Of a stretch of DNA of 58,000 bases, positions 1 through 58,000 are shown piece by piece. The DNA comes from Kofleriaceae bacterium (GTDB taxonomy: Bacteria > Myxococcota_A > Polyangia > Haliangiales > Haliangiaceae): NCBI GenBank assembly GCA_046597055.1, contig JBKJLC010000026.1, positions 1 through 58,000 on the forward strand, read 5' to 3'. The notes under the pieces were generated by a model that saw only the letters and a program-made list of their open reading frames with translations, ran no database searches and was not told where the DNA came from. Each line of letters begins with the position of its first letter. Positions within the stretch are counted from its first letter, which is position 1. Position numbers and translations under genes: made by a program.

Positions 1-133
1 GGCCAGACGTCTGGCAGCACCAGCGCGGCCAGAACGTCCTCGCCGAGGCCGTCATGACCTTCGCCGCCCACCGCGGCCGCCACCGGGACGCTTGTTACGC
101 CGCCCGGCCCCTCTCCCCAAGCTGCTCCCCACC

Positions 134-162
134 TTGACAGCCGCAAACGCCGCTGATACCTA
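134..162 (+). promoter_or_regulatory. Putative sigma70-type promoter of the tRNA-Ala gene
   Basis: Perfect TTGACA at 134-139, 17-nt spacer, then TG-n-TACCTA (154-162), ~40 nt upstream of the tRNA. The -10 match is weak. Confidence 0.4.
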
Positions 163-199
163 TCCGCCTGCCTCGGGCCTCCCCGCGGCATGACAACTT

Positions 200-272
200 G
201 GGGCTGTAGCTCAGCTGGGAGAGCGCTAGAATCGCACTCTAGAGGTCTGGGGTTCGATCCCCCACAGCTCCA
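200..272 (+). tRNA. tRNA-Ala(CGC); CCA not encoded (followed by CCG)
   Basis: Acceptor stem GGGGCTG/CAGCTCC with the G3:U70 alanine identity pair. D arm GCTC/GAGC. Anticodon stem CTAGA/TCTAG around loop ATCGCAC. T loop TTCGATC. Discriminator A272. Confidence 0.96.
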
Positions 273-318
273 CCGAAAAGACTAAGGGTTCCGCGTAACT
301 GCGGGACCATTCGTCGTT
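230..318 (+). repeat. attL-like direct repeat (tRNA 3' half plus downstream hairpin)
   Basis: 230-308 is identical to 3921-3999 (79 bp), followed by one mismatch and 9 more identical bases. Confidence 0.93.
284..311 (+). terminator. Hairpin downstream of the tRNA (probable terminator); second copy at 3975-4002
   Basis: AAGGGTTCCGCG-TAAC-TGCGGGACC(A/C)TT stem-loop. The right-hand copy pairs fully and the left has one mismatch. Confidence 0.6.
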
Positions 319-326
319 CCGGAGGT

Positions 327-538
327 CTCGAGATCCGGTTTGCGGAACGAAATGCGGAACGGAACGTTCCGCAGCGTATTCCAGCAAACAATCACGGGCG
401 CGCTCCCCGCGAGCGGATCCCCGCCCGTGCCGCCGCCAGCACCACCACCGCGGCCCGGGGGGGCTCGAGATCCGGCTTGCGGAACGAAATGCGGAACGAA
501 ACGTTCCGCAGCGTATTCCAGCAAACGTTCACGGGCGC
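327..538. repeat. Two ~75-bp direct repeats (327-401, 464-538), each with TGCGGAACG x2 plus an inverted CGTTCCGCA; putative integrase arm-type sites
   Basis: 9-mers at 341-349, 353-361, 365-373 (inverted) and at 478-486, 490-498, 502-510 (inverted). Related motifs lie at 3863-3884 just inside attR. Confidence 0.75.
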
Positions 539-1134
539 CCCGCTGCGAGCGAGCGCCCGCCCTTGCCACCGTCCAGCACCTTCAGCGCCCGCGCCTGGGT
601 GGCGCGGCCGACGGCCTCCGGGTTGGCGTAGCTCTGGGCCGTGGTCGCGAACGACTCGTGCCCCAGGGCGTCGGCCACCGCGCGGGACGTAACTCCCGCC
701 TCGACCGCGAGGGTCGAGTGAAGGCCCCGCTGTCCGTGGGCCGTGACAACCGGCACCCGGACCTCGGTGCAGATGCGCTGGACCCACTTGCGTGGCCATG
801 CGCGATGGAAACGGCCGCCCTCCGGGTTGGAGAACAGGGGATCGGTCGGCTGCTTGCCCTCGATCAGCGCCAGCAGGTACGGCTGGAGCACCTCGGGGAC
901 CTGCAGCGTTCGTCGCCCCTTCGCATGGACATCCTCCTCCGTGGTCGTGATGAGAAGGATGGGAGCGAGCATGGGCCGACGCGATCGATAGGTGCGGCGG
1001 ACCCCGGTCCAAGGGCGGCCGTCGAACGGCGGTTCGAGCCAGGCCGAGCCACGCATCCGCACGAGGGAGATCTGCCGGTCGCGCCGCGCGGCGTTGAGTA
1101 GCCCGTGCCCGGCTGTTAGCGTCGCCACGGCCAC
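529..1134 (-). pseudogene. Tyrosine recombinase/integrase remnant (C-terminal catalytic part only)
   Basis: HGQRGLHSTLAVEAG (HxxR), ALGH and the catalytic Tyr in AQSY are present. The first catalytic Arg motif and the N-terminal binding domains are absent and replaced by unrelated sequence. Confidence 0.85.
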
Positions 1135-1153
1135 CTGCTCCGCGCTCTGATCC

Positions 1154-1214
1154 AGATCCTGACAGCAGCGCTGTCAGAATCTCCCGCAAGTCTCGATCAA
1201 CGGGCGTTGATCGA
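1154..1214. promoter_or_regulatory. Two adjacent inverted repeats upstream of darT (operator-like)
   Basis: CTGACAGC-agc-GCTGTCAG (1159-1177, extendable to 1154-1182) and a perfect TCGATCAACG-gg-CGTTGATCGA (1193-1214). Confidence 0.5.
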
Positions 1215-1232
1215 ATCACCTAGTCCACCCGC

Positions 1233-1880
1233 GTGACCCCGCCCCCTTCCAACCCCAAGGTCTTCCACATCACGCACGTGGACAACCTCGCGGCGATCGT
1301 CGCCGCCGGCCGTCTTCGTTCCGATGCCACCATGCTCGCGCGTGGTGGGCCGGCCGCCGGGATCGGCATGAACAAGATCAAGCAGCGGCGGCTCGCGCTG
1401 CCCGTGTCATGCCATCCAGGCGATCACGTCGGCGACTACGTCCCGTTCTACTTCTGCCCGCGCTCGATCATGCTGTTCGTCATCCACTGCGCGAACCACC
1501 CGGACTTGACCTACCGAGGCGGACAGGGGCCGATCGTTCACCTACAGGCCGACGTCCACCGCGTGCTTGCTTGGGCCCGGCACCATGGGCGCCGCTGGGC
1601 CTTGTCGACCTCGAACGCTGGGGCCCGCTACGCCACTTTCGGTTCGACCACGGCCGACCTTGCTGCGATCGAGTGGAGCTCCATCGCCGCGACCGACTTC
1701 CGCGACCCCGCCGTGAAGGAGGCCAAGCAGGCCGAGTTCCTCGTGCATGACTCCTTCCCTTGGGATCTAGTCGAGGCGGTGGGCGTCCACTCCGTCGCCA
1801 TCCGCGCCCACGCACAAGCGGCGATATCGATGGCCAGGCACCAGCCGCCGGTTGATGTCCGTCCCGGGTGGTACTACTAG
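1233..1880 (+). CDS. darT: DarT ssDNA ADP-ribosyltransferase toxin (DUF4433)
   Basis: FHITHVDNL, DYVPFYFCPRSIML, KQAEFLV (catalytic Glu) and a C-terminal WYY. Sits directly upstream of a macrodomain gene. Confidence 0.95.
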   Translation: MTPPPSNPKVFHITHVDNLAAIVAAGRLRSDATMLARGGPAAGIGMNKIKQRRLALPVSCHPGDHVGDYVPFYFCPRSIMLFVIHCANHPDLTYRGGQGPIVHLQADVHRVLAWARHHGRRWALSTSNAGARYATFGSTTADLAAIEWSSIAATDFRDPAVKEAKQAEFLVHDSFPWDLVEAVGVHSVAIRAHAQAAISMARHQPPVDVRPGWYY

Positions 1881-1895
1881 GCGGGATCGCGGTCG

Positions 1896-2951
1896 ATGAT
1901 CGAGCTAGCCCACGGAGACATCCTCAAGGCCGACGCGGAGGCGCTGGTCAACACGGTCAACTGCGTCGGCATCATGGGCCGGGGCGTCGCCGCGCAGTTC
2001 AAGCGCGCGTTTCCGAAGAATTTCGCGGTGTACGCGGCAGCGTGCAAGCGCCATGAGGTCCAGCCCGGACGGATGCTCATCGTCGAGACCGGCCAGCTGG
2101 CCCACCCGCGCTGGGTCATCAACTTCCCGACCAAGCGGCACTGGCGCGCCCAGAGCCGGATGGAGGACATCGACGCCGGCCTGGTCGCCCTGCTCGCGGA
2201 AATGCGCAGCCGCGGCATCAAGTCCGTCGCGGTTCCGCCGCTGGGCTGCGGCCTCGGCGGTCTCGCGTGGCGCGACGTCCGTCCGCGCATCGAGCGCGCG
2301 TTCGCCGGCCTCCCCGACGTGAAAGTCCTGCTCTTCGAACCGGGCGGTGCCCCTGCCGCCGAAGCGATGGTGCGCCCTTCCGCCACGCCAAAGCTGACCC
2401 CGGGACGCGCCGTCCTCGTCGGGCTGATCGAGCGCTACCTCGCCGGGCTCATGGACCCGTTCGTCTCCCTGCTCGAAGTCCACAAGCTCATGTACTTCAT
2501 GCAGGAGGCCGGCGAGCCGCTCCGCCTTCGGTACAAGAAGGCGCACTACGGCCCCTACGCCGAGAACCTCCGCCAGGTCCTCGCGCATGTCGAAGGCCAC
2601 CTGCTGTCCGGATACGCCGACGGCGGAGACTCGCCCGACAAGCGGCTTGAGCTCGTGCCCGGCGCGAGCGCGTCCGCCGCCGGCTTCCTCGAGGGTCACC
2701 CCGGCACGAGGGCCCGATTCGAGCGCGTCGCCGAGCTGGTCCAGGGTTTCGAAACGCCATTCGGCATGGAGCTCCTCGCAACCGTGCACTGGGTCGCGGT
2801 GCACGAAGGCGCCCGCACGGCCGACGACGCGATCGCCGCCGTCTACGCCTGGAACGAGCGCAAGCGCGTGTTCGAGCCACGGCAGATCCGGATCGCGTGG
2901 GATGTGCTGGCCGGCGGGAGCTGGGTCCCGGCGGAGCCGCCCGCGACATAG
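1896..2951 (+). CDS. darG: DarG macrodomain antitoxin (ADP-ribosyl glycohydrolase)
   Basis: GDILKADAEALVNTVNCVGIMGRGVAAQFK, INFPTKRHW, PPLGCGLGGL, plus a C-terminal HKLMYF/YGPYA/GFETPFGMELLATVHW domain. Confidence 0.95.
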   Translation: MIELAHGDILKADAEALVNTVNCVGIMGRGVAAQFKRAFPKNFAVYAAACKRHEVQPGRMLIVETGQLAHPRWVINFPTKRHWRAQSRMEDIDAGLVALLAEMRSRGIKSVAVPPLGCGLGGLAWRDVRPRIERAFAGLPDVKVLLFEPGGAPAAEAMVRPSATPKLTPGRAVLVGLIERYLAGLMDPFVSLLEVHKLMYFMQEAGEPLRLRYKKAHYGPYAENLRQVLAHVEGHLLSGYADGGDSPDKRLELVPGASASAAGFLEGHPGTRARFERVAELVQGFETPFGMELLATVHWVAVHEGARTADDAIAAVYAWNERKRVFEPRQIRIAWDVLAGGSWVPAEPPAT

Positions 2952-3031
2952 CGGCCCGACGCCGCGCGTACCAAGCCGTCATCACCGAGCGATCGCATCG
3001 CTGCCGGCGAGCGTGTGGGCCCAGACGATAG

Positions 3032-3559
3032 TCATCGCCGCACAGACCGGACCAGCGCCGCGATCAGCAGGAGCTCGAGCTGCACGATCCAGATCAGGCG
3101 TAGCGGGCTCACGGGATCGTAATAGCGGCCGCTCTGGGCGAAGAGCGCGACGCCGAGCAGCACCCCGAGAACAACAAACCGGACGACCGAGCCGCGCTCG
3201 ATCACGGCGAACACCAGCGCGGCCTCGACCAGCGTCTGGATCAGCGTTCGCGCGATCGCGCCCCTTTCGGCGGCCCCGCCGATCCAGATCGCGAACGCGG
3301 CGAACGCGATGACGAGCGCGACGCGCCGGATCCAGGCCCGCATGCTGTCCGCCGTGATGTCGACCGCGAACGCTGCCCCGAGGCCGACCGAGCCCATGAA
3401 GCGAGCCAAGGTCGGCACCCGGTTCGATGCTGCGAAGATCCAGCAAACCGTGGCGATCAAGACGGCGCCGTGGAGGGCGATCCGCAGGCGTGACTCCCTC
3501 ACTCGGCTGCAGCCCGCAACACTTGCGACATGTTGGGCTTCGGGCGCTGGGCATGTCAA
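3032..3559 (-). CDS. Hypothetical multi-pass membrane protein (island cargo; start uncertain)
   Basis: ORF with about 5-6 hydrophobic segments; no recognised family. Confidence 0.5.
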   Translation of the reverse strand: MTCPAPEAQHVASVAGCSRVRESRLRIALHGAVLIATVCWIFAASNRVPTLARFMGSVGLGAAFAVDITADSMRAWIRRVALVIAFAAFAIWIGGAAERGAIARTLIQTLVEAALVFAVIERGSVVRFVVLGVLLGVALFAQSGRYYDPVSPLRLIWIVQLELLLIAALVRSVRR

Positions 3560-3920
3560 ACGTGGCGATCCTCGTTGATCTGATGGCCCAACCGGTACTG
3601 GACACGGGCGCCGGTGGTGTCGCAGAACTCGCGCGGCGAGACGGCGACCGCAGGGCGGCGGAACCTCGCGTCAAACTCACGCGGGCTGCTCGACAGCACG
3701 CGGGACTGCGTCGTGCGAAGGCGAGCTGATCAACTCCGTCGTTCATTCTCTGAACGTCGGGCTGACAGCATCCATCAACGAGCCAACAAACGAGCGAGCC
3801 GGCGAGGTAGTCGCCGAGCGGGCCGCCGAGTGCGATCGAGCCGTGCGGAGGTGCTCACGTTGCGTTCCGCCGCGGAATGAAATGACGTTGCAACGTACTA
3901 GAACTACACGGCTATTTCAT

Positions 3921-4009
3921 AATCGCACTCTAGAGGTCTGGGGTTCGATCCCCCACAGCTCCACCGAAAAGACTAAGGGTTCCGCGTAACTGCGGGACCC
4001 TTCGTCGTT
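3921..4009 (+). repeat. attR-like direct repeat (duplicated tRNA-Ala 3' half; not a complete tRNA)
   Basis: Copy of 230-318 that lacks the tRNA 5' half. Confidence 0.93.
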
Positions 4010-4410
4010 TCGGCGGTCGCGGCGGCCGCGGCTTTCCCCACACGGGTGGGTCGCGTGCGGCGGCCGAGCTTCGCGACCGCCCGGCGCTGCCTGGCGTGCG
4101 CCACGGTGTTCGCGTCGGCGTACGACACGAGCGTCGCGCGCACAGACGCATGGCCGAGGGCGGAGGCGACCGTCGGCGGCGAGATCCCGGCATCGATCGC
4201 GAGCGTCGCGTGCAGGCCTCGCAACGAGTGAGTGCAGATCAGCGGGGTCCCCGCGCGGTCACAGATGCGCCGGACCCAGGTGTAGAGCCACTCGCGGCGG
4301 TGCGGGAACAGGCGCGCGAGCGGAGGTTGGCCGTCCGACAACCGGAGCAGATGCCGGCGAAGCACCGCCGGGATCTCGAGCACGCGCCGACCGCGCCGAC
4401 CAGACCGGGT
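3973..4410 (-). pseudogene. Second tyrosine integrase remnant, paralogous to 529-1134
   Basis: GRRVLEIPAVL, THSLRGLHATLAIDAG, ALGH and LVSYAD are present. The N-terminus is lost where an IS remnant begins. Confidence 0.85.
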
Positions 4411-4427
4411 GCCTGACGTCAACTACA

Positions 4428-4826
4428 TTGCCTCGTGTTGCCTCACGAGCCGTTGCTACCACGCTGCGTCAGCGAGATCGCACCCGTCGGTCTCATCAAT
4501 TCGTTTTGGCGATGGCGGACGTCGATACCGGCGCGGCGATGTCCGCGGTGAGCACGAGCCTCATCGCGGCCGCCCGACGCCAGACCTGGACGCGACGTTG
4601 AAGGGTGCGGAGCAACCCGACCGGGTAGCCCCCCCGGTTCTTCGGCCTGAAGCCGTACGAGCAGTTCACTCGCTGTCCGATCGGGCTCGCTGGTCCAGCC
4701 AAGCGACGATGCGAGGCCACACGTGCTCGAACGGATCCTTTGCGAGTCCGCCAGTCGCGGCCGGGCTTGGGTTCCTTGCGATGGGTGGGGCGGACTCCTC
4801 CGTCATGCCAGGCCGTCGACAGACTC
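4428..4826 (-). mobile_element. Transposase 3'-end remnant (DDE/ISNCY-like) with probable element end
   Basis: Frameshifted LSTAWHDGGVRPTHRKEPKPGRDWRTRK..DPFEHVWPRI..GLLRTLQRRVQVWR. 4546-4826 is a close direct repeat of 5885-6162. Tandem TTGCCTC at 4428-4434 and 4438-4444. Confidence 0.65.
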
Positions 4827-4975
4827 GGTTGGTGGGGCGGCTTGGGCCGGTAAAGCACGGAGTTCGATCATTTCGCCGCGGCGGCGATGGCAGCGCCGCG
4901 CGCCCATCGAATCCATGGACGCGGGCGCCTCGCGCACACCCACTCGCCCCGGCAGACGTGGCACCGTCGGTGCGC

Positions 4976-5845
4976 ATGCCCCCTGGCCTCGCCGCGCTGA
5001 TCCATCCTCCCGCCCTGCCCCCGCTGCTCGGGAACGGCGGCGGCAACGAACCCGTCGTCGTGCACGGCATCCGGGACTCGGCGGCCGAGCTGTTCGCGAT
5101 CCCGTTCCTCGCCTCGCTCGACGCGCTGCTCAGGTCGTGGCCCGACCCGGTGCAGGTCCACCTGCCCGACGTCGCGGACGAGGCGAGCGCGATCCGCGCG
5201 TCACCGCACGACGCGCGCAAGCTGTTCGCGAGCGGCATGGGCCTGTTGTTCGAGGAGGTGCAGCTCCATGCCCCGCAGCTCGTCGCGTGGCTCGGCGCGA
5301 TCCGCCGCGACCTCGGACTGTCGGCGTTGACGCAGCAGCGCTGTCTCGTGTACGCGACGCGGGCCGGAAACGGCACCGCGCCGCACTTCGATCAGAACGT
5401 CAACCTCGTGCTGCAGCTCCACGGCACGAAGACCTGGTCGCTCGCGCCGAACACCAGCGTCGCGCGCCCGATGACCCGGTACACGATCGGCCAGCCTCTC
5501 GACCCCGAGCTCCAGTCGTACGCGAAGCTGCCGATGCCCCGCGCGCTGCCCGCCGATCGCACCGACGTCGTCCTCGAGCCCGGCTCCGTCCTGTTCGTGC
5601 CGCGCGGGATGTGGCACTCGACGCACGCGACCACCGATGCGCTGTCGCTGAACTTCACGTTCACCCCGCCGACCTGGATCGACCTGTTCACCGCGGCCTT
5701 GCGTGGCCGACTCGCGCAGTCACCGGACTGGCGCGCGACCGCGCTGGCGACCTCCGTGGCAACCTTCGACGCTCTCTTGCGCGGGCTCGCCGAAGAGGCG
5801 CCCGGCTGGAACGCGACCGAGATCCTCGAGGTCACCGAGGGGTGA
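4976..5845 (+). CDS. JmjC/cupin 2-oxoglutarate-Fe(II) oxygenase
   Basis: GTAPHFD (HxD), LQLHGTKTW, LEPGSVLFVPRGMWHST (distal His) and LSLN. Start taken at ATG 4976 because the upstream part of the ORF overlaps the IS remnant. Confidence 0.85.
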   Translation: MPPGLAALIHPPALPPLLGNGGGNEPVVVHGIRDSAAELFAIPFLASLDALLRSWPDPVQVHLPDVADEASAIRASPHDARKLFASGMGLLFEEVQLHAPQLVAWLGAIRRDLGLSALTQQRCLVYATRAGNGTAPHFDQNVNLVLQLHGTKTWSLAPNTSVARPMTRYTIGQPLDPELQSYAKLPMPRALPADRTDVVLEPGSVLFVPRGMWHSTHATTDALSLNFTFTPPTWIDLFTAALRGRLAQSPDWRATALATSVATFDALLRGLAEEAPGWNATEILEVTEG

Positions 5846-5884
5846 TCCGAGCGCCGGAGCGCCGCACGCCGTGGGTCTCGCGCC

Positions 5885-6320
5885 CGGTGAACACGAGCCT
5901 CATCGCGGCCGCACGACGCCAGACCGTGACGCGACGTTGAAGGGTGCGGAGCAACCCGACCGGGTAGACCTCCGGTTCTTCGGCCCGAAGCCGTACGAGC
6001 AGCTCGCTCGCAGTCCGATCGGGCTCGCTGTCCAGCCATCCGACGATGCGAGGCCACACGTGCTCGAACGGATCCTTGCGAGTCCGCCAGTCGCGGCCGG
6101 GCTTGGGTTCCTGGCGATGGGTGGGGCGGACTTCTCCGTCGTGCCAGGCCGTCGACAGGCTCTTGAGGAACTGGTCGAGTTCGCCGTCACGATGGGGAAC
6201 GACGTGCGGCACCCCTCCAGCTGCAAGACCTGCGAGCTGCTGCTGCACCGTCCGGATTTCGTCGAGCAGTCGCAGCGGATCGAGCGTGATAGCGACGGCG
6301 CGCAGCGCTCCCCTCTCTGA
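5885..6320 (-). mobile_element. Transposase 3'-part remnant, second copy
   Basis: LDPLRLLDEIRTVQQQLA..FLKSLSTAWHDGEVRPTHR..WRTRKDPFEHVWP..LLRTLQRRV; no N-terminal or catalytic region. Confidence 0.65.
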
Positions 6321-6442
6321 CGGGGCATGGCGAGGACTAACATTTGGTTGCACTCACGTCCAATTGCAGATGTGCTGCTCTGCGACGATTGTGAGGTCGC
6401 AAGCTGCGGGTACGTTCACGGGCGCCGTACCGTCAGCAGCCC

Positions 6443-7444
6443 ATGGGTGGAAGGCTGTTCGACCTGCCGCGGATGCCGCGCGCCGACTACCTCGCGCGCG
6501 AGGCCGAGATTCGCGCGTACCTGGACCGCGTCATACCCGGCGCCTACCGCATCCCGCGCTACTACGACGACAAGGCCGATTTCGGCGACATGGACGTGAT
6601 CGTCGCGGCCGGGCCCGACTGGCACGAGCGGCGCCAGGCGATCGCCGCCGACCTCGGCATCACCCGCAGCAAGGTCGTCGGGCACGTCTTCTCAACGGTG
6701 TACCGCGCGCTGCAGACCGACTTCTTCGCGGTGCCGGCGCACTACCTCGACAGCACGTTCGTCTTCATGTCGTTCAATGACGTCGGCAACGTCATCGGCC
6801 GCATGTGCCGGCGCTTCAACCTCAAGTGGGGCGAGCACGGCCTCATCTATGTCCACCGCCGCGCCGGCTCCGACTCGTACCAGGTCGATCTTCCGGTGAC
6901 CCAGGACTTCACCCGGGTCTGCGGCTTCCTCGGTCTCGATCACGGGACGTGGCAGCGCGGGTTCGCCGATCTCGACGCGCTGTTCGCGTGGGTGATCCGC
7001 AGCCCATACTTCTCGGTGGCGCCGTACCTCGACGAGGTCACCGGCGCGATGCGGCAGCGCAGTCGCGAGCGGCCGACCATCGTTCGCTTCATCGCGTGGC
7101 TGCGCGAGCATGGCGTCGAGCAGCGACCGGCTCTCGCCGAGCGCGCCAGCTATCTGCCGCAGCTGGCCGCCGGGTTCCCGGACGCCGACCTGCCCGGGCA
7201 GCTCCACGCCGAGGAGGTCAAGGAGGTGCGCGCCATCGCCCTGCGCGCGCGGTGGAGCGGGAAGCTGGTGATGCGGCTGCGACCCGAGCTCGCCGGCGCC
7301 GCCCTGGGCGATTTCATCCAGGCCTTCCGCGCCTCGTTGGGAGGCCCCGACCGGTTCGAGACCTGGGTACTCGCCACGGATCCCGACGAGCTCGAGCGCC
7401 GGATCCTGGCCTTCGATGTGGGGTTCCGCCCGCAGGTGATGTAG
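6443..7444 (+). CDS. Putative pol-beta-superfamily nucleotidyltransferase, function unknown
   Basis: KADFGDMDVIV (DxD), third acidic residue in LQTDFF, and NDVGNVIGRM..FNLKWGEHGL resembling the PolX thumb region. Confidence 0.6.
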   Translation: MGGRLFDLPRMPRADYLAREAEIRAYLDRVIPGAYRIPRYYDDKADFGDMDVIVAAGPDWHERRQAIAADLGITRSKVVGHVFSTVYRALQTDFFAVPAHYLDSTFVFMSFNDVGNVIGRMCRRFNLKWGEHGLIYVHRRAGSDSYQVDLPVTQDFTRVCGFLGLDHGTWQRGFADLDALFAWVIRSPYFSVAPYLDEVTGAMRQRSRERPTIVRFIAWLREHGVEQRPALAERASYLPQLAAGFPDADLPGQLHAEEVKEVRAIALRARWSGKLVMRLRPELAGAALGDFIQAFRASLGGPDRFETWVLATDPDELERRILAFDVGFRPQVM

Positions 7445-7668
7445 TCGCAGGGATCGCCGATCTTGGCCCGGGCGGTGGTGCCGGGCGGCGCACGCCGCCG
7501 GGCTGATCCGTCGCGACGTCAAGCCGGTGAAAGCGTCGCCGGAGCGCCCGTGGGCGTCCATGACCTCGACCCGCTTCGATCTCGAGACCTACCGGTGCGA
7601 GCGCCTGTTCGCGCGTTCGGCCCGCGGAGCTTTCGCGCCGCGGGACCAGGAGGGACTAGGATGCCGGC

Positions 7669-7953
7669 GTGCGACAGCGGCTCTCCGTTCTGATCCTTGG
7701 CCTGCTGGTCGCCTGCGATGGACCCACCGTGGCCGCGTTCGACGCCGCCGCTCCCAACGATGGCGCCACCGACGCCTCGCCCTGCGGCGTCGCGCCGGCC
7801 GACCCCGACGTGTGTCCCGCGGTGTGCGGCCCGGGCGCCGGCGGCGATATGGCCGCCTGCTGCCAGCAAGTGGGTCCAGGCGAGTGCCTGGTCTGCGCGA
7901 CCGCCGATGACGGCGGCCCCACCTGGCAGCTGGCAACGATCGATTGCTTCTGA
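7669..7953 (+). CDS. Small Cys-rich lipoprotein
   Basis: Signal peptide with lipobox LLVAC and 8 further Cys. Confidence 0.55.
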   Translation: MRQRLSVLILGLLVACDGPTVAAFDAAAPNDGATDASPCGVAPADPDVCPAVCGPGAGGDMAACCQQVGPGECLVCATADDGGPTWQLATIDCF

Positions 7954-8072
7954 CGGTCGGGCGACGCCCGGCGGCTCCGCGGCGCAGGAAGCGCTCGATG
8001 GCGAGGGCGGCCTCGGTCGGCGCCGCCCGCCTCCAGCGCCAATCGACCCCCAGGAGCATGTGACGCCGCGCC

Positions 8073-8606
8073 TCAGTTGGCGGCTTCCGCGAGGTCGCGT
8101 TCGATCGCGTCGAACGTGGTGTCGACGCCCTGGGTGTACGGGTTCCAGTCGAGGTCGGTGGTACTGGCCATCGCGTCGATGTTCTTCGCGAGCTGGTCTC
8201 GTCGCGCCCGGATTCCGGTGGCCGCGTCCTTGGACGTGGGGTCGGTCTTGGTCGTCAGTGTGGCCAGCGACGCGTCGAGCTTCGCCAGGCGCTCCGTCAC
8301 GGCCGCGGCGTACGCGACGCGCGCTTCGGTGAGGTTGCCCCGCGCCTGTCCGAGCTGTTGCTGCTGCTGCTCGACGACCTTCTGTCGGTCCGCGAGTGCC
8401 TGCTGCTCACGCAGAAGGTCGCGCTTCTGCTGCTCGAGCTGCTCCTGGTTCTTCGTCAGGTCGGTGCTGGTGGCGGCGACGGCGGCCTGGGCCTTGCGCA
8501 GGTCTTCAGCGGCCTCATCCGTCGCGGCGGAGTTGTTCTTGTTGCCGCACGCCGCGACGAGCACCAGGGGGGTCGAAAGCAGGAGGCGCGTGAGGGAGTT
8601 GCGCAT
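8073..8606 (-). CDS. Coiled-coil lipoprotein
   Basis: MRNSLTRLLLSTPLVLVAAC lipobox and a Q/E-rich heptad region. Confidence 0.75.
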   Translation of the reverse strand: MRNSLTRLLLSTPLVLVAACGNKNNSAATDEAAEDLRKAQAAVAATSTDLTKNQEQLEQQKRDLLREQQALADRQKVVEQQQQQLGQARGNLTEARVAYAAAVTERLAKLDASLATLTTKTDPTSKDAATGIRARRDQLAKNIDAMASTTDLDWNPYTQGVDTTFDAIERDLAEAAN

Positions 8607-8791
8607 TCTCTGTCGTGTAGCAGGTCGCAGCCCGAACGGCGCGTCCGGGACGCGACGAGCTGGCACGAGTCCGCGCCGCTTCCCTCAGGCGGACCGCGCG
8701 CCGAGTCCCACCGTCGTCCGCATGGACTCTGCCCCTGCGCGTCGACCAGAGCGGCACCGGGGCTCTCCCCGGGTGGTAACTTTGTTGCGAA

Positions 8792-8814
8792 ATCGAACAA
8801 AGCTTTGTTTCGAT
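8792..8814. promoter_or_regulatory. AT-rich palindromic operator candidate between divergent genes
   Basis: Perfect AACAAAGCTTTGTT (8796-8809) within ATCG..CGAT; stands out in a very GC-rich context. Confidence 0.55.
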
Positions 8815-8876
8815 CTAGAACTAAGCTCATAGGCTGCGTATCGTGGCCTCCGCTGGTCTCGAACCTGGAGGAAGCC

Positions 8877-10421
8877 ATGGAGCGACGTGTACGTCTGTCT
8901 CGAATTGCCCTCGACCTCGCCGCGCTGTCCGCGGTTGTCTGGACCTCGGCGTGCGTCGCCAACGAGGAGCCGATCGACGACGAGGCCACACCCGAGCTGC
9001 CGGCCGAGGTGCTCGCCGCGATGGGGCGCGACCTGAGGCAGACCGACGATCAGATCCAGCGCCGGCTGGTCGCCGAGGCCCAGGCGGTCCGGGTCGAGGC
9101 CAAGCTGCGCGCGCAGCTTGGTGACGGCTTCGGAGGCGCGTGGATGGACGCGGACGGCACTCAGCTGAACGTCGGGATCATCGATCCGACCCGGGCCGAT
9201 GAGATCCGGCAGGCCGGCGCCGAGCCGAAGCTGGTCACCCGCAGTCATGCGCAGCTGACGGCGCTCAAGGCGTCGCTCGACCGCGCACCGGCGGGCATCG
9301 AGGGTGGCATCCACGCCTGGTACGTCGACGTCGCCACCAACAGCGTCGTGGTCGCGGCCGCCGATCCGCGGGCGGCGTCGGTGGCCTCGCTGGTCGGCTC
9401 GCTCGGCGCGAGCGGCGCGGATGGCGCGGTCCGCGTGGTCGCCTCGGGCGAGCGGCCGCGACCGCTGTACGACGTGCGCGGCGGCGACGAGTACATCCTC
9501 GGCGGCAACACGCTGTGCTCGGTCGGCTTCGCGGTGAACGGTGGCTTCGTCACCGCGGGCCACTGCGGCCGGGTCGGCACGGCGACCGCCGGTGCCAACT
9601 GGGTGGCGCAGGGCACCGTCCGGGGTTCGACGTTCCCCGGCAACGACCACGCGTGGATCGAGCTGAACGGCGCCTGGAGCTCACTATCAGTGGTCAACGA
9701 CTACGCCGGAGGTGCAGTCGACGTGCGCGGCTCGCAGGTCGCGAGCGTCAACAGCTCGGTCTGTCGCTCCGGGCGCACCACCCGCTGGCGGTGCGGCGTG
9801 ATCCAGGCGCACGACGTGACGATCAACTACGCCGCCGGCCCGGTGTACGGCGCGACCCAGACCAGCGCGTGCGCGGAGGGCGGTGACTCCGGCGGCTCGT
9901 TCATCTCCGGCAACCAGGCCCAGGGCGTCACCTCGGGCGGCAGCGGCAACTGCGCGTCGGGCGGCACCACGTTCTACCAGCCGATCAACCCGATCCTCAG
10001 CGCCTACCGGCTCACCCTCAAGACGACCGGCGGTGGCGGCGGCGCACGCGCGCTCGTCTCGGGCTGGAACGGCAAGTGCGTCGACGTGCCAGGCTCCAGC
10101 TTCGTCGACGGCGCGCCGCTGCAGATGTGGGATTGCAACGGGTCCGGCGCCCAGCGATGGAGCTTCGTCGACGGGACGATCCAGGCCGGGGGCAAGTGCA
10201 TGGACGTCGCGTGGGGCGCGACCGGCGATGGCGCCGCGATCCAGCTCGCGAACTGCAACGGCAACCGCGCGCAGCAGTTCGTGCTCGGCGGCAACGGCGA
10301 GCTGGTCAGCGTGAATGCCAGCAAGTGCGTCGACCTCAGGGACTGGAACGGATCGAGCGGCGCTCGACTGCAGATCTGGACCTGCGCCGGCACGGCCAAC
10401 CAGCGGTGGACGGCGAGGTAG
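8877..10421 (+). CDS. Alpha-lytic/streptogrisin-type S1 serine protease with prodomain and C-terminal ricin-B lectin
   Basis: RBS GGAGG, WYVDVATNSVVV prodomain, catalytic TAGHC / ND / GDSGG, and three (QxW) ricin subdomains. Confidence 0.93.
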   Translation: MERRVRLSRIALDLAALSAVVWTSACVANEEPIDDEATPELPAEVLAAMGRDLRQTDDQIQRRLVAEAQAVRVEAKLRAQLGDGFGGAWMDADGTQLNVGIIDPTRADEIRQAGAEPKLVTRSHAQLTALKASLDRAPAGIEGGIHAWYVDVATNSVVVAAADPRAASVASLVGSLGASGADGAVRVVASGERPRPLYDVRGGDEYILGGNTLCSVGFAVNGGFVTAGHCGRVGTATAGANWVAQGTVRGSTFPGNDHAWIELNGAWSSLSVVNDYAGGAVDVRGSQVASVNSSVCRSGRTTRWRCGVIQAHDVTINYAAGPVYGATQTSACAEGGDSGGSFISGNQAQGVTSGGSGNCASGGTTFYQPINPILSAYRLTLKTTGGGGGARALVSGWNGKCVDVPGSSFVDGAPLQMWDCNGSGAQRWSFVDGTIQAGGKCMDVAWGATGDGAAIQLANCNGNRAQQFVLGGNGELVSVNASKCVDLRDWNGSSGARLQIWTCAGTANQRWTAR

Positions 10422-10869
10422 CAGCGGTCAGCACCAGATAGCCGAGGAGCGGGCCATATACGAGATCGCCGGCCAGCGGCGTGAGGGCGACCCAGGCCCC
10501 GGCGCCATGGCGCGTCAGCGCGGCGACCAGCCATGGCTCGATCAGCAGCTTGGCGAGGCTCGACACGACGACCGCGGCGCTGACCCGCAAGATCATGCGG
10601 AGCTCGGCTGTGGCGGGACCGGCCTGCACGCGATCGTGGGCGAGCAGGTCGACGAGCACCCAGCGCGAGTAGCCGAGGTAGAGGATCGGTACGGACACCG
10701 CCAGGCGGACGACCGTGGGCGTCAGGCCGGCCGCGCCGGCCTGGCGTGCCAGCGTGAAGCCCACCAGGCTGGCCACCATCGCGATCGCGCCGGTGATCGC
10801 GAAGCGCACCGGGCGGGCGAGCCGCGGCGCCGGCCCCGCGGGCGCCGCGTCAGGTGAGCGCACGGTCAT
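10336..10869 (-). CDS. GtrA-like small membrane protein
   Basis: RFAITGA start motif, YLGYSRWV and four hydrophobic helices. Overlaps the upstream gene by 20 nt and the protease 3' end by 86 nt. Confidence 0.55.
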   Translation of the reverse strand: MTVRSPDAAPAGPAPRLARPVRFAITGAIAMVASLVGFTLARQAGAAGLTPTVVRLAVSVPILYLGYSRWVLVDLLAHDRVQAGPATAELRMILRVSAAVVVSSLAKLLIEPWLVAALTRHGAGAWVALTPLAGDLVYGPLLGYLVLTAATSPSTAGWPCRRRSRSAVERRSIRSSP

Positions 10870-11590
10870 CGGTCGCGAGCCCGAGGTCGACCAGCATGGC
10901 GCCGACGCGGCGGCCGCGGCGCTCGAGCTCGTCGGCGTCGACCCGGAGGACCGCCTCGCCGTCGGTGTGGTAGCGGCCGCGGTTGGCGGCGTTCCACAGG
11001 GTCCACAGCTGCCGCAGCCAGGCCAGCACCTCGGACTTCTCGTCGGCCGGCACCTGCGGCAGCGCGTGCTCGAGGTAGAGGATCCCGAAGGCAGCGTGCC
11101 GGGATTCGTCGGCGACGATCCGCTGGTTGATCTGCTTGAACAGCGGGCACGGCAGGGTCGCGATGCGCCGGTGCTGCTGGTGCAGGGCCTCGTGCTCCAT
11201 GATGACGTTGAGCGACACCACCAGCGCCCAGGCCGGGCCGCGCCAGGCGCGCGCGGCGGCGAACGCCTCGGCCAGGCCAGGATCGATCGGCCGCAGATCG
11301 CCGAGCCTGGCCAGGTACGTCCGGTAGACCTCGGCGTGGCGCTCCTCGTCGACGATCTGGGTGGCGAGGAAGGCCCGTGCCTCGGGCGCGGGGAGCTCGG
11401 CGTGGGTGCGCGCCAGGGCGTCGAGCGCCACCAGCTCGGCATGGTGGAGCTGGCTGACCATGTCGACGTAGACGGCCGGGCGCAGGCCGTCGGGCAGCAC
11501 GAGGTCGACCGACCAGTCGAGCTGATCGGCGGTCCACGCCCGGCGTCTGGCCTTGGTGGTGAGGGTCGCGATGCGATCGAGGTGGGACAT
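10850..11590 (-). CDS. Ferritin-like diiron protein (AurF/desaturase-like fold)
   Basis: WTADQLDW N-terminus and paired E..DEERH and E..DESRH carboxylate-diiron motifs. Confidence 0.85.
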   Translation of the reverse strand: MSHLDRIATLTTKARRRAWTADQLDWSVDLVLPDGLRPAVYVDMVSQLHHAELVALDALARTHAELPAPEARAFLATQIVDEERHAEVYRTYLARLGDLRPIDPGLAEAFAAARAWRGPAWALVVSLNVIMEHEALHQQHRRIATLPCPLFKQINQRIVADESRHAAFGILYLEHALPQVPADEKSEVLAWLRQLWTLWNAANRGRYHTDGEAVLRVDADELERRGRRVGAMLVDLGLATDDRALT

Positions 11591-11598
11591 GATGACCT

Positions 11599-12651
11599 TC
11601 AGGCGAGCGCGCGGACGACCGCGGCGAACGCGCGGGCTTCGTCGGCGACGCGCGGCAGGATGCGGACCAGCGCGCCGGCGCCGACGGCACGGCTGTGAGC
11701 GAACCCACCAAGGCGCACCGCGCGCGTGCGCGGCAGCGCGGCGACCAGCGCGTCGAGCTGGTCGATCGGGATCACGGTGTCGGTGACGCCATGGATGGCG
11801 GTGACGTCGGTGCGCAGGCTGGCGAGGTGCGGCCGCGGGTCGAGGAACCCGTGGCGGCCGCGGGCGAGGGCGGCCGCGCACCGGACGTGCCCGCCGGGGA
11901 GCGCGCCGCAGCCGGTGAGGAACAGCTCGCGATCGCGCAGGTCGACCGCGGGCGCCAGCGCGTGGGCGGCGGCGTGGTGGAGGGTCGCGCCGGGGCGCTT
12001 CCAGGCCTCGCGCGACCAGCTGGTACGGACGAACCCGCGCCAGGCCGCGACCAGCCGGTCCCGATCGTGGATCGGCTCCGGCAGCGCGTCGACCGTGCTC
12101 AGGAACGCGACCGGCTGGTTGAGTGGATCGCGCGGCTCGGCGTCGGCGCCGCACAGCGAGGCGAGCATCGCGGTCGGATCGGCGTAGCCGCCGATCACGA
12201 CCACCCGGGCGAGGTCGCGCACGGCCGCCAGGCGCAACGCGGCCAGCGAGCCGACCGACACGCTGACCACCCGGAGCGGCAGCCCCCGCGCGGCCGGCTC
12301 GGCGGCCAGCGCGTCGGCGGCGCACGCGAGGAAGGGGATGACCTCGGGCGTCAGCTGCAGGCCGCACAGCGCGGGCGAGCGTGGCGACAGCACCAGGGTC
12401 CCCGAGGCGGCGAGGATCGACGCGAAGCGCTCCATGCGCGGGTCGTCGGGGCCGTCGGCGTGAAGCCCGGGCGAGATCAACCACACGTCGCGCACGGCGC
12501 CGTGCTCCGGCTGGTAGAGGTACGACCCACCGCCCGGGCCGAGCGTGATCTCGCGACGGCGCACGCCGGCGGGTCGGGCACCGCGCGGCGCCAGCGGGCT
12601 GAGCCACCACGCGAGCCGCGCCATGCGCGCGCGATCGAACGAGCGGTTCAT
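11599..12651 (-). CDS. Alpha/beta hydrolase-fold protein
   Basis: Nucleophile elbow VSVSVG, IHGVTDTVIP (Asp) and FAHS (His). Confidence 0.75.
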   Translation of the reverse strand: MNRSFDRARMARLAWWLSPLAPRGARPAGVRRREITLGPGGGSYLYQPEHGAVRDVWLISPGLHADGPDDPRMERFASILAASGTLVLSPRSPALCGLQLTPEVIPFLACAADALAAEPAARGLPLRVVSVSVGSLAALRLAAVRDLARVVVIGGYADPTAMLASLCGADAEPRDPLNQPVAFLSTVDALPEPIHDRDRLVAAWRGFVRTSWSREAWKRPGATLHHAAAHALAPAVDLRDRELFLTGCGALPGGHVRCAAALARGRHGFLDPRPHLASLRTDVTAIHGVTDTVIPIDQLDALVAALPRTRAVRLGGFAHSRAVGAGALVRILPRVADEARAFAAVVRALA

Positions 12652-12655
12652 GACG

Positions 12656-13297
12656 TCACGCCGCCTTCGGCAGCTCGACCAGGCCGAGCTGCGCAGCGGT
12701 GTGGGCGACCCGGGCGCGATTGTCGGGGCGGTGGATCAGGTAGCGACCGACCAGGTGACGTGAGCCGGGGATGGCGAGGTCGGGCGGGAAGTCCATGCCG
12801 AAGTGGCGATAGACCCCAGCCAGGCGGTGATCCGAGGAGTAGAAGTAGAGAACGTCGAGCTCGGCCTCGGTGGCGCGATGGGCGATCGCGACGAACATGG
12901 CGCGCAGCGCCCGCAGGCCGGCGTGGTCATCGCGCACCGCCACCGCGTGGCACAGCCCGCGGCGCTCTCGACCCGGCCCGAGCGCGCGATCGAGCACGAC
13001 GCCCACCGGGTGCGCGGCCAGCGGACGTACCGCGTAGAGCCCGATCGGCTCGTAGCCGACGTCGTGCGTGATGCCGATGGTGTGGACGTGGGGGTCGTCG
13101 AGCTGGGCGAGCAGCGCGGCCCGGGACACCTCGAGCTCGTCGTGCGTCAGGCGCGCCGCGACCTCGGCCGGCTGCTCCATGACCTCGGACCAGTAGCGGT
13201 GGAAGCAGCGCGCGAAGCGCTGGCCGGGCGCGTACAGCTGATCGATCAGGCGACGAGCGGTCGCGGGTGGCAGACGGTGAAGCGGCATCTCTTTCAT
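12656..13297 (-). CDS. Putative GNAT-fold acyltransferase
   Basis: HAVAVRDDHAGL (motif A-like) and LAGVYRHFGM (motif B-like); first gene of a tightly spaced operon. Confidence 0.5.
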   Translation of the reverse strand: MKEMPLHRLPPATARRLIDQLYAPGQRFARCFHRYWSEVMEQPAEVAARLTHDELEVSRAALLAQLDDPHVHTIGITHDVGYEPIGLYAVRPLAAHPVGVVLDRALGPGRERRGLCHAVAVRDDHAGLRALRAMFVAIAHRATEAELDVLYFYSSDHRLAGVYRHFGMDFPPDLAIPGSRHLVGRYLIHRPDNRARVAHTAAQLGLVELPKAA

Positions 13298-13556
13298 GGC
13301 GATCCTCTGCCCTGGCGAGGAGCAAGGACGGTGCCGCGCTGTCCGATGGTCGGACCTGTCACCATCGGCAAATGCCTGGAATGATTTAGATTGCCAGAGT
13401 CTCCACGGTCTGGTTCCGGGGGTCTGGCGAGCGTGCCGCACGCGAGGGCGCGACCGATGGCTGACACCCGAGGCGCAAATCTTCGACACTTCGCCCCGCC
13501 AGGTCGCGTCGCCGCGGCGGTGGTCTGGCGGCGTGTCCCTTGCAGCCGTGGCGGCC

Positions 13557-14645
13557 ATGGCGTCTCCGTATCCGTGGCACTTCGATCTGCGCTGGGGCTT
13601 CTATCATCTGTGGCCGTCGCTCCGCGCGCACGTCGCCCTGCCCCGTCAGCCGCGGGCGCACCGGTTCGCGCCGCGCACCGACAGCGCACGGGTGGTGATG
13701 TTCGGCGATCTGATGGGCCTGACCGGCGATCGAGTCCCGACCTGTGCACCGGCGCTGCAGGCGATCTTTGCCAGTGCCGATCTGGTGATCGGCAATTGCG
13801 AGGCGCCGATCACGCGCACGCACAATGACGCGCAGGCGCGGTACCTGGCGCGCCTGTCACTGGGCGACCAGTACCTGCGCGACTTCTTCGATCGGTTCCA
13901 CGTGGACCCGGCCCGGTGCGTGCTCTCGGTCGCCAACAACCACGCGGGCGATCACGGCACGCGCGGCCTGGCCGACACCGAGGCGCGCCTGGCCGCGCTC
14001 GGGGTCGCGGTCGCCGGCGCTTGCGGCGGTCGGCCCGCGCCGCTGCTGGTGCGCGAGGTCGCCGGCCTCCGGATCGGCGTGCTGGCATGGACCGAGTGGC
14101 TCAACTGCCCCAGCGATGGCGTCGCCGGAGCCGACGCGGTGGACGGCGTCGACTGGAGAGCGCGCCGCGCGCAGCTCGGGCTCGATACGATGCTGGCCTC
14201 GCCGCACTGGGAGTGGGAGTTTCAGCACGTCCCGCACCGCCCGACGGTGGCGCGAGCCCACCGTCTGGCCCGCGCCGGCATCGACGCCATCGCCGGCCAC
14301 CACCCCCACGTGCTCCAGCCGCTCGAGTGGATCGACGGCGGCGGCGCGACGCCCACGGTGTGCGCCTACAGCCTCGGCAACCTGTTCGCCCGCACGCTGA
14401 CCTGGCCGCACCGCCTCGGCGCCGTGCTCGAGCTCGAGATCGCCACCGCCGGCCCACGTCGAGGCCGCGTGAGCGCTTACCGGCTGCACCCGATCGTCCA
14501 GCTCGGCAGCGCCCGCGATGCCCACGTGGTGCCGCTGGCCGAGGCCCCGACCGCGCTGCGCGCCCGGATCACCGAGCGGCTCGCGCTCCTGTTCCCTGAT
14601 CCCGCCGCCCCGGCCGGCCCCCAGGCTCACCGAGCGAACGGCTGA
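13557..14645 (+). CDS. CapA/PGA_cap-family metallophosphoesterase
   Basis: FGDLM, IGNCEAP, SVANNHAGD, PHWEWE, GHHPHVLQ, AYSLGN. Confidence 0.9.
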   Translation: MASPYPWHFDLRWGFYHLWPSLRAHVALPRQPRAHRFAPRTDSARVVMFGDLMGLTGDRVPTCAPALQAIFASADLVIGNCEAPITRTHNDAQARYLARLSLGDQYLRDFFDRFHVDPARCVLSVANNHAGDHGTRGLADTEARLAALGVAVAGACGGRPAPLLVREVAGLRIGVLAWTEWLNCPSDGVAGADAVDGVDWRARRAQLGLDTMLASPHWEWEFQHVPHRPTVARAHRLARAGIDAIAGHHPHVLQPLEWIDGGGATPTVCAYSLGNLFARTLTWPHRLGAVLELEIATAGPRRGRVSAYRLHPIVQLGSARDAHVVPLAEAPTALRARITERLALLFPDPAAPAGPQAHRANG

Positions 14646-14741
14646 TCGACGTGGTGAAGGGCGACGTCGTCCTCGCGTCGCCGACGTCGCGGTAGCGACG
14701 GGACCGATTTCGGCGGGCTCCTGACCCGGTCGGTGTGCTGG

Positions 14742-15350
14742 CTAGAAGGACCCGCCGAGCACCATGCCGGGCACGATGCCGCGCTGGCTCGCGAGCGCGG
14801 TCGGCGCCAGCCGCACCGACGACGCGCGACGGTTGGCCCGCCTGGCCGCGCCCGCTGCATCGATGAAGTCGTAGAGCGTGGCCCCAGCGTAGACGCCGAG
14901 GCCGAGTGCCAGCGCGATCCCGGCGCCGGTGTGATCCTCCTCTGGGCACTCGTCCCAGCAGAAGTCGATCATGGACACGGCCGCGACCGCGCCAACGCCG
15001 AGCCCGGCCGCGCGAAGCGCGGTGGTGGCGAGCGCATGATGGCTCTCACCGGCGTAGATGTGGCCGGCCGAGGGCCCGCCGACGATCAGCGTCACGCCCG
15101 CCACCGCCAGCGCGGAGCTGGCGTCGCTGTTGTTCATATCATCCGTCATTGCCAGCGCCGCGAACCCGGCGCCGGTCACGCCGAGTGACAGCGCCACTGC
15201 CATGGCTGGGCTCTTGCCATCGGTCGGCGCCGGCGGGGCTGGCTCGAGCGGGGCGGGGGCCTGCAGCATCGGCTGCGCGGCAGCGGTGGCGGGAACCAGG
15301 ACGGCGAGGGTGGCGAGGACGAAGGTGCGGGCGTTCACGATGAGCTCCAT
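14742..15350 (-). CDS. Hypothetical secreted/membrane protein
   Basis: Signal peptide ..ATAAAQP, KSPAMAVALSL..GPSAGHIYAGE motif and hydrophobic helices. Confidence 0.7.
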   Translation of the reverse strand: MELIVNARTFVLATLAVLVPATAAAQPMLQAPAPLEPAPPAPTDGKSPAMAVALSLGVTGAGFAALAMTDDMNNSDASSALAVAGVTLIVGGPSAGHIYAGESHHALATTALRAAGLGVGAVAAVSMIDFCWDECPEEDHTGAGIALALGLGVYAGATLYDFIDAAGAARRANRRASSVRLAPTALASQRGIVPGMVLGGSF

Positions 15351-15727
15351 GGCTGGCCCCACGATGAGCAATGGGCGGACCAGGCACCTCGGGTCAGCCA
15401 TTGCAACGAGTTGCAGGACGGGTGTCAGCCGACCGTCAGCCGGGTCGCCCGGTCTCTGACATGGGACGGCGGGTCGTCCGACATGCGGCGTCTTGCCGAC
15501 ACCAGGACTTGGGGCCGGGATGCCATCCACCGTGCCCACAGATGCCAGAGATGAGGACGCGTTGCCGAGCGCGTGCGCTGACCGGCGTGCGAAGGTCGAC
15601 CCGGCACGGCCGACCCCATGAGCGCAACCACGGCCATCGTGTTCGCTTACCGGGCGGTCGCCCCGCCCCGCCCGCGGTGCTGGGCCACGGGGACCGCGAG
15701 CGGCGGCCGTGGCACGAGGTCTCACGC

Positions 15728-17851
15728 GTGACAGGCCGCTGGGTCGCGGCGTGCGCCATGGTCGCGGCGTGCGCCTCCCGGCCCGCGGGGCCGCGTGCGG
15801 TGCCGCCGCCGGCCCACGCACGCGCGGCCGCCCCGGCGGCCGAGGTCGCGCGCGGCATCGCCACCGAGGTGGTGCAGTGGGCGTCGGGTCGCGAGACCAT
15901 CCTGGCGCGTACGCCCGCCATGGATGCGTCCAGGTGGCCGCCGCCCGGTTCCCGAATCTGGTTCGTCCGTCCGGTCCGACGCGACCACACCACTGCCGAG
16001 CTCGCGGGGTTCGTCGAACAGGCGGTCAGGCTGGGTGCCGAGGGGATCTCGCTGGCCGGCTCCGCGCAGGCTGGCGACTCCACGATCGCCGCCTTGCGGA
16101 CTCGCCCCGGACGGCTGACGTTCCTCGACCTGTCAGGCACGTCGGTCGGCGACGACAGCCTGACCGCGTTGACGTCCGTGCCTTCGCTGAAGCACGCGTG
16201 GCTGGCGTCGACGCGTATCACCGACACCCTGCTGGTGGCGCTGGCGAGACCGGGCCTGCTCGCCAGTGTCCGTGTCGACGACACCGCGATCGGCGACGCC
16301 GCCTTCATTGCCTTGGCCGAGCTGCCCGAGCTCACGGTGGTGAGCGCGAGCGGTACCACGGTGTCGGACGCCGGCGTCGCCGCGCTGCTCGCCTCGCGGT
16401 CCCTGCGGCACCTCTACCTGGCCCGGACGGAGATCGGCAGCGCGGCGCTGCGGCCACTGGCAGCCTCGTGCGGGCTCGTCGCCATCGACCTGACGGCCAC
16501 CCACGTCGACGACGTCGGGGTGACGTCATCTCTGCGCAGCTGCCCCCAGCTCTCGGCCGTGGAGCTGGGAAAGACGCGCATCACGGACGCCGCCGTGCTG
16601 GCGCTGCGAGGGCTGCCGCTGAGCCGGCTCGACCTCGGCCACACCGGGGTCACCGACCGCGCGCTGGAGACCGTCACCGGCGCGACCGACCTCACCTGGC
16701 TGGAGCTCGGCTACACCGACATCACGGGTCGTGGTGTCGCGTCGCTGACCGGGCTCACCAAGCTCGAACATCTCGGGCTCGCCAACCTGTCGGTGGGCGG
16801 CGACGCGATCGGCATGATCGCGGGCAACCTGGCGCTGCGCGAGCTCGACCTGACCGGTGCCCGCCTCGGCGACGAGGACGTGCGCCCGCTCGCGGCCCTG
16901 ACCCGACTCACGGCGCTCACGCTGTCGTACACGCGCGTGTCGGATGCGGCCGTCTCGGTGTTCGCGGCACGGGGCGAGCTCGAGCGGTTGGGACTGGCAC
17001 ACACGTCGATCACCGATGTCGCGCTCGCCGGCATCACGACCCCGAAGCTGCGCGTGCTGGACGTCAGCGGTACGCCGATCACCGCGACCGGCCTGGCGAC
17101 GATCCTCCGGTCGAAGACACTCGAGGAACTCTATCTGTCCGACACGATGATCGATCGCGACCTCGCGCGACTGGCCGAGCTGTCCGAGCTGCGCGTGCTC
17201 CACATCGCCGGGCTGGCGTTCGACGACGCGGCGGCGACGAGCCTCCCGGCGTTGCCGGCGCTCGAGGAGCTCGAGCTGTCGAGGACGCGTCTGACCAGCG
17301 CCAGTGTGCCGGCGCTGGTGTCCCTGGCGAGGCTGCGTTCGCTCGGACTCGGCGATCTGCCGCTGACCGATGGCGATGTCGCGGCGCTGGCAAGCAACCC
17401 GCGATTGGTGACGTTGACCTTGGGGCGGACCCTGATGACCGATGTCGGCGCGGCGGCAGTGGCGCGGCTGCCGCGACTCGCCCAGCTCTCCGTCGCAGGG
17501 ACCCAGCTGACCGACGCGGGCTGCGTCCGTCTCTCGGCCGCGGCGCACCTGGTCGCGGTCAACGTCAGCGCAACGGCGGTCACCGCGGCCTGCCTTGCCG
17601 CGCTGAGCGGCGCACCACGGCTGCGCGAGCTCCACGCCGATGACATCCGCCTGGGCGTCGCCGCGCCTACGTTCGCAGCCGGTTCGGGCGTCGAGGTGCT
17701 CTCGCTCGAAGGAGTGCCGGTGAACGATCGCGTGGCCCGCGCGCTCCTCGGGTTGCGGGCGTTGCGACGCCTCTACCTGCGCGGCGCCCGGGTCTCGGCC
17801 GGGTGGCGCAAGCGCCTGGGCGCCGCGGGCATCTCCGTCTCGTATCGCTGA
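15728..17851 (+). CDS. Leucine-rich-repeat lipoprotein
   Basis: GTG start after GAGGT, lipobox VAAC, and roughly two dozen ~24-aa LxxLxLxxTxI(T/S)D repeats. Confidence 0.88.
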   Translation: MTGRWVAACAMVAACASRPAGPRAVPPPAHARAAAPAAEVARGIATEVVQWASGRETILARTPAMDASRWPPPGSRIWFVRPVRRDHTTAELAGFVEQAVRLGAEGISLAGSAQAGDSTIAALRTRPGRLTFLDLSGTSVGDDSLTALTSVPSLKHAWLASTRITDTLLVALARPGLLASVRVDDTAIGDAAFIALAELPELTVVSASGTTVSDAGVAALLASRSLRHLYLARTEIGSAALRPLAASCGLVAIDLTATHVDDVGVTSSLRSCPQLSAVELGKTRITDAAVLALRGLPLSRLDLGHTGVTDRALETVTGATDLTWLELGYTDITGRGVASLTGLTKLEHLGLANLSVGGDAIGMIAGNLALRELDLTGARLGDEDVRPLAALTRLTALTLSYTRVSDAAVSVFAARGELERLGLAHTSITDVALAGITTPKLRVLDVSGTPITATGLATILRSKTLEELYLSDTMIDRDLARLAELSELRVLHIAGLAFDDAAATSLPALPALEELELSRTRLTSASVPALVSLARLRSLGLGDLPLTDGDVAALASNPRLVTLTLGRTLMTDVGAAAVARLPRLAQLSVAGTQLTDAGCVRLSAAAHLVAVNVSATAVTAACLAALSGAPRLRELHADDIRLGVAAPTFAAGSGVEVLSLEGVPVNDRVARALLGLRALRRLYLRGARVSAGWRKRLGAAGISVSYR

Positions 17852-18065
17852 GCCGCGGTGACCGGCACCCGGGCGCCGTGGGGGCGTCGTCGTCGAGCGC
17901 CGCGCAGCCAGTGCAGGATCGCGGTCAGTCTTCGACCGCGCTGATCGTGGACGGCGGTGCTGTGCCGAGCAGCATCTCGATCACGTAGGCCAGGCACCAC
18001 GCACCGCGCGCGTCGTCGGGGGCACGCGCGATCACGAAGACCGGCTCGACGGCGTGCAGAATTGC

Positions 18066-18389
18066 TCAAGGACTTTGCGGAGATGCGCTCGAGGGTACCG
18101 CGTGACATCGCCAGGGCTCGATCCACGAAATGGCGCAACTCCTCCTGCGATGCCGGGCGCTTGGGTGCCGAGGGTACCGCGTGACATCCGGACCTCGTCG
18201 CCCGCCGCTCCCGGCATGCTCGCTGCCGCTCGCGCTCGTCCGCCCGCGCGCCAGCGAGATCAACGCGGCGGCGCGCGCCAACCGCTGCTCACGGGCGGCC
18301 CGGCACACCGCGCCGCAAACCCGTTGGGACGCTTTCGCGGACGCCGCCGGCTCGAACGACTTCCGGCACTCGCTGCATCGGCGGCCCAT
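18066..18389 (-). pseudogene. Degenerate Cys-motif ORF of the type seen with myxobacterial mobile elements
   Basis: RRCSECRKSF..QRVCGAVCR (CxxC..CxxxC). Internal 20-bp direct repeat CGAGGGTACCGCGTGACATC at 18090-18109 and 18169-18188. The frame appears disrupted. Confidence 0.4.
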
Positions 18390-18535
18390 CGCTGAAGCGT
18401 GCGCCGCCTCCGGTGGTCACGTGGCTCAGTATCCCGCCGCCGCCGCCACCCGATCAGCGGCCACGTGGATCTCCATCTCGCCGCCAAGTGATCTTTCTTT
18501 AGCCCGCCGCCGAAGATCAGCTAGGATGCGCCCGC

Positions 18536-19678
18536 TTGGCATCTCTCGAGAAGCTCCTCGCGTGGGCACAGCATGCGGATCCGGACGCACGCGCCGATGC
18601 CGCGCATCAGCTGAGGAGTTTTGCGACCGATCCGTTGTCGCAATCCGAGGCCACCCGGATGCTCACCACGCTCTTGTGCGATGCTCATCCCGACGTCGCG
18701 CGCGTTGCTCTCGAGTCCCTATTGGCCGAGGGCTCCGGTCGGCAACGCGAGGCTCGCGATCCGCCGTCGGCTCTCGCGGCAGGGCTGGCGAGCCCGCATC
18801 CGGCGATCCGAGACAGCTGCCGGGACAAGCTGCGCTTCCTGTCGCTCGCCTGGGAGACGCTCGTAGACCTCGGCATCGATCCGTCGCGCGCGATCGAGCT
18901 GGTCTCCACAGAGGCACTGATCGCGGCGATCAGCGATGCACGACCGTGGAGTCCGCTCGCGATCCAGGAGATCGCGAAGCGCGAGGTCGCGGATCATTTG
19001 CCGCTGCGGGAGCTTCGACAGCTGCAACGCGCGTTGGCCGGAGCCGGCAGCGACACCTCTTACGTGACGAAGATCCTGGACGACAAGCGCCGCGCGGCGC
19101 ACCGGAATCGCTCGGGCCCTCGCGCCAGCAAGCTCGGACACCCGAGCGACTCCCTCGCCGCCATCCACGATGAAGACGACGAGGCGGCCCACGAGCTATC
19201 GTACCGGCTGACCCTGGGAGATTTCGCCGCGTTGCCGGCCGAATCGCTCCACGCCTTACCGTCTGCTCCTCAGCGTGATGTTCAGCGCCAATTCGATCCA
19301 GAAAACGAGATTCCGTCCGAGCTGTGGCAGCTGATCGAGAGCGGCGGCGGCGATCCAGCCGCCCTGCGTCGAGCCCTTGACGCTCGTGACATGCCCCACA
19401 CGGTCGAGATGTTCCGAGCGTTCACGCTCGCACGCACCGAGCTGGTCGATGTTGTGATGTCCCGCGGCCGCGCCCTGGAGGCACTGGGGGCATCGGAGGA
19501 CGATGTGGAGGACTGGGCCGATGACGTGATCGCCTCCGGCCGCGACACCTATCTCGAGACCTACTCCAGCCCGTCGATGGTCGAGGCGGTCGGGCATGGT
19601 CGTCTCTTTGGGGTGTTCCTCTCCTCCTACGAGGCGCGAGGGGGCAGCGACCTGCTCGACCAGCTCGACGAGGATTGA
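18536..19678 (+). CDS. HEAT-repeat protein with a DUF4240-like C-terminal region
   Basis: DPDARADAAHQL and DAHPDVARVALESL HEAT-like units; LWQLIE..SEDDVEDWADDVIASGRDTY. TTG start. Confidence 0.55.
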   Translation: MASLEKLLAWAQHADPDARADAAHQLRSFATDPLSQSEATRMLTTLLCDAHPDVARVALESLLAEGSGRQREARDPPSALAAGLASPHPAIRDSCRDKLRFLSLAWETLVDLGIDPSRAIELVSTEALIAAISDARPWSPLAIQEIAKREVADHLPLRELRQLQRALAGAGSDTSYVTKILDDKRRAAHRNRSGPRASKLGHPSDSLAAIHDEDDEAAHELSYRLTLGDFAALPAESLHALPSAPQRDVQRQFDPENEIPSELWQLIESGGGDPAALRRALDARDMPHTVEMFRAFTLARTELVDVVMSRGRALEALGASEDDVEDWADDVIASGRDTYLETYSSPSMVEAVGHGRLFGVFLSSYEARGGSDLLDQLDED

Positions 19679-20259
19679 TCAGGACTGCGGGTCCGGTCAG
19701 GCTCGGCGCACCCGGGCCGGTGGACATACAGTACGGCCAGCGGTCGGTCACGGGACCTGTGGTCGGCAATCCGTGCGACGGACCTGCCCCCGCGATCGAC
19801 GGATCTGTATCGCGTCCGAGGTGCCGGAAGCGCATCGGGCCTGGTTCCCTGCCGTCTCTCGCGACTGTCGGCGACGCTCGCTGGGCTTGTGCTGGCTGCT
19901 CGAGGCCGAGCGTATGCTCGACGACCCGCCCCGTGCAGGCAAGAAGGTCGCCTTCGGTGAACAATCCCCGGGAACCATGATGCTCGGCTACGACGATTCG
20001 CTGATCGCTGCGGAGTAGCCGCGTCGCGAAGTGCCGTGCGGCGGTGGCTGGTCGGGATGAGGTAGGTGCGCGGGGCGGGAGTGGCGGTCACGGTGACATC
20101 GGGGACGGGACGGCTCGATCGGGTGTGGGGCAATCCGAGCGGGAGCGGCGGTGCGGGTCGCACACGGGGCTACAGCCGTACACACGGTCGGTGAGTGCTG
20201 GGGGTGCGCGCGCGCGAGGAGTGTTGCAACCGGTGGGGCGGACCCGCAGAGTCGACCGG

Positions 20260-21933
20260 ATGCGGGGCCGCCTGTTCGTCGGGATCGGGGTGCTGGTGTG
20301 TCTGGTGGTCGGCACCCGGCAGGCGGACGCGCAGATCTGCGCCAACTTCTTCGCGCCCTCGACGCGGCTGTTGCCCGGGGCGTTCTACGGCGACCACGTG
20401 CAGATCGAGGCGTCGTCGTCGCCGGCCGGCTTCACCGCGACCGCGCCGGCGGTGTTCGACTTCGATCCGTTCGACGGGAGCAACGATGCCGGCATGCTGC
20501 TGGGCACGGTCGCCGGCGTGCAGCAGTGCTACAAGACGGTCGCCACCGAGCTGATCCCCGACGACAAGCTGGTCGCCCGCTACGATCTCGAGATCGCCGG
20601 GCTCGATCCGGGTGAGGTGATCGAGATCCGCATCAACGATGGGTTCGTACCGATCCACTCGATCCGGACCACGCCGTGGCTGCCGGGCACACCGGCCGCG
20701 GCGTTGACGGGGGACGGGCGCGTCACGTCGACGACCACCGGCGCGTCGGCGTTCGTCGAGCGCGGCGTGCCGGGGATCATCCGATCGCTCGAAATGTGCG
20801 TGACCGCGACCAGCTCGGGTGGTGGGGTGGTCATCCGCCACACCACGCAGGGCTACTGCAACTGCGGCAATGGCTTCCGGCAGTTCAACGAGACCTGCGA
20901 CGACGGCAACCGGCAAGACGGCGACGGCTGCGGTTACGACGACTCGCCGACCGACATCACGCCCAGCAACCCGGACCCGTCGATCCCGCACTCGCCGAGC
21001 TTCACGTGCTTCGTCGAGGCCGACTTCGTCTGCAAGGAGATCCTGGGGCCGCCCAATGGCACGTCGGTATGCACGCCGTGCGGCGATGGACAGCGCGACG
21101 GGCTCGAGGCCTGTGACGACGGCAACGAGCTCGACGACGACGGCTGCAGCCAGCGCTGCGACGTCGAGGCCGGGTGGACATGTGACGACGCGACCGGGTG
21201 CGCGCTGAACTGTGGCAATGGCCTGCTCGATGCCGGCGAGCAGTGCGACGACGACAACACGGTCGCGAGCGATGGCTGCGCGACAGGCTGCCAGGCCGAG
21301 GACGGCTACCTGTGCGACGGCGCCGGCGCCGGCTCGTGTCAGCTCGACGGCGATCACGACCGGGTCATCGACACGACGGACAACTGCCTCCAGGTGGCCA
21401 ATCCGGGGCAGGACGATGGCGACCGCGACGGCCGGGGCGACGCGTGCGACAACTGCGGCGACCTCGGCAACCCCGGCCAGAGCGACCAGGACGGCGACGG
21501 CAAGGGTGATGTCTGCGACAGCTGCGCAGCCGACGCCGACGCCAGCCAGAGCGACGGCGATGGCGACCGGGTCGGTGACGTCTGCGACAACTGTCCGTCG
21601 GCCGCCAACTCCGACCAGACCAACAGCGGCGGCGGGGGCGAGGGCGACGCCTGCGAGGACCGCGACCAGGACGCGGTCATCGACGTGCTCGACAACTGCC
21701 CCGCGCTCGCGAACACCGACCAGCGCGATGACGACGCCGACGGCCTGGGCGACGCCTGCGACGACGTCAAGCTCGACGAGGGCGAGGAGGACGAGGCGCC
21801 GGACGATGGCATCGGCACCGGGCTCGACCAGTCGTTCTCGTGCAGCAGCAGCCCGGGCTCGGGTCCCGACCTGGTCGTGCTCGGTCTGGCGCTGGTGTTC
21901 CTCGCGCGCCGGCGCCGTCGACCGGCTGCCTGA
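20260..21933 (+). CDS. Surface protein with myxococcal Cys-rich (CGNG..ExCDDGN) repeats, thrombospondin type-3 repeats and MYXO-CTERM
   Basis: Three CG(N/D)G..CDD(G/D)N..DGC units, multiple DNC..N..Q.D.D.DG.GD.CD units, and C-terminal SCSSSPG + TM helix + RRRRR. Confidence 0.92.
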   Translation: MRGRLFVGIGVLVCLVVGTRQADAQICANFFAPSTRLLPGAFYGDHVQIEASSSPAGFTATAPAVFDFDPFDGSNDAGMLLGTVAGVQQCYKTVATELIPDDKLVARYDLEIAGLDPGEVIEIRINDGFVPIHSIRTTPWLPGTPAAALTGDGRVTSTTTGASAFVERGVPGIIRSLEMCVTATSSGGGVVIRHTTQGYCNCGNGFRQFNETCDDGNRQDGDGCGYDDSPTDITPSNPDPSIPHSPSFTCFVEADFVCKEILGPPNGTSVCTPCGDGQRDGLEACDDGNELDDDGCSQRCDVEAGWTCDDATGCALNCGNGLLDAGEQCDDDNTVASDGCATGCQAEDGYLCDGAGAGSCQLDGDHDRVIDTTDNCLQVANPGQDDGDRDGRGDACDNCGDLGNPGQSDQDGDGKGDVCDSCAADADASQSDGDGDRVGDVCDNCPSAANSDQTNSGGGGEGDACEDRDQDAVIDVLDNCPALANTDQRDDDADGLGDACDDVKLDEGEEDEAPDDGIGTGLDQSFSCSSSPGSGPDLVVLGLALVFLARRRRRPAA

Positions 21934-22053
21934 CGGGGGCCGGACCGCGCGCCGGGGGGCCTGGCGCTGCGCCGTTGTCCGCCGCCCGGTGCCGGTGCAT
22001 GCCGGGGGCGAGCCGCGCGCGCGGCGGTAGGGTCGGCCCGGAAAGCAGCCGAG

Positions 22054-23115
22054 ATGACCCGCCCCACACGCGCCGCGATCGTCCTGTCCATCCTGTTCGG
22101 GAGCGCCGCCGCATGCGGCGGTGGCGACACCGTCGAGATCGACGACTATGCGAGCGCGTACCTCGCGGCGGAGTGTGCGTACCAGGCGCGCTGTCACGGG
22201 ACCGAGGTCGCCGCTGGCTGCTCGGAGCCGTCCAACGCCCTGCCCTGGTTTGCCGCGTACACGGCGTCGCTCGTCGGGAGCGTTCACGCCGGCGTGATCG
22301 CGTACGACGGGGCGCGGGCGGCCGACTGTCTCGATGCGCTCCGCACGCGCTCGTGCAGCCGGGCCCACGAGCGGGACCGGGCCCCGCGGTGCGAGGCCGT
22401 CTTCACCGGGACGCTCGCCGCCGGCCAGGCGTGCATGAACGACGCCGCGTGCGCGTCAGGGAGCTGCGCCGCAGACTGCGCGGCGAACCAGTGCTGCGCC
22501 GGGACCTGTCTCGGGAACGCGCGGTCGGCCCCGGTCCCGGTCGCGCTGGGCGCGGTGTGCGCCGACCCGACCTCCGGCGACGCGAGTGACATCCAGGCAT
22601 GCGTGGAGGGTGCGTACTGCGACGTCGAAGGAACGTCGCGATGTACGGCGCTGCGGCCGGCCGCGACTGCGTGCGAGTCCACATTCCAGTGCGGCTACGG
22701 ACTGGCTTGCTTCGGCGCGCCGAGGATCTGCCGGGTGCCGCCCGGGCTCGGCGCGGCCTGCCTGCTGGTCGAGGGTGATTCCTGGTGTGACCGTGGCACC
22801 GAGTGCGACCGGGCCACGATGACCTGCGTCAGGCTGACCGACGAGGGTGAGGCCTGCGACCCGGCCGGCGACCACTGCCGCGGGAACCTGACGTGCTCGG
22901 ACGCCACCCGGCTGTGCACGCGGTATCCCGCCGTCGGGCAGGCGTGCGTCTTCCACTGCGATGGTCGCGCCTACTGCCGGCGGACCCCCGAACAGGTCGA
23001 TGGGATCTGCACGGCGCTCGAGCGCGACGGCGTCGCGTGTGCGGATGACGGTCAGTGCGCGGGAGGCATCTGCGACGCGCAGTCGGCGTGCGCCAGCCCG
23101 CCTGTCTGTTTCTGA
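22054..23115 (+). CDS. Cys-rich lipoprotein (Dickkopf-like repeats)
   Basis: Lipobox AAAC and repeated GxxC..C..GxxC units. Confidence 0.8.
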   Translation: MTRPTRAAIVLSILFGSAAACGGGDTVEIDDYASAYLAAECAYQARCHGTEVAAGCSEPSNALPWFAAYTASLVGSVHAGVIAYDGARAADCLDALRTRSCSRAHERDRAPRCEAVFTGTLAAGQACMNDAACASGSCAADCAANQCCAGTCLGNARSAPVPVALGAVCADPTSGDASDIQACVEGAYCDVEGTSRCTALRPAATACESTFQCGYGLACFGAPRICRVPPGLGAACLLVEGDSWCDRGTECDRATMTCVRLTDEGEACDPAGDHCRGNLTCSDATRLCTRYPAVGQACVFHCDGRAYCRRTPEQVDGICTALERDGVACADDGQCAGGICDAQSACASPPVCF

Positions 23116-23326
23116 GCTGCTGGCCGCTGGACGCTCGCCGCGCGCCGGCAGAGCGCCAAGGTGCCGCACGTGATCTTCGCCGGGCTGCCCTTCGACGGCG
23201 GGCTCGCTTGCGCTCGCCCTGGCTCAGGGACACCGGGAAAGATGTGCGGGATCCAGAGCTCTGCCCTCTGCCCTTCGACACGGCGCCGAGGCCGCCCCGC
23301 CAGCGGGCCGATCGCGGGCGTGATCG

Positions 23327-24736
23327 TCAGTCCGGGATGGCGGCCGCGCGGGCCAGGCGGCCCATGAACAGGATGGCGCCGGTGGCGTTGTGGCGGATGA
23401 GGTAGAGGAACGGACGGTCGGCGCGGAAGACGTACGGCTCGCCGGCCGGGGGGGCGGCGGCGGTCGGGCGCATGACGACGGCGGTGGCCGCGGCGGCCTC
23501 GGTGCCGTCCTCGTCGAGGCGGATGAAGGTGTCGTGGAGTACCGCGTCGATCACCAGGCCCGGCCGCTCGTCGGAGATGCCGCTGAAGTCCGCGGTGTCC
23601 GAGAACGCGGCCTTGACGCCGAGCGCGCCCAAGGCGTCGACGAGCGAGAGCTTCTCCTGGAGCTGGAACCGGGGCAGCGTCACGCTGACCCGCTGCGGGG
23701 TCAGCCCGTCGAGCAACGCGCGCAGCCGCTTGGCGTCGAGCTTCTTTTCGTAGTCGCGAAATGCCTTGGGGTCGTCGGGCAGGATGGCGACGAACGACAG
23801 GGCGCCGCCCGCGTAGGGCAACTCGAGGGCATGCGCGCCGCCACCGGCGGCGAGCCGGAGCTCCTCGGTCTGCTGCATCAGACGGGTGGGCGTGGTGGTG
23901 CCATCGAGGTTCGTGAACGGCCCGTCGCTGGTGCCGTGGGGCGCGAACGGGTGCGCCCAGGCGGCCTTCAGGTACAGCGCGTTGGTGAGCACCAGACGGG
24001 TGGCGGGGCCGAGCACGCTGGCCGGCACCAGCTCGGGGATCCGGTCGCGCGTCTGCGCGGCGACCCACCCGTTGATGGTGCGCGCGGCATCGGCCGGCTG
24101 CGCGAAGTCGACGCGCTCGATGCCGGCACCGGTGCTGGCCACATACTCGGGACGGAGCGCGAAGCTCTGCGCGGCCCACAGGCGATTGGCCGAGGCGAGC
24201 TCCCACGTGGCCTCCTTGCCCTGCAGCACCGCAGACAGCCCGGTCAGCGCGGTGGCGTCGACCGCCTTCGAGAGATGGAGCGCGTGCCCCAGCTCGGTCG
24301 CGGTGGCGCCGCGGGCGCCGAGCTGGGCGAGCCCGAGCGCCAGCGCCACGCTGGTCGGCGAGACCAGGAGGTTGCCGTCGCCGGTCGCGAGCTGGTGATG
24401 CAGGTCGATCGCGAGGCCGCGGATCGCCGGCTCCAGGCGGGCCGCAGCCTTGATGGCGGCCGGTGACGGCGGGGCCTGGGGCACCGTCGGGACCGACGGT
24501 GCCGGCGGTGTCGGCGGTGCCGGCGGCGTCGGCTTGACCGCCGCCTGGGCGTCATCGCTGATCGGCGCGGGCGGGCGCGGTGCGGGCGCGGGCCGGGAGG
24601 GCTCGCATCCGGTCGCGGCGACGGCAGTCAGCGCGAGGGCGGCGGCGAGCCGAGCGCCGGGTCGGGCTCGGGGGGCGGACGACGCGACGGTTGCGGCGGT
24701 GGAGGCGGCGGGCGGACGGAGTCGGACGGGGATCAT
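23327..24736 (-). CDS. Serpin-family protease inhibitor, lipoprotein with Pro-rich linker
   Basis: NLLVSPTS, INGWVAAQTRDRI, LVLTNALYLKAAW, hinge DEDGTEAAAAT, FRADRPFLYLI..ILFMGR. Confidence 0.95.
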   Translation of the reverse strand: MIPVRLRPPAASTAATVASSAPRARPGARLAAALALTAVAATGCEPSRPAPAPRPPAPISDDAQAAVKPTPPAPPTPPAPSVPTVPQAPPSPAAIKAAARLEPAIRGLAIDLHHQLATGDGNLLVSPTSVALALGLAQLGARGATATELGHALHLSKAVDATALTGLSAVLQGKEATWELASANRLWAAQSFALRPEYVASTGAGIERVDFAQPADAARTINGWVAAQTRDRIPELVPASVLGPATRLVLTNALYLKAAWAHPFAPHGTSDGPFTNLDGTTTPTRLMQQTEELRLAAGGGAHALELPYAGGALSFVAILPDDPKAFRDYEKKLDAKRLRALLDGLTPQRVSVTLPRFQLQEKLSLVDALGALGVKAAFSDTADFSGISDERPGLVIDAVLHDTFIRLDEDGTEAAAATAVVMRPTAAAPPAGEPYVFRADRPFLYLIRHNATGAILFMGRLARAAAIPD

Positions 24737-24953
24737 GCGGGGCCTTTCGGGTTCGCGACAAAGTAGACCAACGCGCGGCATCGCCGAACGGCTCGACGTG
24801 CGATGCGTCGGCGTGGTGGCGCACACAGGGCGGTCATCGGGTGCTGACGCCGCGGTCGTCGCAGCGCGACAATCGACGGCGCCTGCCAGTCGCTGCCGGT
24901 CCGGACGCCGAGAACTTCGCAGCTCGGCGGGGCTGAATCGAACCGACGTTCGC

Positions 24954-27548
24954 TCAGGACAGCAGATCGGCGGCGGCGATCGGATGGGTCACGCGCTCGC
25001 GGAAGAGCGCGTAGCAGGTCGCGCCTGGCGGCAGGTCGAGGTCGCCGCGCTGCAGCGCCGCGAAGGTCGCCGCGCCGAGCTCGCCGGCGGCAGGCACCGG
25101 GCTGGGCTCGCCGGGGGTGGTGGTCAGGCGGGCGAGGAAGGCGGGCGCGGCCTCGTCGGGGCCGCGGATGAACCGGCGCGTCTCGGCGCCGCGGATCCAG
25201 ACCCGGCGACCGCGGGCAGCAGCGTGCAGCAGGGCGAGGTCGTACATGCTCGGGCGCAGGCCGCTCCCGAAGTACGCGATCATCTCCGGGCAGACCTTGG
25301 TGATGGTCTTGTGCGAGGTGGCGACGTTGTTGAACGCCATCTGGCCCTTGCCGTAGATGTCGAGCCAGTGGAGCTGGTCGTCGTCGAGGTCGACCACGAG
25401 CGGCGTGAACACGCCGTTGGCACCCTGCAGGTCGAACTTGAGCTCGACCGTGCGCGGGTCGAAGTGGCGGCCCTCGACGTCGTCGCGCAACATCAGGCCG
25501 GCGAAGCCGCGCTCGAGCTTCGCGAACGGCAGGCCGCGGTAGTTGTTGACCACCATCACCGCGTAGCGAACCCCGGCGGCCCGGGCGGCGGCGCGGTCGA
25601 CGTCGACCAGCTCGCTGGCGCCCTCGGGGAACGGCCCGTCCTGGCGATCGCCGGCGCTCGACGCGATCACGCGCCCGCTCCGGTCGGCGTACTGCAGCTG
25701 GTAGTACGAGCACACGCCGACGTGGTTCCACGCGGCGTCGTAGAACCCGACCGACAGGTCGATGTCGGTCTCGTATCCGCCCACCTCGGGTTGGCACCAG
25801 TGCAGGAACATGCGGAGGATCTTGCCGGGCGGGATCGCGACCCGCGAACCGCGCGGTAGGGTCACCGCCGAGCGGCTGGCGGTGCGCTCGTTGAACGGCA
25901 CGACGATGGTGCGCAGGCCCTCGTCGATGATGCAGTCGTCGAACCCGGCCTTGGCCGCGAAGCGCTGCAGCAGCTCGGCCTCGACCGCCCGCACCAGCGG
26001 CGTGATTGCGTCGGCCGGCAGGACCGCGCGCTGATCGGGCAGCGACATCCCCTTCGCCACCTCGCCCTTGGGCCAGAAGATGCGGATCAGCGCCGGCCGG
26101 GTGCGGGTCGGCAGGAAGCTGCGGAGCGTGACCAGCACCGGGGTCCCCATCTTCGGCGCGGCCACGGCAAAGGCAGCGGTCACCCGTTCGACCGCGACCG
26201 GATCCGAACCGGCCACCCGCAGCGCGTGATCGAGGCGGCGGGCGAGCTCGCCCGGGCGCTCGCGCAGGATGTCGACCATCGCGGCCGAGTCGCGCGCGAT
26301 CACCGCGGCCTCGACCCGGCCGTACCAGGTCTTGAACGGTGGCGGCGGGGCCCCGCCGGGTCCGTTACCCCGCACGACCTGGAAGCCGCGCGCCACGTTC
26401 GGGAAGCGCGACGCGTACTCGTGCGGGTGCAGGAACTCGCCGACCCAGACCCACGACGAGCGGTGGCGCAGCATGTCCTCGACCAGGCGATCGCGATCGA
26501 GCCCCTCGAGGATTGTCATGAGGGCCCGGCGCAGCGGGCGCGACAGCCGCGCCACCTTGAAGCGGTAGGTCTGCACCGCGATGTTGACCTTGCGCGACCG
26601 GGCCCCGGGCGCGACGCCAGTCAGGCTGGCGACCAGCTTGCCCCACCAGCGCGACGGCTGGACCAGCCGGGTCACGACCTCGAAGCGGGTCTGCTTCTGC
26701 AGCGACGGATCGATGCCGGAGTAGGCGGCGATCAGGCGGAGCACGTCGGTCGCGGTCGCGAGGTAGCGCGCAGCCACCGGCAGCACCGTCACCGGATCGC
26801 GCAGCTGAAAGATCGTGCCGAACACCAGCGCGATGTTCTCCTTGAGCGGGATCTTGTCGGGCAGCCAGGCATAGACCCGCTCGCCGTGCTCGCGCAGGAC
26901 CGTCGCGAGGTCGTCGCGATCGACCGGGGACAGCGCCTGCTTGCGCTGGCACAGCGTGCTGACCAAGGCGGCGGTGGCGGCGTCGAGATCGTCGCCGAGG
27001 TCGAGCAGCTTGAACCGGACCCGCTCCTTCGGCAGCGGTCGCGCGACGTCGGGCTGGAAGAACGGCGACGTGCGATCGACCCGGCACTCGCACACCGGGC
27101 ACGCGCTGTAGCTGGCGCCGTCGAAGCACTGGTCGCACACGACATGGCGGCACGGCGACAGCACGTGGGTGGTCCCGCTGCGGCGGCAGAACAGGCACGG
27201 CTGGCCCGCGGCCTGGAGATAGTGCGTCAGCACCTTCTGCCACCACAGCGCGTCGGTGTCGTGCGGCACGCCGGCCGGGAACCTGCGGAACAGCGGCACG
27301 TGCGGCCGGTCGCCGCCGACCGCCGCCGCGAGCACGCCGGTGGCCCAGGTGTTCCACACCGCGAGCGGCGCGAGCCCGAGCTGCGCGAGTCGTGCCGACA
27401 GCCGGGTCGAGGGCACGTAGCCGAGCTCGGCCAGCTCGAGCTCGACGGCACGGACATGGCCGGCGGGAGCCGGGGTGCCGGCCGGCTCGAGAAAAACGAG
27501 GCCTGCGCGGCGGAGCAGCAGGTCACGAGTGGTCGACGGGTGCCCCAT
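24954..27548 (-). CDS. MXAN_6230/SCO0854-type protein: prokaryotic RING finger, TROVE-like helical repeats, TerD-like C-terminal domain
   Basis: CLFC..PCRHVVCDQC..CPVC RING, TATDVLRL, RPGELARRLDH, RMFLHW..DIDLS..SAGD..GASELVDVD. SD GGAGGGG favours ATG 27548 (alternative 27554). Confidence 0.88.
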   Translation of the reverse strand: MGHPSTTRDLLLRRAGLVFLEPAGTPAPAGHVRAVELELAELGYVPSTRLSARLAQLGLAPLAVWNTWATGVLAAAVGGDRPHVPLFRRFPAGVPHDTDALWWQKVLTHYLQAAGQPCLFCRRSGTTHVLSPCRHVVCDQCFDGASYSACPVCECRVDRTSPFFQPDVARPLPKERVRFKLLDLGDDLDAATAALVSTLCQRKQALSPVDRDDLATVLREHGERVYAWLPDKIPLKENIALVFGTIFQLRDPVTVLPVAARYLATATDVLRLIAAYSGIDPSLQKQTRFEVVTRLVQPSRWWGKLVASLTGVAPGARSRKVNIAVQTYRFKVARLSRPLRRALMTILEGLDRDRLVEDMLRHRSSWVWVGEFLHPHEYASRFPNVARGFQVVRGNGPGGAPPPPFKTWYGRVEAAVIARDSAAMVDILRERPGELARRLDHALRVAGSDPVAVERVTAAFAVAAPKMGTPVLVTLRSFLPTRTRPALIRIFWPKGEVAKGMSLPDQRAVLPADAITPLVRAVEAELLQRFAAKAGFDDCIIDEGLRTIVVPFNERTASRSAVTLPRGSRVAIPPGKILRMFLHWCQPEVGGYETDIDLSVGFYDAAWNHVGVCSYYQLQYADRSGRVIASSAGDRQDGPFPEGASELVDVDRAAARAAGVRYAVMVVNNYRGLPFAKLERGFAGLMLRDDVEGRHFDPRTVELKFDLQGANGVFTPLVVDLDDDQLHWLDIYGKGQMAFNNVATSHKTITKVCPEMIAYFGSGLRPSMYDLALLHAAARGRRVWIRGAETRRFIRGPDEAAPAFLARLTTTPGEPSPVPAAGELGAATFAALQRGDLDLPPGATCYALFRERVTHPIAAADLLS

Positions 27549-27578
27549 GGTCATCCCCTCCGCCGGTGCACGGCGAGG

Positions 27579-27620
27579 AAAAAAGGACGCAGGCGGACCG
27601 GAGAGCCGATCCGCCTGCGC
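27579..27620 (-). terminator. Intrinsic terminator in the leader of the RING/TROVE gene
   Basis: 15-bp stem GCGCAGGCGGATCGG/CCGGTCCGCCTGCGT, loop CTCT, then CCTTTTTT, ~30 nt before the start codon. Confidence 0.75.
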
Positions 27621-27690
27621 AGATGAAGGAAAGCGCCCGAGCTAAAATCGATTTTTTCGAGAAGGAAGCCCAGGCTGAGCCTTCCCCGAA
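27579..27690 (-). ncRNA. Candidate structured small RNA / cis-regulatory leader
   Basis: GGGGAAGGC-(TCA bulge)-GCCTGGGC pairs with GCTCGGGC-GCTTTCCTT around a 25-nt loop TTCCTTCTCGAAAAAATCGATTTTA, followed by the terminator. Confidence 0.5.
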
Positions 27691-27772
27691 ACGCTCCCAC
27701 GAGCGGCCACCGCTGTAAAGCAGCGCCTGCGGCGGAAGGCGGGCAGCCCGGGCTCGCGGCCGGCGCCCGGCG

Positions 27773-30700
27773 TCACCAGGGCGCGCGGTAGTCCTCGAGG
27801 ATCAGGTACATCGGGATCAGGCCGTGGCCGCCGAACTGCTTCACCATGCGGAGCGAGTCGGCGATCCGGTCGATGAGCTCGCGGTGCTGCTCGACGTAGC
27901 CGGGGTTGGCCGCCAGCTTGGCCACCGCCTGCTGGCGGATCCCCGAGGCCTCCCGCTCGATCGAGCTGAGGAAACGACGCTCCCAGCTGTTGGCCGGGAC
28001 CTGCGCCGCGAGCTGGGCGTCGAAGGTGTCGACGTGGAGCTCGCGTCCGACGCACCGGAACAACGCCGCCACCTTGACGGGCGGGAGCTTGGCGTCGCGC
28101 GCGGCCGCGATCACGGCGAAGCCCTCGCGCAGCAGCGCCACCCGGGTCAGCCGGGCCGCCAGCTCGGGGCCGAAGCCGCGGCCGACCAGGTCGTGCTCGC
28201 GGGCGACGACCGCGAGCCGGGCCGGTTCATCGAGCGACGCGACCAGCGCGCCGGCCGCGGCGTCGAACTCGGGCTTGAGGCGCGCGACGTCCTCGGGTGC
28301 CAGCTTCCATGTGCGATCGTTCCAGAGCCACCAGCGCAGGAGGCTGCGGTTGACCTCCTCGAGCGCGAGCAGCGCGCTGTACTGCTCGCTGGCGGCCACC
28401 GCGTAGTCGCACGCGTGGATCGCGGTGCGCAGCGCCGGCCCCCCGATCAGCTCGTCGCAGATGAAGTAGCGAATGACCAGCTCGTCGAGCGGGTGGTTGG
28501 TCTCCTTGCTCAGCTGGACCAGCAGCGTCGATCCGGCCTGGTTGACGACCGCGTTGGTCGCGACCGTCGCGATGATCTCGCGGCGCAGCCGGTGCCGCGC
28601 GATCTCGGCGGCGTGGGTGTGCGCGAGCCGGCTGGGGAAGTAGGTCGTGAGCATCGGCTGGAACAGCGGCAGATCGGGGATCCGCGACGCCAGCACGCGG
28701 TCGAACAGATCGAGCTTGGTGTGCGCGACCAGCACCGCCAGCAGGTTGCGCGGCAACCCCTTGCCGGTGGCGAGCCAGCCGCGCAGCTCCTCGTCGACCG
28801 GGACGTGCTCGGCGGGGCGATTGAGGTGGTGCTTGTCGAGGTACTGCACGAGATCGAGGAACGGCTCGCCGTGCTTGAAGGTGCGCACCGACTCCATCGA
28901 CAGCAGCGCCGACTGCAGGTAGTTGTCCTGCACGCAGGCGCGCCCGACCTCGGGCTCGAGCTCGCGCAGCAGCCGATCGCGGGCCTCGCGGGTCATCCCG
29001 CCCGAGGCCATCAGGGGCGCGAACAGGATCTTGAGGTTGACCTCGTGGTCGCTGCAGTCGACCCCGGCCGAGTTGTCGATCGCGTCGGTGTTGCAGCGGC
29101 CGCCGTGCAGGCAGTACTCGGTGCGGGCGCGCTGGGTGATCGCGAGGTTGGCGCCCTCGCCGATCACTCGGGCCCGCAGCTCGGTGGCGGTGATCCGGAC
29201 GTGGTCGTTCACCTTGTCGCCGACCTCGCCGTGGCTCTCCGTGGTGGCCTTGACGTAGGTGCCGATGCCGCCAAACCACATCAGATCGACCTCGAGCGCG
29301 AGGATCGCGCGCACCAGGTCGGGGCCGGTGACGATCTTGGCCTGGAGCCCTAGCAGGGCGCGGGCCTCGGCCGACAGCGTGATCTCCTTGGCGGCGCGCT
29401 CGTACACGCCGCCGCCCTTGCCGAGCGCGGCGCGGGCGTAGTCGCTCCACTCGGTGCCGGGCGTGGTGAACAGCCGCTTGCGCTCGGCGTACGAGACCGC
29501 CGGGTCGGGCGTCGGGTCGATGAACACGTGCTTGTGGTTGAAGGCGGCGACCAGCGCGAGCTTGTCGTTCAGCAGCATGCCGTTGCCGAACACGTCGCCG
29601 CTCATGTCGCCGACGCCGGCGACGCGGATCGAGGTCGTGCGGATGTCGATCCCGAGCTCGCGGAAGTGGCGCTCGACGTTGGTCCAGCCGCCGCGCGAGG
29701 TGATGCCCATCGCCTTGTGGTCGTAGCCGGCCGAGCCGCCCGACGCGAACGCGTCGTCGAGCCAGAACTGGTAGCGCCGCGAGATCCCGTTGGCGGTGTC
29801 GCTGAGGTGGGCGGTGCCTTTGTCGGCCGCGACCACCAGGTAGGGATCGTCCTCGTCGTAGCGGACCACGCCGGGCGGTGGCGTGATGCCGGTGCCCTGG
29901 TAGTTGTCGGTGACGTCGAGCAGGCCGGCGATGAACACCTCGTACTGCTGGCGGGCCTCGTCGCGGCTGGCGCCCAGCTTCTTGGTCACGAAGCCGCCCT
30001 TGGAGCCGGTCGGCACGATGACCGTGTTCTTGAGCGTCTGCGTGCGCTGCAGGCCGAGCACCTCGGTGCGGAAGTCGTCGGCGCGATCGCTGTGGCGGAT
30101 GCCGCCGCGCGCGACCTTGCCGCCGCGCAGGTGGATGCCCTCGACGCCGGGCGCGTGCACGTAGATCTCGTAGAGCGGGCACGGCCGTGGCATGTGCTCG
30201 ATGAGGCCGGACTCGATCTTGATCGAGATCGTGTCGCCCCGACCGGGCCGGTAGTAGTTGGTGCGCCGGGTCGCCTCGAACAGGTCGATGAAGTACCGGA
30301 GGATGAGGTCCTCCTGGATCGCGGTGACCCCCTCGAGCTGCTCGTCGTACTTGTGCGCGATCGGCGGCAACAGCTGCTCGGCGCGGACCGCGGCCGACTC
30401 CGGCCGGTCGGTGCGGAACTTGGTCTCGAAGTACTCGACGAGCAGCGACGCGAACGACGGGTGCTTGAGCAGCGCGTCGTTGACCGTGTGCGTGCCGAAG
30501 CCCTGGAAGACCTGGACGAAGTAGTTGCGGTAGGTGATCAGCAGATCGATCTGACGCCAGTCGAGGCCGGCCAGGTAGCCGAGGCCAAGCAGACGATCGT
30601 CGGACAGGTTGCCGTCGAGCACGCGCTGGATGATCGCGCCCAGCCGGCGCAGGGTGTCCTCGTCCTCGATCCGGTGCCCGTCAGCGCCGCTGACCTCGAA

Positions 30701-32599
30701 GCCGGTGATGTACACCTCGGGGCCGGCGCCCTCGAGCCGGCCGGCCAGGCGGCTGGTCGTGCGCAGCGCCATCCGGTGCAGCGACGGCACCACGTCGTTG
30801 AGCAGCAGCTCGGTGCGCGACATGATGCGCAGCGAGGTGTGGCGCGCGGCGCCGGTGCCGAGCATCACCAGCGCGACCTGGAGCCCGCCGCTGGCCTCCA
30901 GCTTCTCGATGAGCCCGATGTCGTGCAGGGCGATCGCGGGGGCCAGCGCGCGCTGGTACGACTCCGGGAATCGCGAACCGTAGCGAGTCCAGATCTCCTG
31001 CGCCGACGCGGTGGTGGCCAGGTAGATCGACGAGCGCGACTTCGCGGTGCCGTCGCCGTTGCCGCGGTAGCGCTTGAACACCAGCCCGCGCAGCTGATCG
31101 CTCCAGCTCTCGAGCAGCCGCTCGAGCTCGCTGGTCAGGGTCTCGAGGTCGGCGTCGGTCACGTTCGGGCGGTACTTGCCGACCGTGAAGTGCAGCCGGA
31201 TCGGCGACTCGTCGTCGGTCTCCTGGCGGTAGTGGCGGAGGTTGGGCACGCCGAGGAATCGCCGGATCTGCTGCGACAGCTGCTCGCTCAGCGCCTCGGA
31301 GAACTGCATGCGCGGCACCACGCACACGACGGTGATGCGGCGGCCACGCGGGCGGCGCCACACGAACACCTGGGCCTGGTCGCGCGACTCGGCGAGCCGG
31401 AACTGGTTGGCGACGTCGCGGATCTCGTCGATGTGCCAGTAGAAGAGGTCCTCGACCGGGATCGAGTCGAGGATCGCGACGCTCTTGGTGTACGCGTAGC
31501 TGCCCGGCGGATCCTCGAGCCGCGACATCACCTCCTTGATGCGCTTGCTGACCACCGGCACCCGCCGGTTGGCGAGCTTGAGCGCCTTGGTCGACATCAG
31601 GCCGATGAAGACCTGCTCGCCGAGCGCGTTGCCGTCAGCGTCCAGCTGGGCGACGCCGAAGTAGCGCACCTGCGCGACCGAGCGCACGACCGTGACGTAG
31701 TCCGTGCGGTAGTACGAGTAGACCTCGCTGCGCGACCGGCGGGTCGCGACGATCTCGCCGATGACCTCCTCGAGGCTCTGGCGCTCGGGCGCGGCGAACA
31801 GGCCGAGCCCGCGCTCGGGCCCGCCGCCGCGGGGGAACCACGCGTAGCCGATGATGATGAAGTTGTCGTCCTTCAGCCAGTCGATCAGCTCGACCGCCTC
31901 GCCCGCCTCGACCTCGCGCTGGGTCGGCGGTGAGGTCGACACCGCGCGCGCGATCATGGCGCGCGGGATCGGCTGGGACTCGCGCGGGCTGGGCCCGGTG
32001 GGATCGTGGCCGGAGACCGTGCACAGGACCGCGCGGGTCTCGTTGAGGCGCGTCATCATCGCGCGGCGGTCGCGGTTGACCAGCAGGGTGAGCTCGAGCC
32101 GGCGCGCGAGGTCTTGCCGCAGCGCCTCGCGCTTGTCGGCGGGCACCGCCGACACCTGCATGTAGACCTGCGAGTACTTGGTGCCGCGCGCGGCATCGAT
32201 CCCGGTGATCTCGGCGTGGTCGTGGACCACGCCGTGGATCGGATGCAGCACGAACTGCAGCGCGAGCCCCTGCTGGCGCAGGAACGACTTGATCGTGCGG
32301 ATGACGAACGCGCAGTCTGGCAGCCGGGTCTCGATGACCATCGACGCCGTCTCGTCGGTCACCAGGGTGGTCTCGACGTCGTGGATCGCCACCTTCACCG
32401 TGCGAGCGAAGTCCTCCTCGAGGAAGGCGAACCGCTCCATCACGAACGCGAGGATCACGCGCGGCTCGACCTCGCTCAGCACCTCCGGCGGGATCGCCCG
32501 GCAGTACGCGCGGATGTACGACTCGAGCCGATCACGGTGCGTCTCCTTGACCGACTGATGAGCCAGCGCAAGGACTTGCTCGACGACCTCAGACTGCAT
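27773..32599 (-). CDS. gdhB: Large NAD-specific glutamate dehydrogenase
   Basis: ~1600 aa; EGIHLRGGKVARGGIRHSDR, IVPTGSKGGF, DDPYLVVAADKGTA, GVGDMSGDVFGNGML, NTDAIDNSAGVDCSDHEVNLKI. Confidence 0.96.
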   Translation of the reverse strand: MQSEVVEQVLALAHQSVKETHRDRLESYIRAYCRAIPPEVLSEVEPRVILAFVMERFAFLEEDFARTVKVAIHDVETTLVTDETASMVIETRLPDCAFVIRTIKSFLRQQGLALQFVLHPIHGVVHDHAEITGIDAARGTKYSQVYMQVSAVPADKREALRQDLARRLELTLLVNRDRRAMMTRLNETRAVLCTVSGHDPTGPSPRESQPIPRAMIARAVSTSPPTQREVEAGEAVELIDWLKDDNFIIIGYAWFPRGGGPERGLGLFAAPERQSLEEVIGEIVATRRSRSEVYSYYRTDYVTVVRSVAQVRYFGVAQLDADGNALGEQVFIGLMSTKALKLANRRVPVVSKRIKEVMSRLEDPPGSYAYTKSVAILDSIPVEDLFYWHIDEIRDVANQFRLAESRDQAQVFVWRRPRGRRITVVCVVPRMQFSEALSEQLSQQIRRFLGVPNLRHYRQETDDESPIRLHFTVGKYRPNVTDADLETLTSELERLLESWSDQLRGLVFKRYRGNGDGTAKSRSSIYLATTASAQEIWTRYGSRFPESYQRALAPAIALHDIGLIEKLEASGGLQVALVMLGTGAARHTSLRIMSRTELLLNDVVPSLHRMALRTTSRLAGRLEGAGPEVYITGFEVSGADGHRIEDEDTLRRLGAIIQRVLDGNLSDDRLLGLGYLAGLDWRQIDLLITYRNYFVQVFQGFGTHTVNDALLKHPSFASLLVEYFETKFRTDRPESAAVRAEQLLPPIAHKYDEQLEGVTAIQEDLILRYFIDLFEATRRTNYYRPGRGDTISIKIESGLIEHMPRPCPLYEIYVHAPGVEGIHLRGGKVARGGIRHSDRADDFRTEVLGLQRTQTLKNTVIVPTGSKGGFVTKKLGASRDEARQQYEVFIAGLLDVTDNYQGTGITPPPGVVRYDEDDPYLVVAADKGTAHLSDTANGISRRYQFWLDDAFASGGSAGYDHKAMGITSRGGWTNVERHFRELGIDIRTTSIRVAGVGDMSGDVFGNGMLLNDKLALVAAFNHKHVFIDPTPDPAVSYAERKRLFTTPGTEWSDYARAALGKGGGVYERAAKEITLSAEARALLGLQAKIVTGPDLVRAILALEVDLMWFGGIGTYVKATTESHGEVGDKVNDHVRITATELRARVIGEGANLAITQRARTEYCLHGGRCNTDAIDNSAGVDCSDHEVNLKILFAPLMASGGMTREARDRLLRELEPEVGRACVQDNYLQSALLSMESVRTFKHGEPFLDLVQYLDKHHLNRPAEHVPVDEELRGWLATGKGLPRNLLAVLVAHTKLDLFDRVLASRIPDLPLFQPMLTTYFPSRLAHTHAAEIARHRLRREIIATVATNAVVNQAGSTLLVQLSKETNHPLDELVIRYFICDELIGGPALRTAIHACDYAVAASEQYSALLALEEVNRSLLRWWLWNDRTWKLAPEDVARLKPEFDAAAGALVASLDEPARLAVVAREHDLVGRGFGPELAARLTRVALLREGFAVIAAARDAKLPPVKVAALFRCVGRELHVDTFDAQLAAQVPANSWERRFLSSIEREASGIRQQAVAKLAANPGYVEQHRELIDRIADSLRMVKQFGGHGLIPMYLILEDYRAPW

Positions 32600-32888
32600 G
32601 GCCGACGACGTTAGCAGAGTCGCGCGGCCCACCCCGGCCGCGAGCCGGCGCATCCGGATCGTGACACGAGCGCACGCGTGTCATGGCGTTCTGACGCACC
32701 TCGTCACGCGTGACGGGCCGGCGGCGGCGTTGACGATCGCAGGTCGGTGCCGGTGCTCTACACGATTTTCATCCGCGATCTGAAGTGCGTGCGCTGGGAC
32801 GCGCCGGCGGAGGACCGCGCCGACCCGACCGCCCCGGCCGCGGTGACCGACGCCTGACCGGCGCTGATCGCGCCGGGCGTCGCGTCGG

Positions 32889-34352
32889 CTACCGGCAGGC
32901 GGCGCCCTGGATGACCGTCACGCTGGTGCCGTCGGGCTGGACCACGTCGGCATCGACGATGCACTGGCCGGCGTCGATGGTGGCGCCGTGCTGCGCCGGC
33001 GTGGTGCTGATCGACATGCGGCCGACCCCGACCTGGACCTGGCTGACGCCGTTGGCCTGGAGGTAGCGCAGGCTCGGGATGCTGGGGTCGGCGCCGACGC
33101 CGGCGAACAGCACGCGGCTCACGCCGTAGGGCGCGTCGTCGCCGAGCGCGGCCCGGTCGAGGTCGAGCTGGAGGTCCAGCTTGGGCGAGAAGCCGACCAC
33201 CGGCGCGTCGGCAGCGCCGGTGAACCGGAGGTCGAGCTTGCGGCCGTCGGCCGCGTTCAGGTCGATCGCCGCGGCCTGACGACCGTCGATCTTGACGATC
33301 GTGGTGCGCGCGCCCAGGCCCAGGCCGGTGATCTGCGGCGGCTGGCCCGCGGTGAACGCGGCCGTCCCCGACAGGCCGGGCAGGTCGACCTCGAGCTTGC
33401 GGTCGACGGCCTCGTCGGTGAGGCCATCGATCGGCGCCGCCAGGGTGGTGGCCCCGACGTCGGCGGCCACCGTGAGCGCGCGCGTGGTCCCGTTGGCGTC
33501 GACCGCAATGAGGGCGGGGGCGACCGCGGTCGTGAACACGACCGCGCCGTCGACGTCGGAGACGCTGACCTTCACGGCCTCCTTCACGCTGCCTGCGAAG
33601 CGGACGTGGGCGTCGGCCTTCACCTCGAGCCGCGCGGCCAGCACGCCGGCGAGCTCGATCGCCGGCAGGTCGTCGACCTCGAACAGCTTGCTGATGGCGA
33701 TGATGGCCTCGCCGGTCGCGCCCAGGTCGAGCTCGGCCGAGACGCTATCGGGGACCAGCGTGATCGACAGCGGCGCGATCTTGGTCGGCCCGAGCAGCAG
33801 CTCGAGGTCGAGCCCGTCGTCGCCGTTGTACGCGGCCTTGACGCGGATCTCGGCGCGGTCGACGTCGGCGACGCACGCCGCGATCGCTTCGGCGGGCAGC
33901 GGCTCACCGTCGAAGTCCTCGGTCTCGCACAGCGCGGCGCCGCGCAGGCGGAACACGCCCTCGCTCTCCTGGTTGGCGTCGCTGAACACTTGCTCGTTCA
34001 GCTGCTTCACCAGCCAGGCGCTGTCGACGAAGCCGTCGTCGTTGAGATCGCTGTCGTCGGCGCGCAGGGCGAGGCGCGATGGCGCACGCTCGAGGTCGTC
34101 GAGATCGCCGTCATCTTCATCCACGCCGAGGTCGAGCGCGGGAATCAGCCGATCGAGCATACCGAGGCCTCGCTCGAGCTGGTCGGTGTCGGGCTCGGCG
34201 CCTTCGATCGCGGCCGCGGTCTGGTCGACGATCCGCGGGACGACCGCGGAGATCCGGGACCGGACCCCGGCGGGCTCCACGTCGGGCGAGCACGCGGCGG
34301 TACCCAGGGCAGTCAGTGAGGCAAGGAGGAGGGTCGAGGCAGGTAGACGCAT
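32889..34352 (-). CDS. Hypothetical beta-rich lipoprotein
   Basis: Lipobox TAAC and a long ORF with strong GC3 bias. Confidence 0.75.
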   Translation of the reverse strand: MRLPASTLLLASLTALGTAACSPDVEPAGVRSRISAVVPRIVDQTAAAIEGAEPDTDQLERGLGMLDRLIPALDLGVDEDDGDLDDLERAPSRLALRADDSDLNDDGFVDSAWLVKQLNEQVFSDANQESEGVFRLRGAALCETEDFDGEPLPAEAIAACVADVDRAEIRVKAAYNGDDGLDLELLLGPTKIAPLSITLVPDSVSAELDLGATGEAIIAISKLFEVDDLPAIELAGVLAARLEVKADAHVRFAGSVKEAVKVSVSDVDGAVVFTTAVAPALIAVDANGTTRALTVAADVGATTLAAPIDGLTDEAVDRKLEVDLPGLSGTAAFTAGQPPQITGLGLGARTTIVKIDGRQAAAIDLNAADGRKLDLRFTGAADAPVVGFSPKLDLQLDLDRAALGDDAPYGVSRVLFAGVGADPSIPSLRYLQANGVSQVQVGVGRMSISTTPAQHGATIDAGQCIVDADVVQPDGTSVTVIQGAACR

Positions 34353-34617
34353 GAGGATAGGCTCCAGGGGAGGGTGAAGAGTCGTGGGTCGCCTCTTCAC
34401 GCCTCGTGCCACCCGCGCTGGCGCGCGCGCGATCCGCGCACTTGCGTCGCATCCGTGCCTGCGAGCACGGCGACCGTGCCCGGCCGTTCACGATCGCTCA
34501 CCGCGCAGCGGTGCAATCTCGGGCGGCGGCGCCGGTCGGGCGTCCAGGACTCCACGCCCGACCTGACAGGCCCGTCCGGATCTCGTCGCCTCGCGCGGCC
34601 GCGCCGTGCGGCTCACG

Positions 34618-35061
34618 TCACAGGCGACGTCGGGCCGCGTTCCGGCGCCGGGCCGCCGCGGCGACCTCGGTCGTGACCACGGTCTTGCCGACCGGCGCGA
34701 GCGCGCAGACCGCCAGCTTCAGGTGCTGGATGCCGAACGGGATGCCGATGATCGTCAGGCAGCTCGCGACCGCCGACGTGACGTGGCCGATCGCGAGCCA
34801 GACGCCGGCGACCAGGAACCAGACGATGTTGCCGACCAGGCCGAGCCCGCCGGTGCCGAGATCGTCGTGGCCGGTCAGCTCCTTGCGGTCGATCGACTCG
34901 CGGCCGAACGGCGTGAAGCAGAAGCTCCCCAAGACGAAGCAGGCGCGCGCCCACGGGATGCCGATGATCGTCACCAGCATGAGGAGCCCGGCGAGCCACC
35001 AGCCCAGCCCCATGACGAGGCCACCGAAGACGAACCAGATGAGATTCGCGATTGTCCGCAT
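34618..35061 (-). CDS. yccF: YccF-domain inner membrane protein
   Basis: Two repeats of NLIWFVFGG..TIIGIP(W/F). Confidence 0.92.
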   Translation of the reverse strand: MRTIANLIWFVFGGLVMGLGWWLAGLLMLVTIIGIPWARACFVLGSFCFTPFGRESIDRKELTGHDDLGTGGLGLVGNIVWFLVAGVWLAIGHVTSAVASCLTIIGIPFGIQHLKLAVCALAPVGKTVVTTEVAAAARRRNAARRRL

Positions 35062-35133
35062 GCGTCCGCCTCGCACGAGCTTGTAGCGCGCGGACCCCGC
35101 CGTTGCCAGGATCGTGCGGCCCCCCCGAACGCA

Positions 35134-35169
35134 CGACGGCCCGGATCCATGCGCGGATCCGGGCCGTCG
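35134..35169. terminator. Perfect 15-bp inverted repeat (terminator-like)
   Basis: CGACGGCCCGGATCC-atgcgc-GGATCCGGGCCGTCG just past the stop of 35187-35732; no U tract. Confidence 0.5.
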
Positions 35170-35186
35170 GGACGAGGTAGCGGGGG

Positions 35187-35732
35187 CTACAGGCCGATCG
35201 GGAACTTGGGGAACTTGAAGACGCGGACCGGCCGCACGAACGTCTGCCAGTTCGTGTAGGGGGTGCCGTAGGCGGTCACCTGGAAGACGACCGCCAGGCT
35301 GCCGCCTTCGACGCGGAACCACACCCGGGTCGGGTTGGCACCGCCGGTGGTGGTGTCGGCGTACAGCCAGCCTTCCCCGCCCTCGGTCAGGGCGAGCGGC
35401 TGGCCGAAGTAGGTCTCGGCCGGCCCGGTGAAGCTGCCATACGTCTCGCCGACGCTGACCTTGAGGATCTGCTTCACGCCCGAGGTCTGCGAGCAGACGG
35501 TCTCGCCGCCCTCGGGGCGGCACTCGACCTCCGGGGCGGCGACGCAGTCCGCGCTGACGGTGATCTGTCCGAGCGCGTAGCTTTGCTGGGCCGGGTAGGT
35601 CGGCGCCGTGCCGCTGACGACCCACGTGCCTTTGAACGAGGGCTCGATGCACTGCGAGGCATGGGCCTGGGACGCGCCCACCGAGCAGAGCAGAACCGTC
35701 GCGAACAACATTGCAGTCTTGGTCTTGGTCAT
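35187..35732 (-). CDS. Hypothetical secreted protein
   Basis: RBS GAGGA, signal peptide ending AHA, Cys pairs. Confidence 0.75.
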   Translation of the reverse strand: MTKTKTAMLFATVLLCSVGASQAHASQCIEPSFKGTWVVSGTAPTYPAQQSYALGQITVSADCVAAPEVECRPEGGETVCSQTSGVKQILKVSVGETYGSFTGPAETYFGQPLALTEGGEGWLYADTTTGGANPTRVWFRVEGGSLAVVFQVTAYGTPYTNWQTFVRPVRVFKFPKFPIGL

Positions 35733-35979
35733 TGAAGTGATCCTCGTGGGGATGGGGAGAGAGAGGCGGTGAAGCTGAGACGACCTTGCGCCGCACGCCG
35801 GCGAACGGTCAACGCCACCGCCGCCGCGTGCCTCCCGCTACCCGCGGGTGCCGCGGTTGGACATCCCGGGGTAAGGACGGCACGCAGGCCGGCCAACGTT
35901 GGTGCGACCGGCGCGACCGCCATGCAGCGGATGATCGGGCGGCTTGGCGTGGCCAGCCGGGTCTGGCACGGTGGGCGCG

Positions 35980-36834
35980 ATGACGCCTGACGAGCTACTC
36001 GGCCGCCGTGTGACGTTGCGCCTCCGGCGGTTCGCGCCGGGCGGCGCGTTCCTCGCGATCGACGACGCCGTCGATGGCGAGACCCTCCTCTTGCCCGAGC
36101 GCGAGATCCCGGTCGGGGCCCGCGAGGGCGACCCGGTGCCGGTGTTCGTCTACCTCGACTCCGAGGAGCGGCCGATCGCGACCACCCGCGAGCCCCGGCT
36201 GGCGCTCGGCGAGGTCACCTTCCTCGCGGTGACCGCGACCACCGAGTTCGGCGCGTTCGTCGACTGGGGCCTGGGCAAGGAGCTGCTGGTGCCGTTCGCG
36301 CAGCAGTCCAAGGAGCTGTACGTCGGCGAGCGTCAGCCGATCGGGCTGTACCTCGACAAGAGCCGGCGGCTGGCCGGCACGATGTACGTGACTGACCTGC
36401 TCGACCGCCGGCCGCGCGCGTGCGAGCTCGACGAGGAGCTGATCGGCGAGGCCTGGCGCAACGATCCCGACATCGGCCTGTTCGTGATCATCGAGCGCAC
36501 GTTCGTGGGGTTGGTTCCGGCCACCGAGCCCCACGACCTCCGGCGTGGCGACGCCGTGCGCTGCCGGGTGATGGAGATCCTGCCCGACGGCAAGATCGTG
36601 CTGTCGCTGCGCCGGCATGCCCACCAGGAGCTCGAGGGCGACGCGGCCAAGATCCTGGCGGCGGTGGCCCGACCGGGCGCGCCGCGGCTGTCGTCGCGGG
36701 CGAGCCCCGAGGAGATCCGGGACCGGTTCGTGCTGAGCAAGAAGGCGTTCAAGCGCGCGGTCGGGAAGCTGCTCAAGGATCAGTCGGTCACGATCGATGC
36801 CGACGGATACCTGGTCCCGGCTCGCCCCGCGTGA
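35980..36834 (+). CDS. cvfB: CvfB/YitL-family S1 RNA-binding protein
   Basis: VFVYLDSEERPIATT, FGAFVDWGLGKELLVP, and a C-terminal winged helix SPEEIRDRFVLSKKAFKRAVGKL. Confidence 0.92.
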   Translation: MTPDELLGRRVTLRLRRFAPGGAFLAIDDAVDGETLLLPEREIPVGAREGDPVPVFVYLDSEERPIATTREPRLALGEVTFLAVTATTEFGAFVDWGLGKELLVPFAQQSKELYVGERQPIGLYLDKSRRLAGTMYVTDLLDRRPRACELDEELIGEAWRNDPDIGLFVIIERTFVGLVPATEPHDLRRGDAVRCRVMEILPDGKIVLSLRRHAHQELEGDAAKILAAVARPGAPRLSSRASPEEIRDRFVLSKKAFKRAVGKLLKDQSVTIDADGYLVPARPA

Positions 36835-36852
36835 ACCAGCCTGGCCCCAGGG

Positions 36853-37191
36853 CTACCCCTCGAGCTTCTCGATGATCAGCTCGACGAACTCGTTCTTGTC
36901 GAGGTCGCGGTAGGAGTAGCTCTCCTCGAACCACCTGGCGACCACGTCGGTCTGGCCCTCCTTCATCATCGCGGGCACCGTGCCGCGCCCGCTGATCGCG
37001 AGCAGCCGGCCGATGACGGCGTCGGCGTTCACGTGGTCGGCGTAGCGCTTGCGGAGCCAGGTGAAGAGCAGATAGATGAGGGCGGGGTCCGCGTTCTCGA
37101 CGAGCGCGAACGAATCGTTGGCGCTCATCGTGCCTTCCTCGATGCCTTCGAGGATGCGAAGTGCGGCGCGCTGGTGTTGCTCGAGTCCCAT
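36853..37191 (-). CDS. Hypothetical protein
   Basis: Compact ORF with protein-like composition and GC3 bias. Confidence 0.75.
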   Translation of the reverse strand: MGLEQHQRAALRILEGIEEGTMSANDSFALVENADPALIYLLFTWLRKRYADHVNADAVIGRLLAISGRGTVPAMMKEGQTDVVARWFEESYSYRDLDKNEFVELIIEKLEG

Positions 37192-37440
37192 GGCGGTGAT
37201 CTAGCACCGGCGCTCCCACGAGCCGGCATGAAGGGAGCGGAAATGTCGGCTTTCGTCGACGGCGGACGCGCTCCCTACGCGGGCGGCCTGAACCGGGTTG
37301 CGCCCAGGTCGCCGCGGTCGCTGGACAGCGAATCCAGCGACTTGCGGCGGTGAGCGGGTCCACGCCGGGCCCTGCGAGGTCGGCGCACCCTGGTTCGGTG
37401 GGTGCACGTCGTCCGCGGCGGACTGCCGGCGCGGCGTCGA

Positions 37441-38490
37441 TCAGCGCGCGGTCGCGTCGGCCGAGGTGACGAAGTGGACGGCGACGCCGGCCGCGGCGGC
37501 GCGGGCGGTGATGGTGCGCAGCGCGCTGCGGACCCGCGGCAGGTAGTCGGCCGCGGTCTCCTGGTGGAAGCCGATGCTGACCACCCGCGCGCGGGTCGGG
37601 TCGCGCAGGTAGGCGGCCACGGCGCCGTCGAAGGTCGCGACCATCTCGCTGGCGGTCACGTAATCGGCCAGCGCGCCGTTGTCGACGATCTCGATGAGCG
37701 TGCCGGTGCCGGCGCGGATCTGGTAGGGCTGGGTGCTGGCGGTGGTGCCGTTCCACAGGCCACGCACCGAGGCGAGCAGCGGCAGCCCGACCAGCTCGTC
37801 GGACAGCGGCGCCGGCGGCACCGCCGAGTGATCGTAGACGAAGCCGCTGTCGAGGAGCGCCCCACGCACGGTCGCGCTGGCCAGCCAGCCGCCAGCGCGG
37901 AAGCTGGTGGCGCGACCGAAGCCCTGCTGCTGCAGCTTGGTCAGGCTGAACGCGAGCACGGCGCGGAGCTCGGCCCGCGTGTACGCCGAGATCGGCACCT
38001 CGTGGCCGCAGTCGTCGACGCACTCGGCGGCGGTCAGCGCCGTGCCCCAGAAGGTCGGGCGCGTGCGGAACGTGACGCCGGCGGCCTCGAACAGCCGCTT
38101 CCAGCCGTGGAGGTGCAGGCCGAGCTCGTCACCGGCGCGGAGCGTGCGCTTGATCGACCGGGTCACCGCGGCGGCCGAGACGCCGGCCTTCGTGTAGTAG
38201 GCCGCGTTCAGGAAGTGCACGAGCGGGACCGCGGGGAACTGGCTGCGAAAGGTCTCGATCGCGGCGAGGTTCTCGCTGGCCAGATCGGCGCCCTCCCAGT
38301 CGACGGTGACGACCACCCGGATGCCCGGCTCGCGCGCGGCGTCCCGGGTGGTGGCGGCGGTGGCGGGGTCGGCCGCGGGCTCGGCCGCGTCGGCCCGATC
38401 GGCCGGGTCGGGCTCGGCGGCGGTGCAGGCAGACAGGAGCGCGGTGGCGAGGAAGAGGAGCGAGGCGGCGGTGCGCAGGCGGGGCGTCAT
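37441..38490 (-). CDS. Polysaccharide deacetylase (CE4/NodB-like) lipoprotein
   Basis: Lipobox LSAC, VTVDWEG, ELGLHLH, SFRAGGW, DHS, IGFH. Confidence 0.8.
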   Translation of the reverse strand: MTPRLRTAASLLFLATALLSACTAAEPDPADRADAAEPAADPATAATTRDAAREPGIRVVVTVDWEGADLASENLAAIETFRSQFPAVPLVHFLNAAYYTKAGVSAAAVTRSIKRTLRAGDELGLHLHGWKRLFEAAGVTFRTRPTFWGTALTAAECVDDCGHEVPISAYTRAELRAVLAFSLTKLQQQGFGRATSFRAGGWLASATVRGALLDSGFVYDHSAVPPAPLSDELVGLPLLASVRGLWNGTTASTQPYQIRAGTGTLIEIVDNGALADYVTASEMVATFDGAVAAYLRDPTRARVVSIGFHQETAADYLPRVRSALRTITARAAAAGVAVHFVTSADATAR

Positions 38491-38527
38491 GGCTGCCGCC
38501 TGGTAGCACGGGCGCCGCTTGCCATGA

Positions 38528-38683
38528 TCAAAAGTTCACGGCGTAGCCGAGCTTGAGCGCGGTCGACAGCGCGGCGATCTGCTCGGGCGGCGCGGCGTCG
38601 TAGGCCAGGACGAACGAGTTCACCAGCGACAGCCGTGTCGTCAGCTTGCTGGTGACCGAGCTCTCCGACTGGATATCTTTGGT
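38528..38683 (-). pseudogene. 3' fragment of a DUF481-like outer-membrane beta-barrel gene
   Basis: Not in the ORF track. Reads DIQSESSVTSKLTTRLSLVNSFVLAYDAAPPEQIAALSTALKLGYAVNF* with a terminal Phe, an in-frame stop just upstream and no start codon. Confidence 0.55.
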
Positions 38684-38831
38684 TCACGGCGAGGCCGGTG
38701 TGGGTGCGCGCGCGCGATCGGGATCAGGGGGCTAGCCCTCGCGATCGTATGGGCTCATACCGCCATCACGGCCCGGCGCAGACGCGGCAATTTTCTGCGA
38801 CCTTCCGTCGGGGCCGCCCCACTAACGACCC

Positions 38832-39266
38832 ATGTTCAAACTTCAAGCCCTGCTGTTCGTGGCGCTCGCCAGCATCGGCGTGGTCGGTTGCACCGACGAC
38901 GCCAGCACCTCGCAGTACCGTAACGCGCTGACCGGCGCCGTCTGCGTGCCGGATCCGGAGACGCTGGTCCCGCTCCACGGCCACAACGGCCAGGGCAACG
39001 GGAACGGCGGGCACAACAGCCCGACCGGAATCCCGGGTGACAACATCGACGATCCCAACAGCGGCAAGGTCGACTGCCTCGGCGATGGCGACAGCGGTCA
39101 GGGCAACGACGAGCGGAACTGCACGCCGGCGCCCGGCTGCGACGCCGAGGACTGCTGCGAGGAGCCGCCTCCGTCCGACCCGTCTGACCCGCCCCCGTCC
39201 GACCCGCCCCCGTCCGACCCGCCCCCGTCCGAGCCGCCCCCGTCCGAGCCGACGCCCATCTTCTGA
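38832..39266 (+). CDS. Small lipoprotein with G/N-rich segment and PPPS(D/E) tail
   Basis: Lipobox VVGC, GHNGQGNGNGGHN, six further Cys. Confidence 0.75.
   Translation: MFKLQALLFVALASIGVVGCTDDASTSQYRNALTGAVCVPDPETLVPLHGHNGQGNGNGGHNSPTGIPGDNIDDPNSGKVDCLGDGDSGQGNDERNCTPAPGCDAEDCCEEPPPSDPSDPPPSDPPPSDPPPSEPPPSEPTPIF
39186..39245 (+). repeat. 15-bp coding tandem repeat x4
   Basis: GA(C/G)CCGCCCCCGTCC x4 encoding (D/E)PPPS. Confidence 0.9.
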
Positions 39267-39374
39267 TGTGACGCGGGAAGCCGGCGTCGGTACGAAGGCT
39301 TCTCGGGCGCCGCACACCGACATCGGCGCTGTCGATTTCCGCATCCTCGGAGGGCCTCGGGCTCACTAACGAGC

Positions 39375-40004
39375 ATGCACAGTCGCCGTCGCCTGATTCC
39401 TTACATCGGCCTCGCCCTCGGCCTGCTCGTCACCGGTGCCTGCTCGGACGACGACGAGATCGACTCCAACGAGGAGGCGCGCCGCGCGTACCTCGGCCTG
39501 AACGCCTCGATCGAGAAGGCGCTGAACCTGGGCTTCGTCGGCTACAACACGGCGAACAGCGCGAACATCGATCCGCAGGCGACCGCCGGCGTCGCGACCG
39601 GCTCGCTGACGATCACCGGGCAGGTCGACCAGAGCGCGTCGGACAACAAGGGCATGCGGCTCCGGGTCGGCATGGTCGACTACTCCGATGGGCCCGTGGT
39701 GGTCGTCGTCGACGAGGAGGAGCTCGAGGTCGACCTGACCTACGACACCACCGAGGTGACGGCCAACCAGCCCTACCTGCAGCTGTCGTTGCGCGACTTC
39801 CCCAACGGCACGCTCACCGGCAGCCTGACCGGCGTCTATCTGCTGCACGGCGCGATCGAGGGCGACGTCACGCTCGACCTGATGATGACCGGCACCACGG
39901 TCGACGGAGGCAACCAGACCATCGTCCGGCCGCCCGGCTCCACCCACGTCACTGGCAGTGCGACCTCGGGCGACGGCCGGTACATGGTCGACGTCCAGAT
40001 CTGA
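39375..40004 (+). CDS. Hypothetical lipoprotein
   Basis: Lipobox TGAC and a beta-rich body. Confidence 0.8.
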   Translation: MHSRRRLIPYIGLALGLLVTGACSDDDEIDSNEEARRAYLGLNASIEKALNLGFVGYNTANSANIDPQATAGVATGSLTITGQVDQSASDNKGMRLRVGMVDYSDGPVVVVVDEEELEVDLTYDTTEVTANQPYLQLSLRDFPNGTLTGSLTGVYLLHGAIEGDVTLDLMMTGTTVDGGNQTIVRPPGSTHVTGSATSGDGRYMVDVQI

Positions 40005-40046
40005 CCGCGGTTCGGCCGGACCTCGCGTCCGCGCTACGATGTCGCG

Positions 40047-40533
40047 ATGATCGACGCGTACACCTGGACCACGCCGAACGGCCAGAAGCTGCTCATCGCG
40101 CTGGAGGAAGATCCCGGCGATCGTCGACGCCGACGGGCCTGACGGTGTGCCGATCACGGGGTTCGAGTCGGGCGCGGTGCTCCTCTACCTGGCGGACAAG
40201 GCCCAGCGCCTCATCCCGGCCACCGGCGCCGCGCGCTACCAGGTCGGTCAGCTCGGCTACTTCAAGAAGTACGCGCCCGAGAAGGTCCCGGCCGCGATCG
40301 AGCGCTACATGAAGGAGACCCAGCGGCGCTTCGGCGTGCTCGACCGGCACCTGGCGACCGTGCCCTACCTGGCCACGACCTACTCGGTCGCTGACCTGAT
40401 GAACGTCACGTGGGTCCACGCCGGCGAGGGCCTGGGCGTGGCGATCGAGGACTCCGAACATCTCCGGCGCTGGCACGACGACGTGATGGCGCGGCCCGGC
40501 GTGCAGCGTGGGTACGCGCTGCAGCCGACTTGA
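40047..40533 (+). pseudogene. Glutathione S-transferase (YfcG/YghU-like) with internal deletions and a frameshift
   Basis: MIDAYTWTTPNGQKLLIALEE joins out of frame to KIPAIVD..FESGAVLLYLADK. The usual intervening segment and the QWLFWQM-type helix are missing. Confidence 0.8.
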
Positions 40534-40724
40534 GCGCGGGCAGCCAGCCGGCTGTGACCCGCTTCACGCGCGGTCGGCGCGGATCAGCAGCGCCCGGTGG
40601 GGCGCGGGTGCTGGGGCGAGCGGCACCGCCACGTCACGACCGCTCGTACCGACTCCCACACCGATGAATGAATCGCAGATACAAGCATTTACGGCGAGGC
40701 ACACCACGTGCAAAGAGCCGTATC

Positions 40725-41450
40725 GTGCTCAGCCCTCGCATCGTCTTCGTGCTCCCCGCGTTCGCCCTCGTCGCGTGTGTCTCGAGCCCGGACGACCCGA
40801 ACGACCTGGATGACGTACGGCCCGGGATGATCCACGGATGGACCGTCGCCGACGCGACCACCTTGGTCGACGCCGCGACGTCCGGGGATGCTGCCACGGC
40901 CCCGGACGCCCCCGGCGAGCCGGACCCCGACCCGCCGCCGGCGCCGCCGGGCGATCTGTGCGCGGTGCCCTCGGTCGAGAGCTGGTCGGGCACGGCCTCG
41001 CGCGACAACACGATCGGCTACCCCGACAACATCAACGCGACCGTCACCTGGACCCGCGTCGGCACCAGCGGATGCGTCGATAGCTACACGCCGACCGGCA
41101 CCGCCGAGTACCGCCACGCAATCCCCGGCGCGCAGTGCGCGCAGTCGATCTCGCCGACCCACCACCCGATCGCCAGCGGGGACGGCACGCTCACCATCGA
41201 CCGGACGACCTCGCCGCCGACCTTCACCGGCCGCGGCGCCACCCTGTGGCCGATCACCTTCCGCTGCGTGCTCGCCGACGGCACCGTCGAGGAGTCGCCG
41301 ATGGATGGCGGCGCGATCTGGTTCGACATGGCCGGCACGGTCACCGCCGGCGCGATCAGCGGCAGCGACGACGTCGAGGAGGATGCTTCCCGCTGCGGTC
41401 CCAACGGCATCGCGCCTTGCACCTACGCCTGGTCGTTCACCGCCAACTGA
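40725..41450 (+). CDS. Hypothetical lipoprotein
   Basis: GTG start, lipobox LVAC, Cys pairs. Confidence 0.7.
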   Translation: MLSPRIVFVLPAFALVACVSSPDDPNDLDDVRPGMIHGWTVADATTLVDAATSGDAATAPDAPGEPDPDPPPAPPGDLCAVPSVESWSGTASRDNTIGYPDNINATVTWTRVGTSGCVDSYTPTGTAEYRHAIPGAQCAQSISPTHHPIASGDGTLTIDRTTSPPTFTGRGATLWPITFRCVLADGTVEESPMDGGAIWFDMAGTVTAGAISGSDDVEEDASRCGPNGIAPCTYAWSFTAN

Positions 41451-41498
41451 GCCGCGCTCGCCGGCGGCGCTCACACGCGGGTCGAGTACGCTGCCGCC

Positions 41499-41924
41499 AT
41501 GGTTGCCACTCCGCTCCGCGACGCCGTGGTCTCCGTCTTCACCCGGCTGTCGCACGACGGCAGCGCGATCGACGAGCTGCGGCCGCTCTACGCGCACGAC
41601 GTCCGCTTCGTCGATCCGATCCAGGCGGTCGTGGGCGTCGACGAGTTCATCGCGATCAACCAGCGGCTGGCCGCGCGGGCCCGCGGGCTCAGCTTCCTGG
41701 TCGATCGTGTGGTCGGTGACGACGCCGAGTTCTTCCTGACCTGGCGGCTGCGGGTGCGGCCGCGGATCGGCCCGCTGCTCGAGGTCGACGGCGTCTCGCA
41801 CCTGACCGGGCGCGACGGCAAGGTCCAGGCGCACCGCGACTACTGGGACCTGGCCAACTTCCTCGCCAGCGGGGTGCCCGGCGGCGAGCGCCTGCTGCGC
41901 TTCGCGCTCAAGCCACTGGCCTGA
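41499..41924 (+). CDS. SnoaL-like/NTF2-fold protein
   Basis: [27 protein letters not shown]. Confidence 0.88.
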
Positions 41925-42159
41925 GGCCGCTCGCGAGCGAGGAGGGCGCCCTTAGCTCGACTTCTCGGCGGTCGGTCCGGAGCCCGTCGCACGGCTGCGG
42001 ATGGTTACTCCAAGTGCGCCGGGCACCCGGCTTTCGGCCGGGCTTGGCGTGATTTTTTGCGCGGCCGGGGTGCCACGCTTCGCTTGGCTCGGAGGCGATC
42101 GGCGTTGAGGTCGCCGCCGCGAGGCACTTCCTTCGCGGGCGGGCCGCGCGTACGGCGGC

Positions 42160-43175
42160 GCGGTGCTCGGGGCCGATGTCACCCACGACCGCGGTGCCGG
42201 TGTGGATGCCGACCCCGATCGCGAGGATCACCTCGCCGCGCGCGGCCCGCCGCTGGTTCAGGTCGGCGAGCGCGTCGAGCATGTCGAGCGCGCAGCCGAC
42301 CGCGGCGGTGGCGTGATCGGGCTGGGCGAGCGGCGCGCCGAAGTAGACCAGGATGCCGTCGCCGATGAACTTGTCGAGCCTGCCGCCCCGCGCGAACACG
42401 ACCTCGACCATGACGCCGAGGTACTCGTTGAGCAGCGCCGACACGTCCCCGGCCGACAGCGTCTCGGCCAACCCGGTGAAGCCGCGGATGTCGGAGAACA
42501 GCACGCTCACGTCGCGCGGCTCGGGCGCGGTCAGGGTCGAGCCGGCGGCGGCCAGCCGGTCGGCGACCGCCGGCGAGAAGTAGCGCGACAGCCGGGTCCG
42601 CGCCGCCTGCTCGCGCGTCACCGCCGCGACGATGCGGCCGAGCCAGCGCACCGCGAAGCCCGCCATCATCGCGGCCGCGCCGAGGATCATGAGCGCCCCC
42701 ACGATGCGGTCGGGCTCACCCGCCGCCGCGAGCAGCCAGCTCGACGCACCGGCCGCGCCCACCGCGGTCATCGCCGCCATGCGCACGTCGAGCGTGAAGA
42801 CCGACGCGAACACCAGCGCCGCCATCGGCCCGATCGTGAGCGCGGCCGGCACCCCGGCGTCGGGCGCGTGCCGCATCGTGCTCAGCGTGATGACGTGCAG
42901 CGCGACCACGTCGAGCAAGGTCGAGGACCGCAGGCCCCGTCGGGCCCCGACCCGCAGCACCACCCGCGGAATCGCGGCGATCCCGGCGTAGCCGGCGACC
43001 AGCGGCAGCGCCGCCTGCGCCTCGGCCCGCTCGGCCACGAACGCGAAGTACGTCAGCGTGGCGAGCCAGACCAGCGCCGTGAACGGCGCGGATTGTGATG
43101 GGCGACCGAGGCCACCGCCGCGACCTCGCGCGCGACCTCACGCTGGTACGCCCCCTCGTGCACCATGCCGCATGG
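42160..43175 (-). pseudogene. Membrane class III adenylate/guanylate cyclase, C-terminally truncated, N-terminus frameshifted
   Basis: [20 protein letters not shown] and [20 protein letters not shown], then divergence into non-homologous sequence. The essential GDxVNxAxR motif is absent. Confidence 0.75.
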
Positions 43176-43207
43176 TACCCGAGCCCACCCCCGCGGGCGG
43201 GCCGGGG

Positions 43208-43996
43208 TCATCCGGGCGGCGGCGCCGGTGGCAGCGCGACGTACGAGTTGTCGAGCTCGTCCTGGACCACACGGATCTCACCAGCGACCGGCGCGACCCG
43301 CAGCGCGCCGGCGAGGACCCGGCTGCGGAACTTCCAGCCGTCGGCGGGCTTCAAGCGCTCACCGAGGCGGGCCAGCCCGGGCGCGGTCAGCGGCGCCTTC
43401 TGCACGCTGAACGAGATCATCGCGTAGGCGGCGCCGTCGGGCCCGAGCAGCTCGTGCACCGGATGGCCGGCGTCGAACACGAACGTGCCGTTGCCCGGGA
43501 CCACGTGGATCCGGTACGGCTTCTGGGCGTCGCCGGCATCCAGGACCGAGAACTCGAGGCGACCGATCTTCCGCACCTCGAGGCCGCCCACCACGCGCGC
43601 CGGCTCGAGCGCCTCGGTCGCGCCCTCGATCCGGTCGACCGCCCAGTACCGCGGGCCCTTCACGATCACCCGGGTCGCCCCCAGCTGGTCGGCCAGCCGC
43701 CCCGGATCGAGCGCCCGGAACTGCGGGTCCGGACAGTCGTTCAGGCCGGCCGAGCTGTAGATGTCGACCGCCAGCCGCAGCCCGCTGCGCTCGGCGATCA
43801 AGATCTCGCAGTAGCGCGCGCCCCGCATCGCGTCGGCGCGCGCCGTCGGCGCGGCCGGCGCCGCGCGCTCCACCGGCTGCGCGGGTGCCGCCGGCGGCAC
43901 CGGCGGCCGCGGCGGGCCACACGCCGCGAGGGCGACCGCCAGCGCGAGCGCGGGTACCCGTCGATCGCCCGGGCCAGGTCGAGATGAACAAGCCAT
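43208..43996 (-). CDS. Hypothetical lipoprotein
   Basis: Lipobox LAAC; RGARYCEIL, GLNDCP, GPRYWAVD, VVQDELDNSY. Confidence 0.7.
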   Translation of the reverse strand: MACSSRPGPGDRRVPALALAVALAACGPPRPPVPPAAPAQPVERAAPAAPTARADAMRGARYCEILIAERSGLRLAVDIYSSAGLNDCPDPQFRALDPGRLADQLGATRVIVKGPRYWAVDRIEGATEALEPARVVGGLEVRKIGRLEFSVLDAGDAQKPYRIHVVPGNGTFVFDAGHPVHELLGPDGAAYAMISFSVQKAPLTAPGLARLGERLKPADGWKFRSRVLAGALRVAPVAGEIRVVQDELDNSYVALPPAPPPG

Positions 43997-44166
43997 CGTG
44001 CCCTGGTAGCAGGTCGCGACCGGGCTGCGCAGGTCGATCCCGCGCCGGGTCGGCCAGAATCGCACCCGCACGGCCGCTGCATCACGTGGTGGCAGCGGTG
44101 GCGCGGCCGGGCCGGGGTACCGCCGAGGGTGAAACCGGCCACGCGGTCGAGTACCTTCGCGCCACC

Positions 44167-45090
44167 GTGACGGAGGCAGCGCTCAACGTGGGCTACCGCG
44201 CGCTCGCGGTGATGGACGAGGTGCAAGGTGCGCAGGTGCCGGTGCACCTGCTGTATCCGACCGAGGCGCCGGCGCGGACGGAGGCGTTCGGCCCGTACCA
44301 GCTCGCGCTCGCGCGCGAGGCGCCGGTGGTGGGCGAGAGGCTGCCGCTGGTCGTCGTCTCGCACGGGACCGGCAGCACGCCCTGGGTGCAGCGGGTGCTG
44401 GCGGCGCAGCTGGCCCGGGCCGGGATGGCGGTCGTGTTGCTCGAGCATCCGGGCAACTCGCGGAGCGACGACGCGCTGGCGGGGACGCCGGCGAACCTCG
44501 CCAACCGGCCCCGCCACGTGCGGCTCGCGCTCGACGCGGCGTTCGCCGATGCGGAGGTCGGTGCGCGACTGGTACCGGATGCGGCGGCGGTGGTCGGGCA
44601 CTCGCTCGGTGGCTACACCGCGCTCGCGGTCGCCGGTGGTCGGCCGATGGCGCTGCCGGACCAGGCGCCCGATGGGATCGCGCGGCCGGTGCCGGTGGTC
44701 GCCGATCCCCGGGTGCGCGCGGTGGTGCTGCTGGCGCCGGCCTTGCCGTGGTTCATGGCGCCGGGCGCGCTGGCGGACGTGCGCGTGCCGCTGTTCGTGC
44801 GCACCGGCGAGCGCGACGAGCACGCGCCGCCCGGGTACGTCGAGCAGATCCTGCGCGGCCTCCCCCCGGATGCGCGCCTGGACTACCAGATCGTGCCCGG
44901 TGCCGGGCACTTCGGGTTCATGGCGCCGTTTCCGCCCGCGCTGGCGCGACCCGGCTTCGCGCCCGCGCAGGATCCGCCGGGCTTCGACCGCGCCGGGTAT
45001 CAGCAACAGCTGGGCGCCGAGGTGCGCGGGTTCGTGCGGACCGCGCTGACGCCCCGGGTCGGCGGCCCCGGCGCCGCGAGTCTCACGTAG
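44167..45090 (+). CDS. Alpha/beta hydrolase (predicted dienelactone hydrolase type)
   Basis: LVVVSHGTG, GHSLGG, GERD, GAGHFGF. Start is 44167 or 44188. Confidence 0.88.
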   Translation: MTEAALNVGYRALAVMDEVQGAQVPVHLLYPTEAPARTEAFGPYQLALAREAPVVGERLPLVVVSHGTGSTPWVQRVLAAQLARAGMAVVLLEHPGNSRSDDALAGTPANLANRPRHVRLALDAAFADAEVGARLVPDAAAVVGHSLGGYTALAVAGGRPMALPDQAPDGIARPVPVVADPRVRAVVLLAPALPWFMAPGALADVRVPLFVRTGERDEHAPPGYVEQILRGLPPDARLDYQIVPGAGHFGFMAPFPPALARPGFAPAQDPPGFDRAGYQQQLGAEVRGFVRTALTPRVGGPGAASLT

Positions 45091-45149
45091 GATGCTCGTC
45101 CGGGGCCTCGCGACCGGACCGTGCGCCCGCGGGTGACGCGACCCTCCTC

Positions 45150-48131
45150 ATGATCGACTCCCCGCCGCCTGCGCTCGCCGGTCCGCTGCACCTGATCCAG
45201 CGGCTGTATCTGGCCGAGGACCTGGTCCGGCGCCGGCGCGCGGACGAGGAGCGGCGGCACGTGGCGTCGCAGCGCTCGGCGCGGGTCGATCCGAACCCGC
45301 ACCAGATCGACGCGGTGATCTTCGCGCTGACCCGGCTCGGCGACGGCGGGTGCATCCTGGCCGACGAGGTCGGGCTCGGCAAGACGATCGAGGCCGGCCT
45401 CGTGATCGCGCAGCTGCGGGCCGAGGGCGCGCAGCGGGTGCTGGTGGTGACGCCCAAGGCGCTGCTCGGGCAGTGGAAGCAGGAGCTGTTCAGCCTGTTC
45501 GCGATCGACGCGCACGAGGTCGCCCGCGGCCCCGACGGCTTCGCGGGGACCGGGGTGTTCCTGGCGGCGCGCGATCTGGTCGGCAGCGAGGCGGGCGCGG
45601 CCCGGCTCCAGGCGGCCGAGCGCTTCGACCTGTGCGTGATCGACGAGGCCCACGAGGTGTTCGCCGGCATCTACAAGCGCTTCGATCGCCACGGCTCCAA
45701 CCGCGAGGACTCACCGATGGCGCGGATGGCCGGGCGGTTGTCGCAGGCGATCCGCGACAGCGGCACGCCGGTGCTGCTGCTGACCGCGACGCCGATCCAG
45801 AACTCGCTGCTCGAGCTGTGGGGCCTGGTCCACTACATCGACCCGACCGGGACCCTGCTCGGCGATCTGTCGACCTTCCGCGAGCTGTTCTGTCCCAGCG
45901 ATCCGCGGGTGCTGGCCGAGGGCCAGGCTCACGAGCTGCACCGGCGTCTCGCCACCGTGCTCAAGCGGACGCTGCGGCGGCAGGCGCAGGAGTTCATGCG
46001 CGAGCCGTTCATGGGTCGCCAGGCCCGGCTGTTCGACTACGCGATGAGCCCCGAGGAGCGCGCGCTCTACGACGACCTCACCAGCTACCTGCTCGAGCCG
46101 ACCCTGCACGCGTTCCGCGGCAACCAGCGCAAGCTCTTGCTGATCGGCTTCCACCGACGGATGGCGTCGTCGATCGCCGCGCTCGGCAAGAGCCTGGGCC
46201 GGGTCGCGGCCCGGCTGCGCGAGCTGCGCGACGGCAGGCCGCCCGACGACGCCGCCGACCGCGACGCCCTGCTCGGCGATCCCGACGACGACGAGGCCGG
46301 CGACGACGCCGCCGGTCCCGCGCCGCCGGCGGCCGCGGCCAGCATCGGCGCCGAGCTGGCCCGGGTCGAGGGCTTCGTGGCCCGGGCCCGCGCGCTGCCG
46401 ACCGACAGCAAGGCCCGCGCGCTGGTCAGCGCGGTGCGCCTGGTGATGGATCAGGCCGAGGTCGGCAGGAGCAAGGGCAAGGTCGTGATCTTCACCGAGT
46501 TCCTGGCGACGCAGGAGTACTTGCGCCAGCTGCTCCTCGACAGTCGCCTGGTCGGCGACGGTGACATCACGCTGTTCCGCGGCAGCAACGACCTGCCCCG
46601 CCAGCTCCAGGCGCTGGCGCGCTGGGGCGACGAGGTCGGCAGCAAGATGGACCCGGCCAGCCGGCCCAGCCCCGACGTCGCGATGCGGCTCGCGCTGGTC
46701 CACGAGTTTCGCACGGCGTCGCGGATCCTGATCTCGACCGAGTCCGGGGCGAAGGGCCTCAACCTCCAGTTCTGCGACACCGTCATCAACTACGACCTGC
46801 CGTGGAACCCGCAGCGCATCGAGCAGCGCATCGGGCGCTGCCACCGCTACGCCCAGCAGCGCGACGTCACCGTCATCAACTTCATCGCGCGCGACAACGA
46901 GGCCCAGCAGCTCACGTTCGAGATCCTGAGCCAGAAGCTCGACCTGTTCGGCACCGTGCTCGGCGCCAGCGACGAGGTGCTGCACCGCCCGGGCCCGATC
47001 GCGTCGGAGTCGCTGGTCAGCGCGGTCGGCGGCGACTTCGAGGCCCAGCTCAACCGGATCTACGATCGGGCCCGCAGCCACGACGAGGTCGTGCGCGAGC
47101 TGCGCGAGCTGCGCGACGCCATGGACAGCAAGCGGCGCGAGTTCGAGAGCGCCCAGCAGCGGACCGACCAGGTCATCCAGAGCCGGTTCGATGCCTCGGT
47201 GCGCGAGGTGTTCGCCCGCATCCAGGAGGCGCTGCCGCGCGAGCTGGCCGAGTTCGACCGCCAGGTCCAGGACGTGGTGACCGGCTACCTCGACGCGCTG
47301 GGGGTCGGCTACCGGTTCGAGCGCCAACCCGAGGGCGCCGAGCTGGTGGTCCCGCCCTCGCCGCGGCTGCCGGCCGGCCTCGCCGACGGGGTCCACTGCC
47401 TGGTCGGCACGCCGATCAAGGGGTCGCCGCTGACCCAGCTGCACCTGGGCCACCCGCTGGTGCTGGCCGCGCTGTCCGAAACCCGGACAGCCGCCCGCGC
47501 CCAGCGCTTCGTGGTGACCGTCCACGCCGGGACGCCCGAGGGGCAGGCGCTGCGCGGCCAGCGCGGGCGGCTCCGGCTGGTCCGGGTGCGCTACCGTGGG
47601 TTCGAGACCACCGAGCAGCTGCTGCCGGTGGTCGTGCTCGACGGGTCGCCCACGCCGCTGCCGGTCGAGCTGGCCCGCGCGCTGCTGGCTGCGCCGATCG
47701 CCGATGCGCCGGCGCCGGCGCCGCGGTCGGCGGTGACCGACGCCGAGCTGGCCGACGCGCTCGACGAGCTGCGGTTCCTCGATCCCAGCGGCGCCAGCGA
47801 GCAGCCGCGGTTCGAGCGCACGCTCGAGCAGGTCGAGCGGTTCATGAGCGACCGGATCTTGTTGCTCGAGCGCCGGCGCGACGCGGTGGTCGTCACCCTG
47901 GGCAGGGCCGAGACCGCGCGCGACGCCGCGGTCGGCGCCGAGCAGCGCGACCGCGCCGAGGCCGGCTTGCGCCGCGCCCAGGTCGAGCTCGAGCAGCTCG
48001 ACGCCGACCTCGCCCGGCTGCGCGCCGGCGACGACGCGACCTACCAGCGCTGGCGCCAGCGCACCGAGGAGCGCCGGTACCCGGCGCCCGAGATCGAGGC
48101 GCTGCTCGACGCCGAGCTCGTGATCACATGA
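45150..48131 (+). CDS. SNF2-family helicase/translocase with RapA-like C-terminal extension
   Basis: PHQ, ILADEVGLGKT, DEAH, LTATP, GLNLQ..NYDLPWNPQRIEQRIGRCHRY. Confidence 0.93.
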   Translation: MIDSPPPALAGPLHLIQRLYLAEDLVRRRRADEERRHVASQRSARVDPNPHQIDAVIFALTRLGDGGCILADEVGLGKTIEAGLVIAQLRAEGAQRVLVVTPKALLGQWKQELFSLFAIDAHEVARGPDGFAGTGVFLAARDLVGSEAGAARLQAAERFDLCVIDEAHEVFAGIYKRFDRHGSNREDSPMARMAGRLSQAIRDSGTPVLLLTATPIQNSLLELWGLVHYIDPTGTLLGDLSTFRELFCPSDPRVLAEGQAHELHRRLATVLKRTLRRQAQEFMREPFMGRQARLFDYAMSPEERALYDDLTSYLLEPTLHAFRGNQRKLLLIGFHRRMASSIAALGKSLGRVAARLRELRDGRPPDDAADRDALLGDPDDDEAGDDAAGPAPPAAAASIGAELARVEGFVARARALPTDSKARALVSAVRLVMDQAEVGRSKGKVVIFTEFLATQEYLRQLLLDSRLVGDGDITLFRGSNDLPRQLQALARWGDEVGSKMDPASRPSPDVAMRLALVHEFRTASRILISTESGAKGLNLQFCDTVINYDLPWNPQRIEQRIGRCHRYAQQRDVTVINFIARDNEAQQLTFEILSQKLDLFGTVLGASDEVLHRPGPIASESLVSAVGGDFEAQLNRIYDRARSHDEVVRELRELRDAMDSKRREFESAQQRTDQVIQSRFDASVREVFARIQEALPRELAEFDRQVQDVVTGYLDALGVGYRFERQPEGAELVVPPSPRLPAGLADGVHCLVGTPIKGSPLTQLHLGHPLVLAALSETRTAARAQRFVVTVHAGTPEGQALRGQRGRLRLVRVRYRGFETTEQLLPVVVLDGSPTPLPVELARALLAAPIADAPAPAPRSAVTDAELADALDELRFLDPSGASEQPRFERTLEQVERFMSDRILLLERRRDAVVVTLGRAETARDAAVGAEQRDRAEAGLRRAQVELEQLDADLARLRAGDDATYQRWRQRTEERRYPAPEIEALLDAELVIT

Positions 48132-49285
48132 CCAGGCCCGAGGGAGACGACGTGGCGCTCAAACTGCTCCATACCGCCGACTGGCACCTCGGGCGCCGGT
48201 TCCCGCGCTTCGACGAGGCCGACCAGCAGACGCTGTCGCGGGCCCGGCTCGACGTGCTCGCCAAGATCCTGCTCGCGGCCGACCACCACGGCGTCGACGC
48301 GATCCTGTGCGCCGGCGATCTGTTCGACGAGCCTGCGCCCGATCGCGCGTGGTGGCAGCCGGTGGCGACCTTGCTCGGCGCCAGCCGCAGCCGCCGGCCG
48401 GTGTTCCTGCTGCCCGGCAACCACGATCCGCTGCAGACCGGCTCGGTCTACCACCCCGATCACGGGTTCCGCCGGGCGCTGCCAGCGTGGGTGCACGTGG
48501 TCGATCGCGACGACTACAGCCACCGCCTCAACGAGGTCGCGATCCTGCACGCCCGGCCGTGTCGGTCGCGCGCCGGTCAGGACGACCCGGCGCTGGCGCT
48601 GCCCGCGCGCGAGGCGAGCGACGAGACGATCCGGATCGGCATGGTCCACGGCAGCACGTTCGACGCGGTCGACTGCCAGACCAACTTTCCGATCGCGAAG
48701 GACGCGGCGGCCCGGCGCGGCTTCGACTACCTCGCGATCGGCGACACCCACAGCTTCCGCGACGTGCCCCCGGGCGCGAAGCCGCCGGTGGTCTATCCGG
48801 GCGCGCCCGAGGCGACCTCGTTCGGCGAGCCCGACGCCGGCAACGTGGTCGTGGTGTTCGTCAGTCGCAACCGCAAGGTCCTGTTCCGCCCCGAGCGGGT
48901 CGCCAACTGGACGTGGAGCGACCGCACCGTGCGCTCGCTGGCCGGGCTGCGCGAGCTGCGGGCCGAGCCGACCCTGGCCCGGATGGTGCTGCGGTTGACC
49001 GTCGACGTGCGGCTGACCGCGCCCGAGCTCGAGGAGGCCGAGGCGATCTTGACCGAGCTCAAGGGCACCAGCGCCGCCCACGGCCGGGTCGGCATCCTCC
49101 AGCTCGACCGCCGCAGCCTGGCCCTCGACAGCCGCGGGATCGAGGCGGCGCTCACCGATCTGCCCGACGTCCTGCGCGCCACCTTCGAGCGGCTGCAGGC
49201 GCTGGAGACCGGCGAGCAGGCCGAGGTCGCCAAGGCCGCGCTGTTCCACCTCTACAAGCTGGTCCGCGACGCGGAGGCCTCGTGA
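48128..49285 (+). CDS. Mre11/SbcD-like metallophosphoesterase nuclease
   Basis: HTADWHLG, AGDLFD, PGNHD, HG, YLAIGDTH, YPGAPE. ATGA overlap with the SNF2 stop. Confidence 0.92.
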   Translation: MTRPEGDDVALKLLHTADWHLGRRFPRFDEADQQTLSRARLDVLAKILLAADHHGVDAILCAGDLFDEPAPDRAWWQPVATLLGASRSRRPVFLLPGNHDPLQTGSVYHPDHGFRRALPAWVHVVDRDDYSHRLNEVAILHARPCRSRAGQDDPALALPAREASDETIRIGMVHGSTFDAVDCQTNFPIAKDAAARRGFDYLAIGDTHSFRDVPPGAKPPVVYPGAPEATSFGEPDAGNVVVVFVSRNRKVLFRPERVANWTWSDRTVRSLAGLRELRAEPTLARMVLRLTVDVRLTAPELEEAEAILTELKGTSAAHGRVGILQLDRRSLALDSRGIEAALTDLPDVLRATFERLQALETGEQAEVAKAALFHLYKLVRDAEAS

Positions 49286-52200
49286 GGCTGGTCAAGCTGT
49301 CGGTCCAGCGCTTCCAGTGCATCGAGACCGCCGAGCTCGAGCTGGGCCCGGGCCTCAACGTCCTCTACGGGCCCAACGACCTGGGCAAGTCGAGCCTGGC
49401 CTGGGCGATCCGCGCGGTGCTGCTGCTGCAGCACAGCTCGTCGGTCCACGAGCGGTTCGTGTCGTGGTACGGCGGCGGCGAGCCGCGGGTGGTGCTGACC
49501 CTCGCCGACGACGACGAGCGCTACTGGCGGGTCGCCAAGACCTTCGGCGGCTCGGCCGGCCGCTCGCTGCTCGAGAGCTCCAAGGACGGCACGACCTTCG
49601 TCACCGAGGCCCAGGGCCGCCAGGTCGACGACAAGCTGCGCGAGCTGCTGCGCTGGGGCGTGCCGAAGCCGGGGGGCACCGGCGGCGCGCGCGGGCTGCC
49701 GACCAGCTTCCTGGCCCAGGTGCTGCTCGCCGAGCAAGACGACGTGCGCAAGGTGCTGTTCGGCGGCTCGCTGGCCACCGATGGCGACGAGTCAGGCCGG
49801 CTGCGGCTCACCGAGGCGCTGGGCGCGCTCGCGCAGGATCCGCTGTTCAAGCGCGTGCTCGACGACGCCCAGGCCTGCGTCGACCGCGCGTTCACGCCGA
49901 CCGGGCGCAAGAAGAAGACCGCGGGCTCGCCGTTCACCGACGTGATCCGCCAGCTCAAGGAGCTGCAGGAGCAGCACGCCGACCTCGACGCCAAGGTGAA
50001 GGAGAGCGGCCTCGCCGAGGCCAAGATCCGCGAGCTCATCGCCGAGCGCGACGGCGTCGAGCACAGCTTGCACGAGGCCCGAGCGCTGCTGGCCGCGGGC
50101 CAGCGCCAGCTCGCGGCGCGGATCCAGCACGAGGCGCTCGGTCAGCAGCTGCGCGGCTTCCAGGCCGAGCTCCAGCGCACCGACGAGCTGCAGCAGGCGA
50201 TCGCGGTGGGCGGGCGCGAGCTCGAGCAGCTCGCCGCGTCGAACGCCGCGGACGCGACCGCGATCGCGGCGGCGGGGGCGACCGCGACCGCGGCCGAGGC
50301 CCGGCTCGCCGAGGCTCGAGGGAGTCTCGACGCGCTCGCGCACGGCGACGCGTCCGCCGACCGGACGAAGCTGGCGCTCGAGGCCGAGCAGCAGGCGGTC
50401 CAGGCCCGCGTGCACGCGGCCGAGCGCACGGTCGAGCGCACCGACGACGCGCTCCGGCGGGCCGGGCTCGCGGCGCGCGCGCTCGCGACCGCGGCCGAGG
50501 TGGCCGGGCAGCACGCCGAGACCGCGCGGCAGGCGGAGCAGACGAGCGCCGCGGCGGGGGCCGAGGCGGCGGTGGCCCAGGCCGCGCTCGACCAGGCGCG
50601 CCAGCGGCTGCGCGACCTGGCCAGCGGCGACCGCGCCCAGGCCCGCCAGCTCCGGCAGCAGGAGCTCGCGAACCAGCGCCTGACCCGGGGCGCGGCGCGG
50701 ACCGCGCTCGCGCATGCGCTCGAGCGGACCAGCGCGGTCGGCGCGCTGATCGACAAGGCCCGCGCGGCCGGCGGCGCGCACGCGGCCGCGGCCGCCGCCA
50801 TCACCACGCTGACGACCGCGGTCGCCGCCGACCAGGCCGGCCTGGCCGCGCACGACGGCGCGCTGCGCAGGCTGCGTCAGCTCGAGCAGGCCGGCGCGCT
50901 GCGCCAGGCGCGGGACACGCTCGTCACCGCCCGCCAGGCGGTGGCCGCAGTCGAGGAGGATCGCGGCCGCGCGCGCTTGCTGCGGCAGGAGGTCGTGGCC
51001 CTGCGCGCGAGCCTGCGCGCCGGGCTGCCGCTCGATCGCGACATCGAGGCGCTGCGCCAGCACCGCGACGATCTACGGATCGCGGAGGCGCGGCTCGGTA
51101 GCGTCTCCGTGGTCGTGCGTCCGCGCCGGGCGCTGACCCTGCGCACGACCCGCGACGGTGTGGCCGACCCGGCGCGCACGATCGACGAGTCGACGCCCGT
51201 GAGCGCGCACGAGCTGCTGGTGATCGAGCTCGACGATCTGGTGGCGCTCGAGGTGACCGCGGGCGCCGAGGAGGTCCGGTCGGTCGCCGCCGACCTGCGG
51301 GCGCGCTGGCAGGCGGCCGGCGCGCCGGTGCTGGCCGCCTGCGGCGTCGCGACCGTCGAGCAGCTCGCCGAGCTGCGGCGCGGCGCCGACGGGGTGGGGC
51401 GGACCATCGACGACAAGGAGCGCGAGGCGCGGCTGGTCGACGCGCAGGCCGCGCAGCGCACCGGGCCGAGCGATCTGGCCGCGCTCGAGGCCAGCGTCAC
51501 CGAGCTGGAGGCGGCGCTGGCCGGCGCTGACCTGGCCGCGCTGCTGACCGAGCTCGTCCGGCTGGGCCCGACCTGGGCGGCGACGCTCCGACAGCGCAGC
51601 ACCGCCGCGCAGCGCGAGCGCGAGGCCCACGTCGCCCAGCTCGACCAGCGCCTGGGGCAGCTCGCCCGCGCGGAGGCCCAGCTCGAGGGCCTCGCCCGCG
51701 AGGCCGCGGCGCTCGCGCTCGAAGCGGGCCAGCAGGAGGCCGGGCTCGGTGGCGCCTGGTCGTCGGTCGCCGATCGCGAGCGCACCGCGCTGGCCGCCGC
51801 CGACCGCGCGCTGGCCGAGCTCGATCAGCAGCTCGCCGCGGTCGTGGACGCGGGCGACGAGGCGGAGACCCGCGCCCGCGCCGACGTGGCCGCCCGCGAA
51901 CCGACCGCCGCGGCGGCCCACGCAGCGCGCGAGCGCGCGGCCGCGGTCGCCAGCACCGCCCGTGACGCGGTGGTCGCCGCGACCACGACGCTCGAGGCCG
52001 CGCGCGCCCAGGCCCGGGACCTCGATGGGGAGGGACGGTGGAGCGCGGCGCTGGCCGCGACGGTCCCGCGGCTCGACCTCGGCCCCTGGCAGGACGCGGC
52101 CACGGCGGCGGTCGCCGCGCGTGACGACGCCCACGCCGGGCTCGACCAGGTCCGCCAGCGGCTCGACCAGGCCACCCGCCAGCGCGCCGAGACGATCTCG

Positions 52201-53175
52201 CTCGCGCGCGCCGCGGTGGCGGCCGCCGAGGCGGCGGTGGTGGCGGCCCGGACCACGCTCGACGGTCTGCAGACCCGCGCGCAGCGCGAGCGTGAGCGGC
52301 TCACGCTGCTGCAGATCGAGGTCGCCGAGCGGCGGGTCACGCTGGCCGGCACCGACGTCGACGAGGCGCGCCGCGCGATTCCCGCGCTCACCGCGCAGCG
52401 GCAAGCGCTCGAGGCCGACGCCGCGGCGATCGACCCGGCCGAGGTCGCCCGCCGCGACGCGACCGTGGCCCGGCTCGCCGGCCTGCATCGCGACACCGAG
52501 GACGGTCTGGCCCGGGCCCGGGGCGCGCTCGAGCAGGTCGGCGGCGCGATCGTGCGCGAGCAGCTGCGCGAGCTCGATCAGGCGATCCTGCAGCTGCGCG
52601 ACCGCGAGCGGGGGCTCGAGCTCGAGTTCGACGCCTGGAAGCTGCTGGTCGAGACCCTGCGCGAGACCGAGTCGACCGAGGGCCAGCACCTCGGCCGTGC
52701 CCTCACGGTCCCGGTCAGCCGGCGCTTCAGCCAGCTCACCGGCGGACGCTACGATCACCTGGAGCTGGGCGCGCACCTCGAGGCCGGCGGCCTGCGCGCG
52801 GCCGGCGACGTCCGCGACATCGCGGTGCTGTCGGCCGGCACCCAGGACCAGCTCGCGACCCTGCTGCGCCTGTGCATCGCCGAGCAGCTGCGCAGCGCGA
52901 TCGTCCTCGACGACCACCTGAGCCAGAGCGATCCCGGCCGGATCGCCTGGTTCAACGGCACCCTGCGCACCGCGGCCCAGCAGGTCCAGATCATCTTCAT
53001 CACCTGCCGCCCGCTCGAGCTGCTCGCCGCGGCCGAGTTGCCGGGCGCCGGCGAGGCCCAGCGCACCGGGACCGCCGGCCTCACCCGCGCGGTCGACCTC
53101 GGCCAGGTGATCCGCCGGTTCGCGCCGGATGCGCCGATGGTGGACGCGGCCCGCGCCGGGACGCGCCCGAGGTAG
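49282..53175 (+). CDS. Rad50/SbcC-like ABC ATPase with long coiled coil and no CxxC zinc hook
   Basis: Walker A GPNDLGKS, signature LSAGTQDQ, Walker B IVLDD, FITC. RBS GGAGG and GTGA overlap with the nuclease stop. Confidence 0.92.
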   Translation: MRLVKLSVQRFQCIETAELELGPGLNVLYGPNDLGKSSLAWAIRAVLLLQHSSSVHERFVSWYGGGEPRVVLTLADDDERYWRVAKTFGGSAGRSLLESSKDGTTFVTEAQGRQVDDKLRELLRWGVPKPGGTGGARGLPTSFLAQVLLAEQDDVRKVLFGGSLATDGDESGRLRLTEALGALAQDPLFKRVLDDAQACVDRAFTPTGRKKKTAGSPFTDVIRQLKELQEQHADLDAKVKESGLAEAKIRELIAERDGVEHSLHEARALLAAGQRQLAARIQHEALGQQLRGFQAELQRTDELQQAIAVGGRELEQLAASNAADATAIAAAGATATAAEARLAEARGSLDALAHGDASADRTKLALEAEQQAVQARVHAAERTVERTDDALRRAGLAARALATAAEVAGQHAETARQAEQTSAAAGAEAAVAQAALDQARQRLRDLASGDRAQARQLRQQELANQRLTRGAARTALAHALERTSAVGALIDKARAAGGAHAAAAAAITTLTTAVAADQAGLAAHDGALRRLRQLEQAGALRQARDTLVTARQAVAAVEEDRGRARLLRQEVVALRASLRAGLPLDRDIEALRQHRDDLRIAEARLGSVSVVVRPRRALTLRTTRDGVADPARTIDESTPVSAHELLVIELDDLVALEVTAGAEEVRSVAADLRARWQAAGAPVLAACGVATVEQLAELRRGADGVGRTIDDKEREARLVDAQAAQRTGPSDLAALEASVTELEAALAGADLAALLTELVRLGPTWAATLRQRSTAAQREREAHVAQLDQRLGQLARAEAQLEGLAREAAALALEAGQQEAGLGGAWSSVADRERTALAAADRALAELDQQLAAVVDAGDEAETRARADVAAREPTAAAAHAARERAAAVASTARDAVVAATTTLEAARAQARDLDGEGRWSAALAATVPRLDLGPWQDAATAAVAARDDAHAGLDQVRQRLDQATRQRAETISLARAAVAAAEAAVVAARTTLDGLQTRAQRERERLTLLQIEVAERRVTLAGTDVDEARRAIPALTAQRQALEADAAAIDPAEVARRDATVARLAGLHRDTEDGLARARGALEQVGGAIVREQLRELDQAILQLRDRERGLELEFDAWKLLVETLRETESTEGQHLGRALTVPVSRRFSQLTGGRYDHLELGAHLEAGGLRAAGDVRDIAVLSAGTQDQLATLLRLCIAEQLRSAIVLDDHLSQSDPGRIAWFNGTLRTAAQQVQIIFITCRPLELLAAAELPGAGEAQRTGTAGLTRAVDLGQVIRRFAPDAPMVDAARAGTRPR

Positions 53176-53326
53176 GTGCGAGGGGTAGCACTGGCTGCGC
53201 TTCAGCGCGCCGGCGCATGAGCCAGAACACTACGGCGTGTCGGGGCGCCACAGTGTGCACGTCGGCAGGCCCTGTCATTCCGCCAGCATCGCGCGGGCAC
53301 GCCGCTCGCAATGGATGTGAGGCACC

Positions 53327-54544
53327 TTGCCTCCGCTCACCTACCTGACCCCGACCCTGCCGCTGCTGGTCGCCATGCTCACGGCTGTCGCGGGGTGCGG
53401 CGGCGGGGACGGGGCCGGGGCCGACCAGATCGTCTACGAGCCGTGGGTCGACCCCGGCACCAGCGAGGAGTTCCTCGGCTTCGACGTGCTGCCGGAGCTT
53501 GAGCTGCTGGTCGAGCCCGACGCGGTCGCGGCCCTCGAGCGCAACCCGCGCGCGTACGTGAAGGCGACCATCGTGTTCAAGGGCCAGCGCTTCGGCCCGG
53601 TCGGGCTCAAGGTGAAGGGCCAGAACTCGTTCTTGCCGTTCTCGCAGAAGCCGTCTCTGCGGATCAACGTCGACGAGTACGTCGAGGGCGTGTCGTTCTA
53701 CGGGCTGCGCGACCTCACGCTCAACAACATGAAGAGCGACCCCTCGATGATGCACGAGCGGCTCGCGTACCTGGTCGCCCGCGAGTCGGGGATCCCGGCG
53801 TCGCGCTGCAACCACGCGCTGCTCACGGTCAACGGCCAGTTCTACGGCGTGTACGCCAACGTCGAGACCGTCAAGAAGCGGATGATCGGCGGCTGGTTCG
53901 ACAACAACGATGGTCCGCTGTTCGAGGCGACCGACGTCGACTTCACCGCGCAGTACACCGGCGGCTACCAGCTCGAGTCGGGCCCCGACGACCGCAGCCT
54001 CATCTCCGGCCTGGCCCAGGCGCTGAGCGCGGCAAATCCGGACCAGGCGATCGCCGCGGCCGGCCAGTACGTGGACATCGCGCACTTCCAGCAGTTCTGG
54101 GCGATGGAGTCGATCGTGGGTCAGTTCGACGCCTTCCCGTACAGCCTGCCCGGCGACGACTATTTCCTCTACGCCGATCCGACCAGCAACCAGCTGTGGT
54201 TCATCCCGTGGGGCATGGACGAGACCTTCTTCGCCGCCGACTTCTCGCCGGTCCAGGTCCAGTCAGTGCTCGCCACCACCTGCAAGGCATCGCCAGCCTG
54301 CTACCAGGGCTACGTCGATCGCACCTGGGACCTGCTGGCGATGACCGAGGCGATGGGGCTCGACGCACAGCGCGCGCAGATCGAGACCGCGCTGGCCCCG
54401 CACCTGGCGCGCGACACGCGCAAGCCGCAGACCGCCGCGGTGCTCACCGAGGGCCAGACCCAGCTCGGCTACTTCATCCGCGGCCGCCGCGAGATCCTCA
54501 CCGGGTTCCTGCCGCCGCCGAGCCCTCAGCTCGGCGGCCCGTGA
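53327..54544 (+). CDS. CotH kinase-family lipoprotein
   Basis: Lipobox VAGC, VGLKVKG, LTLNNMKSDPSMMHERLAY, YGVYANVE, FIPWGMDETF. Confidence 0.88.
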   Translation: MPPLTYLTPTLPLLVAMLTAVAGCGGGDGAGADQIVYEPWVDPGTSEEFLGFDVLPELELLVEPDAVAALERNPRAYVKATIVFKGQRFGPVGLKVKGQNSFLPFSQKPSLRINVDEYVEGVSFYGLRDLTLNNMKSDPSMMHERLAYLVARESGIPASRCNHALLTVNGQFYGVYANVETVKKRMIGGWFDNNDGPLFEATDVDFTAQYTGGYQLESGPDDRSLISGLAQALSAANPDQAIAAAGQYVDIAHFQQFWAMESIVGQFDAFPYSLPGDDYFLYADPTSNQLWFIPWGMDETFFAADFSPVQVQSVLATTCKASPACYQGYVDRTWDLLAMTEAMGLDAQRAQIETALAPHLARDTRKPQTAAVLTEGQTQLGYFIRGRREILTGFLPPPSPQLGGP

Positions 54545-54614
54545 GGTTCCGGCCGAGCTGATCCGGTCAGTTCGGCGACGCCTGGGCCCACGGATCCGCG
54601 GGTAGGATGGGCCC

Positions 54615-55619
54615 GTGCTGCCCACGACCAACCAGATGTTCCGGCTCGCCCGACGGCCGGTCGGTGTTCCCACCCGCGACGACTGGAGCCAGACCGAGGC
54701 GCCGGTGACCGCACCCGGGCCCGGCCAGCTGCTGGTCGAGGTGCTCTATCTCTCGCTCGACCCGGCGATGCGCGGCTGGATGAACGACGTGAAGTCGTAC
54801 GTGCCGCCGGTCGCGATCGGCGAGGTCATGCGCGCGCTCGGCGTCGGGCGGGTCATCGCGTCGGAGCATCCCGGGTTCGCCGTCGGCACCCACGTCTCGG
54901 GCGTCTTCGGCGTCCAGCGCTACGCCGTCTCCGACGGCCGGGGCGTGCGCACCGTCGACCCCGCGCTGGCCCCGCTGCCGGTCCACCTCGGCGCGCTCGG
55001 CATGACCGGGCTCACCGCCTACTTCGGCCTGCTCGACGTCGGCCGCCCGAAGGCGGGCGACACCGTCGTCGTCTCCGCCGCGGCCGGCGCGGTCGGCAGC
55101 GTGGTCGGACAGATCGCGCGCATCAAGGGGTGCCGGGTCATCGGCATCGCCGGGGGCCCCGACAAGTGCAAGCTGCTGGTCGACGAGCTCGGCTTCGATG
55201 CCGCCATCGACTACAAGGCCGGCGACATCAAGAAGGCCTTGCGCGGCCATTGCCCCAAGGGCCTCGACGTCTACTTCGACAACGTCGGCGGCGAGATCCT
55301 CGACGCCGCGCTCACCCAGCTGGCCCGGGGCGCCCGCATCGTCGTGTGCGGCGCGATCTCGCAGTACAACAACACCACGCCGGTCCAGGGCCCGAGCAAC
55401 TACCTCTCGCTGCTCGTCAACCGCGCCTCCATGACCGGCATGGTCGTCTTCGACTACGCCGACCGCTACGACGACGCCATCCGCGAGCTCGGCGGCTGGC
55501 TGGTCGCCGGCACCCTGAAGTCGCAGGAGCAGGTCGTCGAGGGGCTCGACACCTTCCCCGACGCCCTCCTTCGCCTCTTCCGCGGCGAGAACACCGGCAA
55601 GCTGGTCCTGAAGGTCTGA
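54615..55619 (+). CDS. NADP-dependent oxidoreductase (prostaglandin reductase/CurA-like MDR)
   Basis: LSLDPAMRGWM, GMTGLTAYFGL, SAAAGAVGS, YFDNVGG, CGAISQYN, NTGKLV. Confidence 0.93.
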   Translation: MLPTTNQMFRLARRPVGVPTRDDWSQTEAPVTAPGPGQLLVEVLYLSLDPAMRGWMNDVKSYVPPVAIGEVMRALGVGRVIASEHPGFAVGTHVSGVFGVQRYAVSDGRGVRTVDPALAPLPVHLGALGMTGLTAYFGLLDVGRPKAGDTVVVSAAAGAVGSVVGQIARIKGCRVIGIAGGPDKCKLLVDELGFDAAIDYKAGDIKKALRGHCPKGLDVYFDNVGGEILDAALTQLARGARIVVCGAISQYNNTTPVQGPSNYLSLLVNRASMTGMVVFDYADRYDDAIRELGGWLVAGTLKSQEQVVEGLDTFPDALLRLFRGENTGKLVLKV

Positions 55620-55632
55620 GCCCGGCCGCGCG

Positions 55633-57687
55633 TCAGTGCGCGGGCGGTGCTGACGACGCGCTCGGATCGACCGGGGCGTCCTTGGGCGGGTAGAAGAACG
55701 ACAGCGGCCGGCGGATGAAGCGGCGCAGCACCGCGCCCACGAGCGTGGTGCGCGCGCTGGCCGGCACGTCGCGGGCGCGCAGCGCGATCACCAGCGCCAG
55801 GAGGAAGCTGACGCCGAAGTTGAGCAGGCCGATCACCGCGATGCCGACGCAGGCCCAGATGATCGGGGTCCAGCCGACCATCTCGGTACCGACCGACGAG
55901 ATCGCCAGCGTCAGCGCGCCGCTCGACAGGGTCACGTGGCGGACGTCGACCGGCAGGCCGAAGAACCGGGCCAGCACCGGGGTCATGCCGAGGAAGATGC
56001 CGAGCGAGACGCTGCCGCCGATGCCGGCGGCGTGGCGCTCGAGGCTCCGGGCGATGCGCGCCATCCGCGGCCGGCCGAACCGCTTGCCGAGCCGGTGGTG
56101 CTCGATCGCCTCGGGCAGCCGGCGGTACACGATCCAGTTCTCGAACCAGCCGGCGACCAGGCTCGACATCCACAGCAGCACGCCGGTGAGCGCGGCGAAC
56201 GCGATCGTCCCCGAGCCCAGCGGATCGAACGACGCGATCACGCCCTTGGCGGTGCCCGGATCGAGGAACGGTTGGCCGGCGATCTGTTGCCAGCCCAGGT
56301 CGAACACCAGCGCCACCACGATCACGGTCCCGACGTTGCCGAGCGCCGCCGCGAACTGCGAGCGGCTGATCCGCGCGATCAGCACGACCAGGTCGTCGAG
56401 GCGATCGGGGCCGGCGCCATCGCGGATGGTGCCGGCCAGCGCGGCCGCGGTCATCGACGGCTGCTTGGTGGCGAGCGTGAACCCGAGGAACTGGATGATG
56501 AGGAAGCTGGCCGCGTAGGCCACCGACGAGAACAGGCCGTCGATGAACAGCGGGAAGTGCTGCCACTTGATGAGGAACTTGGTGATCGCGGTGCCGGCGG
56601 TGACCACGCCGCCGCCGGCGGCTGAGGCCAGCATCTGCCAGTACTCGCGGCGCGACGACGTGACGTAGTGCTCGCCGGTGCGGCCGGCGCGCTCGATCAC
56701 CTTGCGGGCCAGCAGCCGCAGGTTGTCGGACATCAGCTGGCCGAAGCTGCGCTCGCCGACCACGCCGCGGGCCAGCCCGGCGATCAGCTCGCGGATCTCG
56801 GTCGGGTGGGTCTCGCCGCTGGTCGCCAGCGGCAGCAGGGCCTCGATCCGGGTCAACCCGCGCGCGATCGCGTCGAGCGTGTACACGACCTCGACCGAGA
56901 CGCCGAGATCCTCGAGCTCGGCGTGGATGCGCTCGAGCTCGGCGCGGCAGGCGTCGACCAGCAGCGGCAGCGCGGGCAAGGCGGCGCGGCCGAGCTGGAA
57001 GAACGGCGAGTCGTGGACGCTGCGGCCGGTCCGGTGGCTGCGCAGCGCGTCGCCCATACCGAGCGCGGCGATCCGGGTGCTGATCAGGCCGACCGCGTCG
57101 GCGGCCGGGCCATGCAGCGGCACGCCGACCCCGGCCAGGGCGACTCCGAGCCTCCGGATCAGCGGATCGATCTCGGGGCCGATCCATTCGTGGTCGCCGG
57201 CCGCGCGCACGATCCGTCCGGCCAGCTCGGCGAGGTCGTGCTCGTCAGGCGGGGTCGGCAAGAACCGGTCGGCCAGCCGGTCGGTGGTCTCGGCGAACAG
57301 GCCGCGGTCGTTGGGGAGCCCGACCACCGAGAACAGCCGCTCGGCGGTGGTCTCGGCGAACACCGCGCGCAGGCACGCCAGCAGGCGGGCCCGCGCGGCC
57401 GGCACCCGCTCGACCGCGGAGACCACCAGCTCGAGCCGACCGACCGGGCTGGTCGACGGGCCGGCGACGATGAACCGGCCCAGCTGCTCGATCGCGACCA
57501 GCCGATCGGTCAAGGGCGCGTCGGCGTTGCACTTCGCCAGCAGGACCCGCAACAACGTGGCCGCGCGGCCCTCGGGGACCCCGAGCGCCGCCAGGAACTC
57601 GGCGCGGCCGGGGAACGCCTCGTCGGTCTCGGTGGCGAGCCGTCGGCCTGCGTCGTCGGGCCGCGCCCGATGGGGTTCACCGCGCAC
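55633..57687 (-). CDS. Gcr-family ('site-specific recombinase'-annotated) membrane protein; start uncertain
   Basis: LLARKVIE..GEHYVT..SAAGGG, FTLATKQPSMTAA, RSQFAAALGN, DVRHVTLSSG, LNFGVSF; multiple TM helices. Confidence 0.85.
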   Translation of the reverse strand: MRGEPHRARPDDAGRRLATETDEAFPGRAEFLAALGVPEGRAATLLRVLLAKCNADAPLTDRLVAIEQLGRFIVAGPSTSPVGRLELVVSAVERVPAARARLLACLRAVFAETTAERLFSVVGLPNDRGLFAETTDRLADRFLPTPPDEHDLAELAGRIVRAAGDHEWIGPEIDPLIRRLGVALAGVGVPLHGPAADAVGLISTRIAALGMGDALRSHRTGRSVHDSPFFQLGRAALPALPLLVDACRAELERIHAELEDLGVSVEVVYTLDAIARGLTRIEALLPLATSGETHPTEIRELIAGLARGVVGERSFGQLMSDNLRLLARKVIERAGRTGEHYVTSSRREYWQMLASAAGGGVVTAGTAITKFLIKWQHFPLFIDGLFSSVAYAASFLIIQFLGFTLATKQPSMTAAALAGTIRDGAGPDRLDDLVVLIARISRSQFAAALGNVGTVIVVALVFDLGWQQIAGQPFLDPGTAKGVIASFDPLGSGTIAFAALTGVLLWMSSLVAGWFENWIVYRRLPEAIEHHRLGKRFGRPRMARIARSLERHAAGIGGSVSLGIFLGMTPVLARFFGLPVDVRHVTLSSGALTLAISSVGTEMVGWTPIIWACVGIAVIGLLNFGVSFLLALVIALRARDVPASARTTLVGAVLRRFIRRPLSFFYPPKDAPVDPSASSAPPAH

Positions 57688-57748
57688 GAGCCGTGGAACA
57701 TAGCAGAGGCCCTCGCCACGGGTAGCGGCGACCGAGCGGGAGCGGGCC

Positions 57749-58000
57749 TCAGGGATGCAAGACGCAGCCGCCGAGCACCGCACCTTGCCACTTGGCGAGC
57801 ATCGCGGCCTTGAAGTCCGCGAGCGCAAACGTGTGCGAGATGTGGGGCCGCAGCAGGCCGGCTTCGACCCACCGCAGGATCTGGGCCAGCCGCGGCGCGC
57901 GCAGCGATGGTTCATTCACGGTCGCGATCACGGTGGGACAGCCGAGCACGTCGACGCCCTTCATCATGATGAGGTTGGTCGGCAGCACGTTGGCGTTGGG
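57749..58000 (-). CDS. NADPH:quinone oxidoreductase-family protein, C-terminal part (runs off window)
   Basis: LPTNLIMMKGVDVLG..GLLRPHISHTFAL..GGCVLHP, typical of an MDR C-terminus. Confidence 0.75.
   Translation of the reverse strand, partial: PNANVLPTNLIMMKGVDVLGCPTVIATVNEPSLRAPRLAQILRWVEAGLLRPHISHTFALADFKAAMLAKWQGAVLGGCVLHP

Follow-up and report, generated by a model that had tools for sequence, protein, structure and literature searches.

A conserved three-gene cassette encoding a SNF2-family helicase, an Mre11/SbcD-fold nuclease and a hook-less SMC/Rad50-like ATPase in soil bacteria

The locus of interest occupies positions 45150–53175 of the window (the whole 58,000-nucleotide stretch of DNA that was analysed) and carries, on the + strand, three uninterrupted reading frames of 993, 385 and 1297 amino acids. 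These encode (i) a SNF2-family helicase/translocase of DrmD/RapA-like type (45150–48131), (ii) a metallophosphoesterase nuclease of the Mre11/SbcD fold (48128–49285), and (iii) a hook-less SMC/Rad50-like ABC ATPase with SbcE-like architecture (49282–53175). GC content at the third codon position (GC3) is 0.97, 0.96 and 0.97 for the SNF2, nuclease and ATPase genes, versus 0.47, 0.48 and 0.53 at the second position; since this pattern is typical of this 72% GC genome, the three frames are taken to be coding. ATG 45150 is a sensible start for the SNF2 gene, because the in-frame DNA to its 5' side has a GC3 of only 0.59. Chance adjacency or spurious reading frames were also considered as an explanation of the arrangement, and are ruled out by codon-position GC together with conservation across loci.

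Both internal junctions are stop/start overlaps on the + strand. The SNF2 gene runs into the nuclease gene through ATGA at 48128–48131 (ATG at 48128, TGA at 48129–48131; ...CACATGACC...), and the nuclease gene into the ATPase gene through GTGA at 49282–49285 (GTG at 49282, TGA at 49283–49285; ...CTCGTGAGG...). Frames and junction sequences thus confirm the preliminary description of three intact, translationally coupled genes joined by ATGA and GTGA overlaps. Of 16 loci, 11 retain the 4-nt SNF2–nuclease overlap, and the nuclease–ATPase overlap measures 4 nt in nine and 1 nt in five. A promoter and terminator scan of positions 44800–53500 returned no sigma-70-like promoter, and one terminator-like hairpin that lies within the SNF2 gene and does not rise above shuffled sequences.

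The ATPase core of the helicase (approximately residues 47–600; 45288–46949, + strand) was delimited by Pfam matches (SNF2-rel_dom, 77 bits; Helicase_C, 59 bits) and by the motifs GLGKT (75–79), DEAH (165–168), TATP (212–215) and QRIGRCHRY (559–567). These catalytic motifs, the last as QxxGRxxR, are invariant in a 35-sequence alignment (A2). The top PADLOC family is DrmD (PDLC02619, 396 bits), followed by BrxH, HmaA, DpdE and ZorD; judged by sequence, the trio helicase is closest to defence SNF2 helicases. The preliminary description had likened its N-terminus to SNF2 proteins that lie beside restriction-modification genes. The NCBIfam models DISARM_DrmD_b (NF038318; 396 bits, cut-off 950) and DrmD (NF038317; 225.7 bits, cut-off 610) are both matched below their cut-offs. 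In the AlphaFold model (pLDDT 79.8) the C-terminal domain (approximately residues 720–993; 47307–48128, + strand), recognized from its secondary structure and from blocks with pLDDT of ~81–94, consists of a beta-rich module followed by a long helical hairpin. This domain is common to DrmD-type helicases, because residues 523–972 align to positions 563–1008 of the 1021 in the NCBIfam DISARM_DrmD model. The best fold match in the PDB is E. coli RapA (E 1.7e-23). Membership of the RapA family is nevertheless excluded: the RapA equivalog (NF003426) is matched at 131 bits, below its cut-off of 576, and the protein starts ~45 residues before the ATPase core, and so is without RapA-like N-terminal RNA-polymerase-binding domains.

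The nuclease matches Pfam Metallophos (49 bits) and, over residues 11–107 only, the NCBIfam sbcd model (TIGR00619) at 71.3 bits, just under the cut-off of 77.65; no PADLOC family matches it. Its model (pLDDT 91.8) finds T. maritima Mre11:Rad50 (3tho_B, E 4.4e-16) as the best Foldseek match, with P. furiosus Mre11 and E. coli SbcD also retrieved, and all of the best 50 matches are Mre11/SbcD. The metal-ligand motifs are D18/H20, D64, H99/D100, H174 and H208 (alignment A1); across 23 sequences H20, D64, H99 and D100 are invariant, and D18, H174 and H208 are kept in at least 90%. A check for a separate canonical sbcCD, suggested at the outset, found a canonical SbcD encoded elsewhere in the same genome (contig C196, 159.8 bits). 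In a quick tree the trio nucleases form a single clade (SH-aLRT 100) that excludes the canonical SbcD proteins, the one from this genome among them, and their placement indicates that the trio nuclease is not the housekeeping SbcD. Relatives of the nuclease fall into 113 representative clusters at E<=1e-30 in an exhaustive search. An alignment-pattern locus search with the nuclease, which relied on generic SbcD motifs and covered 2 of 64 parts of the collection, served only to sample sister families.

The head of the ATPase is split between the two ends of the protein, with bounds estimated from alignment blocks and invariant columns (alignment A3). The N-terminal half (approximately residues 1–215; 49282–49926, + strand) contains Walker A (GPNDLGKS, 30–37) and the Q-loop (Q152), and the C-terminal half (approximately residues 1080–1270; 52519–53091, + strand) contains the signature LSAGTQDQ, Walker B (IVLDD, with D1210 and D1211) and TCRP at the H-loop position (R1243). 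Walker A, Q152 and the LSxGT signature are present and invariant among the trio ATPases. Walker B is DD rather than DE in 13 of 13, and the H-loop position holds Arg in 11 of the 13, including the window copy, and His in the other two. The earlier statement that all catalytic motifs are present therefore stands for the helicase, for the nuclease and for the Walker A, Q-loop and signature of the ATPase, but fails for its DE Walker B and H-loop His. A CxxC zinc hook occurs in none of the 13 ATPases when the whole sequence is checked. In its place, at the apex of the arms, lies a non-coiled central domain (approximately residues 580–700; 51019–51381, + strand) with P583, A603, L605, D625, R675 and W676 invariant in A3. 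Pfam matches are limited to the P-loop N-terminus (AAA_23, 32.7 bits; SMC_N, 32.3 bits), no sequence match was obtained in the PDB, and the Rad50 NCBIfam models score 15–16 bits against cut-offs of at least 700. Without a zinc hook or an H-loop His (Arg stands there instead), and with DD at Walker B, the window ATPase is, by its motifs, not a canonical Rad50/SbcC, and the label "Rad50-like" cannot be kept in its typical sense.

The trio ATPase is homologous to the ATPases of nuclease–ATPase pairs that have no SNF2 gene. The two groups align by hhalign with a probability of 100% (E 3.9e-66, 847 columns), the central domain aligns to the central region of the pair-family ATPases, and CxxC is likewise absent from all 22 of the latter; at 1297 residues versus ~880, the window ATPase has the longer arms. 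Among ESM Atlas clusters, those nearest to it carry AAA_23 and AAA_27, the latter in 47–92% of members. AAA_27, which we take to be the family of YhaN, matches three of the 13 trio ATPases (best E 3.8e-5), the window copy not being among them.

These features recall B. subtilis SbcE/SbcF (YhaN/YhaO), in which an SbcD-type nuclease gene is followed by that of a CxxC-less SMC-like ATPase with a central domain between its coiled-coil arms. In the available text of PMC2811018, SbcE is without CxxC, has a unique central domain and adjoins the SbcD-like SbcF; its loss causes sensitivity to breaks and reduced transformation, SbcE/SbcF act in double-strand-break repair and competence, and the two are reported from all Gram-positive genomes analysed. 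The trio shows the features that define SbcE/SbcF in that text: a hook-less ATPase, a central domain and an adjacent SbcD-like nuclease. It differs in having an SNF2 partner, which SbcE/SbcF does not (the gene after it is yhaM, an RNase gene), and in being patchy, mobile and longer-armed; the likeness to the B. subtilis proteins is one of published architecture. The trio shares with SbcCD/Mre11-Rad50 the nuclease fold and metal ligands, a split-head ABC ATPase with long coiled coils, and adjacent coupled genes. It departs from them not only in the ATPase features described above but also in its nuclease-to-ATPase gene order, its extra SNF2 gene and a nuclease that falls below the sbcd cut-off in a clade of its own. 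Taken by sequence, the pair is a branch beside widespread hook-less nuclease–ATPase pairs resembling the published SbcE/SbcF, rather than an SbcCD/Mre11-Rad50 pair proper.

We then consider how the three genes are distributed. Gene order and tight junctions are conserved in 16 of 16 loci of a first set, the trio being present in 12 of 12 true relatives found via the nuclease and in three further loci. A second sample was drawn via the ATPase (77 loci, one genome per species); among the 65 with enough upstream DNA, the nuclease is retained in 62, SNF2 in 61 and both in 60 (counted at >=80% coverage). The trio is thus kept as one cassette in ~60 soil-bacterial genome bins, which bears out the expectation that it is conserved as a unit. 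Across 54 intact loci, distance matrices correlate at r 0.93 (SNF2–nuclease), 0.86 (SNF2–ATPase) and 0.84 (nuclease–ATPase), with 0 of 999 permutations as high as observed. Of 100 genomes from this bacterial family, 11 encode the SNF2 protein at E<=1e-100; in ten, which are the nuclease-bearing genomes, the two genes are at adjacent positions, and the only copy away from a nuclease is a contig-end fragment.

Genomes that carry the nuclease number 10 of 100 in the family, 4 of 16 in the genus and 9 of 400 in the phylum. Copies from Myxococcota and Acidobacteriota interleave on a 75-row tree built with FastTree only (10 label changes, minimum 5). These patterns indicate that the trio is an accessory, mobile cassette inherited as one unit. 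Four of the six phyla represented rest on one or two metagenome bins each, and binning errors may account for some of the near-identical copies that different phyla share. L170, which belongs to the trio clade, keeps its nuclease and ATPase intact but has no SNF2 gene upstream. In the plasmid and phage collections searched, the trio clade had no representative: the nuclease matched 110 plasmid and 3 phage sequences, all with less than 60% identity to the window nuclease. The 110 PLSDB plasmids (63 predicted conjugative) carry SNF2-less pairs of a sister family, one of them directly after AbiEi/AbiEii. In the window the cassette is bordered by neither an integrase nor repeats; direct and inverted repeats around it are only low-identity GC-rich matches. 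The sole tRNA gene of the window lies at 200–274.

Flanking gene content has nothing common to 15 loci. Pfam matches in the flanks of the relatives include PglZ with BrxC/D, Mrr, RloB with AAA_21, AbiEi/Eii, a DUF4011 helicase-nuclease, TerB with BrxD, SIR2 and Uma2. In a PADLOC scan of 126 of the 186 flank ORFs, 32 matched at E<=1e-10, against 11 of 98 ORFs drawn at random from the genome of the window (Fisher p 0.01). This test is weak because its control is one genome, ORFs within a locus are non-independent, it covers 126 of the 186 ORFs and many matches are generic. The matches include BrxL, BrxHI, SngAB, ZacB, JetCD, Cas5/Cas6/Cmr3 and AbiE; a sharper contrast (22 of 126 versus 2 of 98) comes from a post hoc filter. 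Kinases and sigma-54 activators are among the generic matches. The neighbours of the window copy are ordinary (an alpha/beta hydrolase, CotH, a Zn-dehydrogenase), and PADLOC matches among 31 window ORFs are limited to a generic cyclase ~2 kb upstream and DarT/DarG ~42 kb away. The window's own copy lies outside any defence island. The anticipated enrichment in defence islands is hence seen in the relatives, whose flanks exceed random ORFs, but not in the window.

Comparison with described defence systems places the trio in none of them. DISARM shares the helicase, in that DrmD is the best PADLOC and NCBIfam match with the C-terminal domain included; it differs in that the partners here are a nuclease and an ABC ATPase and that the DrmD scores lie far below equivalog cut-offs. 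DrmA (DUF1998/MZB helicase), DrmB, DrmC (PLD) and a methylase are absent from 12 Pfam-scanned neighbours and 29 PADLOC-scanned ORFs of the window, the flanks of 15 relatives share no DISARM partner, and MZB domains occur in the genome on contigs C201 and C262 only. Lamassu and Wadjet likewise couple a long-armed SMC-like ATPase to a nuclease effector and are found in defence islands, but the effector of the trio is an Mre11-type phosphoesterase and is joined by an SNF2 motor. According to PMC12663957 and PMC10586767, Lamassu and Wadjet are proposed to recognize the ends or the topology of DNA and not its methylation, and PMC12663957 describes Lamassu as detecting the ends of viral DNA through SMC-like proteins that descend from repair machinery. 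The trio ATPase matches LmuB at 25.6 bits over the P-loop N-terminus only (residues 14–94), JetC is not among the best 25 of 29 PADLOC families matched, and a PADLOC scan found no LmuA/LmuC or JetA/B/D in the window. Hma also joins an SNF2 motor with a nuclease, and HmaA is among the PADLOC matches of the trio helicase (149 bits). HmaB and HmaC are a methylase and an ATPase; the trio lacks a methylase, and its Mre11-fold nuclease is encoded apart from the helicase and paired with an SMC-like ATPase. The Hma nuclease, in the available text of PMC11232893, is a domain fused to the helicase (HmaA), and the system protects against phage T4. The domain is of PD-(D/E)xK type, and the genes for HmaB and HmaC accompany it. 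Membership in DISARM, Lamassu/Wadjet, RapA and canonical SbcCD was rejected, a defining feature being lacking in each case. No PADLOC system corresponds to the trio, and a search of the main text of papers found no description of a system combining SNF2, SbcD-like and SbcC/SbcE-like proteins; the preliminary view that it belongs to no named system is supported.

The reading that we favour, at about even chances, is that the trio is a methylation-independent, ATP-driven nuclease machine acting against foreign (phage or plasmid) DNA. In its favour stand the joint inheritance of the three genes, their patchy spread across phyla, the defence genes in the flanks of the relatives, the defence kinship of the helicase, the separate canonical SbcD, and Hma and Lamassu as precedents. 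A more specific version is put forward tentatively: an unnamed, mobile, three-protein immune system in which SNF2 would scan DNA and pass free or protein-capped invader ends to the hook-less clamp-nuclease for destruction, with no methylation mark involved. By analogy with SbcCD/Mre11-Rad50, the ATPase heads would dimerise upon ATP binding, probably joined also via the central domain in place of the zinc hook, and a nuclease dimer would sit at the base of the coiled coils, held by the conserved C-terminal helices of the nuclease. The ATPase would then clamp DNA ends or hairpins for the nuclease to cut. SNF2 may translocate on double-stranded DNA, either delivering the clamp-nuclease to blocked structures and DNA ends or removing bound proteins from them. 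No methyltransferase accompanies the cassette, so the cue for telling self from non-self would be structural (free ends, replication intermediates or hairpins in the DNA), a principle also proposed for Lamassu and Wadjet, and not a modification mark. We further propose that the DD Walker B and H-loop Arg make for slow ATP hydrolysis and so favour a long-lived clamped state. Counting against defence are the ordinary neighbours of the window copy, the weakness of the enrichment test and the fact that the only studied architectural relatives, SbcE/SbcF, act in repair and competence.

The main alternative, which we consider less likely, is an accessory pathway for double-strand breaks or hairpins. 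In it the pair would work like SbcE/SbcF in repair or in the handling of incoming DNA, SNF2 would free the lesion of proteins such as RNA polymerase, much as RapA acts on stalled polymerase, and the cassette would be an optional extra gained and lost by large soil genomes. It draws on the SbcE architecture of the trio ATPase, given the repair and transformation role of SbcE/SbcF in the available text of PMC2811018, on homology to the ATPases of SNF2-less pairs, on RapA as best solved fold and on the metabolic window flanks. Two Corynebacterium loci add to it: their SNF2-less-type pairs have a different SNF2 of their own upstream (DUF3670-type, with a small or SWIM ORF), an arrangement equally compatible with defence and with a general partnership of helicase and nuclease in repair. 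Against a repair role stand patchiness even within one genus (4 of 16), interleaved phyla, flanks that are not conserved and hold an excess of defence genes, a helicase whose sequence scores higher against DrmD (396 bits) than against RapA (131 bits), and a genome that already has a canonical SbcD.

That the trio is merely a loose co-transferred set, with SNF2 and the pair acting independently or the cassette serving a mobile element (e.g., in plasmid or element competition), seems quite improbable: it would accommodate the plasmid-borne sister pairs (including the one after AbiEi/AbiEii), the SNF2-less L170, and a C-terminal domain that, being common to DrmD helicases with no SbcD partner, need not be a docking module, but it sits poorly with SNF2–nuclease co-divergence at least as tight as that of nuclease and ATPase, with the ATGA overlap retained in 11 of 16 loci, with an SNF2 subfamily found only beside the nuclease in 100 genomes bar one contig-end fragment, with the lack of trio-clade members in the plasmid and phage collections searched, and with the window, where no integrase or repeats bound the cassette.

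Remodeller motors paired with Mre11-Rad50 are known from eukaryotic resection, and SMC-like and Rad50-like ATPases have recently been recognized as foreign-DNA sensors (Lamassu, Wadjet). Defence systems of unclear mechanism repeatedly include SNF2 helicases (DISARM, BREX-associated BrxH, Zorya ZorD, Dpd, Hma). Were the more specific defence reading true, the trio would be the bacterial parallel to eukaryotic MRN plus the Fun30/SMARCAD1 remodeller, and a third line of SMC-type immunity beside Lamassu and Wadjet; were it a repair module, it would be the first bacterial remodeller-type motor wired to a Mre11-Rad50-like complex. It offers a compact three-protein system in which to probe what an SNF2 motor contributes to the recognition or resection of DNA ends, and could reveal how Rad50-like arms function without a zinc hook. 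With 113 nuclease clusters, and 77 loci from one genome per species, the cassette also matters for the annotation of soil genomes. Twelve sequencing runs were found, no RNA run among them, and the stretch is present in three soil-metagenome DNA runs of one study.

Three neighboring genes on the + strand of the window form a candidate functional unit: an SNF2-family gene (45150–48131; 993 aa), a gene for a predicted Mre11/SbcD-fold nuclease (48128–49285; 385 aa), and a gene for a putative ABC ATPase of SMC/Rad50 architecture (49282–53175; 1297 aa). Each is an uninterrupted frame. Against a window GC content of ~72%, the third-position GC (GC3) of the three frames is 0.97, 0.96, and 0.97, respectively (second-position GC 0.47–0.53), and it is just 0.59 in the in-frame extension 5' of position 45150. 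Given this GC3 pattern, the three genes are real, and the ATG at 45150 is a reasonable start. Consecutive genes share stop/start overlaps: ATGA at the SNF2/nuclease junction (48128–48131) and GTGA at the nuclease/ATPase junction (49282–49285). The frames, GC3 values, and junctions confirm the preliminary description of three intact, overlapping genes. None of 12 sequencing runs retrieved for the stretch provided expression data. The junctions also remain tight across relatives: the first overlap is 4 nt in 11 of 16 loci, and the second is 4 nt in nine and 1 nt in five of 16.

The first protein contains SNF2-rel_dom and Helicase_C domains (Pfam), and 35 aligned homologues all retain its Walker A, DEAH, TATP, and motif VI residues. 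The best PADLOC match is DrmD (396 bits, residues 41–693), followed by BrxHI/HII, HmaA, DpdE, and ZorD. NCBIfam scores are 396 bits for DISARM_DrmD_b (cut-off 950), 226 bits for DISARM_DrmD (cut-off 610; residues 523–972, C-terminal domain included), and 131 bits for RapA (cut-off 576). Besides a two-lobed core and a long helix, the AlphaFold model (pLDDT 79.8) shows a C-terminal beta module and helical hairpin that are well predicted; among solved structures, E. coli RapA is the closest in fold (E 1.7e-23), and ZorD ranks 33rd. The protein is a DrmD/RapA-like bacterial SNF2 and the equivalog of neither: assignment to DISARM fails on equivalog score and partners, and identity with RapA fails on score and N-terminal domains. 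No close SNF2 paralogue was found elsewhere in the window's genome.

The AlphaFold model of the second protein has a pLDDT of 91.8, and the fold matches listed for it are Mre11 or SbcD chains throughout, headed by T. maritima Mre11:Rad50 (E 4.4e-16); its predicted fold is thus that of Mre11/SbcD. The metal ligands are conserved among 23 relatives, with a GDTH motif where GHxH is usual. Sequence likeness to SbcD/Mre11 is confined to the first ~100 residues, and no PADLOC v2 model matches. A C-terminal helix pair (RALxHLYxL) is conserved, and in the model it appears to lie where Mre11 has its Rad50-binding helices. A separate, canonical SbcD is encoded elsewhere in the window's genome (contig C196, 159.8 bits).

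In the third protein, Pfam recognizes the P-loop N-terminus alone; PADLOC v2 matches are at P-loop level only, and no PDB sequence match was found. Across 13 aligned family members, Walker A, the Q-loop Gln, and the LSxGT signature do not vary, Walker B is LDD in 13/13, and the H-loop position is occupied by Arg (11/13) or His (2/13). No CxxC occurs anywhere along the length of these 13 proteins, which have a conserved, non-coiled central domain (domain boundaries are approximate). The third protein is thus a hook-less ABC ATPase with SMC/Rad50 architecture and an atypical catalytic site. The earlier label "Rad50-like" therefore stands as regards architecture, but not as regards the CxxC hook, Walker B (DD), or the H-loop position (mostly Arg). 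Canonical SbcCD, as an identity for the cassette, fails on the hook and the family cut-off.

The three genes are inherited together. A nuclease search returned 12 true relatives—11 myxobacterial bins and one Bryobacteraceae bin; a thirteenth match was spurious—and in all 12 SNF2 lies directly upstream, and the ATPase directly downstream, of the nuclease. Three further trios came from an alignment-based search, and a search with the ATPase alignment gave 77 loci, 10 of them on previously found contigs (all relatives are metagenome bins). Sixty-five loci, with 4300 nt or more of upstream sequence and an ATPase N-terminus, were testable; at ≥80% coverage, the nuclease was found in 62, SNF2 in 61, and both in 60, and so the conserved neighborhood that the preliminary description proposed to look for is indeed present. 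The exceptions (L-numbers denote loci in relatives' genomes) are (i) L144, where SNF2 residues 13–782 abut nuclease residues 119–377 in what looks like a deletion, (ii) L165, L175, and L178, which are decayed or frameshifted copies, and (iii) L170 (2573–8545; a Nannocystaceae bin), where an FG-GAP repeat protein and a family-B DNA polymerase (PolB) gene take the place of SNF2, making it the single trio-clade member with intact nuclease and ATPase that lacks SNF2. Frameshifts or long-read errors account for seven further loci, whose matches are split across two or three frames. The SNF2 gene of L003 (~5980–8998; on one contig with L110) is likewise split over two frames near residue 800 by a frameshift or assembly error, with nuclease and ATPase intact.

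Across 54 intact loci, pairwise distances correlate between SNF2 and nuclease (r 0.93), SNF2 and ATPase head (r 0.86), and nuclease and ATPase head (0.84), with 0/999 permutations as high. Because the distances of the three proteins correlate, SNF2 is a stable member of the cassette rather than a swappable neighbor; linked inheritance alone would produce the same correlation, and so co-divergence is no evidence of binding.

The cassette is patchily distributed. Among 100 other genomes from this bacterium's family, 10 carry the nuclease (E ≤ 1e-30), as do 4 of 16 from its genus and 9 of 400 sampled across the phylum. In the 100 family genomes, SNF2 (E ≤ 1e-100) was detected 11 times: in the ten nuclease-bearing genomes, at adjacent coordinates, and as a contig-end fragment in a bin that is 86% complete. 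In a FastTree tree built from 75 trio nucleases, rows of Myxococcota (38) and Acidobacteriota (28) interleave (the others are Planctomycetota, Binatota, and Armatimonadota, one each, and two Pseudomonadota), with 10 changes of phylum label (minimum possible 5, shuffled mean 26). Near-identical cassettes sit under different phylum labels in L146 and L147 (Terriglobia and Alphaproteobacteria) and in L105 and L106 (Vicinamibacteria and Myxococcales), and L154, L157, and L159 are near-identical copies, Fimbriimonadales among Acidobacteriota. Such copies are either very recent transfers or mis-binned contigs; since they could be binning errors, two phyla are counted as firm. No trio-clade member was found on plasmids or phages in the collections searched.

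The alignment-based search also revealed many loci, at 28–36% identity, where a similar nuclease precedes an ATPase of ~880 aa and SNF2 is absent. A quick-search tree of 89 SbcD-like proteins unites the 16 trio nucleases in a single clade on a long stem (SH-aLRT 100); this clade is nested together with these SNF2-less pairs in a 57-row group (support 99) that is set apart from canonical SbcD, the window genome's own included. Like those of the trio, the pair-family ATPases have a DD Walker B and a T-C-H/R motif and lack CxxC (22/22), and the alignment of the two profiles spans 847 columns and takes in the central domain (probability 100%, E 3.9e-66). AAA_23 and AAA_27 are carried by ESM Atlas neighbors of the window's ATPase; Pfam AAA_27 matches just 3/13 trio ATPases. 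Excerpts of Krishnamurthy et al. (PMC2811018) describe B. subtilis SbcE (YhaN) as lacking CxxC and having a unique central domain—the same architecture as in the trio and pair ATPases—with SbcF (YhaO) as nuclease partner and a role for both in break repair and competence. The trio likely belongs to this SbcE/SbcF family, the B. subtilis proteins being compared by description.

The SNF2-less pairs, annotated "DNA repair exonuclease", occur on 110 PLSDB plasmids, of which 63 are predicted to be conjugative; they are common on plasmids of alphaproteobacteria, with Rhizobium accounting for 65 records. On Sphingomonas panacis plasmid NZ_CP014169 (L104, 5021–10767), the pair directly follows AbiEi/AbiEii. 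In two Corynebacterium loci (L079, 5868–11152; L035, 5496–11215), a different SNF2 (DUF3670 + SNF2-rel_dom) and a small ORF (with a SWIM zinc finger in L035) lie directly upstream, both on the strand of the pair. This SNF2–nuclease association is independent of the trio's.

The flanks of the cassette are not conserved among 15 relatives, and in several of these, defence-type genes adjoin it (Pfam): PglZ with BrxC/D; Mrr; a second SF2 helicase; RloB with AAA_21; AbiEi/AbiEii; a DUF4011-AAA_11/12-MTES_1575 helicase-nuclease; TerB_N/TerB_C with BrxC/D and DEAD; SIR2; Uma2; HNH; and RhuM. For a quantitative comparison, 186 flank ORFs were called in 58 whole-cassette loci (the first 126 of a sample of 150 were scanned), alongside 98 control ORFs called in the same way in ten random 15-kb stretches of the window's genome. 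PADLOC (E ≤ 1e-10) matched 32/126 flank and 11/98 control ORFs (Fisher p 0.01). Many matches in both sets are generic (Ser/Thr kinases, sigma-54 activators, HTH proteins); post hoc removal of these classes leaves 22/126 versus 2/98. Specific defence neighbors occur in 14 of the 46 loci represented among the scanned ORFs, and comprise BrxL, BrxHI, SngA/B, ZacB, JetC/D, Cas5g, Cas6, Cmr3, AbiEi/Eii, AbiLi, PDC-S27, a type II restriction enzyme, and a methylase with WYL. With a one-genome control and non-independent ORFs within each locus, this enrichment is supportive of a defence setting, not proof. The window's own copy lies outside any defence island; the genes around it encode an alpha/beta hydrolase, CotH, a Zn-dehydrogenase, a PF10136 recombinase, and an adenylate-cyclase-domain protein.

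Taken together, the cassette encodes three intact enzymes that are co-inherited, coupled, accessory, mobile, and often found among defence genes. We give about an even chance to its being a defence against phage or plasmid DNA. Accessory repair of breaks or hairpins is a possible, more tentative reading, to which the SbcE/SbcF precedent (excerpts of PMC2811018), the RapA-like fold of SNF2, and the two Corynebacterium loci, where a DUF3670-type SNF2 and a small or SWIM ORF directly precede the pair, all lend support. A loose or element-serving association of the genes is improbable.

By analogy, the cassette would work most like SbcCD or SbcE/SbcF, plus a motor. Extrapolating from SbcCD/Mre11-Rad50, the ATPase would dimerize head to head upon ATP, carry a nuclease dimer via the nuclease C-terminal helices, and clamp DNA ends or hairpins so that they can be cut; the contact at the arm apex would be made by the central domain instead of a zinc hook, and the DD/Arg active site would slow ATP hydrolysis. 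SNF2, as a putative double-strand DNA translocase, could bring the clamp-nuclease to its substrate or remove proteins from it. No methylase consistently accompanies the cassette in the flanks of the 15 relatives, and therefore self and non-self would be discriminated by DNA structure, not modification. There is a conceptual likeness to Hma, an SNF2 helicase with a fused nuclease that protects against T4 (excerpts of PMC11232893), and to the SMC-based sensors Lamassu and Wadjet (excerpts of PMC12663957 and PMC10586767); as an identity, Lamassu/Wadjet fails on partners. Full-text literature searches found no description of an SNF2–nuclease–ATPase trio, which, with the PADLOC v2 results for nuclease and ATPase, agrees with the initial view that no named system has this composition.

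Several other features of the window's genome are of note. Of 31 scanned window ORFs, PADLOC matches only the cyclase and a complete DarT–DarG pair (1233–1880 and 1881–2951, +; 213 and 447 bits). This pair, ~42 kb from the trio, lies ~1 kb from the window's sole tRNA gene (tRNA-Ala, 200–274), and the two may mark a small integrated islet of the defence/toxin-antitoxin kind. The adenylate/guanylate-cyclase-domain gene (41908–43038, −) is moderately similar to the Pycsar cyclase PycC (76 bits). Upstream of it, a 287-aa gene (43208–44071, −) has no Pfam or PADLOC match, and no effector of a Pycsar system was identified. The cassette is followed, after 2.4 kb, by the PF10136 "site-specific recombinase" family gene (55633–57915, −; 604 bits), with no repeats connecting the two. 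Elsewhere in the same genome, contig C201 carries an MZB/DUF1998 domain (9710–10021), and contig C262 carries a second SNF2-like gene and an MZB/DUF1998 domain within 8 kb (~16360–17766 and 24061–24372); the C262 locus may be DISARM- or Druantia-like, and unrelated to the trio.
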